A stretch of 64,000 nucleotides of DNA from Rhodosorus marinus CCMP1338. Lineage: Eukaryota; Plantae; Rhodophyta. Of the stretch, positions 1-64,000 are shown piece by piece (position 1 is the stretch's first letter; each line of letters opens with the position of its first letter). Made by a program: the position numbers and the translations under genes. The DNA lies in NCBI GenBank assembly GCA_029953675.1, contig JAMWBK010000004.1:62001-126000 (forward strand). Direction: 5' to 3'. A model generated the notes under the pieces. That model was given only the letters and a program-made list of their open reading frames with translations. It searched no databases and was not told the origin of the DNA.

Positions 1-552
1 GACGGCTGCCGCCTTCACGCTGCTCTCCCGTTCGGAGAGCCCGTCAGTGTGCCTCGGGGACAGAAACTGCGCCGAGAAACGGTCGAACGCGAAATGCAGG
101 GCGACCTGTGGGTGCGAATGCAACCAGCGGGCGCTCTCAGGCCACTGTTCGGTGGGCTTGACCAGTAAGGCCTAGAGGTACGTCGCCGCGTTCGATGTGA
201 CGAGGAAAACGACGTCCCGACCCTCGTAGTTGGCAAAAACAAAGCGTTCTCGACTACAGCCCAAGGATTGCGCAAAGATGTTCCGGAAATCGCGCATGTT
301 CGGAACCTGGCCACGGGTTGTTTGCGGCCGAACGTTCCGCACCCGGACAAATTGCAAAGCCGTTTCTGTAGGACCACCCTGAGGCTCTTGCGGTGGTAAG
401 AAACGCCCCTTACCTGCCGTACGGGCGCTAGTGGTGCCTTTCCGCAGCACCGAGATGTACGAAGGCTCCGCCTTGGGGCGACCACTCGCACCCGCCGGGG
501 CCGGAGGCTGCTGACCCACGGAGGGCTTGTCAGGAAGAAAAGTCCGCGCCAA
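1..552 (-). pseudogene. Decayed ORF1 of a second RLE non-LTR family (paralogue of family A ORF1), running off the left edge
   Basis: Translation SYISVLRKG..LQFVRVRNVRPQT..RDFRNIFAQSLG..FVFANYEG..VFLVTS..TYL*ALLV..HPQVALHFAFDRF aligns by eye with A ORF1 TYSQVLRRG..FHFVWMTNVRPQT..RDFRDTMASSLG..FLYVDFTG..CFLVTD..QFLQSLV..RPHVSLFVEFDRF. In-frame TAG at 172-174; the frame is closed just upstream of 552. Confidence 0.8.
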
Positions 553-1230
553 AGGATTGGACTGCTAAGGATGGCGAAACGGCTTCAACTGCCTCCAAAC
601 CGATTCCCTCAGATTGACCACAACTGTTTCCTCCAGTCCCCGAGCGCGGAGGCTCGTTTTGGACCCGCTTTCCTCTCCCCACTTCGCACTGTCCCAAGCA
701 GGCGTACAGCCCCCACCTGTTCCGGGACAGGTTTATTTTGACTGTACTCCCGATGTTGACTGCCTGGGGCAACCGTTGCAGCACTTCTCGAATTCGAATT
801 GCCGTCCAAACTTAAATTTTCCCCCGACATCAGCCCCGATTCCAGCCAACCGAGCCAAAGGGATAGCTGGGGTAGATCACCCGCGGCGGTGATACTACTC
901 TTGATTAGGTTTGCTCCGGGGGTATTGATTTGGGAGTTTTTCGGAAAGTGGAGGGCGAAAACTGGTGAGAGTCCTTATCGTTCTGCCTTCCTTATCATCT
1001 ACCCCTTAAGTAGAGTGTAATTAACTCTCCCTACTACGCTATCAAAGGAGTGGTGTTGATCCCGCGAAACAACAAACGGTCAACACAGCATTCAACGAGG
1101 GCAGCATATAAAATTTGGCCCAGCACCCTGGCTGTCATCACACCCCACCAGAACCGTATACAGAGACCAAAACAAGCCCAAGCTCCCCATGCGTTGCACG
1201 CAGATGCAAACTTCACCCAAAAGACGACTT

Positions 1231-1285
1231 TTCGAAACGAAGATTGAGCGTGGCGCTGTTCAAAACGCTCAGTCTTCGTTTCGAA
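1231..1285. other. 21-bp inverted repeat (hairpin) with 13-nt loop
   Basis: ttcgaaacgaagattgagcgt (1231-1251) vs acgctcagtcttcgtttcgaa (1265-1285); one mismatch, which is a G-U pair on the + strand. Confidence 0.85.
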
Positions 1286-1635
1286 GCAGCACCCTAACGC
1301 TCTCGAAGGTTCAGCAATGCCGAAACACGTCTTCGTCAAAATGGACGACCTGCACCAATTTTGCCGGTATGAGCAGTAATCCGGCAGCATTCAGCAAGAG
1401 CGAAGATACCGCTCTTGGTGAGCGACAGAGGAGCTTGCCTCCAGAACTACAGTGGCGTTACCCCTTCGTGATTTGCTGAGTAAATTTCAGCCACTTTGCG
1501 GAATGTATACGGTAGTTCATCATGAAAGAACCCCGCGACTACGCGATAACTCCACCGCAGTGCATTCTCAGTACTGATCTTCAGAAGTCAATTTATTCAG
1601 AATCTAGTATCTACAGACACTGTGCCTCCATAACA

Positions 1636-3180
1636 TTAGGCGAAATCGTAAAGGATCTGAAGATCAACGTACTTGGAGTAATCAAAACTCCCGTCGCCGT
1701 TGGGTCTATACACACGGATATCTCTGGCAGTCTCTGAAGGGGGATACAATTTGAACGTCTGGGTTGAGAAGAGAGTGTCGTCACCTAACGTAAGACCTCC
1801 GTCGGAGTCTTTAACGGTCACCTCGATTTCCTTGTAGATTCCGACACCAAACTGGAGCTGCTCAGAGCCCCAGTTGGGCGTGTTGTCGTTGTCGATCGTC
1901 TTACTTGACGTAGATGGAATCTCCGGAGCATTTCCAATATATCGAACAGCTCTGACAATCACATATGGATCGGAATCACCAGCGTACCAGGGATCGTTAC
2001 CAGGGACGACGCCACTGCGCACGATGACTGTCAAATCGCCATAGTTGTACTCACAGTGCCCGCCATCGAATCCCCTAGCGCATTGGCATTCATATCCCGA
2101 CCTCCGGTTGATGCACGTCCCACCGTTCATACAGTAGACCAGTCGACAGCTGTTCTCCTCAGCCGTTGCTTCAGTCTTAAACCGCAGCAATCTTGTACAG
2201 CTCATTGGCGATGTGCACATCCTGTAGTACTTATCTCCAAGCTCTGTCGGGTAGAGCTGCTCGTATATCACGGGCCTCTTCCCTTCGCTCTTTGGGTCCG
2301 TCACTTTAACGCGGAAGTACTGCCAACGGCCAACTCCGAACATGAAATCATGTAACTTGTACCGCGGGTTAGGTACGGAGAAGTCCACGATCTGAGTCTT
2401 TGAGCGCCTCTTTCCTTGGTCGTCCACCATCAGCACTCGGACCTCCAAAACCCCGGAAAGGTTTCTCTGACTCTTAAGTTTGAGCGTAAACCGCCTCGAA
2501 GGAATGTAGGCTGGGCAGTTGTAGAGCCTGTTCACGGTACGGATATCACCATCGCTTAAGCTATCCCTCGGTTGTAACGGCGCAGAGTCTGGTACAGGAA
2601 TGTAAGTCCGCTTTCCATTTTTTGACAAGAATTTATCCCCGTACTGCATGACGGAGGAGAAGTCCAGAGCAACGCCCTGATTATCAACCTGATCCCAAGT
2701 GTTCTCATCGAAGCGTCGCTGGTTCTTCTTTCCGTTCAGAATGTTCTTCCTGGCGGTCGCAACGTAAGCGCCCCGGTCAGGTCGGTTTAGCTCGTCCCAG
2801 AGCCCCACGGCGTGTCCAATCTCATGAAGAGCTTGTGATGTCAGGCTGGGCCTCCCATGGCACCTTGGGTGAATGGATACCTCACGAATTCCAGCTTTAT
2901 ATCCGACTTTCGTATCGTAGCACGCTTCAAGCTTCGATACTAGAAGTATTCGGTTGTCTTGTGACCTCTGCAAAAACTTTAGACACGTAGTATTCTGATA
3001 CTGGTCAATTGCTTTCTCATATGCATCCCTCACGTCCGAATCAATAGAAGAATCGTACTGATAGTAGATCCACTGTGTAGGCCAGACTCGCGCAGAGTCG
3101 CGCACAGAAGAACTCCCCAAGCACGCCTGAAGAAGACAGAAGGCCAGCAGCAGCAAACTCGCAATACCTCCGTTCGCCAT
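1636..3180 (-). CDS. Secreted astacin-family (M12A) metalloprotease-like protein: signal peptide, astacin domain, degenerate C2-like domain, EGF, C2 domain (514 aa, uninterrupted)
   Basis: Hydrophobic N-terminus; RVWP..IYY astacin start; CLKF, C...VG; HEIGHAVGLWDELNRPDR zinc motif; SVMQY Met-turn; EGF CRLVYCMNGGTC..YECQCARGFDGGHC; C2 signatures GNDPWYAGDSDPYV, TPNW, VKDSD..GDD. Confidence 0.92.
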   Translation of the reverse strand: MANGGIASLLLLAFCLLQACLGSSSVRDSARVWPTQWIYYQYDSSIDSDVRDAYEKAIDQYQNTTCLKFLQRSQDNRILLVSKLEACYDTKVGYKAGIREVSIHPRCHGRPSLTSQALHEIGHAVGLWDELNRPDRGAYVATARKNILNGKKNQRRFDENTWDQVDNQGVALDFSSVMQYGDKFLSKNGKRTYIPVPDSAPLQPRDSLSDGDIRTVNRLYNCPAYIPSRRFTLKLKSQRNLSGVLEVRVLMVDDQGKRRSKTQIVDFSVPNPRYKLHDFMFGVGRWQYFRVKVTDPKSEGKRPVIYEQLYPTELGDKYYRMCTSPMSCTRLLRFKTEATAEENSCRLVYCMNGGTCINRRSGYECQCARGFDGGHCEYNYGDLTVIVRSGVVPGNDPWYAGDSDPYVIVRAVRYIGNAPEIPSTSSKTIDNDNTPNWGSEQLQFGVGIYKEIEVTVKDSDGGLTLGDDTLFSTQTFKLYPPSETARDIRVYRPNGDGSFDYSKYVDLQILYDFA

Positions 3181-3503
3181 GCTTCAATCGAACAAGAGAA
3201 ACAAACCCGCTTAAATCCAGAATTGTGGACGGAGTCAGCTGCTTCCCTCTACCTCCTGCAATTTTCCGGCCGGTGCTTCTATTTATTCCTAGGAGAATGC
3301 CGTCAATGCTCGATCAGCCGGATCCGGATCCATTTCTTCAAAGCCTGCTTGCACTTTGAGAAAGAAACCACTAGTTTCTTTTCGTAACGAGAGTTTTCCG
3401 TACAGGGTATGATAATGTTCTCTTAGCTGTCAGCTTGTGGTGATACTGGCCCGGAAACAACCAGAAACCTTCATCAACCGATATCTCTGCAGCCCTCCGA
3501 GCT

Positions 3504-3695
3504 AGTCTATTCCCTACTGAATATTTGGCGCTCTTGAGGCGTTTAAGTGTCTCCCTTTGGCGATATTCCAGCGACATGCTTTCCGAGGCGCGCCATCGGC
3601 GCCTGGGGTTGCATGCTTGCCTCCCTAGTTATTAGTTCATCTTCACGCCTTGCGTAGCGCTTCAGGCTATGCTAGTAAAGTCCAGTCTATTCCCT
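3504..3695 (+). mobile_element. Family B 3' fragment (~170 bp) with 12-bp TSD
   Basis: Nearly identical to the end of 14865-16693; AGTCTATTCCCT at 3504-3515 and 3684-3695. Confidence 0.9.
3652..3672 (+). other. Family B 3'-terminal stem-loop (present in all B 3' ends)
   Basis: GCGTAGC-gcttcag-GCTATGC immediately before TAGTAAAGTCC; the diverged copy near 41870 (GCTGTGC) keeps pairing via G-U. Confidence 0.65.
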
Positions 3696-4226
3696 TCAGA
3701 GAACGGTAAAACGAAAAAATGACATCGCGTCAGCAACTTCCTGAGTTTTGGATAGCCCGAACCGTTGTCATGCAGCGTTCGCCAGCTATTTGGCAGCATA
3801 ATCAATCAAAGCTCTGGCAGAGTTCATAGAGTTACCCAGCTCTCTGTGATTAGAGAGACGGTGTCACGTTTGGGCTCACAGGAAATTCTTAGTATGCCGC
3901 CCATTCGTCTTGCTTCACAAGTTCACTAACTCACGGCCCGCGGTACAACCCGATAAACCGATCGGGTGTTCATAGTGTGCATAGAATCGAAACCAAAGAA
4001 GGCAGACATTGTGGAAGCACTAGTCAATGTCATCGACGGCAACCGGAATGCAGCATGAGGTCAGCGCTCTCGCGAGCGGATCCCGGATTCGGAGGAATCA
4101 TCGAGGTTCGTACGAGGATAACAGATCCTTCGTAACGCAACCCCGTAGCATTTCCTACGCTTTACATTGTAATCCCAGTTGACGTTATGACTAATAGCCC
4201 AGTAGCCTTTATTCATCCTAGATTTA

Positions 4227-4605
4227 CAACCAGAGGCAGGGCAACCAGAGGCAGGGCAACCAGAGGCAGGGCAACCAGAGGCAGGGCAACCAGAGGCAGG
4301 GCAACCAGAGGCAGAGCAACCAGAGGCAGGGCAACCAGAGGCAGGGCAACCAGAGGCAGGGCAACCAGAGGCAGGGCAACCAGAGGCAGGGCAACCAGAG
4401 GCAGGACGATCAGAGGCAGGGCAACCAGAGGCAGGGCAACCAGAGGCAGGGCAACCAGAGGCAGGACGACCAGAGGCAGGACAACCAGAGGCAGGGCAAC
4501 CAGAGTCAGGGAAACCAGGGGCAGGGAAACCAGAGGCAGGGCAACCAGAGGCAAGAACCCACGGCAGGGTAACCAGAGGCAGGGCAACCCACCGCAGGGC
4601 AACCC
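4227..4605. repeat. 15-bp minisatellite (CAACCAGAGGCAGGG)n, ~25 units, degenerate toward the right end
   Basis: Directly visible; one 14-nt unit near 4553 shifts the phase. Confidence 0.95.
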
Positions 4606-4746
4606 AATTTGCTTTTTTAGTAATATTATAGTAAATAACGCGAACACTTTCAAACTATTCTAGTTCTTTTATCTTGGCCACAAAAAATAGAAATAATTGG
4701 TGGGTCGGTTTTCTTTTACCAATGATAAAGACGAATGGATCACGCA

Positions 4747-4791
4747 GTATTTTAATTAAAATTAACCATTCGTTCGTTCGTATTTTAATTA
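4747..4791 (+). mobile_element. Family A tail-only micro-insertion (21 nt) with 12-bp TSD
   Basis: GTATTTTAATTA [aaattaaccattcgttcgttc] GTATTTTAATTA; insert resembles the A terminus gattaaaccattcgttc. Confidence 0.75.
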
Positions 4792-4999
4792 GTCCAACGA
4801 ATTTATAGTTTTTAATTACTATAAATTCATATATTTATGTGGCCTAATCACCGAAACGGATTTATTTAAGGTTAGAGTCGGTGCTGGTCCTGGCTGCTGG
4901 CGGTGGTCTACAATGATTGTATTGATTCGGAGAAAGAGAGGAAACGAAGAAGGAGATGCTTCCTATGATCAGCGAATGTATGTTTCGGGGCAGACAAAG

Positions 5000-5275
5000 A
5001 TGAGGGGTAAAAAGAACTATTGAAGGCAAAGCTCACGCGCTTCCAACATCAAACCGACGTTAGTCCCCAGACTAACGTCGGTTTGACTCCCGGTTCCCTC
5101 TCATAGGACACCCACCCGAGTTAGTTTTCCAATAAATCTAACAGGCATCTCAAACGGGTAAACGACGAGGAGAGCCGCTCGGGGTGCTCACGGAACCCTT
5201 CGCGAAGCCAACGGGAACCAACTGGAGCCTACGGAATCCATAAATCCAAACCCCTCAATTAGCAAGAACACCAGG
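5000..5275 (-). mobile_element. Decayed family A-like 3' end containing a ~90-bp insertion with a perfect 17-bp hairpin (5049-5086)
   Basis: LIEGFGFMDSVG resembles A IIECFGFMDSVG; tcaaaccgacgttagtc-ccca-gactaacgtcggtttga. Confidence 0.65.
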
Positions 5276-5329
5276 CCATAGGCGGGGTGATTGATTTGGA
5301 ACCTGCACGCTTTTGTGATAAAGGAAGCT

Positions 5330-5639
5330 AGTAGAGGCAGCCAGTCTGCCTTACGCTGAGGGTCGCTCTCACCGGTTCCAGCCATTCATTGTGGAAAGCT
5401 TTGGTCACGTCGATAAGTCGGGTTTAGAGTGGTTGCGGAAATGTTTTGCTGAGCATCCTACTGAATATTTGGCGCTCTTGAGGCGTTTAAGTGTCTCCCT
5501 TTGGCGATATTCCAGCGACATGCTTTCCGAGGCGCGCCATCGGCGCCTGGGGTTGCATGCTTCCCTCCCTAGTTATTAGTTCATCTTCACGCCTTGCGTA
5601 GCGCTTCAGGCTATGCTAGTAAAGTCCAATAGAGGTAGC
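5330..5639 (+). mobile_element. Family B 3' fragment (~290 bp) with 12-bp TSD (10/12 match)
   Basis: Encodes ..ESFGHVDKSG..LHASLPSY*; agtagaggcagc 5330-5341 vs aatagaggtagc 5628-5639. Confidence 0.88.
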
Positions 5640-5879
5640 GAACGTAAGTAGCTCCCTCAACGGGATAGTACACCAGATTCTCAGGGAAAATACTCCTTGC
5701 AGACGAATCACGTGCGATCACATTCAGCGCTTGAGCTAATAATTGGTTCCCGCCTGGCCGAAGCTAAAATCTCACCATTGCGCTCAAGATTTTATGTGAT
5801 GTCCGCCGCATAGTCCGTTGCAGCCTTCCCAACCGTCCAAGTGCCTCCACAATAGAAGGACGGTCGTTGTGATAATCCA

Positions 5880-6210
5880 TCGCATCTCGACAATGTACCC
5901 GGTTCCCAACTTCCCCTGGGACCTCAATAACGAGCAGGACGAAGCGATGCGCTAAGGCTGATTAAAGTACCCTAGCGGCGGTAAGCAGCTTCATAGTAAA
6001 CGGTCCGCTTAAGGTGGCGCATGATGGTGGCAGCTAGCACCGCGGTGTGGCGACGGGGGCCAGGGAGTAGCCGCGATTCGCCAGCGGACAGGGCTGTCAA
6101 GTCGTACGATATCAAAATAAGTATTCTGACGTCCATCAACATCCGCAACCACCAAGTCACCAGCGCTCGGGCGCTTAAAACCGATCTCAAGCCGCGTCCA
6201 GTATTGATTT
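5880..6210 (-). pseudogene. Decayed RLE domain of a further non-LTR family
   Basis: Frameshifted segments GDLVVADVDGRQNTYFDI, AATIMRHLKRTVY and LAHRFVLLVIE parallel A ADLVITCDD..TYVDL, AASMRRRKEIKY and LAHRLVPLIIE. Confidence 0.6.
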
Positions 6211-6779
6211 AACCTCGTGTCTCTCTGGTTCGCAAGAATCTATCGAAGAAGAAGATTGATATCCAATCAATCTACTTTGTTGATTGAAACATATCTGACT
6301 TCAATCTGTCGTTATCGGACATTTATCAGACGAACCCCATTTTTTGCTTTCCAATTCAGGCCCAGTGACTTTTTTTCGTACACGAGCCAGAAAGAAAAAC
6401 CTTTCTTTTATTACAAAATTCTGATCTAGTAAACTTGTACGGACCATCCAAAAATATTTATCGGACCATATCGGACGTTTTTATCCGACCCATTATGACA
6501 TCCCCCAAAAATACAATCATTAACTAAAAATAAAAATTTGAAAATAACTTGAAAAAAGGAGTATCCATAAAATAAGAGAAAACGAAAACACACATGAGGT
6601 GCGTGATCGGTCAGCAGTTGTGAGCGTCTGCTCACGGATACACTAGGCTGTGCAGGTAGTACCAGAGGCCAACGGATTTATGCGACTTTTTGCATGGTGT
6701 TGTGATCTGGAGTGTCCTCACACACGGATCTGGAATCGAGGGTTGATACCCAAATGATCAACGCTTATGCCTCGTCTAT

Positions 6780-7223
6780 GAGTGATGTACTCGTGTTCTG
6801 ACGGAGTCGTTGAAACAATCGGTCTAACACTGGGCTTTTACTAGTCTAACACTGGCACAGTGAATTTTCAGTCAACCTTTCTCCGAAGAATTGCGCAGAT
6901 CACTTTTCGCGAATAAAGCTCCTTTTCACGTCTCAAACTGCCAGCTGGTTATTCCTCAATTACTCCATATTTCCGGTTTTATTCCCTCCTAATTACTCCC
7001 TAATTAGGTAATATATTCCAATTCTATCCTTTTTCCTCCTATTTTCTTCCCTCTCTCCAGCTAACCTGGGAATATCGAGTTTGCCCATCGTACTTATACT
7101 CTTGCTCCATCGGGATGAGCAATAACTATTAAGATCAAAAGGGTGTTGCACCTCCACAGATTTTGGCACAGCCCGAGCATAATTTTGCATAGCCGGATAT
7201 TGCTGGAAGGTGGAGACGTCACA
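6780..7223 (-). repeat. Probable 3' LTR of the Ty3/gypsy element (left boundary uncertain)
   Basis: On the minus strand the purine tract GAAAGGGA is followed directly by TGTGACG at 7223, shortly after the chromodomain stop; TATAA and AATAAA motifs inside. No second LTR to confirm. Confidence 0.45.
6822..6855 (-). mobile_element. Family B tail-only micro-insertion (10 nt) with 12-bp TSD
   Basis: GTCTAACACTGG [gcttttacta] GTCTAACACTGG; the minus strand reads ctagtaaaagcccagt, similar to the B end ctagtaaagtccagt. Confidence 0.6.
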
Positions 7224-8920
7224 TCCCTTTCACGGGAGAAGATTAAGCGCGGGGTCGGGCAGATTCAGCAGCACGATGAAAGTTCCTGTAGTAGTGAATT
7301 TGCCTTTTTGTAGCAGCGGTTTGTGGCAACTGATGAGCCGCAATCCATCGAGCATCAGCTACAGTTTCACCCTCGAAGTATACCATATATTCGCGGTTCC
7401 CTCTGGTTTCATCCGATGACCAAGTACGGATTTGATTTCGCCTCCTGTTACTTCAGCTGCAAAATCGGGTCTTTTGAGTTGAACGTTGTCGGGGGTTCCC
7501 ATAAATTTCTTCAGCAGGGAAACGTGGAACGTTGGATGTATCTTCATCTCTGCTGGCAACGTTAGCGTATAGGTGGCATCATTTATCTTCCGTTTGATGC
7601 GAAAAGGGCCGATGTACCGCGGTCGAAACGGTTTAGGGTCTTGCAACGTCAGGTTTCTGGTCGATAATAAGACCAGCTCGTCAGGGGTAAAGTCAGGATT
7701 ACGCCGTCTCGCATCATATCGTATCTTCTGGATTTGCTTAGCATAAAGCATGTTGTTTCGTGCCTCCAGGTATAGGTCGTGTTGATGTCGTAGAAGAACT
7801 TCTGCTGCCTCAGGTAAGGGAGAAACGGTAGCCTCCTGTGCACGTGGTACTATTAATGTTCCCGGTAGCTCGGGGTTTCGTCCGTACAAAAGTTCGAAGG
7901 GCGAGTACTAAGTAGATTCCGAGATTTGCGCGTTGTAGACCAACTCCGCCATGGGAAGATCAGAGGCCCATGTCGCTTGGCTACTGTTACACCGCAAATA
8001 GGTCTCCAAAGTCTGGTTAACTCGTTCTGTCTGTCCATCCGTCTGGGGATGGTATGACGTACTTAAGTGAGTCTCTACCTTGAGCATCCTCATTAGTTGC
8101 TGCCAAAAGAGCCCGGTAAACTTGGAATCTCGATCGGAGACCATCGTCCGCGGTAAGCCTGCAAAACGCACCCAGTGTTCGAAAAACAGCTCTGCCGTCA
8201 TACGAGCGTCTGCATCCGTCCTTGTAGCGATAAATTTCGCGTATTTCGAGAAACGGTCAACAATCACCAGAATTGCGTCAGCTCCGGACTTAGTCATGGG
8301 AAGACTAACAATGAAATCCATGGTGATGTCCTCCAACTTTGACTCAGGTACAGGAAGTGGTTGTAGAAATCCCTGAGAAGCTCTCAGTGGTTTTTGCCGT
8401 TGACAGATTTCACAGGTTCGGATCAGGGACTGAACATCGTCTCTTAAGGTCAGCCAGTAATAACGCCTCTTTAACAGGTTCACCGTTTTATGAAGGCCAA
8501 AATGTCCCCCCGTTGGCTCTTCGTGATAAGTTCTGAGCAATTTATCGACCATTGATTCAGGTACGCAAATACGATGATGTCGATAGAGGACGTTATTCCT
8601 TTCGACAAAACCCTGCTCCGCATATTCTGCAGGTCGCTGATAGATCGCTGCAAACTCTGGATCGCGTAGGTACGCCTGCGGCCAGTCCACATCGGTCGTA
8701 ATCGACGATACAGCCAGTTGCTGAATGGCGTGTCTGCTTAGCGCATCCGCAATGTTGTCACTGCCCTTTCTGTATTCGATATCAAAGGTAAACGGCAATA
8801 AGCGATTTACATATCTCGCCTGTCTTTTGGTTAGCTCCTTTTGCGAGTGTAGAAAACGCAAAGGGTTATGGTCGGTGCGAAGCACGAAGCGTTGCGCCTC
8901 TACAACACCCCATCGGTGCG
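7224..8920 (-). mobile_element. Ty3/gypsy chromovirus pol remnant: RNase H C-terminus, integrase (HHCC, DDE, GPF) and chromodomain; frameshifted, upstream part missing
   Basis: RTDHNPL..IEYRKGSDNIADALSR; H..H..CEICQ; MDFI, SDRD, HPQTDGQTERVNQ; YIGPFRI..HPTFHVSLLK; IKSVLGHR../EYMVYFEGETVADARWIAAHQLP across a frameshift near 7390. Confidence 0.92.
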
Positions 8921-9169
8921 AGAGTTTTCGGTTTCGTGAGGGTGTATGGTGCTGGCTTTTGGTGGTTTTGAGTCGCAACTGTGTTCTTCGGTGGGAGGCG
9001 CTTCTTTCTGCAGCCTTTCCCCCGCATCTTCTAGTGGTGTGGTGCGTGCTGGGGGTTGCTAGCGCCCCTTGGAGGTCGTGGTTGTTTTTCTTTGGTTGCA
9101 AACGTTGGGAACAAGTTCTCTTTTTGGGGGTTTCGTGGGGGAATCGGTTTTTCACACCTTCCAATCGTT

Positions 9170-10468
9170 ATGGTTGGGGTCTCCCCACCCATTCCGGCGG
9201 ACGGAGCCGTTCTCTCAGCGCGTGTGGAGCTCAGCGTGGGCGGGTTTAGTACCGCGGCCACCCTCACGGACTGCGCTGACGAGTTGGCCCATGGGATCTG
9301 CTCGAAACTGACGAGTCTTCTTGTGACTGCTTCCCAGGAACACCGCCTGCCCCTACTGATCGCCTATTTGGAGCGCTTCTCCGCCTCCGCGCCTGCCCCA
9401 TACCCCCCGGTGCCCGTCCCCGCGGATCCGCACGGTACAGCGGGGCCTGCCTCCACCCGACCCGAGCGCTCCGCTCCGGTCATTCCTGATTCCGACTGGC
9501 CTACCCCTATTCAAGGACAGACGCCTCCTGGGCCCGCGTCGGGCCCGAATCCTGCTCCCTCCAGTGCCCCACGTGCGACCTATTCGCAGGTCCTACGCAG
9601 AGGCTCTTCTGAACAACGCACGACGGCAATGGTGCGTATGATGCCACAACACATCCCTATTGACTCTTCTCGCCAACTATCTCCGTTCCACTTTGTTTGG
9701 ATGACGAACGTGCGTCCCCAGACCCCCTCTCGTGGTCGGGGCCGCGCGCCCGTCCACTACCGCGATTTTCGCGACACCATGGCTTCCTCCCTTGGGGTCG
9801 CCCCATCTGAATTCCTATATGTGGACTTCACGGGCCCTCATGCCTGTTTTCTTGTTACTGACTCGGCTTACCAGTTCCTTCAATCCCTTGTAACCACCCC
9901 CGCGCCCCAGCGCTCTGCTCTGGCCAACATGATACTGACTCGTCCTCATGTCTCTTTGTTTGTCGAGTTCGATCGTTTTGACGCCGGCTGGGTTCCTCCA
10001 TCGGCCTTGCAAAACCTGGATGCCTCGCAGGCTTCGGTTGTCGCGCTACACACTCATGCGGCGCGGCTCTCGCGCATACAGGCCAGCCTCTTCGCGCGTT
10101 TTCCTCCTCGCGGGGTCCTCCGCACCGCGCTAGAGGCCTTCCTCTCCACTGAGGCCACCCTGCTGGAAGCCCACCCTGCGTTTGACTTTCTGCCGCCGAC
10201 TCTTGAGCACCCTTCCTCCCCTCGCCCTGTCTCCGAGGCTCGTGACACCGACATGGCAGGAGCACCATCGGCCTCTCCGAATCCGCTGGCTCTGGACACC
10301 CCCAGTCAAGACTCCGCTGCTGAAAACCCTGTGTCTACTTTCTTCAGGTCTTTTAGTTCCTTCGTGCGCCCCCCACGTAAGCGTCGTGCGGCTCCTGAGC
10401 CTCCCTCCGAGGCACCTCCTCCGGATATTCGATCTGCCTTCCCGACTGAGGGGAGGCCCGATGTCTGA
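9170..10468 (+). CDS. Family A ORF1 (432 aa from first ATG), Pro/Ser-rich with a putative RRM-like core
   Basis: Open here and in the 61277-62680 copy; conserved in the paralogue at 1-552; TGA overlaps the ORF2 ATG (ATGTCTGA, 10461-10468). Confidence 0.8.
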   Translation: MVGVSPPIPADGAVLSARVELSVGGFSTAATLTDCADELAHGICSKLTSLLVTASQEHRLPLLIAYLERFSASAPAPYPPVPVPADPHGTAGPASTRPERSAPVIPDSDWPTPIQGQTPPGPASGPNPAPSSAPRATYSQVLRRGSSEQRTTAMVRMMPQHIPIDSSRQLSPFHFVWMTNVRPQTPSRGRGRAPVHYRDFRDTMASSLGVAPSEFLYVDFTGPHACFLVTDSAYQFLQSLVTTPAPQRSALANMILTRPHVSLFVEFDRFDAGWVPPSALQNLDASQASVVALHTHAARLSRIQASLFARFPPRGVLRTALEAFLSTEATLLEAHPAFDFLPPTLEHPSSPRPVSEARDTDMAGAPSASPNPLALDTPSQDSAAENPVSTFFRSFSSFVRPPRKRRAAPEPPSEAPPPDIRSAFPTEGRPDV

Positions 10469-13400
10469 GTCTTCCTCCTCCGCGTGCGTGTCGTCCCGGT
10501 TACCCCTGTTTACCAGTGACCGTTCAGCCTGGCATGAGCGTGTTCTCTCGTGGTTTTCGCACCTTGTCGCCTCCTACCCGGACGGTTCCCTTCCCCTTTG
10601 TCGTCAGAGCACGGCCGTACGGCTCCCTCGTCGACTTCATAAGCCCCTAGGATTGGTGTTGGATTTTCTCTGGCAGCAGGTCGCCGCGAACCCTCACTGC
10701 TCTCTTCGCTGGGAACTCTTGTTCTTTTTTCCCCGCCTCGTGCTCACCTCCTCTACCGTCCCCCTCAACCCACATCCTCGCCGGGTCCACCCTCGCCGAA
10801 AACTGCAAATGTTCCTTTCCGGCGACTTTGAGGACCTCGAACGTCTTTATTTCGCTTCTCTCTCTTCCTTTTCTCCTAGTGCTCCCTCAGCTTTTAGGTC
10901 TTCTCGACAGAATCGGGCGCGTCACGCGGTGGCAGGCGGTGATCTGCGGCGGGCAGCCGGGATCCTCCAGCAGCGGCAACCTGTGGTTCCATACTCCGAT
11001 GATCTTTCTTCACCGCTCCGTTTGCTCTTTCCCTCGGAAGGCTCCCCTTGGGACTCCTCGTTTGAATCAGTGTTGGAAGAGTACCGCGCCGCGCCACATC
11101 CCAGTGCGCGGTTAGTGGTAAATCTGGAGGCGGTGCGTGAGTTGGTTCATGATGCTCCGAAGGGCCGTTCCCCAGGGCCCTCGGGGCTGCGGGTGGAATA
11201 TCTCCGTTTCTTAAGTGATGAAGGTTTGAAGGCGTTGGCGTGGGTGGTCGAAGCGCTTGTGAATGGTGATCCCCTGTGTGAGTGTGCGTTGTTCTTGGTC
11301 GGGCGTTCGCAGTTGTGTCTGCTTTCGAAGCCCGGTCACACGGCCTCGAGCCCTGCTATTCGCCCTATTGGCCTGGTTGAGGTGGTCCGCAAATTGGCGG
11401 CGCGATGGTTAGTGAAAATCCTGGTTCCCGAATCCCGCCGTTTCTTTGGGCACGTGCAGTTAGGCGTGGGCTATCGTGGTGGCTGTGAGTTGTTGTCTGT
11501 TTTACTCCGTTCGGAAATGGCGTACTCCCCAGATTCTGGGCTCCTCTCTGTCGATTTTACCAATGCGTTCAACCGCGTCTCTCGTCCGGCTCTCATGCAC
11601 GTGGTGCGCGAAGTCTTCCCCGTAGGCTTTCCCTTTGTTAGTAGACTTTATTCTCCGCTTGGTCGTGGGGCTACCTATGACACCCTTGGCGCTTCCTCAC
11701 ACACGTTTGCGGCGCGCACAGGGGTACAACAGGGTGATCCCTTGTCCCCTTTCCTACATGCCTGTGGACTACAACTCGTCTTGCTTTGTCTTCGCTCCGA
11801 ATTCCCGCAGGTTCGTACGGTTGCATACCACGACGACGTGTGCCTCCTGGGGCCCCCTGATACTCTAGCACTCGCTTATGATCGTCTCCGCTCCTTGGCT
11901 TCGCGGGTTGACCTGGAGGTTAATCATCACAAATCGTTCTACTGGGGAGGTGTAGCTGCACAAGAGCAGCAGGTACCTGCGTCGTTCCAGGATATTTGGA
12001 GACCGGATGGTTTTGTCCACTTAGGCATCCCCTACGGGTCGCCGTCCTTCGTTGAAGGCGAGTTCCTGCAGCTCCTCGGTAAGCACAGACAGCTGGTTGC
12101 AGAGCTTCGACGGCTACCTCCGGGCTTTCTCCAGTGCTCGTTGTTGCTGTTTCGGTATTGTTGCAGTCAGCGGTTAACCTATTGGCTTCGCTCACTTCCA
12201 ACTCATTGGAGCCGGTGGTTGGCCACTCGTGCGGATGCTGAAGGTTTCCGTGACCTGGGGTATTTTCTCGATGAAGAGCTGAGCGCTCTGCCGCGACCCA
12301 CCTGTGATGTTGTGCGCGCCCAGGTAGGCCTCCCATTGCGATTGGGGGGACTGGGCCTCTGCAATCGTGTTGTGGTCCAACCTGCAGCCGCAGTAGAGGC
12401 CTGGGGAACCGCACTTCCCACTTTGAGCAGCTTGGGTATCTCGAAGTTCCGCAATTTGATGGCGAGCCTCTCGCGGGGTGTCTTGCTTCCCAGCGTACCG
12501 GAAAGCGCCCAAGACTTGTTTCTGGAGCTCCAAACCGCCCTGAATTCCTGTACTAGTCTCCCCGAAACCGTTCAACCCCATCTTCCTGACTGGCGAGCTG
12601 TATTTGACCGCTCTCGAGGCTCCGCCCCGGGGATTCGTCCTGCGCCTGAACCTGTTCTAGGGGAGATTGACCCAGTGGTTGCCGCAGAAGAAGAAGTTCC
12701 AGTTGATCCTCCTGATGATTCCCAGCGCGCTGGGAGCCGAGCTCAAGCACGCACGGATGCGCTGCAAAATATCCTTTCTTAGGACTTGCACCGTGCTGCA
12801 TATGGCCGACTCCTCGCGCAGATGGTCTCATCTTCTCGCGCTCGCGCCCGCCTACGTAGTCTTGGAGGGGTTCTTAGCTCTCAGTGGCTCATGACCGTAC
12901 CAGCCTTTCCGCCACTCACACTGTCGGATTTCGAAGTGCGTACTTCACTGCGCTTATACCTCGGCTTACATCAGCCCCCTTGGCCGTACGAGATGGGTTC
13001 GTCGTGCCCTCTCTGCTCTCAGACTGAAGACAACGCAGATTTTGGCGCCCACCTGCTCGCTAGTTGCCCGGCGGTGAAAGGTGCTCGAACCCGCCGCCAC
13101 ACACGGATCTTGAACCTGTTATACCGGGAACTTCGGCCTATAGTCCGGCAAGCCGGTCTGGAAATCGAACGTGAGAAACCTTTACCCGTCGCGGACTTTC
13201 AAAATGATGAACGCCGTGTAGCCGACCTGGTGATCACCTGTGACGACAGCCGCCGTACCACATACGTTGATCTTGCTGTTCCTAACCCTCAAGCTAGTCG
13301 TTATCTCCCGGCTGCGGGGGAGCGCCGTGGATCTGCCGCCGCCAGCATGAGACGCCGCAAAGAGATCAAATACGCGGGGGCTTTGTCTTCCCCTGGTGTT

Positions 13401-13604
13401 CGTGCTTCGGCACTAGCACATCGCTTGGTACCCCTGATCATTGAGTGCTTTGGGTTCATGGACTCTGTTGGTTCTCGCTGGCTTCGGGAGTTGTTCCGCG
13501 AACGCCCTGACCGTCTTCAATCGTTGTTTACCCGCTTAAGTTTCCTGCTGTGGCGCATGAATGCCGCTTTGATGTTGGAGGCGCGAGTACTTCGCCGCGC
13601 TTAG
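10461..13604 (+). pseudogene. Family A ORF2: RT, CCHC knuckle, RLE (~1047 codons), split by one in-frame TAG at 12780-12782
   Basis: KGRSPGPSG, IRPIG, QLGVG..GGCE, DFTNAFN, GVQQGDPLSP, AYHDD, LPLRLGGLGL; CPLC..H..C; RHTRI, VADLVI, TYVDL, KEIKY, PLIIECFG. Confidence 0.92.
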
Positions 13605-13883
13605 TCTTTTTTTCCCCTCGGGGTTTTTTTTTCAGCCTCCGATTAAACCATTCGTTCGTATCACAGCGCGATCTCTAAAGCAGCACGGATCATCTGAGGG
13701 TTAATTGCCGACCGTAACAACTGACTCTACGGATCCCCATCGACTGATGAAGTCACCAAGTTCTGTTTAGCACTGACAAGACGTCGCACTGCGCCGTACT
13801 TGTCCGTGATCATTCCCGACGTTGTCCAGAAGTTTTTGTGGTCTGTAAACTTGGGCTTTTGTCTGTTGGTAGGATATTCCTTA

Positions 13884-16693
13884 GCTAGTCAGGCTATGCT
13901 AGCGCTTCAGGCTATGCTACCCGGGTTTGAGCCGATTGTGGAGCTCCCGCACTGATGTGATTCAACATAGCCTCACCTGGGGCCAACACAGTGCCGCTCA
14001 CACAGTCATGCTCAATTCTCCTCTCACGCCGCCTACCACTGCCGCTCGTCTCCGCGGCATGGGAGGCCACCTCTTGCACTTGTGGTTAACCACTCTACCG
14101 TCGTCATTGAGTCATCGTCTCGATGCTTTCCAGTTCCGTTCTGCCGCACGGATCTATCTCGGTTTGCCACAGGCTCCGTGGCACTCTAATCGGCCGTCTT
14201 TCTGTCAGGGATGTGAGAGCCGGATTGACGCTTGTGGCTACCACTTCCTGGGTTCCTGCGGACTGTTGCGAGGTCTCCGTACGAGGCGTCACACTCGCCT
14301 CAAGTACATCCTCAGCGAATTTTTGACTCGGATAGGGCATACGGTTGAGGTTGAGTCGGAAGTGCCCAGATCCATCTCGGACTCTGCACCGCCCCGTTGT
14401 ATCGCCGATCTCCTCGTCTCCGACGCTGCTGCCAGACGCTCAACATATGTGGACCTTGCGATTACCTGCCCCGTGGCCAGCGCCCACCTCACCGCAGCCG
14501 CCCGCCGCCGGGGGGCCGCGGCTTCAGCCCTTCGAAGAGTTAAGGAACGACGGTATGCTGAGAGCATGGCCAGTCTGCCTTGCGCTGAGGGTCGCTCTCA
14601 CCGGTTCCAGCCATTCATTGTGGAAAGCTTTGGTCACGTCGATAAGTCGGGTTTAGAGTGGTTGTGGAAATGTTTTGCTGAGCATCCTACCGAATATTTG
14701 GCGCTCTTGAGGCGTTTAAGTGTCTCCCTTTGGCGATATTCCAGCGACATGCTGTCCGAGGCGCGCCATCGGCGCCTGGGGTTGCATACTTCCCTCCCTA
14801 GTTATTAGTTCATCTTCACGCCTTGCGTAGCGCTTCAGGCTATGCTAGTAAAGTCCAGTAAAGTCCACGATGACGTAACATTGCTGGGCACCCCTGACAC
14901 CCTGGCTAGGGGGCTGACCGAGATCGAAGCGATTGCACGTCGCGTCGGTTTGACTGTGGAAACAGAAAAATGTCGCTTTCTCCCCCCGAGGGACGTGTCG
15001 CTGGCCTCTCTGCCACCCACTCTGCGACTAATCAGCGAACGTGAAGGGTTCCAACACCACAGCGTCGGATTGGGGACTGACAACTTTGTCCAAGCATCCT
15101 GCGAGCGAGTTTTGGCACGGCACAAGCAACTCACCGACGCCATTCAGCACCTACCCGACAGCATGCTGCAATCGGCCTGCTTGCTTTCCCGCTTTTGTGC
15201 CGGTACCAGACTCAACTACTGGTTGCGCAGCCTGCCTCCAGCTTGGGGCTCGTGGATCGCGGCTAAAGCCGACGAGATGACCCTGCAACACTGGGGAACG
15301 CTCTTGGATGGACTGGACTTTACAGTCTTGGATGAGCCCCTCGATCTTGAAGCTGCTCCCGACAGGGACTTGATTCGTGCACAGATCGCTCTACCGTTGC
15401 GATTAGGGGGATTCGGCGTCGCAGACCGTGGGCTGGTATGCTCGCCAGCGGCGGTTGCCTCCTGGGCTACCGCGCTGCGAACGTTGGTGACCTTCCAGAT
15501 GCGAAGTGCCTGCCTCTTGGCTCGAGCTTTGACCAACGAGGATCCAGTGACCCTGCCGCCCCCGCTTTTGACAATTTATGATGGTCTTCAACACGCGTTC
15601 AGGAGGTGCAACGCCGTGCCGGACGCAAATCGGTCCCGCTTTCGTTCCTGGAGGGAGCTGTTATGGGGACGAGCTGAAGCGATTGAGGATTCTCCCCTCG
15701 ACCGAGTTCTTGCCGATGACGGAGAGGCTAGCTCCGGGTCACCTGTTGCAGACTACCCGGGTTTGAGCCGATTGTGGAGCTCCCGCACTGATGTGATTCA
15801 ACATAGCCTCACCTGGGGCCAACACAGTGCCGCTCACACAGTCATGCTCAATTCTCCTCTCACGCCGCCTACCACTGCCGCTCGTCTCCGCGGCATGGGA
15901 GGCCACCTCTTGCACTTGTGGTTAACCACTCTACCGTCGTCATTGAGTCATCGTCTCGATGCTTTCCAGTTCCGTTCTGCCGCACGGATCTATCTCGGTT
16001 TGTCACAGGCTCCGTGGCACTCTAATCGGCCGTCTTTCTGTCAGGGATGTGAGAGCCGGATTGACGCTTGTAGCTACCACTTCCTGGGTTCCTGCGGACT
16101 GTTGAGAGGTCTCCGTACGAGGCGTCACACTCGCCTCAAGTACATCCTCAGCGAATTTTTGACTCGGATAAGGCATACGGTTGAGGTTGAGTCGGAACTG
16201 CCCAGATCAATCTCGGACTCTGCACCGCCCCGTTGTATAGCCGATCTCCTCGTCTCCGACGCTGCTGCCAGACGCTCAACATATGTGGACCTTGCGATTA
16301 CCTGCCCCGTGGCCAGCGCCCACCTCACCGCAGCCGCCCGCCGCCGGGGGGCCGCGGCTTCAGCCCTTCGAAGAGTTAAGGAACGACGGTATGCTGAGAG
16401 CATGGCCAGTCTGCCTTGCGCTGAGGGTCGCTCTCACCGGTTCGAGCCATTCATTGTGGAAAGCTTTGGTCACGTGGATAAGTCGGGTCTAGAGTGGTTG
16501 CGGAAATGTTTTGCTGAGCATCCTACTGAATATTTGGCGCTCTTGAGGCGTTTAAGTGTCTCCCTTTGGCGATATTCCAGCGACATGCTTTCCGAGGCGC
16601 GCCATCGGCGCCTGGGGTTGCATGCATCCCTCCCCAGTTATTAGGTCATCTTCACGCCTTGCGTAGCGCTTCAGGCTATGCTAGTAACGTCCA
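13884..16693 (+). mobile_element. Family B head-to-tail array: two micro-units (13889-13919), ~950-bp copy (13918-14867), ~1.83-kb copy (14865-16693)
   Basis: Each unit ends in caggctatgcta(g); internal junctions share 3-nt microhomology (tag, cta, cca); ORFs encode HDD-thumb-CQGC..H..C-RLE. Confidence 0.92.
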
Positions 16694-16695
16694 AT

Positions 16696-17062
16696 GCTGA
16701 GGCCGGCAAACGAGCCAAATATCGGGATGCCATCGGTGACCACAACGACTTCCAAGTTGTACCCTCGCCGTCGAGGTAACGCTGAGGCCGGCAAAGGAGC
16801 TAAATATCGGGATGCCATCGGTGACCACAAGGGCTTCCAAATTGAACCCCGTCGAGCTAGTGCTGAGGCCGGCAGACGAACCAAATATCGGGATGCCATC
16901 GGTGACCGAAATGACTTCCAAATTGTACCCTTCGCCGTCGAAGGGTTTGGACGACTCGGGCAAGCAGCCAAGACTTCATTACCGAAACTACTGCAGATCT
17001 TGAGCACAAAGCGGACTCGCAAACGGCTCATTCGCGTGAACACGTGTTCGCGTGGACAGTAA
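16696..17062 (+). mobile_element. RLE C-terminal fragment of a third family, with an 81-85-bp segment triplicated
   Basis: Units start at 16696, 16781 and 16862 (gctgaggccggc); AEAG..KYRDAIGD..FQIVPFAVEGFGRLGQAA is a typical RLE end. Confidence 0.7.
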
Positions 17063-18122
17063 TTGAGAGCTATGGCGAGGCACAGCTCGTTTGGCGATCC
17101 ATGCCATGCATGCCAAATATAATCATGTTCGGACGCTGTCCCTATAGAAAGTAGTCCTCTACCCGACTCTGGGCTCTCTCCTTAGCATAGCCCCTCCTGT
17201 TTTCCTGGCATCTCTCTAGCGCTACATTCGGTAGTTGGAATAAACGGATATAATAATAAATCCATCCTTTTCCCGGACTGTTGCTATCACTGCTTATCTC
17301 GCTTCTGCTCGTGAGGTCACCTCTCGGTGTACAGCTCTCTTTGCCATTAATTCTTTTTTCTCAATAGACGATTAATTCCTTTTTTCAATAGACGAGTTCT
17401 CAGCTCTAAGATCCTGACCGAGATAGGAATGTTTGTCGAGAAGATAGATGAACTGATAGTCGATACCGGTGGTTTACCGATAAACGGATAATCGACACTG
17501 GAACCGACTCATCTCCAAGCTCCTCAAGTAGCCTGTCCGCTGCTGGTGACTGGTAATGATGACAAACTAGGAACAAGTGCACCAACCGTTCGGATCTCTT
17601 GCACCCTAGAAATGAATTAGGAAAAGCGCCAGAGGGGTTAAATCTGATTCCAAAGATAAACACTCGGCTATGTGGACGCCCTATCGATCACCTTTAAATC
17701 TCCACAGTATTGATCAACTTCTCCCACATCAACACATGACCAATTCCTATTAGGATTATAGGGACCTGGTGGCAATATGCACTGTGTATCCCCACACTCG
17801 CAGACGCAAATTCCGTTGTAGGTTTCAGTGAAGGCCTAGAGATGAATTAGTAACACCCCAAGCGGGTTAAGCACAACTGGCAACAATTTAATAATCAGCT
17901 CCGGATATCGTATTTATCACCTGATAACCATCACAGTGCTTCAGAGCGAATTGATCCACGGCAGAGCAGGTCCGATAAACGCTGTCGTTTAGGCTTATGC
18001 ACTGGGTCGACGTAACCTCACATTCCGTACAGGTACAGTTGCCGTTCTCATCTTTTCCAGGAAGCTTCAGTTACGGTGATGGTTTTTGTCTTAGAAAAAG
18101 TGCAAAACTTGTGTCTGCAGGT

Positions 18123-18800
18123 TCAGGACGATTGAGCACTTACCACTCCACCACCGCACTGATCGTAGGGGTTTCTACACAACCCTTCCGCCGTTCTGCA
18201 TTCATATTCCGAATCGAGGCAACCAGAACACCCGGTGATCATGAAAGTGCAGATCGTAAGAGGATTACCGTTGCTCCTCGTTGTCAAAGAGCAGTATTCG
18301 TCATCTGCATCGGGAACCATGTAGGCCTGAATTCGTTTCCCGGTATCCAGATCTGTGACCACTGCGGCCACAGCAAAATCGGGGAAATAAGTGCAGCAAC
18401 CCTCGTGTCCATAGAGCACCTCTGGACATGCCTTCATACTCGACTTCGTGACGGTACCGGTAAGGCCGTTTTTCTCCTTCACCTTTTCGACATCCTTGTA
18501 CTTGTTCCAGAGGAGACTTTCAGAGACAGTCCAGCGAAACGCTGCCCAAAGTCTGGTCAGCTCGTAGCCGTCGGCAGCTGTGAAGGTGAATCTCATACAG
18601 TTGCCCTCATCCCGAGTAGGCACTGTTGACGTACAGATCTCTCCCAGAACCTTTCGTCCAGACTTCGTGACTAGGTTTCTGCAGATATCTATGTACTGGA
18701 ACTCGTCTTTCCTGGGATCCATACTGCAGTCTTCGTAGTCTGCTGTCGCCGTGCCAATCATCGCCAATACCAGCAAAAACAAGACGCTGAACCGTTTCAT
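18123..18800 (-). CDS. Secreted cysteine-rich protein of unknown function (~225 aa, 14 Cys)
   Basis: MKRFSVLFLLVLAMIGTATA signal-peptide pattern; uninterrupted ORF; even Cys count, clustered toward the C-terminus. An upstream ATG at 18812 is possible. Confidence 0.78.
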   Translation of the reverse strand: MKRFSVLFLLVLAMIGTATADYEDCSMDPRKDEFQYIDICRNLVTKSGRKVLGEICTSTVPTRDEGNCMRFTFTAADGYELTRLWAAFRWTVSESLLWNKYKDVEKVKEKNGLTGTVTKSSMKACPEVLYGHEGCCTYFPDFAVAAVVTDLDTGKRIQAYMVPDADDEYCSLTTRSNGNPLTICTFMITGCSGCLDSEYECRTAEGLCRNPYDQCGGGVVSAQSS

Positions 18801-19823
18801 TTTTCCTTCCATGCCTTTCGTGCTTGTTGTTTTACTTCCTTAGTTCCGTTAGGTGAAGACGTCTCCCTGAAAATGTTCAATATACATGTTATGACAATAT
18901 ATACATATATTGCTCGCGATGACATAGCGTTGGTTTTGTCCCTAAAGTCCGGGCTATTCTCTTCCCCTTCTTTGAATACAACCCGAGATGTTTCACACCG
19001 CAGTCCCCGCAACCGGGTCAGCTTGTTGAGTTGAATGATGCTAAATTTTTGTGAGCAAGTGTTAAACAATTGAACGTGGGTCTGGTCTCTTTTGGCATTT
19101 TCATATCTGCGAAAGCTCCATTGGAATTTCTGTGGCAGCCTGTTATAGTAAAAACCCGCGTGTACGGGGCGTCATGAACTCGGGCATGGCGTCCTCCAAA
19201 CTTTGCAGCATTCTGATGAAAAAAATTGCAAGCAGGACGCTGGTGCGGACATGCCAATATCTGTCTGTTCACACTCGCTACTGGTGACTAGGACTCTGTT
19301 AGTTTCTATTCATCAACCAAACGACGAAAAGAGAAACAATAAAAAAAAACGCTCTAATCCTCTTGGAATTCCTCCTTCAAATCTACACAACTCCTTGTCG
19401 CCTACAAAGCCACACGAAAAGGGGTGGACCCAAATTCTTCCAAGGTTAACTCTGATGCCTCATTAGATTCTCATAAGATGAATTTGTTGCAGCTCCGCGG
19501 ATGCTAAGAGCGCCGTAGCTAAGAGCAAGTCAAGGCGAATATTGGCAAAACACTCAGGAATGTTCCTGGAAAAAAGCGATCTTCATTGCATTGGGACGGT
19601 TTTGTTCTATTTATAGAGTTTTGGATTTCAGCGATTCTATTTTAGGCTTTGGCGCCGAAAATGATTGGCTGGGATTGATTAGAAGAAGAATGGTTTAATC
19701 CGAGGCTGAAAGAAAAAACCGCGAGGAGAAAAAAAGACAAAGTGCGGCCAAGAACTCGCGCCTCCAAAATGATTGATTGCTGCCGTTTGCCCATTTCGTT
19801 TCACACGTTCATTTAATCGTGTT

Positions 19824-22800
19824 GAATGAATGGTTTAATCGGAGGCTGAAAAAAAAACCCCGAGGGGAAAAAAAGACTAAGCGCGGCGAAGTACTCGCGC
19901 CTCCAACATCAAAGCGGCATTCATGCGCCACAGCAGGAAACTTAAGCGGGTAAACAACGATTGAAGACGGTCAGGGCGTTCGCGGAACAACTCCCGAAGC
20001 CAGCGAGAACCAACAGAGTCCATGAACCCAAAGCACTCAATGATCAGGGGTACCAAGCGATGTGCTAGTGCCGAAGCACGAACACCAGGGGAAGACAAAG
20101 CCCCCGCGTATTTGATCTCTTTGCGGCGTCTCATGCTGGCGGCGGCAGATCCACGGCGCTCCCCCGCAGCCGGGAGATAACGACTAGCTTGAGGGTTAGG
20201 AACAGCAAGATCAACGTATGTGGTACGGCGGCTGTCGTCACAGGTGATCACCAGGTCGGCTACACGGCGTTCATCATTTTGAAAGTCCGCGACGGGTAAA
20301 GGTTTCTCACGTTCGATTTCCAGACCGGCTTGCCGGACTATAGGCCGAAGTTCCCGGTATAACAGGTTCAAGATCCGTGTGTGGCGGCGGGTTCGAGCAC
20401 CTTTCACCGCCGGGCAACTAGCGAGCAGGTGGGCGCCAAAATCTGCGTTGTCTTCAGTCTGAGAGCAGAGAGGGCACGACGAACCCATCTCGTACGGCCA
20501 AGGGGGCTGATGTAAGCCGAGGTATAAGCGCAGTGAAGTACGCACTTCGAAATCCGACAGTGTGAGTGGCGGAAAGGCTGGTACGGTCATGAGCCACTGA
20601 GAGCTAAGAACCCCTCCAAGACTACGTAGGCGGGCGCGAGCGCGAGAAGATGAGACCATCTGCGCGAGGAGTCGGCCATATGCAGCACGGTGCAAGTCCT
20701 AAGAAAGGATATTTTGCAGCGCATCCGTGCGTGCTTGAGCTCGGCTCCCAGCGCGCTGGGAATCATCAGGAGGATCAACTGGAACTTCTTCTTCTGCGGC
20801 AACCACTGGGTCAATCTCCCCTAGAACAGGTTCAGGCGCAGGACGAATCCCCGGGGCGGAGCCTCGAGAGCGGTCAAATACAGCTCGCCAGTCAGGAAGA
20901 TGGGGTTGAACGGTTTCGGGGAGACTAGTACAGGAATTCAGGGCGGTTTGGAGCTCCAGAAACAAGTCTTGGGCGCTTTCCGGTACGCTGGGAAGCAAGA
21001 CACCCCGCGAGAGGCTCGCCATCAAATTGCGGAACTTCGAGATACCCAAGCTGCTCAAAGTGGGAAGTGCGGTTCCCCAGGCCTCTACTGCGGCTGCAGG
21101 TTGGACCACAACACGATTGCAGAGGCCCAGTCCCCCCAATCGCAATGGGAGGCCTACCTGGGCGCGCACAACATCACAGGTGGGTCGCGGCAGAGCGCTC
21201 AGCTCTTCATCGAGAAAATACCCCAGGTCACGGAAACCTTCAGCATCCGCACGAGTGGCCAACCACCGGCTCCAATGAGTTGGAAGTGAGCGAAGCCAAT
21301 AGGTTAACCGCTGACTGCAACAATACCGAAACAGCAACAACGAGCACTGGAGAAAGCCCGGAGGTAGCCGTCGAAGCTCTGCAACCAGCTGTCTGTGCTT
21401 ACCGAGGAGCTGCAGGAACTCGCCTTCAACGAAGGACGGCGACCCGTAGGGGATGCCTAAGTGGACAAAACCATCCGGTCTCCAAATATCCTGGAACGAC
21501 GCAGGTACCTGCTGCTCTTGTGCAGCTACACCTCCCCAGTAGAACGATTTGTGATGATTAACCTCCAGGTCAACCCGCGAAGCCAAGGAGCGGAGACGAT
21601 CATAAGCGAGTGCTAGAGTATCAGGGGGCCCCAGGAGGCACACGTCGTCGTGGTATGCAACCGTACGAACCTGCGGGAATTCGGAGCGAAGACAAAGCAA
21701 GACGTTGTAGTCCACAGGCATGTAGGAAAGGGGACAAGGGATCACCCTGTTGTACCCCTGTGCGCGGCGCAAACGTGTGTGAGGAAGCGCCAAGGGTGTC
21801 ATAGGTAGCCCCACGACCAAGCGGAGAATAAAGTCTACTAACAAAGGGAAAGCCTACGGGGAAGACTTCGCGCACCACGTGCATGAGAGCCGGACGAGAG
21901 ACGCGGTTGAACGCATTGGTAAAATCGACAGAGAGGAGCCCAGAATCTGGGGAGTACGCCATTTCCGAACGGAGTAAAACAGACAACAACTCACAGCCAC
22001 CACGATAGCCCACGCCTAACTGCACGTGCCCAAAGAAACGGCGGGATTCGGGAACCAGGATTTTCACTAACCATCGCGCCGCCAATTTGCGGACCACCTC
22101 AACCAGGCCAATAGGGCGACTAGCAGGGCTCGAGGCCGTGTTGCCGGGCTTCGAAAGCAGACACAACTGCGAACGCCCGACCAAGAACCACGCACGCTCA
22201 CACAGGGGATCACCATTCACAAGCGCTTCGACCACCCACGCCAACGCCTTCAAACCTTCATCACTTAAAAAACGGAGATATTCCACCCGCAGCCCCGAGG
22301 GCCCTGGGGAACGGCCCTTTGGAGCATCATGAACCAACTCACGCACCGCCTCCAGATTGACCACTAACCGCGCACTGGGATGTGGCGCGGCGCGGTACTC
22401 TTCCAACACTGATTCAAACGAGGAGTCCCAAGGGGAGCCTTCCGAGGGAAAGAGCAAACGGAGCGGTGAAGAAAGATCATCGGAGTATGGAACCACAGGT
22501 TGCCGCTGCTGGAGGATCCCGGCTGCCCGCCGCAGATCACCGCCTGCTACCGCGTGACGCGCCCGATTCTGTCGAGAAGACCTAAAAGCTGAGGGAGCAC
22601 TAGGAGAAAAGGAAGAGAGAGAAGCGAAATAAAGACGTTCGAGGTCCTCAAAGTCGCCGGAAAGGAACATTTGCAGTTTTCGGCGAGGGTGGACCCGGCG
22701 AGGATGTGGGTTGAGGGGGACGGTAGAGGAGGTGAGCACGAGGCGGGGAAAAAAGAACAAGAGTTCCCAGCGAAGAGAGCAGTGAGGGTTCGCGGCGACC

Positions 22801-24392
22801 TGCTGCCAGAGAAAATCCAACACCAATCCTAGGGGCTTATGAAGTCGACGAGGGAGCCGTACGGCCGTGCTCTGACGACAAAGGGGAAGGGAACCGTCCG
22901 GGTAGGAGGCGACAAGGTGCGAAAACCACGAGAGAACACGCTCATGCCAGGCTGAACGGTCACTGGTAAACAGGGGTAACCGGGACGACACGCACGCGGA
23001 GGAGGAAGACTCAGACATCGAACCTCCCCTCAGTCGGGAAGGCAGATCGAATATCCGGAGGAGGTGCCTCGGAGGGAGGCTCAGGAGCCGCACGACGCTT
23101 ACGCGGGGGGCGCACGAAGGAACTAAAAGACCTGAAGAAAGTAGACACAGGGTTTTCAGCAGCGGAGTCTTGACTGGGGGTGTCCAGAGCCAGCGGATTC
23201 GGAGAGGCCGATGGTGCTCCTGCCATGTCGGTGTCACGAGCCTCGGAGACAGGGCGAGGGGAGAAAGGGTGCTCAAGAGTCGGCGGCAGAAGGTCAAACG
23301 CAGGGTGGGCTTCCAGCAGGGTGGCCTCAGTGGAGAGGAAGGCCTCTAGCGCGGTGCGGAGGACCCCGCGAGGAGGAAAACGCGCGAAGAGGCTGGCCTG
23401 TATGCGCGAGAGCCGCGCCGCATGAGTGTGTAGCGCGACAACCGAAGCCTGCGAGGCATCCAGGTTTTGAAAGGCCGACGGAGGAACCCATCCGGCGTCA
23501 AAACGATCGAACTCGACAAACAAAGAGACATGAGGACGAGTCAGTATCATGTTGGCCAGAGCAGAGCGCTGGGGCGCGGGGTGGTTACAAGGGATTGAAG
23601 GAACTGGTAAGCCGAGTCAGTAACAAGAAAACAGGCATGAGGGCCCGTGAAGTCCACATATAGGAATTCAGACGGGGCGACCTCAAGGGAGGAAGCCATG
23701 GTGTCGCGAAAATCGCGGTAGTGGACGGGCGCGCGGCCCCGACCACGAGAGGGGGTCTGGGGACGCACGTTCGTCATCCAAACAAAGTGGAACGGAGATA
23801 GTTGGCGAGAAGAGTCAATAGGGATGTGTTGTGGCATCATACGCACCATTGCCGTCGTGCGTTGTTCAGAAGAGCCTCTGCGCAGGACCTGCGAATAGGT
23901 CGCACGTGGGGCACTGGAGGGAGCAGGATTCGGGCCCGACGCGGGCCCAGGAGGCGTCTGTCCTTGAATAGGAGTAGGCCAGTCGGAATCAGGAATGACC
24001 GGAGCGGAGCGCTCGGGTCGGGTGGAGGCAGGCCCCGCTGTACCGTGCGGATCCGCGGGGACGGGCACCGGGGGGTATGGGCCAGGCGCGGAGGCGGAGA
24101 AGCGCTCCAAATAGGCGATCAGTAGGGGCAGGCGGTGTTCCTGGGAAGCAGTCACAAGAAGACTCGTCAGTTTCGAGCAGATCCCATGGGCCAACTCGTC
24201 AGCGCAGTCCGTGAGGGTGGCCGCGGTACTAAACCCGCCCACGCTGAGCTCCACACGCGCTGAGAGAACGGCTCCGTCCGCCGGAATGGGTGGGGAGACC
24301 CCAACCATAACGATTGGAAGGTGTGAAAAACCGATTCCCCCACGAAACCCCCAAAAAGAGAACTTGTTCCCAACGTTTGCAACCAAAGAAAA
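19824..24392 (-). mobile_element. Family A copy 2, lacking ~160 bp of 5' UTR; defective
   Basis: Near-identical to copy 1; 1-bp deletion near 23580 (ORF1), 2-bp deletion near 21706 (ORF2), same TAG before the RLE; tail CCATTCATTC. Confidence 0.93.
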
Positions 24393-24461
24393 TTTAATCA
24401 CTGACAACGTTTGTACAGCTTACTCTAAGTAAACCACCACCACCACCACCAAACCGAATAT

Positions 24462-24715
24462 GAATGAATGAATGAATGAATGGTTTAATCGGAGGCTGAA
24501 AAAAAAAACCCCGAGGGGAAAAAAAGACTAAGCGCGGCGAAGTACTCGCGCCTCCAACATCAAAGCGGCATTCATGCGCCACAGCAGGAAACTTAAGCGG
24601 GTAAACAACGATTGAAGACGGTCAGGGCGTTCGCGGAACAACTCCCGAAGCCAGCGAGAACCAACAGAGTCCATGAACCCAAAGCACTCAATGATCAGGG
24701 GTACCAAGCGATGTG
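24462..24715 (-). mobile_element. Family A 3' fragment (~255 bp) with (TTCA)n tail
   Basis: Matches the A 3' end; five GAAT units on the + strand. Confidence 0.9.
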
Positions 24716-24935
24716 ATATAGCGCTAAGGATGCGGAATGAAAGCACATGAGGCTACGCTAAGGGCACACCAGGACGGCCAATACTACTTTCTATGGGAAA
24801 CAGTGTCTGGACGTTGTTCGCTAACTGGGTTGGTTCGGATCGACGGCATCCATTCGCACATGTCGATCGTTTCATCCAATCGGTTGAGGGCGGATCCTCG
24901 ATTAATGTAATTTTTGAGAACCAGGTTCACAATAC

Positions 24936-26247
24936 AGTTTTTGGTTTCGTGAGTGTATGGTGCTCGCTTTTTTGGTGGTTTTGAGTCGCAATTGTGTTCT
25001 TAGGTGGGAGGCGCTTCTTTCTGCAGCCTTTCCCCCGCATCTTCTAGTGGTGTGGTGCGTGCTGGGGGTTGCTAGCGCCCCTTGGAGGTCGTGGTGGTTT
25101 TTCTTTGGTTGCAAACGTTGGGAACAAGTTCTCTTTTTGGGGGTTTCGTTGGGGAATCGGTTTTTCACACCTTCCTATCGTTATGGTTGGGGTTTCCCCA
25201 CCTATTCCGGTGGACGGAGCCGTTCTCTCAGCGCCCGTGGAGCTCAGCGTGGGCGGGTTTAGTACCGCGGCCACCCTCACGGACTGCGCTGACGAGTTAG
25301 CCCATGGGATCTGCTCGAAACTGACGAGTCTTCTTGTGACTGCTTCCCAGGAACACCGCCTGCCCCTGCTGATCGCCTATTTGGAGCGCTTCTCCGCCTC
25401 CGCGCCTGCCCCATACCCCCCGGTGCCCGTCCCCGCGGATCCGCACGGTACAGCGGGGCCTGCCTCCACCCGACCCGAGCGCTCCGCTCCGGTCATTCCT
25501 GATTCCGACTGGCCTACCCCTATTCAAGGACAGACGCCTCCTGGGCCCGCGTCGGGCCCGAATCCTGCTCCCTCCAGTGCCCCACGTGCGACCTATTCGC
25601 AGGTCCTACGCAGGGGCTCTTCTGAACAACGCACGACGGCATGGTGCGTATGATGCCACAACACATCCCTATTGACTCTTCTCGCCAACTATCTCCGTTC
25701 CACTTTGTTTGGATGACGAACGTGCGTCCCCAGACCCCCTCTCGTGGTCGGGGCCGCGCGCCCGTCCACTACCGCGATTTTCGCGACACCATGGCTTCCT
25801 CCCTTGGGGTCGCCCCGTCTGAATTCCTATATGTGGACTTCACGGGCCCTCATGCCTGTTTTCTTGTTACTGACTCGGCTTACCAGTTCCTTCAATCCCT
25901 TGTAACCACCCCCGCGCCCCAGCGCTCTGCTCTGGCCAACATGATACTGACTCGTCCTCATGTCTCTTTGTTTGTCGAGTTCGATCGTTTTGACGCCGGA
26001 TGGGTTCCACCGTCGGCCTTGCAAAACCTGGATGCCTCGCAGGCTTCGGTTGTCGCGCTACACACTCATGCGGCGCGGCTCTCGCGCATACAGGCGAGCC
26101 TCTTCGCGCGTTTTCCTCCTCGCGGGGTCCTCCGCACCGCGCTAGAGGCCTTCCTCTCCACTGAGGCCACCCTGCTGGAAGCCCACCCTGCGTTTGACCT
26201 TCTGCCGCCGACTCTTGAGCACCCTTCCTCCCCTCGCCCTGTCTCCG
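24936..26247 (+). mobile_element. Family A copy 4: intact 5' end, ORF1 frameshifted near 25640, 3' part lost
   Basis: Matches 8923-10230; stops ~26 bp before a family B tail. Confidence 0.9.
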
Positions 26248-26273
26248 GGGTTCCAGTAAGTTTCTCCCTAGAT

Positions 26274-28530
26274 GGACTTTACTAGCATAGCCTGAAGCGC
26301 TACACAAGGCGTGAAGATGAACTAATAACTAGGGAGGGAAGTATGCAACCCCAGGCGCCGATGGCGCGCCTCGGAAAGCATGTCGCTGGAATATCGCCAA
26401 AGGGAGACACTTAAACGCCTCAACAGCGCCAAATATTCAGTAGGATGCTCAGCAAAACATTTCCGCAACCACTCTAAACCCGACTTATCCACGTGACCAA
26501 AGCTTTCCACAATGAATGGCTGGAACCGGTGAGAGCGACCCTCAGCGCAAGGCAGACTGGCCATGCTCTCAGCATACCGTCGTTCCTTAACTCTTCGAAG
26601 GGCTGAAGCCGCGGCCCCCCGGCGGCGGGCGGCTGCGGTGAGGTGGGCGCTGGCCACGGGGCAGGTAATCGCAAGGTCCACATATGTTGAGCGTCTGGCA
26701 GCAGCGTCAGAGACGAGGAGATCGGCTATACAACGGGGCGGTGCAGAGTCCGAGATTGATCTGGGCAGTTCCGACTCAACCTCAACCGTATGCCCTATCC
26801 GAGTCAAAAATTCGCTGAGGATGTGCTTGAGGCGAGTGTGACGCCTCGTACGGAGACCTCGCAACAGTCCGCAGGAACCCAGGAAGTGGTAGCCACAAGC
26901 GTCAATCCGGCTCTCACATCCCTGACAGAAAGACGGCCGATTAGAGTGCCACGGAGCCTGTGGCAAACCGAGATAGATCCGGGCGGCAGAACGGAACTGG
27001 AAAGCATCGAGACGATGACTCAATGACGACGGTAGAGTGGTTAACCACAAGTGCGAGAGGTGGCCTCCCTTTAGTAGCATAGCCTGAAGCGCTACGCAAG
27101 GCGTGAAGATGAACTAATAACTAGGGAGGGAAGCATGCAACCCCAGGCGCCGATGGCGCGCCTCGGAAAGCATGTCGCTGGAATATCGCCAAAAGGAGAC
27201 ACTTAAACGCCTCAACAGCGCCAAATATTCAGTAGGATGCTCAGCAAAACATTTCCGCAACCACCCTAAACCCGACTTACCCACGTGACCAAAGCTTTCC
27301 ACAATGAACGGCTGGAACCGGTGAGAGCGACCCTCAGCGCAAGGCAGACTGGCCATGCTCTCAGCATACCGTCGTTCCTTAACTCTTCGAAGGGCTGAAG
27401 CCGCGGCCCCCCGGCGGCGGGCGGCTGCGGTGAGGTGGGCGCTGGCCACGGGGCAGGTAATAGCAAGGTCCACATATGTTGAGCGTCTGGCAGCAGCGTC
27501 GGAGACGAGGAGATCGGCTATACAACGGGGCGGTGCAGAGTCCGAGATTGATCTGGGCAGTTCCGACTCAACCTCAACCGTATGCCCTATCCGAGTCAAA
27601 AATTCGCTGAGGATGTACTTGAGGCGAGTGTGACGCCTCGTACGGAGACCTCGCAACAGTCCGCAGGAACCCAGGAAGTGGTAGCCACAAGCGTCAATCC
27701 GGCTCTCACATCCCTGGCAGAAAGACGGCCGATTAGAGTGCCACGGAGCCTGTGGCAAACCGAGATAGATCCGTGCGGCAGAACGGAACTGGAAAGCATC
27801 GAGACGATGACTCAATGACGACGGTAGAGTGGTTAACCACAAGTGCGAGAGGTGGCCTCCCATGCCGCGGAGACGAGCGGCAGTGGTAGGCGGCGTGAGA
27901 GGAGAATTGAGCATGACTGTGTGAGCGGCACTGTGTTGGCCCCAGGCCAGGAACTGCTGACCCCTGCGGAGAGCGACGAACGGGAGATATGCACCGGTAT
28001 GGGGGAAGTGACAGCGAGGTCCACATGTGCCGAGCGTTTGGCGGCTGCGCCAGGAGGTCTGCGATGCAGCGAGCAGAGGTGGTTGCGGAAGGTGTTCGAG
28101 GCAGTGCCGATTCCACCTCTACCTGTAGCCGACTCTTGTCAAGTGTTTGCCCAGGACGTATTTGCGGCGCGTATGTCAAATTGTGCGATGACCTCGCAGC
28201 ACTCCACACGAGCCAGGAAAATGGTACCCACATCCATCGATACGCCTCGCACAACCTTCTGCCTTGGCAGAAGGAAGAGCGATTGGGGCCTATGGCAAAA
28301 CAGGGGTTAGATGCGTGCCGCGGTGCGGAACAACTGGAAGGCGTCCAATGTTTGGCACGGACACGAGGGCAGAGTGGTTTTTTTGTCATAGATGGGATAG
28401 ATGACCTCGCATGCCCCATAGCGAACCGCAGTGGTAGGCGGTGTAAGTGGGGTGAGTTGAGTAAGATTGCTTGCAGCAGTGTGTTGGCCCCGAATGAGGC
28501 TATGTTGGATCATATCAATGCGTCAGGTTG
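26274..28530 (-). mobile_element. Family B head-to-tail array (26274-27069, 27070-27946) followed by rearranged decayed B-like fragments
   Basis: Two RLE ORFs ending SLPSY*; junction gctactaaa|gggaggcc. Confidence 0.9.
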
Positions 28531-28879
28531 ACAAAGGCGCCTGAGAGCGACGGGCAGAATGCCCGGAGTACCCTCAGTGGTATACGGGAGAGATAGAGAA
28601 CACGAAATCCTCCGCATTTTTTATTTTTCTTGCTGGTGGTTTTTTCTAAATCACAGTTCCTCAAGGGCGTACGGTGACGGTCGGGTGAGAGGAGAGGGTG
28701 TACGGGAGATATAAAGAAAACGATATCCTCTCCATTCAAAATTTCACACGACTTCCAAAGGAGGTAATTCTCTGGCTCTCCATACAATCCAGAGCGCCCA
28801 GTTTGCATCGTCAGCAAGAGTTCGTCAGCGCTCTATGCTTCTCGACAAAGACTTTCTGCCCTACGGGTTCAACCCCACT

Positions 28880-29968
28880 TTAAGCGATCGCGAGGCACTC
28901 TAGGCAGAGGATAGCGGCGCCGCTGTAGACTGCCGGATCTAGGCTATAGGATGTCTGAGTCTTCTGCCTGGGACATCCTGAATCATTGAGTGTGAACCTT
29001 GTCAGCGAAGCGTTGGACCTGACGATCAGGTATTCATTGTTGACGACGGGCTGACTGCCGGGGGACATTTCGATTCGGACGTCGGGGCAGAGCTTCTCAA
29101 CCGGGTACACGGTATTGTCGAAGTTTCGTACCCTTCCAGCATTGAGGCCTGACTTTTGGATGTACATGAAGAGTTTCGTCAGGTCGGGAGTCCAGGCCAT
29201 CCGGAGAAATTCAAAACCCTGGGGGTTAACTTCATAAGCTTCCTTGAGATCCATTGGGTTCAACTGCTTCATGTACGATCCACCGTTGCCCGACGACGTC
29301 AGGAACAGGCTAGTGCTCCCGGCAATATGGAGGTGAGACGTCTTTCCACGAACACTCACCCACCTGACCATCTCCCAAGTAGCCCGGCTGTACATGACCA
29401 GCAACCCCTCGCTCTTCTCTTCATCTCCCTGCGGCTTAGTTGCGAAGGTGATGTAGATGTAATTGGCAGTCAGCGCAGTATCCACTGCCGACTCGACGTC
29501 AATGCCCAAGATCGCGGGTAGAGGGAATATGTGGAGAAGCTCCAGAATTACAGGATCCACCACCAAGACCGATTCAGTGCACACCATCCCCAGGATAGGG
29601 CTTTGGATGTAGTCGTAGGTCGCTTTCAACGAGAGTGGCTGATCACACAAGGTGGAGAAGGTGTCGTACTCCTTAAACTCAAGCAAGTTCGATGTACTCT
29701 GAACTTCGTACTGGATAAGCGCACTCTGGATGCCACGAAACACAGCTGTCACGAACAACCAATTCTCAAGCGCAACGATCTGGTACAGCTTCACAGGAAG
29801 GTCCGTAACTTTAAGATACTGGACCATCTCCAAGGTCTCCAAGTCATTAACTTGGAGATGGTCCTGCAACTCACCAGTGATAGCCACCACAGTTGGCGGA
29901 ACAGTGTAGGCAACGCTCCCAGAGAGCGTCATCACCAAAACCCAGCCGAACAGAATAATTTTCGACAT
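28880..29968 (-). CDS. Secreted protein of unknown function (362 aa), possibly beta-propeller-like
   Basis: MSKIILFGWVLVMTLSGSVA signal-peptide pattern; long uninterrupted non-repeat ORF; recurring short hydrophobic beta-strand pattern (fold is inference). Confidence 0.75.
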   Translation of the reverse strand: MSKIILFGWVLVMTLSGSVAYTVPPTVVAITGELQDHLQVNDLETLEMVQYLKVTDLPVKLYQIVALENWLFVTAVFRGIQSALIQYEVQSTSNLLEFKEYDTFSTLCDQPLSLKATYDYIQSPILGMVCTESVLVVDPVILELLHIFPLPAILGIDVESAVDTALTANYIYITFATKPQGDEEKSEGLLVMYSRATWEMVRWVSVRGKTSHLHIAGSTSLFLTSSGNGGSYMKQLNPMDLKEAYEVNPQGFEFLRMAWTPDLTKLFMYIQKSGLNAGRVRNFDNTVYPVEKLCPDVRIEMSPGSQPVVNNEYLIVRSNASLTRFTLNDSGCPRQKTQTSYSLDPAVYSGAAILCLECLAIA

Positions 29969-31264
29969 TTCTTTTTTTTCGACTCCCTCTCTTTCCTTTC
30001 TGTTGTTGTCTTCCTAAGCTTCGAGTTTCAACCTCTGCAGCCCAGCGCAGCTCACTTCAAGGCTTCTTATAGGGCAGCAATCTGACCGATGTACGCCCAG
30101 CCTGTTGCCGATCTGGTCAGTCCATGCGACCTCGTCCAAACCCGAGCTAAAAATGGTTCAATCCGGTTGCACTTAAGTGCGACTGAGTCAATGTCTACAT
30201 TTAGACTTACGCTTTGTCCGTCTATTAGACCGGGTACAAAAGCAGAAGGTTACTAGTCCGTTCTCTTTTCGAAAGAAGAACTCTTGGTGGTTCCATATGC
30301 TGTTAGGGGTTTTCGCAGGCACTACAGGTTTGAATGGAATTCTACATGTCCGCGTTCTTACTCTCCAAACTTTGTGGACACGTGGTGGTTTTACGAACAT
30401 AGCCTGATGGTAACGTAGACCACCGGAGCTTCGGAGACGCTGTGAAAGCCGAGTCCTTCTGCCGTCCAGGGCGGGATCTCTTACATGCCTGCAGGAGGGC
30501 GTCGTGAAATTGTGGTTTGGGATTTTTGAGACATAAAGAGAGGCTCGCTGAGCGATTTTCGACAACAAAGAACCCTCTTTTCTCTATGGATCAGAGAAAG
30601 CTTAGAGATGCGGAGGGGTCAACCGCGCGGCCGTTTGCTACGGTTGCTTCTAGCAAGATGCTACGATGATGCTTTCCTGCTTCGATTTTTCGATAGAGCG
30701 CTGACTCAAACGAACGAATGGTTTAAAGGGGCAAATGGCCAAAACAACGAACGAAAGGTTTCAGTGGCGAATGGAGAGGTGGTTTTACGGCTGCTGCGCA
30801 TCGTGTCCCAAAAAGACGGTGAAGTCGATGTCGACAAAATGAATTTGTATAACCGACAAAATCAGGCATTTGACTTTTACGACTGTGTCTTGTCTGTACT
30901 TGTGTGCACTTTTCTTTTAGGTTCACTCTAGCTGGAGACTTTCTTGATGCTTGATGTATTACTCAGTGGTTGATTCAACAGTGGTTCTACTAGCAAATAA
31001 AACTTGTCATCCTGCCGAGAATTGAAACCGGTTCCTCTCTAACTTCCTATCGAAATGTCAGACGGGAAATACCCCGAGGGATCCAGCCCAGGGGATCACA
31101 AGTTTTTTCTGGTCAAAACCATGAAATTTCTGAGCTATTCTTTCCTTCACCACGATAGCACAATATAAAGCTGCTTTTTAACTCAACTAGAAGAATTTCA
31201 AGCAAACTTCTACCGCTACAGATTACGAATGTCTAACTTGCACTGTCTCCTCCAACTTGCACCG

Positions 31265-32400
31265 ATGGATTTACTAGTATAGCCTGAAGCGCTACGGAAG
31301 GCGTACGGAGGGCGGGAAAGGGAACTACTAGAACTAGGGAGAAAATTGTGCCAACTCCATCAAGCCTCGCGAGCATGTTGCTAGAATATCGAGAGAGCGG
31401 CATTTAACCGGCCCCAGATATTCAACAGCATGGTCAGTAAAACGTTTCGACAGCCACTCCAAGCTGCACTTTCCAGACGCCCAAAGCTTTCCACAATGAA
31501 AGGCTGGAACCTGTGAGAAAACGGCCTTCTGCACAAGGGAGACTGGCCAAGATCTCAGCATACAGTCGTTCCTTCAGTCGGCGAACTACAGAAGCTGCTG
31601 GCCGCCGGCGAGGAGAGGCTTCTGAGGGGAGATAGGTACTTGACACAGGGCAGGTGGTGGCGAGATGCACATATGCTGAGCGTCTGGCGGCAGGGGCCGA
31701 TACAGGAGATCTGCGATGCACTCGGGGCGGGGAGGGGGCGGGGGTAGCCGAAGCTCATCGGGGCAGACCCAATTCAATCTCAACCGTATCGCCAACCCTG
31801 GTCGATATTCGCTCAGGATGTAGCTCAGACGGGTGTGACGTTTCGTACGATGACCTCTCAATGGTCCACACGATTTACTTGTACCATAGGAGTCCCAGAT
31901 ATTCAGCAGTATGCGCAATAAAGTATTTCCGCAGCCACTCCAAGTTTAATTTTTCCAGATACCCAAAGCTTTCCACAAAAAAATTTCTGGAACCTGTGAG
32001 AACGGCCCTCTGCCGAGGAGAAACTGACCATGCAACGTGGTGGCGTGGTGGCAGAGGCGGACCGGGGCAGTTCCAATTCAACCTCAACCGTGTGGCCAAC
32101 CCTGATCAAATGTTCGCTCAAGATGTACATATCTCCTAGAAAACAAATATCGCCAGATAGCGACAATTAAACGGCGTAAGAGTACCAGATATTCAGCGTT
32201 AGGGTCAGTAGAATATTTCCCCAGCCACTCCGCGCGTGACTTTACCAAATGCCAAAGCTCTCCACAATGGAAGGCCTGAACCTGTGAGAACGGCCCTCTG
32301 CCTAGGGGTTACTAGCCATGCTCTCGGCATGGCTAGTAACCGTCGTTCCTTTAGTCGGCGAAATACAGAAGCTGCTGCCTCCACCATTCATTCAGAGGGG
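31265..32400 (-). mobile_element. Cluster of decayed B-like RLE and 3' fragments
   Basis: Repeated ESFG/RLKERR-like segments; B-like terminus tttactagtatagcctgaagcgctacg at ~31270. Confidence 0.7.
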
Positions 32401-32506
32401 AGATATATGTAGTGCAATAAATTTTTTCATATTTGGATAAATTCTACATGTGTAGTCTTGGGGTCTAATAATAGAACTATCAAAAGAACGGCAGAATACA
32501 ATCTCA

Positions 32507-32544
32507 GTTGCTATGATCTGGACTTTACTAGGTTGCTATGATCT
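32507..32544 (-). mobile_element. Family B tail-only micro-insertion (12 nt) with 13-bp TSD
   Basis: GTTGCTATGATCT [ggactttactag] GTTGCTATGATCT; a local paralogue at ~32645-32670 shows the empty site. Confidence 0.85.
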
Positions 32545-32698
32545 AACCTTCGTTCCAGGGTCTGGTCCCCGTTGCTCTAGGAATTCTTTATGCACATAGC
32601 CTACGGGGTCTAATAATAGAACTATCAGAAGAGCGGCAGGATACGATCTCAGTTGCCTATGATCTAACCTTCGTGGCAGGGCCCTGCCCAGCTACTCT

Positions 32699-35470
32699 GG
32701 ACTGGACTTTACTGGACTTTACTAGCATAGCCTGAAGCGCTACGCAAGGCGTGAAGATGAACTAATAACTAGGGAGGGAAGCATGCAACCCCAGGCGCCG
32801 ATGGCGCTTTTTACTAGCATAGCCTGAAGCGCTACGCAAGGGGTGAAGATGAACTAATAACTAGGGAGGGAAGTATGCAACCCCAGGCGCCGATGGCGCG
32901 CCTCGGAAAGCATGTCGCTGGAATATCGCCAAAGGGAGACACTTAAACGCCTCAACAGCGCCAAATATTCAGTAGGATGCTCAGCAAAACATTTCCGCAA
33001 CCACTCTAAACCCGACTTATCCACGTGACCAAAGCTTTCCACAATGAATGGCTGGAACCGGTGAGAGCGACCCTCAGCGCAAGGCAGACTGGCCATGCTC
33101 TCAGCATACCGTCGTTCCTTAACTCTTCGAAGGGCTGAAGCCGCGGCCCCCCGGCGGCGGGCGGCTGCGGTGAGGTGGGCGCTGGCCACGGGGCAGGTAA
33201 TCGCAAGGTCCACATATGTTGAGCGTCTGGCAGCAGCGTCGGAGACGAGGAGATCGGCTATACAACGGGGCGGTGCAGAGTCCGAGATTGATCGAACGAA
33301 TGGTTTAATCGGAGGCTGAAAAAAAAAACCCCCGAGGGGAAAAAAAGACTAAGCGCGGCGAAGTACTCGCGCCTCCAACATCAAAGCGGCATTCATGCGC
33401 CACAGCAGGAAACTTAAACGGGTAAACAACGAGATTGATCTGGGCAGTTCCGACTCAACCTCAACCGTATGCCCTATCCGAGTCAAAAATTCGCTGAGGA
33501 TGTACTTGAGGCGAGTGTGACGCCTCGTACGGAGACCTCGCAATAGTCCGCAGGAACCCAGGAAGTGGTAGCCACAAGCGTCAATCCGGCTCTCACATCC
33601 CTGACAGAAAGACGGCCGATTAGAGTGCCACGGAGCCTGTGGCAAACCGAGATAGATCCGTGCGGCAGAACGGAACTGGAAAGCATCGAGACGATGACTC
33701 AATGACGACGGTAGAGTGGTTAACCACAAGTGCGAGAGGTGGCCTCCCATGCCGCGGAGACGAGCGTCAGTGGTAGGCGGCGTGAGAGGAGAATTGAGCA
33801 TGACTGTGTGAGCGGCACTGTGTTGGCCCCAGGTGAGGCTATGTTGAATCACATCAGTGCGGGAGCTCCACAATCGGCTCAAACCCGGGTAGTCTGCAAC
33901 AGGAAACCCGGGGCTAGCATCTCCGTCATCGGCAAGAACTCGGTCGAGGGGACAATCCTCAATCGCTTCAGCTCGTCCCCATAACAGCTCCCTCCAGGAA
34001 CGAAAGCGGGACCGATTTGCGTCCGGCACGGCGTTGCACCTGCTGAACGCGTGTTGAAGACCATCATAAATTGTCAAAAGCGTGGGCGGCAGGGTCACTG
34101 GATCCTCGTTGGTCAAAGCTCGAGCCAAGAGGCAGGCACTTCGCATCTGGAAGGTCACCAACGTTCGCAGCGCGGTAGCCCAGGAGGGAACCGCCGCTGG
34201 CGAGCATACCAGCCCACGGTCTGCGACGCCGAATCCCCCTAATCGCAACGGTAGAGCGATCTGTGCACGGATAAAGTCCCTGTCGGGAGCAGCTTCAAGA
34301 TCGAGGGGCTCATCCAAGAGCGTTCCCCAGTGTTGCAGGGTCATTTCGTCGGCTTTAGCCGCGATCCACGAGCCCCAAGCTGGAGGCAGGCTGCGCAACC
34401 AGTAGTTGAGTCTGGGACCGGCACAAAAGCGGGAAAGCAAGCAGGCCAATTGCAGCATGCTGTCGGGTAGGTGCTCAATGGCGTCGGTGAGTTGCTTGTG
34501 CCGTGCCAAAACTCGCTCGCAGGATGCTTGGACAAAGTTGTCAGTCCCCAATCCGACGCCGTGGTGTTCGAAACCTTCACGTTCGCTGATTAGTCGCAGA
34601 GTGGGTGGCAGAGAGTTCAGCGACACGTCCCTCGCGGGGAGAAAGCGACATTTTTCTGTTTCCACAGTCAAACCGACGCGACGTGCAATCGCTTCGATCG
34701 CGGTCAGTCCCCTAGCCAGGGTGTCAGGGGTGCCCAGCAATGTTACGTCATCGTGGTACGCGCAGATTCGAAGATCCGAGACCTCAGTCGAAAGACGTAA
34801 AAGTACGAGCTGTAGGGCACAGGCATGAAGAAGAGGTCCGCAAGGGTCGCCTTGTTGGACGCCAGTATGTGCTTGAAAAACAGTGCCCTCCGTTGTCAAG
34901 TAGGGGAGGCTCTCCCCTCCGTAAATACCCGATAGAAACGGCCACGCCTCCGGAAACACCCGTCGGAGCACCTCTAGCGCATGCGTCCGCGACACGCTGT
35001 TGAATGCGTTCCGGAAATCAACCACCAAGACTCCCCACTCCGGCCTACTGGCGCGTTCTAGCTCGATCCCATGGGTGATCAGTTCGCAAACCCCAGAAAA
35101 TCCCACCCCTACTTGCAAGGGCGCCATAAAAGCTGTGACGCGCTGGCGGAGGCGCTGGCATAGCCACCTCCCGGCTAACTTGCGTAGGCTCTCCACCATC
35201 CCGATCGGCCGGAAACGCGGGTGGGCCGGCTGGTGGTCAGGTTTCGTGAGCAAGCAAAGCTGTGCCCGCCGGAGATGTTCCCATAGCGCAGACGCACCCG
35301 ATACGCCCTGGAACAACTTGTTAAGGATCCTGAGAAGCGAGCCTCCTTCCAAAGAAATCCACCGCCGGAGCCAACTCCGAAAACGCGTACGCAAAATGCC
35401 CCAGTCTACGCCCTCCTTCAGGACATAAGACTGTTGATCCATAGGCTGCGACCTCGCAGCCGTGCCTGGA
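32699..35470 (-). mobile_element. Family B array: ~110-bp copy (32699-32807) plus the longest B copy (32808-~35470) with most of the RT and the RLE
   Basis: FRPIGMVE, QVGVG, DFRNAFN, GVQQGDPCGP, AYHDD, LPLRLGGFGV; tail agtaaagtccagtaaagtccagtcc. Confidence 0.92.
33283..33440 (-). mobile_element. Family A 3' fragment (136 bp) inserted in the B ORF with 11-bp TSD
   Basis: CGAGATTGATC at 33283-33293 and 33430-33440. Confidence 0.92.
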
Positions 35471-35529
35471 GCGCTAATCGTGATTCTCCCCATTCCCCCA
35501 CAATTACACCCACAACTCGCCATCCAAAA

Positions 35530-37400
35530 CAAACCAGAAACTAAACTTGTGTGAAACCTTTACTCGAATCGACACGTTTCTACTTTTAGAAACGCAGTAT
35601 TATGGTTTATTCGAAGTTTATTTGATGCTATTTGTGTGTTTATTGTTTGATGGGATCTAATTTTAGAAACCAGTACATCGGATGAACGGAATCTAAGAAA
35701 GCGAGGTTTTTGTCGCTTCTAGAGAACTCTAGTTCACTCGAGGTGAGGTTGGGTTTGTTGGCAGGGATTTGGGTGGTCGAATTTGAAGGGACGTGACGCG
35801 GACGAGGTTAAAATGGAGTATGGTGAATTGCATGTACAACGAGCTGATGAAAAGTAATGAAAAGACAACGGTTTCAGTGTTTTTTTAAGGTGTGGCGGGG
35901 GGAGGATTTGCCCCCGTGATGTGGTTAACGAACGAATGGTTTAATCGGAGGCTGATGTGGTTAACAGGGTCTTCCATGTCGATAAACGTCGCTTTGCTGA
36001 CATTAGCATAAGATGAACGGAGTCCTTGTCAAGACTAAAACTGATACTGGTGAAATATTTGAATCGGAAACTCAAAGAAAAACCCCGAGGGCAAAAAAAA
36101 GAGGAAAAAACTAAGGAAGATCGCACGCCTCCAACATCGAACGGACGAACATCGAAGCAGCGTTCAGCAAGAAACTAACGGGCCCAAAGCCAACGAGAAT
36201 CAACGGATATTGAATGAATTGGTTTAAGATACTAAGGTTGCAAGCGGAAGAGGAATTTTTTTTTGACTGCTATTTTTTCCATAAATCACGTTGCCGCGGA
36301 GCTCTGTGCCAGTTTCCGAACTAGCGGAAAGGGCTACTCTCTAGTTTCCAAACTAAGAGGGGCCTCGTCTTCTTCTTCCTTGAGTGCGTGCGCAATGCGT
36401 CATTCGCTTCGGATCAGCCCAATCATCAAACGTGTGAGGGAGGCCGCCAGAACCTGAGGTTCGTGAACCTCGAAACTTCTCCAACTTTTGATGACAACAA
36501 ATCTTTCAGCGGAGATCCCCTGACGATCCAAGCTCCCGCCTTTCAACTGCACCTCACCAGCGCCCTTTCTTAGTACACTCCACTGAGCACTGAAACCATT
36601 CTATCCTTCTGGATGTTTCCTTCCCGGGCAGTTCCATTTGACCAGTGAACAACGCTGGGCATTTCTTGGTAGGTATATAGGCGCTTACATGACGCCTTCG
36701 TATCTGCTCTAGTGGTGAATTTCTCCAAAGTAGTGTCCCCAAAACCGGTTAGCAGATTTATGGAGTGCATAAAAAACCATCCCAACACCACTCAGCTCTA
36801 TTCTTAGAATTTCCGCGATACACCCAGCAATCAACCCCAGTATTCTGCGCGGTCACCTTCGATCGGACATGAGTCCTCGTCAAGCTATGCACATCGTGTC
36901 TCACATTTGCAACCGAATCCAATAGAGGGGCATTTTCATGGTCTGATTGCTAGCTAAGTGCCCCGTCCAGCGGTCTGAAAGTTCCAACTGCTGGTCATTT
37001 CCAGCGCTATGATTAGTCTCCCAAAGATCATGCGTTTCGTCTAATCGGTGCCCTCGACTCTACCCTTGGATATGACGACACGAAGATTATAAGAAGCCCA
37101 ACTCGGTGGTTGAGATCTACCTTAGGGCTGCCAGTATCTAAGAAACGATCAAGTAAGCATTGAGCCCGAAAGAAAGATGGATTACAACTCTAGCTGCAGT
37201 GAGGGAAGATATGAAAAGCTGGACATGGCAATGAGCGTGTCATCAGATCGAAGCTTGGCGGCAGAGAAGAGTATAGATTCAAAGTCGACGAAAAGAAGAT
37301 GGACGAAGAACCAGTCGTGCTTAAAATGGCTTTGGATTGAACCCAATCCGTACAAGAGCTTGTTATAGTTTATGAATTGTATTTAGTGGTCGTTTGGTGG
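35530..37400. repeat. Unclassified dispersed repeat 'D', copy 1 (interrupted by A-type fragments)
   Basis: Collinear similarity to 39725-41850 and 54107-55640. Confidence 0.7.
35917..35965 (-). mobile_element. Family A tail-only micro-insertion (23 nt) with 13-bp TSD
   Basis: TGATGTGGTTAAC [gaacgaatggtttaatcggaggc] TGATGTGGTTAAC; insert is an exact A terminus. Confidence 0.92.
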
Positions 37401-39614
37401 TGGTAATTTTACTAGTGGTGGTTTCACTGTTGTTTTTGGTTTTGCTATCATAGCGTTAAGCGGGTATACGATCTCGTTTAGATACCCTGAAACAATTCAA
37501 CAGAGTGCGGCGAGGCTCCTTACGCCCGCCCGAGTCTCTTACGATGAGTAATCTTTCGTTGGGCGAGCATTAAGTGCTCCACTGAGCGAAGCAGGGACTG
37601 TTTCGATCTATGTACAGTCCAGTCTCGCTAGGCGATGCCTTGGCTCCTCTAGCCATCAAGAATAGCTGGACTCGAGAGTAAGAAAAAGTTCTTAATCCAA
37701 ACGAAACCATGATGATCGAACGCTCCTCCCCTCATTGTGTAATGACGTGTAGAGGAATGCAATACCAGTTGCCTATCGCTTAAATATCGTCGTAGGGCCC
37801 TGATCCCGGCGCTCTAGGGTTCGTTCGTAAAGCCACTGCTAGCGCTGCTAGTCTGACACTCATGAAAGGGAAAAACTGCCTCTATTTCCCCCTCGCTTTC
37901 GTTCCTCCCTCCCTCCATCAATCCATCCAGTTAGCACTACGCCTTGGGTAGCCCCTAAGTCTATGTGATCAGGACCTCCGTCCCCTCAGTCGTGTTGGAT
38001 CCTCAGATGTAACCACGTTGCTGTCGAGAAATGAACTACAGTCAGTCCTGGATCTCTGGAATAAACGAGTTTATTGGATGGATAGGCAGAGACTAAAAAC
38101 CCAGCCGCCGGGAAAACAAGACTACTGGAGGTAAAGATCACGGCCCTGATCTGTAAACGTGGAAAATTCGACACAATAATTTCCACAGTCAACTCTTTGG
38201 TGGTATTCTAGAACATGCTCGCCGAGGCGCTCCAACGCCGCCTGGGCTTACATGCTCTTCCCCCTAGTCCCTAGTTTCGTTTTCCGTCTTGTGCGTAGCG
38301 CATCAGGCGATGTTCGTAAAACTGCCACTCCAGAGCCGTCGAAGGCATATCAAGTGGACTGATGCCTTAGCCTGATCACATCTGATCTAAAATAAGCTCC
38401 TACCGCGGAAAAGAACCCGTGTGAAGCAACTGTTAAGTCTGTTAGTAAACCACCACCACGCCCGTTGTCAAAGAGTTTGGGTTCATCCCGAACGCAACAG
38501 TCGAGGCCTAAAAAACATTTCTACGTCCTTTAATTCACAAGCTTCGGAGAGAGCGGGACCATCAGGTGACCATCAGCTGATGGTTCCTCCCTAATACAAG
38601 GGTTCGGTTCCAAAGTACTGCCTCGTGTCGTTCGATACGAACGGAGCTAGGCTGGGCCGGTGTTCACTGACAGAACCTGATTGTTCACCGTCAACAAAGT
38701 CATCCGGAGCGCCCATCATCAGCGGAATATTATTTTCTACGCCTTGTAAAACTCTGCGATCCACGAAAACTGCTCATTTTTGAGAGCTTGACGTCCTGAT
38801 TTCGGTTGCACTTCGTTTCCTTTACAATACACTTGTTGTAAATAACCATTTACTGGTGGTCAGAACTAATGTTAAGCTTAGCTGAGTAGGCTAACGTTCA
38901 GTTGAAGTCTATTCCGAGACAGAAACTGAGCCTCAATCAGGTTTCCATATGCACCTAAATGCTAGCTCTCACGGATAGAAATCGTAGCATCTCAAAGTAG
39001 CAGCCAAAAGAATAAATGTACACCTTCGAATATGTCCTCAAGAATGGGTTTCATGAGTTGGTCGCATGAGCTCATCTGAACGCCACAAAAGGGAGAAAAC
39101 CAGGAGGGGAGACCAAAAGTCTGAATACGTGCGTCAAAGCAACATTCAAACGCCATAACAGGGAACTCAAGTTTGGTAGCCTTGCGCTCATCGTCACAGG
39201 TTCCAATCGTTCTGTTGTCGCTTTCACAGATACGCGATCCCTTCTATAGAATTTCTTTGCTTTCACGTCTGCATTCGTCGGATAAACTATTGAAAACTTT
39301 TGTCTTCCCCTGGGCGCGGTTTCAGAGCGTGTGTAAACAAAACGACCTACCCTGAAGAGTACCGATTTAGGAGTTGACAAGCTCTCAAGTGGGCGGTTAT
39401 CGACATTTACTAGAGCTAGGCTATATCAAATTTCTCCAAGAGCTCTAAAAAGAGGATTCAAGTATTGGATCCGTGCGCCAACACAAGTCACGCAACTAGA
39501 TCGTATAAAGTCAACCTCCGACTGTCAAGTTCGGCGCTCAGATACCCTTCGCAAATTAAAAATAAAAACCAATACGTAGAAATTGTAATCAAGAAAATCC
39601 TCTCAGAAATACCC

Positions 39615-39643
39615 ATATGTACCATTCGTTCGTTCGTATGTAC
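39615..39643 (+). mobile_element. Probable family A tail-only micro-insertion (13 nt) with ~8-bp TSD
   Basis: aTATGTAC [cattcgttcgttc] gTATGTAC. Confidence 0.6.
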
Positions 39644-39724
39644 AGTCAGGCCTATTTAAAGCGCTCCTCCCTTTCCGTTTTCATGTCTGTGTTATGAACT
39701 CGCCTCTGTAACGAAACTAGTAGA

Positions 39725-41850
39725 ACCACCACAACCACCACCACTAAACTTGCGTCCAAACCGACCCAAAAACTAAACTTGTATTGAACTCCTTAACGGC
39801 ACGCTTCCATTTTTAGAAAAATATATTATGGTTTATTCGAAATTTACTTAACGCTTTTTGTATTTTAATGTTCTATAAGATCTAATTTTAGAAAATATGT
39901 GCTTAGGATTACGGATTTCAGAAGCGGCGGTTTTTGGTATTTTTTGGCGCTTTTAGGGACACGAGTTCGCTCGAGTTGAGGTTGGGTTTGTAGGCAGGGA
40001 CTGGGTTGTCATATTCGAGGGAAGGTGACACGGATGAGGTGCGTATGGAATATGGTGTCCAGCAAACTGTTGAAAATTAGTGAAAAGACGATTGTGTCAG
40101 TGGTTTTTTGAGAGGAACAGTCTGTCCCGGTGAGCTGGTTATCAGGATGTTCCATGTTGATAAACATCGCTTTGATGACATTAGTATAAAGTGATACTGA
40201 GGATATTTTGAAGACTAGTATGGATACTAAGTTAAGAAGCCCAGGAGACGATAGCCAGCCTCCTAAGGCGATATACCCCTACAAGATGTTGACACAGGTT
40301 GCTCTTTGTTGACTGCAGCTTGCCATGAATCACGACGCGGCCGAGCGCTGGGTCGGGTTTCCATATGATCAGAAAGGGATACGATCTAGTTTCCAAACTA
40401 GAAGGACTTCCTTTTCTCCATTCTTCAATGTGTATGCAATGCGTCGTTCGCATTGGGTCAGTCTAATCATCAAACGTTTTGAGAGAGCCCAACAGAATCC
40501 GAGGTTCCTGGAAACTTCTCAAATCTGATAACAACAAGTCTTGAATTCGAAATCCTCTGACGATCCATGGTCCCACCTCTCAACTGCACCTTACCTGCGC
40601 CCTTTCTTACGATAGCCAGCCTCCTAAGGCGATATACCCCTACAACATGTTGACACAGGTTGCTCTTTGTTGACTGCAGCTTGCCACGAATCACGACGCG
40701 GCCGAGCGCTGGGTCGGGTTTCCATATGATCAGAAAGGGATACGATCTAGTTTCCAAACTAGAAGGACTTCCTTTTCTCCATTCTTCAATGTGTATGCAA
40801 TGCGTCGTTCGCATTGGGTCAGTCTAATCATCAAACGTTTTGAGAGAGCCCAACAGAATCCGAGGTTCCTGGAAACTTCTCAAATTTGATAACAACAAGT
40901 CTTGAATTCGAAATCCTCTGACGATCCATGGTCCCACCTCTCAACTGCACCTTACCTGCGCCCTTTCTTAGTACACTCAAAATGAGTGCTCTTGCCCAGT
41001 CTGAGTCTTCAACAATCTATCCTCCAGGATGTTTCCTGCCCGGGCAGTTCTCTTTGACCGGTGAACAACATTGGGCATTTCTTGCTATCTCGTGCTTACA
41101 AGACGCCTTCGGATCTGCTCTAATGGAGGTCTTCTCCGAAAAAGTCTCTCCAAAACCGGTCAACAGATTCATAGACTGCAGTAATAAGCCATCCAAACGT
41201 CATCTCAACTCTATTCTTAGTAAACCAACTTTCTTAGAATCTCCGTGATACACTCAGCTGCTTTCAACCTCAATAATCTTGGCGGTTCCCCCTCGGTGTG
41301 CCATGAGCCCTCGCTGACGCTATGCACATCTTTTCCCACATTTGCAACCGAATTCAATGGAGGGGGATTTTCATTGTCTGTTTCCGAGCTAAACAGTCTG
41401 TCGGGCAGTGTGAAAATCCCAACTAGCTGTTCAGTGGTTTCCAGAGCTATGATTGGTCTTCTAAAGATCATGCGGTTCGTCTGACAGGTGCCCTCGACTC
41501 TAGCCTTCTACAGCAGCGACACGAAACATTATAAGAAGCCCAAATCGATGGTTGAGATCTGTACCTTAAGGCTGCAGGTATCTAAGAACCGATCAAGTAA
41601 GCACTAAAATCTGAAAGAAAGATGGATTACAAGTCTAGCTGCAGCGAGGGAAGGTATGAGAACCTGGATATGTCAATGAGCGTGTCATCGGATCGAAGCT
41701 TGGGGGTAGACAAGAGCAAAGGTTCAAAGTCGACGAAGAGAAGGCGTACAAAGAACCTGTCGTGTTTAAACTGGCTTTGGATTGAGCACAATCCGTACAA
41801 GAGCTTATTATAGTCTTATGAGTACGTATTTAGTGGTGATAGTGGTGGTT
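39725..41850. repeat. Dispersed repeat D, copy 2 (most complete), with an internal 361-bp tandem duplication (40248-40970)
   Basis: Ends accaccactaaa / tttagtggtg; gatagccagcctcctaagg recurs at a 361-bp period. Confidence 0.75.
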
Positions 41851-44800
41851 TTACAGGGGTCATTAGCACAGCCTGAAGCGCTACGCATGGCGTGAAAAAG
41901 GAACTAAGAACTAGGTAGGGAAGCGTGTAAACCCAGGCGAGCATATCCTTACGCGGTAGGGAAGGCGTACGAGACCATTTGATTCCCAAGAAAGGATTTA
42001 AAAGAGGCGGCGAGGCCAATACGACTGCCCGAGTCTCTCAGTTTCAGTCTCTGATTAAACAAATTCGTTTCTTCAATGCAAGGCTAATAAAGCCAGGCTA
42101 ATGAAACCAGCCAGCTAGTACGGATATTAAGGCTTGGAAGCCGGGGAGGCGGTAGCCAGCCTCTTGAGACGATTTTCTTCTCTTCCTTCTCTTCTTGTAC
42201 TCTATCCCCTGCTACACTACTAGGATTCTCGATATTATAACGAGTCAACTTCTCGCTAATCTTTGCCTACCCCGTTACTCTGGGACGAACCACTTGCTTC
42301 GGCATCGGCACCTCATAGCGACCTGATACGGGCACAGAAGGCTCTACCCTTGCGCCTCGGAGGCTTTGGAGTGGATGACCAGCGTCTAGCCTGCTCGACT
42401 GCGATGGTAGCCTCCTGGGCCATCAATTTTCCTACCCTTGTGGGACTTAGGTTCCCTAGTGCCTGTCTTTTGACGTGGGTGCTGACGAACGATGACCCAG
42501 TCGACCTTCCGCACCCGCTACTGCGCCTGCAAGAGACGTTTGGTCGGTGCAATGCCGTGCCGGAAGAGAATCGATCAAAGTTCAACTCCTGGAGGGAGAT
42601 GCTGTAAGCATCGAATGAGGTTGTAGTGGAACCACATTACAAGTGGAATCTATGGTTAAGTGGATGGATGGATTGGATGGATTGGTTGGATAGATGGATT
42701 GGATGGATTGATTGGATAGATGGATTGGATGGATGGGCCTCGCCAGAATACCCCTTCACAACGTCCGTAGTTTTTGCGTTGATACGTGGTCTGTGGTTAA
42801 AGTAGAGCGACGCAAGCTAGATGTTTAGTGCAATGGGGAGCGTGGATTGCCGCTAAGCCGGGCGTGGCGACGCTAACATAAGCGGGCAGACTCTTAGACG
42901 AACCACTTGCTTCGGCATTGGCACCTGACAGGAACCTGATACGGGCTCATATGGCTCTACCCTTGCCCCTGGGAGGCTTTGGAGTGGATGACCGGCATCT
43001 TTTCTGCTCGACTGCGACGGTAGCCTACGGGGGCACCGCTCTTCACACCCTTGTGAGATTTAGGTTCCGCAGAGCCTGCCTTTTAACTTGGGTGCTGACG
43101 AAAGATGACCCAGTCAACCTTCCGCAGCCGTTACTGCGCATCTATGACGGTCTGCAACAGGCGTTTCGCGGTACAATGCCGTGCCGGAAGAGAATCAATC
43201 TAAGTTCAGTCTTGGAAGGAGATGCTATGGGGACGCATTGAGTCTGTAGTGGAATCTATCGTTAATCGCGTGCTGGCCGACGATGGGGAAGCCAGACCCC
43301 CTTCACCCGCGACGGATTACCCTTGTATGAGTAGATCATGGAGCTCACGCCCTGATATTATCCAACATAGCCTCACTTGGGGCCAACACAGTGCTGATCA
43401 CTCAATCTTGCTCAACTCTCTGCTTACACCACCTACCACCACGGCTCGTCTACGGGGCCTGGGAAGTCATCTATTCCACCTATGGCTAACCACTCCAACC
43501 TCGTCACCGACTAGCGCTTTCCAGTTCTGGACCGCAGCACGCATCTGTGGCGTATGAACGCTGCTTTGATGTTGGAGGCGCGCGATCTTCGCCGCTCTTA
43601 GTCATTTTTTCCGGTGGCCGGCGCTGCCGTCTCTCCGTTCGTGGAGCTGCGCGCGGGAGCATTCAGCACCCAGGCCACTCTCAGCAACTACGACGAAGCG
43701 TCGTCCCACACACTCGTCTCAAAGCTGACCAGCCTTCTTTTCGTTGCTTCCCAGGAGAACCGCCTGCCCTCGCTGACGGCGTACCTGGAAAAATTTCCTG
43801 TCAGCGCGGGTGCCTCTGTCCTCCCCCCCACCGCTCATGCTGGGGGGAGCTCTGCACCCCGTCACCCCGTCCTGCCTCAGTCGTCCGGCGCGCTCCGACC
43901 CGACCATCCCTCCTAATTGTGTTCCCCTCCATATCTCCGGCCAAAAACCCCCTGGGTTCTGCTTGGGGCCGAATCCAGCCCCTGCGAGTGGCTCTCGACC
44001 CTCCTACTCTCACAAGTCCTTCGTCGGGGTTCCTCTGAAGAACGCACGACGGCCATTGTGCGTATGATACCTTCCCCCGTGACCACTCCTGCATTCTCCC
44101 GCCAGCTCTCTCCGTTCCATCTCATCTGGATGACGAGCGTGCACCCTCAGGCCCCTTCTCGTGGTCGCTGCTCCGCCCTCGCCGCTCAGGGCTCTATCAA
44201 TTTATTTTTTTGATTGAAATGTGCTCGACGTGTGGTTTACAAATTGGAAGTCATTGTGATCGCTGATGGCATCACGATATTTGCCTCGTTTCTGAGCTTA
44301 GCTTTAGCGTTGCTGCAGTATAGCCGGTTGTACAGGCGGCACGAGCGACCAGATGGGCTCTTAGCGGGGACTCTTATTCGACATCAAGACTATTCTGCAC
44401 CGGCACGATGATGGCGAAGAAAAATGCCTGGTCGCGACGGCTCTATTTTGTTGGTCTCATCTTCCCGAGATCGGGCCCGCCTACGTAGTCTTGGAAGGTG
44501 TATCAGCTCACACTGGCTCATGAGCGTCCCTGCTTTTCCGCCACTCACACTGGCAGATTTCGAAGTGCACACTTCTCTACGTTTATACGGGGTTTGCATC
44601 AGCCGCACTAGCCTGCCGAGATGGGTTCGCCATGCCCTCTATACTCTCAGAACAAATCTACTGCGGATTTTGGCGCCCACCTCCTCGGCAGCTGCCCCGC
44701 TGTGAAAGGCGCCCGAACCCGACCGCATACGCGGATCTTGAACCTGTTATACCGCGAACTTTGACCTCTTGTACGGCAAGCCGGTCTTGAAGTTGAAAGT

Positions 44801-45260
44801 GAGAAGCCCCTGCCCGTCGCAGACTACCAGAATGATGAACCCCGCGTCGCTGACCTCGTGCTCACCTGAGACGATAGCCGCCGTACGACGTACGTTGATA
44901 TTGCTAATCCTCACGCTAGTCGCTATTTGCCGCTGCCAGTATGAGACGTCGCAAAGATTTGAAATATGCGGGGGCCTTTTGTCTTCCCCAGGCATTCGTG
45001 CTTCGGCTCTAGCTCATCGCCTGGTACCTCTGGTAATTGAGTGCTTTGGGTTTATGGATTCCGTTGGCTCTCGTTGGCTTCGGGAATTGTTCCGCGAACG
45101 CCCTGTCCGTCCTCTTTGTTTACCCGTTGAAGCTTCTTGCTGTGGCGTATGAACGCTGCTTTGATGTTGGAGGCGCGCGGTCTTCCCGCGCTTAGTCTTA
45201 ATTTTTCCCCTCGACTTCTTTTCTTTCAGCCTCCGATTAAACCAATTCATTCAATGAAAA
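41850..45260. mobile_element. Nest of older A-like and B-like fragments (thumb region twice, ORF1 piece 43610-44190, RLE/3' end 44440-45260)
   Basis: LPLRLGGFGV, SKLTSLLFVASQENRLP, SQVLRRGSSEERTT, LAHRLVPLVIECFG, with stops and frameshifts. Confidence 0.75.
42660..42735. repeat. Degenerate (GGAT/GGATT)n microsatellite
   Basis: Directly visible. Confidence 0.9.
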
Positions 45261-48180
45261 AAAAGAAGGTGTTCTAGAGAATCGAAGGGGTTAAAGCAAC
45301 TCCGCCAACCAACAAACCGCAGAAGAGTATACTTATATCTATGGAATTGAGGTTCTGACCCGGGCAAAAAACACCTCGGTTTTGCTGCCTCAAGAGGTGC
45401 CTCAAGAGGTGATCACAATCCATCACCAATTACGTGATTCGGGGCTGGAGTTGAGGGCACAAACATGGTGGGCCGAATCTGCAAGAGTTGCAGGGATTGC
45501 GGAGAAAATCAACCAAGAATCCAGCAATACCAGGCTGATGCTGAGACAGGGTTTATCGGTGCCCATTTAAGATAGAATAGTGAAAGGACGTAAACCTCGG
45601 AAATGAAAATCACGCCGCCTTTGTAAACGCAATAGAGAAGCAGATGAGGACGCACTTCGACCATTATCATACGCTCCTCGGATGCTTGATCCCCGCTTGA
45701 GGGGAGTGGGCATGTCTCTGCGGGGTAAGTAACGTGTTTGCTTGGTCGCGGAGAACCTGTACGAAGAATTGTTTAGCGAGCAAGCAGCAAGTGAGAGTTC
45801 CTTGGGAGAGGATCTCCAGGATCAGATCAAACATTTTGATCTGAATATTGGGCCGTTTTCTTCTGAATCTTTCTCGTGGGACCACATAGCCTGTGCTCCG
45901 TTCAAGCTGTAATCCCTCCACGAAACTAAACACTCCAGGATCGTGAACTTGGGGCGTGCATTGACAGGATTCCGTCCTGATGCCTCAGATTGTGAGAGAG
46001 TGTGGCTTGCGATGTGGCTCTGTCATAGGAAGCTACGCAATTGAGGGTCGCGATGCTTCGGACGTTGGAGACCCTGAAAGGCGGCGTACGAACCTCAGCG
46101 GACGATAAACAGAAGCGAATCATAAGCAATCTACAGAAGCAAATGGCTGGACTTGGAAACGACTCTGACTGTAGCGGAGTCAAGCTTCAAAGTTCGGGTC
46201 GTTGGGAGCGGGCGGGATTTCGTTATGCGCGACGTAACCGTAAACTTTAAATTGCTAACGTCAGAAGGTAGAAGAACAATAAAGCTACGAATTCTGGGGA
46301 CAAGTAAAGCCACCACCACCAGTTATATCTTGCTTGTACCGGTTTGTCGTGCGGCCTTCTTACCTCTGAGAGTCTTTCGGGCTGTGAATGGTGGAAAATT
46401 GGTCAGATTTCCGTTAATTTTATCGTGGTGGTAGCGGTTTTATCATAGTGACAATGATCATTGTGAAACCACTCGATGCATCAGCACTGCGAACTGCTCC
46501 GCCGTCGCCGCTCAGGGCCCAATCAATTTATTTTGAGAAAAAAAGTTCACCTGTGGAAAATCAATGGAATGTGAGTATGCGATTAAATCAACGTTAGTCC
46601 AATAATCAATCATCTCCGGACCAGCCGTTGCAACACAGATTATTTCTTGGTATGAGAAGCTCTCTCTCACAGCATGATTACGTCTCTGCATGAGAAGTTG
46701 TCACTATCATATAATGAATCATGATTACTTCTGAAATGTCAGGCTGTCATGACATTTTTTGGGGGCGAAGGACTTGGAGTAGAACACTCGCAACAAATAC
46801 CGAAAGGTAAACGGTTATCAATCATCTATCAGACAAGCCTCTTCTTCTATTTCTATTGCGGTTCGATAAACTTGTATCGGACCTGAATCCGCAAGCAAAT
46901 ACCATTCACTACCAAATGCGGATCCGATAAACGTTTATCAGGCCCCTCGATAATTATTTACCGGACGCAATCGGACTTTTTTTTATCGGACGGATATGAC
47001 AACCCTGGGCAAGCGTTCAAGAATCTATCCTAATCATCATCCGGAACTACTGAGAGTTGATTTGGAAAAGAAACGGGCTAGGTACGCTTCCCTACCTAGT
47101 TCTTAGTTCCTTTTCACGGTTTGCGAGGCGTTTTAGGCCATGCCAATAAAGCCAGGTACTAAATTTCTGTCCGTCCAATGTGGACGTTCTTTTATCGGAC
47201 GGAGTTGATGTCCTTAATTGGGGGTACGAAACCCATAATCATCATCCGCAACTACTGAGAGTAGTTTGGAATAGAAAGGAATCTAGGAGTTTAGTATCTA
47301 AACTTCTCTAGGTCTAAGGTGCGGCCATGCATGAGTCTACACAAAACAATTGAATCGCGCTAGAACGTTAGAGCGTGTATGTGGAAGAGAGCTTCCGAAT
47401 GCCAATTGACATCAAAACTCTCTAATGAGTACTGACGGCTACAGTCAGGAGCGTCAAGCAGCGTGGAGGTGACATTTTCGAACCAATTCATCGACACCCC
47501 AATTCGTTTGTGTCATGCACACCGAAATGAACTTATTTGCTGCTTTCCAATTGTCACTCACTCCCCCTCAGAAACCCGATGGCTACTGTCAGCAGCGTCA
47601 GGCCGTGTGGAGGTCCTCAGGTCATGGTTTTTACTGGACTTTACTGGTTTTTACTAGCATAGCCTGAAGTGCTACACGCAAGGCGTGGACTGTAACTCAG
47701 AACTGGGGAGAGGAACATGCAAACCCAAGCGCCGATGGCGCGCCTCGGCAAGCATGCTGCTAGAATATCGCCAAAGGGCGACACTGAAACGGCGTAAGAG
47801 TTATGGCGGTGCTGTGTGTGAGACCGATGAGGAATTACTGGGATTTCCACGGCTGACATACGCTTAATTGTTTATGAAATTTGGGACACTACCTAGCTTC
47901 ACAAGGGAACCCCATAGTTGCGACCTCGTCAGAAAACCCGTTCCCAATGTCCACGGTCTTTGCGCGGAAACATGGTCTGCGTTATAAGTAGAGCGACGTA
48001 GGCTAGATGTTGGGATGAGTTGAACAAGAGATCCGTGCCAAGTCATACAAACCATACATTGCTAGAAGCGGGGATTGTGATGAGTGCTGAGAACTGATTT
48101 TGGAGAGAAGTGAAAGAGTTTGTAGACCCGTCACCGTCGGCAGAAGTTAATTAGATAAGTGTAGAAGGAGCGGATTGAAC

Positions 48181-48831
48181 ATGATGAAATTGAGTGCTTT
48201 CATTCTGGTCACCTTACTAGGGTTCACCATGGCGGTTCCATTGATGCAGAATGTTCATCTTGCCAAGGAAGTAAACGCAGATGTTGAGCTTGAGGCCGCA
48301 GCCCGGCAGATTGGAGTTGAAGAGGCCGCAGCCCGTCAAACTTTTCCTCCACCGCAGGAGGGGGAATATTTTGCCATTGAAGAGGCCGCAGCCCAGCAGA
48401 TTGGAGTTGAGGAGGCCGCAGCCCGGCAGATTGGAGTTGAGGAGGCCGCAGCCCGTCAAACTTTTCCTCCACCGCAGGAGGGGGAATATTTTGCCCTTGA
48501 AGAGGCCGCAGCCCAGCAGATTGGAGTTGAGGAGGCCGCAGCCCGTCAAACTTTTCCTCCAATTGGAGTTGAGGAGGCCGCAGCCCGTCAAACTTTTCCT
48601 CCAATTGGAGTTGAGGAGGCCGCAGCCCGTCAAACTTTTCCTCCAATTGGAGTTGAGGAGGCCGCAGCCCGTCAAACTTTTCCTCCAATTGGAGTTGAGG
48701 AGTCCGCAGCCCGTCAAACTTTTCCTCCAATTGGAGTTGAGGAGGCCGCAGCCCGTCAAACTTTTCCTCCAATTGGAGTTCAGGAGGCCGCAGCCCGTCA
48801 AATTGGAGTTGAGGAAGGATTTAGCATCTGA
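48181..48831 (+). CDS. Secreted tandem-repeat protein, putative polypeptide precursor, copy 1 (216 aa)
   Basis: MMKLSAFILVTLLGFTMA signal peptide; repeats QIGVEEAAAR, QTFPPIGVEEAAAR, QTFPPPQEGEYF(A)(I/L)EEAAAQ; unique end GFSI*. Confidence 0.8.
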   Translation: MMKLSAFILVTLLGFTMAVPLMQNVHLAKEVNADVELEAAARQIGVEEAAARQTFPPPQEGEYFAIEEAAAQQIGVEEAAARQIGVEEAAARQTFPPPQEGEYFALEEAAAQQIGVEEAAARQTFPPIGVEEAAARQTFPPIGVEEAAARQTFPPIGVEEAAARQTFPPIGVEESAARQTFPPIGVEEAAARQTFPPIGVQEAAARQIGVEEGFSI

Positions 48832-51800
48832 TCTGAAGGGGACGGAGCTGGCGTGGAGGTTGCGGAGGCCGGAGCCGCCGTTAAAGTTCCAGTATAATTC
48901 GTTTCAATTAAGTAGATAAGAGATCATATTTTCAACAATGTCAACTTAGAGTGAATCTGTTAACCGATTCTGCTCGCTAGTTCTAGTACGTCCCGCGAGG
49001 TTAAGCTGCTCGTATACGTAACCTGGAAAAAATTAAAATCGTATTCTTAGCTAATAATTTTTATGGGAGCAATGGACTGGAGTTGGTGACACGGTTGAAT
49101 TGGAAGAGGACCTGCCCCGATCAGCCTCGGCTAGCACCGCCCCGCACTCCTGGTCTCGGACATCGCCACTGGACGTGCAGTATATTGGATGTTACTAGCA
49201 CGTGCCCCGTCTTAAATACTTGCCCTCCATCTGCAGCCCTACGCTTGGGTGTATTAAGTTTGCTTCTCCGCCAACTGAAGGAACGACGGTATGTCGAGGG
49301 CAAGGCCAGTATTTCAGGAAGGGAGGTTCACTCGAGTTGAGGTTTGGTTTGTTGGCAGGGACGCGGGTTGTCATACTCCAGGGAAGGTGACACAGATGAG
49401 GTGAAAATGGAATATGGTGCCCAGCGAGCTGTTGAAAATTAGTGAAAAAAAGATTGTGTCAGTGGTCTTTTGAGAGCAATACCAGGCTGATGCTGAGACA
49501 GGGTTTATCGGTGCCCATTTAAGATAGAATAGTGAAAGGACGTAAACCTCGGAAATGAAAATCACGCCGCCTTTGTAAACGCAATAGAGAAGCAGATGAG
49601 GACGCACTTCGACCATTATCATACGCTCCTCGGATGCTTGATCCCCGCTTGAGGGGAGTGGGCATGTCTCTGCGGGGTAAGTAACGTGTTTGCTTGGTCG
49701 CGGAGAACCTGTACGAAGAATTGTTTAGCGAGCAAGCAGCAAGTGAGAGTTCCTTGGGAGAGGATCTCCAGGATCAGATCAAACATTTTGATCTGAATAT
49801 TGGGCCGTTTTCTTCTGAATCTTTCTCGTGGGACCACATAGCCTGTGCTCCGTTCAAGCTGTAATCCCTCCACGAAACTAAACACTCCAGGATCGTGAAC
49901 TTGGGGCGTGCATTGACAGGATTCCGTCCTGATGCCTCAGATTGTGAGAGAGTGTGGCTTGCGATGTGGCTCTGTCATAGGAAGCTACGCAATTGAGGGT
50001 CGCGATGCTTCGGACGTTGGAGACCCTGAAAGGCGGCGTACGAACCTCAGCGGACGATAAACAGAAGCGAATCATAAGCAATCTACAGAAGCAAATGGCT
50101 GGACTTGGAAACGACTCTGACTGTAGCGGAGTCAAGCTTCAAAGTTCGGGTCGTTGGGAGCGGGCGGGATTTCGTTATGCGCGACGTAACCGTAAACTTT
50201 AAATTGCTAACGTCAGAAGGTAGAAGAACAATAAAACTACGAATTCTGGGGACAAGTAAAGCCACCACCACCAGTTATATCTTGCTTGTACCGGTTTGTC
50301 GTGCGGCCTTCTTACCTCTGAGAGTCTTTCGGGCTGTGAATGGTGGAAAATTGGTCAGATTTCCGTTAATTTTATCGTGGTGGTAGCGGTTTTATCATAG
50401 TGACAATGATCATTGTGAAACCACTCGATGCATCAGCACTGCGAACTGCTCCGCCGTCGCCGCTCAGGGCCCAATCAATTTATTTTGAGAAAAAAAGTTC
50501 ACCTGTGGAAAATCAATGGAATGTGAGCATGCGATTAAATCAACGTTAGTCCAATAATCAATCATCTCCGGACCAGCCGTTGCAACACAGATTATTTCTT
50601 GGTATGAGAAGCTCTCTCTCACAGCATGATTACGTCTCTGCATGAGAAGTTGTCACTATCATATAATGAATCATGATTACTTCTGAAATGTCAGGCTGTC
50701 ATGACATTTTTTGGGGGCGAAGGACTTGGAGTAGAACACTCGCAACAAATACCGAAAGGTAAACGGTTATCAATCATCTATCAGACAAGCCTCTTCGTCT
50801 ATTTCTATTGCGGTTCGATAAACTTGTATCGGACCTGAATCCGCAAGCAAATACCATTCACTACCAAATGCGGATCCGATAAACGTTTATCAGGCCCCTC
50901 GATAATTATCTACCGGACGCAATCGGACTTTTTTTTATCGGACGGATATGACAACCCTGGGCAAGCGTTCAAGAATCTATCCTAATCATCATCCGGAACT
51001 ACTGAGAGTTGATTTGGAAAAGAAACGGGCTAGGTACGCTTCCCTACCTAGTTCTTAGTTCCTTTTCACGGTTTGCGAGGCGTTTTAGGCCATGCCAATA
51101 AAGCCAGGTACTAAATTTCTGTCCGTCCAATGTGGACGTTCTTTTATCGGACGGAGTTGATGTCCTTAATTGGGGGTACGAAACCCATAATCATCATCCG
51201 CAACTACTGAGAGTAGTTTGGAATAGAAAGGAATCTAGGAGTTTAGTATCTAAACTTCTCTAGGTCTAAGGTGCGGCCATGCATGAGTCTACACAAAACA
51301 ATTGAATCGCTCTAGAAAGTTAAAGCGTGTGGAAGAGAGCTTCCGAATGCCAATTGACATCAAAACTCTCTAATGAGTACTGACGGCTACAGTCAGGAGC
51401 GTCAAGCAGCGTGGAGGTGACATTTTCGAACCAATTCATCGACACCCCAATTCGTTTGTGTCATGCACACCGAAATGAACTTATTTGCTGCTTTCCAATT
51501 GTCACTCACTCCCCCTCAGAAACCCGATGGCTACGGTCAGCAGCGTCAGGCCGTGTGGAGGTCCTCAGGTCATGGTTTTTACTGGACTTTACTGATTTTT
51601 ACTAGCATAGCCTGAAGTGCTACACGCAAAGCGTGGACTGTAACTCAGAACTGGGGAGAGGAACATGCAAACCCAAGCGCCGATGGCGCGCCTCGGCAAG
51701 CATGCTGCTAGAATATCGCCAAAGGGCGACACTGAAACGGCGTAAGAGTTCCAAGTATTCCAAATGATGCTCAGCAACACATTTCCGCAACCACTCCAAA

Positions 51801-52432
51801 CCAGACTAATCCACGTCGCCAAAGGTTTCCACAACGAAAGGCTGAAACCTGTGAGAACGACCGCAGCACAAGGCAGACTGGCCATACTCTCAGCATACCA
51901 TCGTTCTTTCACTCGGCGAAGGGCTGAAGCCGCTGTTCCTCGGCGACGGGCGGCAGAGCTGAGATGAGCGCTTGTCACAGGGCACGTGATCGCGAGGTCC
52001 ACATATGCTGAGCGTCTGGCCGCAGTGTCCGGACGAGGAGATCTGCGATGCAGCGTGGCGGTGCTGTGTGTGAGACCGATGAGGAATTACTGGGATTTCC
52101 ACGGCTGACATACGCTTAATTGTTTATGAAATTTGGGACACTACCTAGCTTCACAAGGGAACCCCATAGTTGCGACCTCGTCAGAAAACCCGTTCCCAAT
52201 GTCCACGGTCTTTGCGCGGAAACATGGTCTGCGTTATAAGTAGAGCGACGTAGGCTAGATGTTGGGATGAGTTGAACAAGAGATCCGTGCCAAGTCGTAC
52301 AAACCATACATTGCTAGAAGCGGGGATTGTGATGAGTGCTGAGAACTGATTTTGGAGAGAAGTGAAAGAGTTTGTAGACCCGTCACCGTCGGCAGAAGTT
52401 AATTAGATAAGTGTAGAAGGAGCGGATTGAAC

Positions 52433-53608
52433 ATGATGAAATTGAGTGCTTTCATTCTGGTCACCTTACTAGGGTTCACCATGGCGGTTCCATTGATGCA
52501 GAATGTTCATCTTGCCAAGGAAGTAAACGCAGATGTTGAGCTTCCCGCACCCCGAGAAGCTGGGGTTGAGTTTGAGGAGCGCACAGTCCGCGTTGAGGTT
52601 GAGGAGCGCGTAGCCCGCCTTGGAGTTGAGGAGGCCGCAGCCCGTCAAATTGGAGTTGAGGAGGCCGCAGCCCGTCAAATTGGAGTTGAGGAGGCCTCAG
52701 CCCGGCAAATTGGAGTTGAGGAGGCCTCAGCCCGGCAAATTGGAGTTGAGGAGGCCGCAGCCCGGCAAATTGGAGTTGAGGAGGCCGCAGCCCGTCAAAT
52801 TGGAGTTGAGGAGGCCGCAGCCCGGCAAATTGGAGTTGAGGAGGCCTCATCCCGGCAAATTGGAGTTGAGGAGGCCTCAGGCCGGCAAATTGGAGTTGAG
52901 GAGGCCTCATCCCGGCAAATTGGAGTTGAGGAGGCCTCAGCCCGGCAAATTGGAGTTGAGGAGGCCGCAGCCCGGCAAATTGGAGTTGAGGAGGCCGCAG
53001 CCCGGCAGATTGGAGTTGAGGAGGCCTCAGCCCGGCAAATTGGAGTTGAGGAGGCCGCAGCCCGTCAAATTGCAGTTGAGGAGGCCGCAGCCCGTCAAAT
53101 TGGAGTTGAGGAGGCCTCATCCCGGCAAATTGGAGTTGAGGAGGCCGCAGCCCGGCAGATTGGAGTTGAGGAGGCCGCAGCCCGGCAGATTGGAGTTGAG
53201 GAGGCCGCAGCCCGGCAGATTGGAGTTGAGGAGGCCGCAGCCCGGCAGATTGGAGTTGAGGAGGCCGCAGCCCGTCAAATTGGAGTTGAGGAGGCCGCAG
53301 CCCGTCAAATTGGAGTTGAGGAGGCCGCAGCCCGTCAAATTGGAGTTCAAGAGGCCGCAGCCCGTCAAACTTTTCCTCCAATTGGAGTTGAGGAGGCCGC
53401 AGCCCGTCAAACTTTTCCTCCAATTGGAGTTCAGGAGGCCGCAGCCCGTCAAACTTTTCCTCCAATTGGAGTTGAGGAGGCCGCAGCCCGTCAAACTTTT
53501 CCTCCAATTGGAGTTCAGGAGGCCGCAGCCCGTCAAACTTTTCCTCCAATTGGAGTTCAGGAGGCCGCAGCCCGTCAAATTGGAGTTGAGGAAGGATTTA
53601 GCATCTGA
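52433..53608 (+). CDS. Secreted tandem-repeat protein, putative polypeptide precursor, copy 2 (391 aa)
   Basis: Same leader and terminus; ~25 30-bp QIGVEEA(A/S)(A/S/G)R units, then five 42-bp QTFPPIGV(E/Q)EAAAR units. Confidence 0.8.
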   Translation: MMKLSAFILVTLLGFTMAVPLMQNVHLAKEVNADVELPAPREAGVEFEERTVRVEVEERVARLGVEEAAARQIGVEEAAARQIGVEEASARQIGVEEASARQIGVEEAAARQIGVEEAAARQIGVEEAAARQIGVEEASSRQIGVEEASGRQIGVEEASSRQIGVEEASARQIGVEEAAARQIGVEEAAARQIGVEEASARQIGVEEAAARQIAVEEAAARQIGVEEASSRQIGVEEAAARQIGVEEAAARQIGVEEAAARQIGVEEAAARQIGVEEAAARQIGVEEAAARQIGVEEAAARQIGVQEAAARQTFPPIGVEEAAARQTFPPIGVQEAAARQTFPPIGVEEAAARQTFPPIGVQEAAARQTFPPIGVQEAAARQIGVEEGFSI

Positions 53609-54106
53609 TCTGAAGGGGACGGAGCTGGCGTGGAGGTTGCGGAGGCCGGAGCCGCCGTTAAAGTTCCAGTATAATTCGTTTCAATTAAGGAGATAAGAGA
53701 TCATATTTTCAACAATGTCAACTTAGAGTGAATCTGTTAACCGATTCTGCTCGCTAGTTCTAGTACGTCCCGCGAGGTTAAGCTGCTCGTATACGTAACC
53801 TGGAAAAAATTAAAATCGTATTCTTAGCTAATAATTTTTATGGGAGCAATGGACTGGAGTTGGTCACACGGTTGAATTGGAAGAGGACCTGCCCCGATCA
53901 GCCTCGGCTAGCACCGCCCCGCACTCCTGGTCTCGGACATCGCCGCTGGACGTGCAGTATATTGGATGTTACTAGCACGTGCCCCGTCTTAAATACTTGC
54001 CCTCCATCTGCAGCCCTACGCTTGGGTGTATTAAGTTTGCTTCTCCGCCAACTGAAGGAACGACGGTATGTCGAGGACAAGGCCAGTATTTCAGGAAGGG
54101 AGGTTC

Positions 54107-55640
54107 ACTCGAGTTGAGGTTTGGTTTGTTGGCAGGGACGCGGGTTGTCATACTCCAGGGAAGGTGACACAGATGAGGTGAAAATGGAATATGGTGCCCA
54201 GCGAGCTGTTGAAAATTAGTGAAAAAAAAGAAGATTGTGTCAGTGGTCTTTTGAGAGGGACGGGGAGGGGAACAGTCTCTCCTGGTGAACTGGTTACCAG
54301 GGTGCTGCATGCTGATAAACATCGCTTTGATGACATTAGTATAAAGTGATACGGAGGCGCTTTCGAAGACTAGTACGGATACTAAGTTTAGAAGCCCAGG
54401 AGACGATCGCCAGCCTCCTAAGACGATATCCCTGCAACATGTTGACACAGGTTGTTCTTTGTTGACTGCAGCTTGCCATGAATCACGAGGCGGCCGAGCA
54501 CTGGGTCGGGTTTCCATATGATCAGAAAGGGATACGATCTAGTTTCCAAAATAAAAGGACATCGCTTTCTCCTTTCTCCGGTGTGTATGCAATGCGTCGT
54601 TCGCATTGGTTCAGCCAAATCATCAAACGTTTGGGACAGCCGAACAGAATCCGAGGTTCGTAGAAACTTCTCAAACTTTCGATGACAAAAAATCTTCACC
54701 TGGAGATCCCTTGACGGTCCAAGCTCCCACCTTTCAACTGCACCTCACCAGCGCTCTTTCTTAGTACACTCAGAATAAGCAATCTTACCCAACCTGGGTC
54801 TTCAACAGTCTATCCTCCAGAATGCTTCCTGCCCGGCAGGTGCCCGGGCAGCCCTTTGACCGGTGAACAACATTTCTTGCTATCTCGTGCTTACAGGACG
54901 CCTTCGTATCTGCTTTAGTGGAGATTTTCTCCAATAACGTCACTCCAAAACCGGTACAACAGATTTAGACACTGCTGTAAGAAGCCATCCAACGCCATCT
55001 TAACTCTATTCTTAGAATCTCCCGATACACACAGCTACTTTCAACCTCAATAATCTGCGCGGTCCCCCTCGGTGCGTCATGAGTCCTCGTTGACGCCATG
55101 AGTATCTTGTCCCACGTTTGCAACCGAATTCAATGGAGGGGGATTTTCATTGTCTGTTTAGGAGCTAAGCAGGCTGTCGGGCAGTGTGAAAGTCCCAACT
55201 AGCTATTTAGTGGTTTCCAGAGCTATGATTGGTCTTCTAAAGATCATGCGGTTCGTCTGACAGGTGCCCTAGACTCTAGCCTTCTACAGCAGCGATACGA
55301 AACATTATATGAAGCCCAAATCGATGGTTGAGATCTGTTCCTTATGGCTGCAGGTATTTAAGAACCGATCAAGGAAGCATTGAAATCTGAAAGGAAGATG
55401 GATTACAAGTCTAACTGCAGTGAGGGAAGGGAAGGAAGGTATGAGAACCTGGATATGGCAATGAGCGTGTCATCAGCTGCGGGCTTGGGGGTAGTGAAGA
55501 GCAAAGGCTCAAAGTCGACGAAGAGAAGGCGTACAAAGAACCGGTCATGTTTAAACTGGCTTTGGATTGAGCACAATCCGTACAAGTGCTTATTATAATT
55601 TTATGAGTACGTATTTAGTGGTGGTGGTGGTGGTTTAACC
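54107..55640. repeat. Dispersed repeat D, copy 3 (left-truncated; its left part is also duplicated at 49335-49476)
   Basis: Collinear with 39970-41850; ends tttagtggtggtggtggtgg. Confidence 0.75.
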
Positions 55641-57190
55641 GGTTTTTAGTAGATGGTTTTACTAGCATATTCATACGCGGTAGGCAAGGCGTACGAGGTC
55701 ATTTACTTCCCTAGAAAGGATTCAAAAGAGTGCGACGAGGCCCCTGCGACTGCCCCAGCCTCCCACGACGAGTTCTCGCCGACACCGAGAGCTTTGGTGA
55801 GCTGAGATATTTTTTAGATGAGGAGCTGGGTCATCTTCCGCGCCCCAACCGTGATATCGTTCGTGCCCAAGTGGGCCTACCCCTACGTCTGGGCGGTCTA
55901 GGCCTCTGTAACTGAGCTGCTATCCAACCAGCGGCCGTGGTTGGGTCTTGAGGCGCCGCCCTCCCGATGTTGAGCGCGTTGGGTGAGTCTAGTTTCCGGA
56001 GTTCAGTCTTTCCAGTGATGATCTACACTATTGTATCCCTGAAAGTGCCCGTGGTTTGTTTCTCGAGCTCCAATCGGCGATTTCATCCTGTACCAGGCTC
56101 CCTGCCGACCGGCACCCCGCCTGGCTGGCTGGCGAGCCGTTTTCTCGCGAGCTCGCTCGCGGCCTCGCGACCCGAACAGTTGCCGGCCCCGTACCTGCCG
56201 CGCTTGATACTGTGGTTTCTGAGGAAACAGAGGTACCTCGTGATCCTCCTGATGATGGACCGGGCTCTGAGAGTCGAGTCTCCGCACGCACGGACGCGTG
56301 CAAAACACCCTTTCTTGGGACTTCGACCCGTGCTGCCTACGGCCGATTTCTCGCGCGGATGGTCTCTTCTTCCAGAGATCGGGCCCGCCCTCGTAGTCTT
56401 GGAAGGTGTATCAGCTCACACTGGCTCATGAGCGTCCCCGCTTTTCCGCCACTCCCACTGACAGATATTGAAGTGCGCACTTCTCTACGTTTGCACATCC
56501 GCTTGTATCAGCCGCCCTGGCCTTCCGAGATGGGTTCGCCTTGCCATCTATGCTCCCAGAACGAAAATACCGCGGATTTTGGAGCTGACCTGCCCGCCAG
56601 CTGGCCCGTTGTGAAAGCGTCCGGACCCGACCACATACGCGGATCTTGAACCTGTCATACCGCGAACTTCGACCTATCGTACGGCAAGCCGGTCTTAAAA
56701 TTGAACATGAAAATCCCCTTCCCGTCGCAGACTACCAGAATGATGAACGCAGCGTCCCTGATCTCATGGTCACCTGTGTCGCCGTACGACGTACGTTGAT
56801 CTTGCTGTTCCTAATCCTCACGCTAGTCGCTATTTGCCGGCTACGCGCCGTGGTTTTGCCGCTGCCAATATGAGACGTCGGAAAGAGTTGAAATATGCGG
56901 GGGCCTTGTCTTCCCCAGGCATTCGTGCTTCGGCTCTAGCTCATCGCCTGGTACCTCTGGTCATTGAGTATTGAGTGCTTTGGGTTTATGGGTTCCGTTG
57001 GTTCTCGTTGCCTTTGGGAATTGTTCCGCGAACGCCCTGACCGTCCGTCCTCGTTGTTTACCCGTTGAAGCTTCTTGCTGTGGCGTATGAACGCTGCTTT
57101 GACGTTGAAGGCGCGCGGTCTTCGCCGCGCTTAGTCTTATTTTTTCCGCTCGACGTTCTTGTTCTTTGAGCCTCCTACTAAATAAATTCA
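55640..57190 (+). mobile_element. Older decayed family A-like copy (thumb to 3' end), preceded by a B-like 3' end
   Basis: RAQVGLPLRLGGLGLCN, EVPRDPPDD, MSVPAFPPL, 3' end cttcgccgcgcttagtc; carries TCT TGG GAC at the codon that is TAG in copies 1 and 2. Confidence 0.8.
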
Positions 57191-57308
57191 TTCAACCAAC
57201 CAATCATCTGCGGTCTAGATATTGAATAATGGTAACTTCTCGGAGCAACAAACTGTGACTCACATATATTGAATTAGAATTACTTCTAGAATAGACAGAC
57301 TGTCACAT

Positions 57309-57482
57309 GCAATCTAGACGAACGAATGGTTTAATCGGAGGCTGAAAAAAAAAACCCCGAGGGGAAAAAAAGACTAAGCGCGGCGAAGTACTCGCGCCTC
57401 CAACATCAAAGCGGCATTCATGCGCCACAGCAGGAAACTTAAACGGGTAAACAACGATTGAAGACGGTCAGGGCAATCTAGA
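57309..57482 (-). mobile_element. Family A 3' fragment (154 bp) with 10-bp TSD
   Basis: GCAATCTAGA at 57309-57318 and 57473-57482. Confidence 0.92.
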
Positions 57483-57642
57483 GGGTTTTCAAAGAGAAAG
57501 GGGAAATGCTTAGCTTATACGTTGGCTCCTCTTGGTACGCCGTGTGGCTCGGCAAATTCGTCCCGGAGCGCCCCAACTGGCTATCCTCGTTGTCAACCCG
57601 TTCCGTATTCCTGCTGTGGCGTGCGTGAACGGCTGCTGCTTT

Positions 57643-57879
57643 GATGTTGGATCATTGAGTGCTTTGGGTTCATGGACTCTGTTGGTTCTCGCTGGCTTCG
57701 GGAGTTGTTCCGCGAACGCCCTGACCGTCTTCAATCGTTGTTTACCCGCTCTAGTTTCCTGCTGTGGCGCATGAATGCCGCTTTGATGTTGGAGGCGCGA
57801 GTACTTCGCCGCGCTTAGTCTTTTTTTCCCCTCGAGGTTTTTTTTTTCAGCCTCCGATTAAACCATTCGTTCGATGTTG
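57643..57879 (+). mobile_element. Family A 3' fragment (~223 bp) inserted in an older A-like 3' end, 7-bp TSD
   Basis: GATGTTG at 57643-57649 and 57873-57879. Confidence 0.85.
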
Positions 57880-58088
57880 AAGGCGCGTGATCTTCTTGAT
57901 TCCGCAGAAAAACAAAACGCAGAGTGTTCTGCTGTGTTGTTTTTTTTTCCCTTCCCCGTTCGGATTTCTGTTTTCCGGTCTCCGAATGAACACATCATGT
58001 TTCAAATTACTTCTATGCCGTCCTTAGAACGGATTCTAGTTGTATCGGTGACTCAATTTCCGCAAGAAAGATTGCTGGCATCAACCAC

Positions 58089-61000
58089 GAACGAATGGTT
58101 TAATCGGAGGCTGAAAAAAAAACCCCGAGGGGAAAAAAAGACTAAGCGCGGCGAAGTACTCGCGCCTCCAACATCAAAGCGGCATTCATGCGCCACAGCA
58201 GGAAACTTAAGCGGGTAAACAACGATTGAAGACGGTCAGGGCGTTCGCGGAACAACTCCCGAAGCCAGCGAGAACCAACAGAGTCCATGAACCCAAAGCA
58301 CTCAATGATCAGGGGTACCAAGCGATGTGCTAGTGCCGAAGCACGAACACCAGGGGAAGACAAAGCCCCCGCGTATTTGATCTCTTCGCGGCGTCTCATG
58401 CTGGTGGCGGCAGATCCACGGCGCTCCCCCGCAGCCGGGAGATAACGACTAGCTTGAGGGTTAGGAACAGCAAGATTAACGTATGTGGTACGGCGGCTGT
58501 CGTCACAGGTGATCACCAGGTCGGCTACACGGCGTTCATCATTTTGAAAGTCCGCGACGGGTAAAGGTTTCTCACGTTCGATTTCCAGACCGGCTTGCCG
58601 GACTATAGGCCGAAGTTCCCGGTATAACAGGTTCAAGATCCGTGTGTGGCGGCGGGTTCGAGCACCTTTCACCGCCGGGCAACTAGCGAGCAGGTGGGCG
58701 CCAAAATCTGCGTTGTCTTCAGTCTGAGAGCAGAGAGGGCACGACGAACCCATCTCGTACGGCCAAGGGGGCTGATGTAAGCCGAGGTATAAGCGCAGTG
58801 AAGTACGCACTTCGAAATCCGACAGTGTGAGTGGCGGAAAGGCTGGTACGGTCATGAGCCACTGAGAGCTAATAACCCTCCAAGACTACGTAGGCGGGCG
58901 CGAGCGCGAGAAGATGAGACCATTTGCGCGAGGAGTCGGCCATATGCAGCACGGTGCAAGTCCCAAGAAAGGATATTTTGCAGCGCATCCGTGCGTGCTT
59001 GAGCTCGGCTCCCAGCGCGCTGGGAATCATCAGGAGGATCAACTGGAACTTCTTCTTCTGCGGCAACCACTGGGTCAATCTCCCCTAGAACAGGTTCAGG
59101 CGCAGGACGAATCCCCGGGGCGGAGCCTCGAGAGCGGTCAAATACAGCTCGCCAGTCAGGAAGACGGGGTTGAACGGTTTCGGGGAGACTAGTACAGGAA
59201 TTCAGGGCGGTTTGGAGCTCCAGAAACAAGTCTTGGGCGCTTTCCGGTACGCTGGGAAGCAAGACACCCCGCGAGAGGCTCGCCATCAAATTGCGGAACT
59301 TCGAGATACCCAAGCTGCTCAAAGTGGGAAGTGCGGTTCCCCAGGCCCCTACTGCGGCTGCAGGTTGGACCACAACACGATTGCAGAGGCCCAGTCCCCC
59401 CAATCGCAATGGGAGGCCTACCTGGGCGCGCACAACATCACAGGTGGGTCGCGGCAGAGCGCTCAGCTCTTCATCGAGAAAATACCCCAGGTCACGGAAA
59501 CTTTCAGCATCCGCACGAGTGGCCAACCACCGGCCCCAATGAGTTGGAAGTGAGCGAAGCCAATAGGTTAACCGCTGACTGCAACAATACCGAAACAGCA
59601 ACAACGAGCACTGGAGAAAGCCCGGAGGTAGCCGTCGAAGCTCTGCAACCAGCTGTCTGTGCTTACCGAGGAGCTGCAGCAACTCGCCTTCAACGAAGGA
59701 CGGCGACCCGTAGGGGATGCCTAAGTGGACAAAACCATCCGGTCTCCAAATATCCTGGAACGACGCAGGTACCTGCTGCTCTCGTGCAGCTACACCTCCC
59801 CAGTAGAACGATTTGTGATGATTAACCTCCAGGTCAACCCGCGAAGCCAAGGAGCGGAGACGATCATAAGCGAGTGCTGGAGTATCAGGGGGCCCCAGGA
59901 GGCACACGTCGTCGTGGTATGCAACCGTACGAACCTGCGGGAATTCGGAGCGAAGACAAAGCAAGACGAGTTGTAGTCCACAGGCATGTAGGAAAGGGGA
60001 CAAGGGATCACCCTGTTGTACCCCTGTGCGCGCCGCATACGTGTGTGAGGAAGCGCCAAGGGTGTCATAGGTAGCCCCCCGACCAAGCGGAGAATAAAGT
60101 CTACTAACAAAGGGAAAGCCTACAGGGAAGACTTCGCGCACCACGTGCATGAGAGCCGGACGAGAGACGCGGTTGAACGCATTGGTAAAATCTACAGAGA
60201 GGAGCCCAGAATCTGGGGAGTACGCCATTTCCGAACGAAGTAAAACAGACAACAACCCACAGCCACCACGATAGCCCACGCCTAACTGCACGTGCCCAAA
60301 GAAACGGCGGGATTCGGGAACCAGGATTTTCACTAACCATCGCGCCGCCAATTTGCGGACCACCTCAACCAGGCCAATAGGGCGAATAGCAGGGCTCGAG
60401 GCCGTGTGGCCGGGCTTCGAAAGCAGACACAACTGCGAACGCCCGACCAAGAACCACGCACACTCACACAGGGGATCACCATTCACAAGCGCTTCGACCA
60501 CCCACGCCAACGCCTTCAAACCTTCATCACTTAAGAAACGGAGATATTCCACCCGCAGCCCCGAGGGCCCTGGGGAACGGCCCTTCGGAGCATCATGAAC
60601 CAACTCACGCACCGCCTCCAGATTGACCACTAACCGCGCACTGGGATGTGGCGCGGCGCGGTACTCTTCCAACACTGATTCAAACGAGGAGTCCCAAGGG
60701 GAGCCTTCCGAGGGAAAGAGCAAACGGAGCGGTGAAGAAAGATCATCGGAGTATGGAACCACAGGTTGCCGCTGCTGGAGGATCCCGGCTGCCCGCCGCA
60801 GATCACCGCCTGCCACCGCGTGACGCGCCCGATTCTGTCGAGAAGACCTAAAAGCTGAGGGAGCACTAGGAGAAAAGGAAGAGAGAGAAGCGAAATAAAG
60901 ACGTTCGAGGTCCTCAAAGTCGCCGGAAAGGAACATTTGCAGTTTTCGGCGAGGGTGGACCCGGCAAGGATGTGGGTTGAGGGGGACGGTAGAGGAGGTG

Positions 61001-62813
61001 AGCACGAGGCGGGGAAAAAAGAACAAGAGTTCCCAGCGAAGAGAGCAGTGAGGGTTCGCGGCGACCTGCTGCCAGAGAAAATCCAACACCAATCCTAGGG
61101 GCTTATGAAGTCGACGAGGGAGCCGTACGGCCGTGCTCTGACGACAAAGGGGAAGGGAACCGTCCGGGTAGGAGGCGACAAGGTGCGAAAACCACGAGAG
61201 AACACGCTCATGCCAGGCTGAGCGGTCACTGGTAAACAGGGGTAACCGGGACGACACGCACGCGGAGGAGGAAGACTCAGACATCGGGCCTCCCCTCAGT
61301 CGGGAAGGCAGATCGAATATCCGGAGGAGGTGCCTCGGAGGGAGGCTCAGGAGCCGCACGACGTTTACGTGGGGGGCGCACGAAGGAACTAAAAGACCTG
61401 AAGAAAGTAGACACAGGGTTTTCAGCAGCGGAGTCTTGACTGAGGGTGTCCAGAGCCAGCGGATTCGGAGAGGCCGATGGTGCTTCTGCCATGTCGGTGT
61501 CACGAGCCTCGGAGACAGGGCGAGGGGAGAAAGGGTGCTCAAGAGTCGGCGGCAGAAGGTCAAACGCAGGGTGGGCTTCCAGCAGGGTGGCCTCAGTGGA
61601 GAGGAAGGCCTCTAGCGCGGTGCGGAGGACCCCGCGAGGAGGAAAACGCGCGAAGAGGCTGGCCTGTATGCGCGAGAGCCGCGCCGCATGAGTGTGTAGC
61701 GCGACAACCGAAGCCTGCGAGGCATCCAGGTTTTGCAAGGCCGACGGAGGAACCCAGCCGGCGTCAAAACGATCGAACTCGACAAACAAAGAGACATGAG
61801 GACGAGTCAGTATCATGTTGGCCAGAGCAGAGCGCTGGGGCGCGGGGGTGGTTACAAGGGATTGAAGGAACTGGTAAGCCAAGTCAGTAACAATAAAACA
61901 GGCATGAGGGCCCGTGAAGTCCACATATAGGAATTCAGACGGGGCCACCCCAAGGGAGGAAGCGCGAAAATCGCGGTAGTGGACGGGCGCGCGGCCCCGA
62001 CCACGAGAGGGGGTCTGGGGACGCACGTTCGTCATCCAAACAAAGTGGAACGGAGATAGTTGGCGAGAAGAGTCAATAGGGATGTGTTGTGGCATCATAC
62101 GCACCATTGCCGTCGTGCGTTGTTCAGAAGAGCCCCTGCGTAGGACCTGCGAATAGGTCGCACGTGGGGCACTGGAGGGAGCAGGATTCGGGCCCGACGC
62201 GGGCCCAGGAGGCGTCTGTCCTTGAATAGGGGTAGGCCAGTCGGAATCAGGAATGACCGGAGCGGAGCGCTCGGGTCGGGTGGAGGCAGGCCCCGCTGTA
62301 CCGTGCGGATCCGCGGGGACGGGCACCGGGGGGTATGGGGCAGGCGCGGAGGCGGAGAAGCGCTCCAAATAGGCGATCAGCAGGGGCAGGCGGTGTTCCT
62401 GGGAAGCAGTCACAAGAAGACTCGTCAGTTTCGAGCAGATCCCATGGGCTAACTCGTCAGCGCAGTCCGTGAGGGTGGCCGCGGTACTAAACCCGCCCAC
62501 GCTGAGCTCCACGCGCGCTGAGAGAACGGCTCCGTCCGCCGGAATGGGTGGAGAAACCCCAACCATAACGATTGGAAGGTGTGACAAACCGATTCCCCAA
62601 CGAAACCCCCAAAAAGAGAACGTGTTCCCAACGTTTGCAACCAAAGAAAAACCACCACGACCTCCAAGGGGCGCTAGCAACCCCCAGCACGCACCACACC
62701 ACTAGAAGATGCGGGGGAAAGTCTGCAGAAAGAAGCGCCTCCCACCGAAGAACACAATTGCGACTCAAAAGCACCAAAAGCCAGCACCATACACCCTCAC
62801 GAAACCAAAAACT
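58089..62813 (-). mobile_element. Family A copy 3, full-length: ORF1 open (9-nt in-frame deletion), ORF2 frameshifted near 58870
   Basis: Same termini as copy 1; reads NILSWDLHR (TGG) where copies 1 and 2 have TAG; 1-bp loss in ctaataaccctcc vs ctaagaacccctcc. Confidence 0.93.
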
Positions 62814-64000
62814 GGTATATTGATCGGGACCCCAACAAAGCGCGTCGGCTTGCCAATGCCCGTCATTGATTGAGAAAACTCTGCGCACGGACCCTCGCCG
62901 TTAATTCCTATCTGACGGAAGCGGCTATAAGCCCATTTTTAGGTGTGAGTAATTCCCAAGGACAGGTATATTGGCATGATTATAGCTGATGGCGTCCAAT
63001 ATATATGGTACATCCATTATTTGAGATGGACTTGGTTTTTTTGAATATTTGGGTAGATTATTGAGACACTCTAGTCTGATAGGTCTAATAATAGAACCGT
63101 GGGAGAGAGCGGCTCCTCCGCGAGCGAGTTACAGCTGTGCGTTCAATTCTCGAAGTTGGGATGGAACCTTTTTAGTTGGAGCGGTTTTCCATACGGAGTG
63201 CGGGCAGGTTTCTGGAAATGTGGTTGGAGGATCGTTCTGGTGAGGCTGACCCGGCTCTAGACGTATCTAAATTCACAATAGTTTTTTGTCTACGCACGCG
63301 GCCCCATGGGAACGAAGGGGACCTGCTTTTCGCCTCTCTTTTGCTCGTCCTTGCTCCGTACTGCGCTGGTCACACCGTTAGGGTTTGGTGCTGGTCGGAT
63401 AGCATGCTTTTGTGGTGACAACGGCAGCATGCATCAGAGGTTGATATTTCACTTTTTGGAAACACTTGTTTTTAGGGCTTTGACGAGCTTGAGATCAACA
63501 GAGTCCCCTGGGGCCGACGGGAGGTTCTGTTAAGTTTTCTAAAAACATCTAAAGTAGTTCTGGTATATGGCTAGTGTGAGGTGTGAGGATTGCCTACCTT
63601 AAGCCAGAGCTCCGGGTACGGAACCAATGCACCGAACATTGTGAGATTCCCCCCTAGCCTCCAGATGCACAAAATCTTCCTTCATCAAGCATCAAACTTG
63701 ATTTGTCCTTCGCCGACTCCTTGTGACACCTAGTTTTGGAAAAGTTCCAAAAGGAGGTTATAAAGCAAACTGAAAGAGCGTGGTCATCGTTAAAGTATCA
63801 CTACAACAAGCTCATGATCGTTAGAGATAGCCGTTCCATTTGGTAGGAATTGGATGAACGCCGCATGTCCGCAGAGTCCAGTCCTATCGGAGAAATCATC
63901 AAAAGCAAACGAGGAGGCTCTGGAAGAAGTCCACAGAAGAGAAGAGGCCCATCACATTGAAGAGCTTCAAGATTGAAGCCGGGTTCAGCGTACTAGTTTG

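Follow-up and report, generated by a model that had tools for sequence, protein, structure and literature searches.

A young two-ORF retrotransposon of the CRE supergroup in Rhodosorus marinus with a conserved ORF1 whose core is predicted to be RRM-like

Introduction

RNA-binding ORF1 proteins are regarded as characteristic of the LINEs that carry an APE. Within the RLE-bearing LINEs, SLACS and CZAR, which belong to the trypanosomatid CRE clade, have two ORFs. As a group, the RLE-bearing LINEs (R2, R4, NeSL, HERO, and CRE) usually have a single ORF and often insert site specifically (PMC3636483). A stretch of 64,000 nucleotides from the red alga Rhodosorus marinus CCMP1338 (here called the window) contains an element in which a 432-amino-acid ORF1 precedes an ORF2 encoding a reverse transcriptase (RT) and a restriction-like endonuclease (RLE). 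A preliminary description, made by inspection of the DNA, took this locus for a CRE-like RLE retrotransposon with a separate, unrecognized ORF1 showing an RRM-like pattern. The locus therefore raises the questions of whether ORF1 is a real gene, where the element belongs among the RLE-bearing LINEs, and what the ORF1 protein (ORF1p) might do. Our search of the literature on transposons of Stylonematophyceae and on Rhodosorus retrotransposons found no reports.

Results

Structure of the element. The copy under study, copy A (8923..13657, forward strand), is a full-length non-LTR retrotransposon of ~4.7 kb (about 4,735 bp), delimited by a 5′ boundary at 8923 that is common to three copies (A, C, and D), each with different flanks, and by a 3′ end, ...CAGCCTCCGATTAAACCATTCGTTC, that is common to at least eight copies and fragments. 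The 5′ untranslated region (UTR) of 247 nt (8923..9169, forward), which presumably carries a putative internal promoter, is the most variable stretch of the element (3.2% variable sites), being 95 to 96% identical among copies A, C, and D. ORF1 (9170..10468, forward, stop codon included) runs from an ATG at 9170 to a stop codon at 10466-10468, and ORF2 (10461..13604, forward; 1,047 codons) runs from an ATG at 10461 to a stop codon at 13602-13604 in the +1 frame relative to ORF1. Direct reading shows that the ORF2 ATG overlaps the ORF1 stop codon in the sequence ATGTCTGA (10461..10468, forward), which is identical in copies A, B, and C. The 3′ UTR of 53 nt (13605..13657, forward) ends in CCATTC(G/A)TTC, a short (ATTC)n-like tail without poly(A). 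A stable hairpin in the 3′ UTR was considered and rejected (RNA fold z = −0.04).

Copies in the window and their insertion sites. In addition to copy A, the window holds copies B and C, both nearly full or full length, a 5′ part (copy D), and several 5′-truncated fragments, all at 98 to 99% identity. Copy B (19824..24392, reverse strand; 99.4% identical to A) is truncated inside the 5′ UTR, is flanked by an 8-bp candidate target duplication, and carries a 1-bp deletion in ORF1 and a 2-bp deletion in ORF2. Copy C (58087..62813, reverse; 98.8% identical) is full length, with a 9-bp in-frame deletion in ORF1 and a 1-bp deletion in ORF2. Copy D (24936..26253, forward) has a 1-bp deletion and comprises only the 5′ UTR and most of ORF1. 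ORF1 is thus defective in every copy but A, and ORF2 is interrupted in both A and B by the same in-frame TAG (12780-12782 in copy A; ORF2 codon 774), which reads TGG in copy C; no intact copy of the element lies within the 64-kb window. It had been proposed that each defect is private or correctable, and the shared TAG shows that the privacy part of this proposal was partly wrong. Because three long copies and several fragments are 98 to 99% identical and have common 5′ and 3′ ends, the element is, judged by its sequence, a young and recently active family.

Target duplications of 7 to 13 bp surround five of the 5′-truncated copies; they were also sought at the full-length copies A and C and were not found there. 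The 3′ flank of copy A does not hold the continuation of an interrupted LTR-element pol gene. Over at least eight copies, the flanks and target duplications are unrelated, and a fixed target sequence is absent. A search of the whole window against Rfam identified no RNA gene and no spliced-leader gene, so that there is no sign of an RNA gene as the target.

Two further families are represented by ORF1 remnants. The second (fam2; 10..525, reverse) is an ORF1 core with one in-frame stop that runs off the window and is 36% identical to ORF1 amino acids 113 to 292. On two outside contigs (L004 and L005), a fam2-type ORF1 lies upstream of an ORF2 of the type that we call family E. The third (fam3; 43608..44177, forward) is the N-terminal half of an ORF1 with one stop, followed by the 3′ part of an internally deleted ORF2 (44451-45252). 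Families A and E both have two ORFs and are about 36% identical in each.

ORF2 places the element in the CRE supergroup. ORF2 consists of an N-terminal region without a zinc finger, an RT, a linker, a CCHC motif, and an RLE. The RT domain (ORF2 amino acids 299 to 493; 11355..11939, forward) matches Pfam RVT_1 with an E value of 5.8e-11, contains the catalytic YHDD (11823-11840), and matches the R2 and L1 ORF2 reverse transcriptases among PDB sequences at about 1e-9. Downstream, motif conservation identifies a CCHC motif and a PD-(D/E)XK-type RLE (together 13005..13373, forward), the former as CX2CX11HX4C (13005-13067) and the latter through RH (13092-13109), ADL (13212-13235), VDL (13263-13280), and K (13350-13373). 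The H and the fourth ligand C of the CCHC motif, the RH, the Asp of VDL, and a few other residues are invariant in comparison with family E and metagenome relatives; by eye, most rows of the alignment also have the Asp of ADL and the Lys. The CCHC region is also matched by an R2 protein (9nl2; E = 6e-4), and Pfam found no APE domain in ORF2.

When ORF2 was compared by BLASTP with a small reference set of 18 published RLE-LINE proteins (PMC5678591, supplement 10), the best matches were all to CRE references: Cre-1_BM (8e-24, 26% identity), SLACS (1e-19), and CRE2 (1e-18). Matches to R2, NeSL, and HERO were 8e-10 or weaker, and the matches listed included no R4 reference. A distance-based neighbor-joining tree (522 columns, 200 bootstraps) separated CRE, CRE-II, and the window element from the rest with 100% support and joined the window element to CRE-II with 79% support. 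Both comparisons bear out the original designation of the element as CRE-like and place it in the CRE supergroup, closest to the elements that Repbase calls CRE-II.

The closest RT and linker sequences are those of CRE-II (Cre-1_BM of Bombyx mori and Cre-1_HM of Hydra) and of the metagenomic proteins P0001 to P0043. These relatives share with ORF2 the C-terminal CCHC motif, the RH/(P)AD/D/K endonuclease, and, by eye, a conserved N-terminal segment that in the relatives follows the fingers. Sequence identity to these relatives is low; in the tree, families A and E of the window stand on a separate branch with 100% support. Whereas the relatives examined consist of a single long ORF with N-terminal C2H2-like fingers, the window element is fingerless and has a separate ORF1. 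The finger pattern was matched in the first 500 residues of P0003, P0010, P0014, and P0027; P0008 did not match it, although inspection by eye shows a stretch of Cys and His that resembles a finger. Amino acids 1 to 215 of ORF2 contain three Cys and no C2H2 or CCHC finger pattern, in agreement with the initial observation that no N-terminal zinc finger is obvious in ORF2.

ORF1 is conserved and under purifying selection. The amino acid sequence of ORF1 is 36 to 47% identical to those of the two other window families and 66 to 74% identical to that of an outside contig. The ratio dN/dS was 0.285 against the related locus L003 (0.17 in the core, its lowest value). It was 0.22 when copy A was compared with copy C and 0.33 to 0.46 in the comparisons with fam2 and fam3, and the substitutions among copies are distributed 3/7/15 over the three codon positions. 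Since ORF1 is conserved across families and on an outside contig with dN/dS values of 0.17 to 0.46, it stands above chance expectation, and we conclude from these comparisons that ORF1 is a real gene under purifying selection.

Homologues of ORF1 are rare. ORF1 had no match in Pfam, nothing below E = 0.65 among PDB sequences, and no match in a word-indexed search of 5.8 billion proteins, while an ORF1 profile run against 1.84 billion representative proteins found only six fragments, all from short, red-alga-like contigs. Metagenome loci searched with a single ORF1 core yielded no related locus, and the loci around the metagenomic relatives P0002 and P0009 (L001 and L002) contained no ORF1-like sequence upstream of the RT. 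We also considered ORF1 as the split-off N-terminal part of a former single ORF and rejected this origin (hhalign probability, 0.1%; no phmmer match). ORF1 can accordingly be called separate and unrecognized, as it was at first reading, being unrelated to the N termini of its single-ORF relatives. Nor does it contain a CCHC knuckle, in agreement with the same reading: it contains only three Cys, and neither a CCHC nor a C2H2 pattern is present.

ORF1p can be divided into six regions. The N-terminal conserved region (amino acids 8 to 70; 9191..9379, forward) falls within the alignment of amino acids 8 to 193 to fam3, which is 47% identical overall; amino acids 1 to 70 are 62% identical to L003, with a dN/dS of 0.25. 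The Pro-rich linker that follows (amino acids 71 to 135; 9380..9574, forward; 20 Pro in 65 residues) is the least constrained part of ORF1 (dN/dS of 0.57 against L003). A basic helical segment (amino acids 136 to 170; 9575..9679, forward; pI 11.4) bears the motif (S/T)Y(S/I)xVLR(R/K)G, which is kept in all three families, and in the first of the two structural models described below it forms helices 3-9 and 12-22 with a pLDDT of about 75. The conserved core (amino acids 171 to 280; 9680..10009, forward), which is predicted to be RRM-like, contains an RG-rich loop, RPQTPSRGRGRAP (9713-9751). It is followed by a C-terminal helical region (amino acids 281 to 345; 10010..10204, forward; dN/dS of 0.22; model 1 helices 152-173 and 181-199, pLDDT of 65 to 72) and by an acidic, Pro-rich tail (10205..10465, forward). 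The tail is 73% identical to that of L003 and includes a conserved motif, FFRSFSSFVRPPRKRR (10340-10387), whose L003 counterpart, FFRSFNSFVRPPRKRR, differs by one substitution; by eye, the motif resembles a nuclear localization signal, and it may serve in nuclear import. ORF1p is not basic as a whole (pI 6.6; 8.0 for the core), and no coiled coil was identified in it.

The ORF1 core is predicted to have an RRM-like topology. All six core segments that had been quoted in support of an RRM-like pattern were located in the translation: FVWMTNV (amino acids 175 to 181), YRDFRDTMASSLG (197 to 209), FLYVDF (215 to 220), ACFLVT (225 to 230), AYQFLQSLV (233 to 241), and VSLFVEF (261 to 267). We obtained two AlphaFold (AF2) models, with mean pLDDT values of 62 and 68, from a shallow alignment of 9 to 10 sequences. 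Model 1 (amino acids 136 to 350) was too floppy, and its Foldseek matches were mixed (best E = 0.18). Model 2, which was narrower (mean pLDDT, 67.8), contains the elements E9-15, H33-43, E51-57, E60-66, H67-78, H86-93, and E98-101, that is, a β1-α1-β2-β3-α2-(α3)-β4 topology with a pLDDT of 79 to 87 at its center and low confidence for β4.

The top PDB neighbors of model 2 in Foldseek were RBM30 RRM1 (probability, 0.97), the DbpA RNA-binding domain (0.98), and L1 ORF1p (0.85), and RRM-type RNA-binding domains made up ~21 of the top 50 PDB matches. No match was significant at E ≤ 0.001 (best E = 0.023 in the PDB and 0.0086 in BFVD; TM of 0.4 to 0.5): the leading RRM matches lie below significance at E values of 0.02 to 0.04, as does a BFVD match to baculovirus FP25K (probability, 0.98; E = 0.04). 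Ferredoxin-like folds other than RRMs were also present among the matches (IA-2 ectodomain, Trop2, AsnC, and IS200 transposase). When 10 members of the core alignment were searched against Pfam at E ≤ 10, neither RRM nor Transposase_22 appeared, and the sole weak match was to xRRM (E = 0.24) in one member. By eye, VWMTNV in β1 of family A fits the RNP2 pattern [ILV][FY][ILV]xNL (fam2 has VRVRNV), and β3, (G/R)xxxFLVT, has one central aromatic residue only. The RRM-like reading is thus no more than suggestive: the order of strands and helices in the model agrees with it, and the Foldseek matches are led by RRMs, among them that of L1 ORF1p, but model confidence is moderate, no match is significant, and no RRM profile was matched. 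Because the Foldseek E values are 0.02 or higher for these RRMs, we regard an RRM-like core, which the models only suggest, as likely but unproven.

Discussion

We favor, with some reserve, the interpretation that the element is a bicistronic and young member of the CRE supergroup of non-LTR retrotransposons, with CRE-II as its nearest kin and with a lineage-specific ORF1p that is most likely an RNA-binding partner in a ribonucleoprotein (RNP). One transcript would bear both ORFs, with ribosomes that terminate on ORF1 most likely reinitiating on ORF2 where the stop and start codons overlap in AUGUCUGA. The ORF2 protein (ORF2p), with its RT, CCHC motif, and RLE, would nick the target and copy the RNA by target-primed reverse transcription, which would account for the 5′-truncated copies, the short target duplications, and the lack of a fixed target sequence. 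ORF1p, built from its N-terminal conserved region, Pro-rich linker, basic helix, RRM-like core with RG-rich loop, C-terminal helices, and tail with the RKRR motif, most likely binds the element RNA and assembles an RNP with ORF2p, so that the role of an L1-type ORF1 would be taken by an unrelated or unrecognizably diverged protein. Both RNA binding by ORF1p and translational coupling are inferred.

A rather unlikely alternative is that ORF1p has a generic ferredoxin-like fold and is not an RNA chaperone at all, acting instead as a DNA- or chromatin-binding or scaffold subunit that replaces a lost zinc-finger region of ORF2. By eye, ORF2 starts about just past the position of the finger-like motifs in the single ORF of the relatives; the Foldseek lists include ferredoxin-like folds that do not bind RNA, such as the DNA-binding HUH transposases IS608 and IS200; and the charge of ORF1p is near neutral. 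Against this, the insertions have no common target sequence, and a sequence-specific DNA binder is therefore not needed; ORF1 is not homologous to the N termini of the relatives (the hhalign probability given above); and it is RRM-type, RNA-binding domains that have the highest Foldseek probabilities.

It is less probable still that a +1 (or −2) frameshift in the overlap yields an ORF1-ORF2 fusion polyprotein, in which case the element would function as one ORF whose N-terminal domain is novel. Most RLE elements do encode a single polyprotein (PMC3636483), and the ORF2 frame is open from 10182, which leaves a stretch of 287 nt (10182-10468) open in the two frames. At 59% G+C, however, it is not rare for an alternative frame to stay open over a long distance, and an ATG lies exactly at the ORF1 stop codon and is kept there in three copies. 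Finally, the notion that ORF1 is a chance or decaying frame without a function of its own, which the absence of homologues from large databases and the defects in every copy other than A might seem to favor, is effectively refuted by the selection signal on ORF1, with dN/dS far under 1 at all levels of divergence, the codon-position bias, and the retention of ORF1 and its place upstream of ORF2 across families only 36% identical.

The lineage is of CRE type, dispersed, and recently active, and relatives of its conserved, selected ORF1 are not detectable. Should the core prove to be RRM-like, an RNP made of two proteins would have originated, or persisted, among the RLE-bearing LINEs as well, and ORF1p would offer comparative structural work a new, very divergent member of its kind. 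One may go further and imagine that a red-algal CRE branch lost its N-terminal zinc fingers and independently gained an RRM-fold ORF1, at the time when its insertion changed from targeted to dispersed, giving a convergent "L1-like" two-protein RNP in the oldest (RLE) group of LINEs; this scenario is possible, but we would not bet on it. The element also adds an active-looking LINE family for the stylonematophycean red algae. The practical stakes are modest, in that the element refines transposon classification and the picture of ORF1p evolution and opens no new mechanism.

The SLACS and CZAR elements belong to the same supergroup by RT and share the RLE endonuclease. They insert between nucleotides 11 and 12 of the spliced-leader miniexon, and CZAR carries C2H2 motifs (PMC5814959). 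The window element lacks such motifs, and its copies are dispersed, in contrast to the site-specific miniexon insertion of the classical CRE elements (CRE1, CRE2, SLACS, and CZAR). The target duplications that CRE elements make (PMC3636483) are also found here. In the profile search, with its six fragments in 1.84 billion proteins, homology between ORF1 and the ORF1 of SLACS or CZAR was not detectable.

L1-type ORF1p consists of a coiled coil, an RRM, and a C-terminal domain (CTD) (Pfam Transposase_22). Like it, the ORF1 described here lies upstream of ORF2 and has a core predicted to be RRM-like, and the human L1 ORF1p trimer (2ykq) was the second-best Foldseek match, below threshold at E = 0.033 and a probability of 0.85. 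The two do not match by sequence or by profile, neither an N-terminal coiled coil nor a CTD was recognized in the window protein, and L1 ORF1p is basic whereas the protein here is not basic overall; the partner of L1 ORF1p carries an APE, whereas ORF2 here carries an RLE. More generally, a typical ORF1p has one or two RRMs and multimerizes (PMC3905857).

A dispersed RLE LINE with two ORFs is also found outside the CRE group. EhLINE1 of Entamoeba histolytica belongs to an R4-like clade, that is, one other than CRE. It is a non-site-specific RLE LINE with separate ORF1 and ORF2 (PMC3118788; PMC1635306). The exhaustive protein profile search detected no sequence similarity between its ORF1 and that of the window element.

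The junction of the two ORFs also has a parallel in SART1, in which translation of the second ORF is reportedly coupled to that of the first through a stop/start at UAAUG. The ORF1 stop and the ORF2 start overlap in both elements, with an overlap of 8 nt (AUGUCUGA) in the window element compared with 1 nt in SART1.

Organization and coding capacity of family A

Family A is a two-ORF non-LTR retrotransposon of CRE type whose full-length copy A occupies window positions 8923 to 13657 on the + strand. As the preliminary description of the window had it, a 432-amino-acid ORF1 (+ strand, ATG at 9170, stop codon at 10466 to 10468) precedes the ORF that carries the reverse transcriptase (RT) and the restriction-like endonuclease (RLE); this ORF2 runs on the + strand, in the +1 frame, from an ATG at 10461 to 13604 (1,047 codons). 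Because its ATG lies within the octamer ATGTCTGA, the start codon of ORF2 overlaps the stop codon of ORF1, and the overlap AUGUCUGA is identical across three copies.

Pfam RVT_1 matched ORF2 at amino acids 299 to 493 (E = 5.8e-11), with the catalytic YHDD present, and in the PDB the ORF2 sequence matched R2 and L1 ORF2 reverse transcriptases at about 1e-9. At the C terminus, CX2CX11HX4C is followed by RH, ADL, VDL, and K motifs. The CCHC stretch matched a solved R2 protein (E = 6e-4), and the CCHC/RLE motifs are kept in family E, the second RLE family of the window, and in metagenomic relatives, the Asp of ADL and the Lys being recognized by eye in most rows. Two absences noted in the preliminary description held up: ORF1, with three Cys residues, contains no CCHC knuckle, and amino acids 1 to 215 of ORF2 contain no zinc finger pattern.

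Copies, ends, and insertion

Besides copy A, self-comparison of the window revealed two long copies on the − strand, copy B (24392 to 19824, 5' truncated inside the 5' UTR) and copy C (62813 to 58087), together with copy D (24936 to 26253, 5' part only) and at least five short 3' fragments; identity among all of these was 97 to 99%. Three 5' ends align at AGTTTT(C/T)GGTTTCGTGAG, with unrelated DNA upstream. The 3' ends all terminate in ...CAGCCTCCGATTAAACCATTC(G/A)TTC, one being extended as (ATTC)n, and poly(A) is absent. Direct duplications of 7 to 13 bp, unrelated in sequence (e.g., GTTAACCACATCA, GATCAATCTCG, and TCTAGATTGC), border five truncated copies. The common 3' ends, the variable 5' truncation, and the target duplications form the signature of target-primed reverse transcription, and the lack of relatedness among the targets shows that insertion is not site specific. 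Rfam found no RNA genes in the whole window.

None of copies A to D is intact. Copy A has an in-frame TAG (12780 to 12782), which recurs in copy B; copy B has also lost 1 bp from ORF1 and 2 bp from ORF2. Copy C has TGG at this codon but lacks 9 bp of ORF1, with the frame kept, and 1 bp of ORF2, and copy D has a 1-bp deletion. The earlier view that each defect is private to one copy therefore fails for the TAG, which lies between the RT/linker part and the CCHC-endonuclease part of ORF2. A premature stop common to copies A and B implies that a stop-bearing source was propagated, through either trans-mobilization by intact relatives or read-through.

Several 3' fragments adjoin copy B (24474 to 24718, − strand) or copy C (57318 to 57474, − strand, and 57650 to 57873, + strand), and since they lie within 100 to 250 bp of the ends of these long copies, insertions cluster or nest. 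The extended tail, (ATTC)5, belongs to one short 3' fragment near copy B or C. The 5' end of copy A interrupts, at 8922/8923, an LTR-retrotransposon pol fragment (7359 to 8922, − strand) comprising the RNase H end, the integrase zinc-binding domain, and the integrase core. We found no continuation of pol in 13658 to 13926, past the 3' end of copy A, so the junction involves deletion or later rearrangement.

Relationship to CRE elements

A word-indexed search returned 43 relatives of the ORF2 protein, only 24 to 34% identical and nearly all unnamed metagenome proteins. As references, we took 18 sequences from an RLE-LINE alignment (supplement 10 of PMC5678591) covering R2, R4/Dong, NeSL/Utopia, HERO, CRE (SLACS, CZAR, CRE1, and CRE2), and the Repbase group CRE-II (Cre-1_BM and Cre-1_HM). 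By BLASTP, the window ORF2 matched Cre-1_BM (E = 8e-24), SLACS (E = 1e-19), CRE2 (E = 1e-18), Cre-1_HM (E = 2e-14), and, as the best non-CRE sequence among the matches listed, R2_Dmel (E = 8e-10). The ORF2 of family E gave the same pattern, and the metagenomic relatives are clearly Cre-1_BM-like (38 to 40% identity, E down to 1e-139). In a neighbor-joining tree (522 columns, 200 bootstraps), the CRE, CRE-II, window, and metagenome sequences split from R2/R4/NeSL/HERO with 100% bootstrap support, and families A and E were joined at 100% and placed beside CRE-II at 79%. The BLASTP ranking and the tree, a distance method applied to a small reference set, therefore support the original designation of a CRE-like RLE retrotransposon.

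Family A works like a two-ORF LINE and, by its RT and endonuclease, is a member of the CRE supergroup. Unlike classical CRE elements, it has neither spliced-leader site specificity nor zinc fingers. In its CRE-II-like relatives, one long ORF encodes C2H2-like fingers ahead of the RT, whereas the window ORF2 is fingerless and starts at about the conserved segment that comes after the fingers in those relatives. SLACS and CZAR are known two-ORF RLE elements and precede family A as such. So does EhLINE1, a LINE in which a restriction-enzyme-like endonuclease is encoded along with ORF1 and ORF2 (PMC3118788). In a comparison made outside Repbase and Dfam, the two-ORF CRE-type combination in a red alga appears to be new, as do an ORF1 family whose detectable relatives are a handful of Rhodosorus-like fragments and the apparent replacement of the finger-bearing N terminus by a separate protein. 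We found no literature on Rhodosorus retrotransposons.

Selection on ORF1 and its distribution

ORF1 has two relatives elsewhere in the window, one (fam2) at 525 to 10 on the − strand, with 36% identity over amino acids 113 to 292, including the whole core, and one at 43608 to 44177 on the + strand, with 47% identity over amino acids 8 to 193. When 1.84 billion representative proteins were searched exhaustively with a profile, only six matches emerged, all unnamed and located on 0.9- to 1.5-kb contigs of Logan or JGI samples. With Pfam at E ≤ 10, 10 core members gave no match except xRRM in one (E = 0.24), and the PDB contained no sequence match to ORF1, which is thus as separate and unrecognized as had been claimed.

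One of the six matches, L003, carries a near-complete ORF1 of a sister family (66 to 74% amino acid identity). Against it, dN/dS (Nei-Gojobori) was 0.285 overall, 0.17 in the core (amino acids 171 to 280), 0.22 in the C-terminal helices, 0.25 in the N-terminal region, and 0.57 in the Pro-rich linker; the values were 0.33 to 0.46 against the two window families and 0.22 between copies A and C. Substitutions among copies numbered 3, 7, and 15 at codon positions 1, 2, and 3, respectively. Judged by these comparisons, ORF1 is a real gene that is under selection and restricted to this lineage.

On two outside contigs, L004 and L005, a fam2-type ORF1 lies upstream of family-E-type ORF2 sequence on the same strand. 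Since the two-ORF layout is common to two families whose identity is only about 36% in each of the genes, it is old within the lineage. The ORF1 and ORF2 sequences of L004 (Logan SRR32518361) and L005 (JGI 3300017118) are separated by only about 370 to 400 nt, far too little DNA, so that these contigs represent internally deleted copies or transcripts. JGI sample numbers such as that of L005 resemble those of MMETSP transcriptome assemblies, and such an origin would imply transcription. In L004, an ATG directly follows the ORF1 stop codon (TGAATG).

Origin of ORF1 as the detached N terminus of a single-ORF ancestor was rejected: profile-profile comparison with the N-terminal regions of nine relatives gave a probability of 0.1%, and phmmer found no match of ORF1 to these regions.

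Predicted fold of the ORF1 core

The preliminary description had read the core as resembling an RNA recognition motif (RRM), and the six segments that it quoted are all present, at amino acids 175 to 267. A model of amino acids 136 to 350, built on a 10-sequence alignment (mean pLDDT 62, pTM 0.58), gave the order strand, helix, hairpin, helix, low-confidence stretch (where β4 had been placed), and two long C-terminal helices; its best Foldseek match had E = 0.18. A second model, of amino acids 165 to 280 (mean pLDDT 67.8, 79 to 87 in the center; pTM 0.63), comprised E9-15, H33-43, E51-57, E60-66, H67-78, H86-93, and E98-101, a β-α-β-β-α-β order with an extra short helix ahead of a weakly predicted β4. 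Its best Foldseek neighbors in the PDB were RBM30 RRM1 (E = 0.023, probability 0.97), the human L1 ORF1p trimer (E = 0.033, probability 0.85), and the RRM-like RNA-binding domain of DbpA (probability 0.95 to 0.98); Rbfox, U2AF65, TAP, ACF, and YxiN were also among the matches. RRM-type RNA-binding domains made up about 21 of the top 50 matches, the remainder being other ferredoxin-like folds. No match of this model reached E ≤ 0.001, and TM-scores were 0.4 to 0.5; in a viral library, the best named matches, to baculovirus FP25K (probability 0.98, E = 0.04), were below threshold.

Inspected by eye, β1 of family A (VWMTNV) agrees with the RNP2 consensus, unlike that of the second family, and β3 retains one aromatic residue only. 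After β1 comes RPQTPSRGRGRAP, a basic loop that is rich in RG and conserved; whole ORF1p is not basic (pI 6.6). The RRM-like reading thus draws support from the predicted order and from its top Foldseek neighbors, which are RRMs, but not from a significant structural match, a Pfam profile, or a PDB sequence. On these models, a ferredoxin-like, RRM-type fold seems fairly probable, and the fold class and the position of the gene suggest that ORF1p may bind RNA. In APE-type LINEs, ORF1 proteins normally contain RRMs (PMC3905857).

Proposed working of family A

Transcription would start from the 247-nt 5' region, a putative promoter. ORF1p would be translated first and ORF2p most likely by reinitiation at the stop-start overlap; alternatively, a frameshift could fuse ORF1 and ORF2, given that neither frame has a stop codon across a common 287 nt. 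Once made, most likely by reinitiation, ORF2p would nick DNA with its restriction-like endonuclease, and reverse transcription would be primed at the conserved 3' terminus, yielding truncated copies with 7- to 13-bp duplications. Coating or chaperoning the RNA is the role usually ascribed to ORF1 proteins in other LINEs (PMC3905857), and ORF1p would most likely fill it by means of its RRM-like core and its basic segments. In ORF1p, the C-terminal helices might mediate self-association, and the conserved RKRR motif might serve nuclear import.

Other features of the window

An intronless gene for a 514-amino-acid astacin metalloprotease with an EGF domain (1636 to 3180, − strand) shares 93% identity with Rhodosorus marinus NDN08_001938, and two R. 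marinus paralogues show 82% and 36% identity; the window therefore belongs to Rhodosorus, a unicellular red alga of the Stylonematophyceae, or to a very near relative. Family E is represented by 5'-truncated copies at 13927 to 16644 (+), 26364 to 27959 (−), 32854 to 35532 (−), and 42263 to 43557 (+), about 36% identical to family A ORF2. They are partly arranged head to tail (13917 to 14200 repeats 15753 to 16036 at 99.6%), and the copy at 33349 to 35532 is split by a 144-bp family A 3' fragment with an 11-bp target duplication. An exact 20-bp sequence recurs at 13900 to 13919 and at about 10 other sites (e.g., 3655, 5599, 14828, 16664, 26283, 27074, 32723, and 32815), those at 14828 and 16664 lying just beyond the family E frame ends at 14808 and 16644; this sequence may represent the conserved 3' end of family E.

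A tandem 15-bp repeat at 4187 to 4663, surrounded by noncoding DNA, encodes (ATRGR)n when read in one frame and (LPLVA)n when read from the opposite strand. At 52427 to 53608, overlapping frames, three in all and on both strands, stay open for about 1.1 kb. This stretch probably represents repetitive DNA of simple sequence or low complexity and not a gene; one of its translations matches Pfam HC2, a low-complexity family (E = 5.7e-13).
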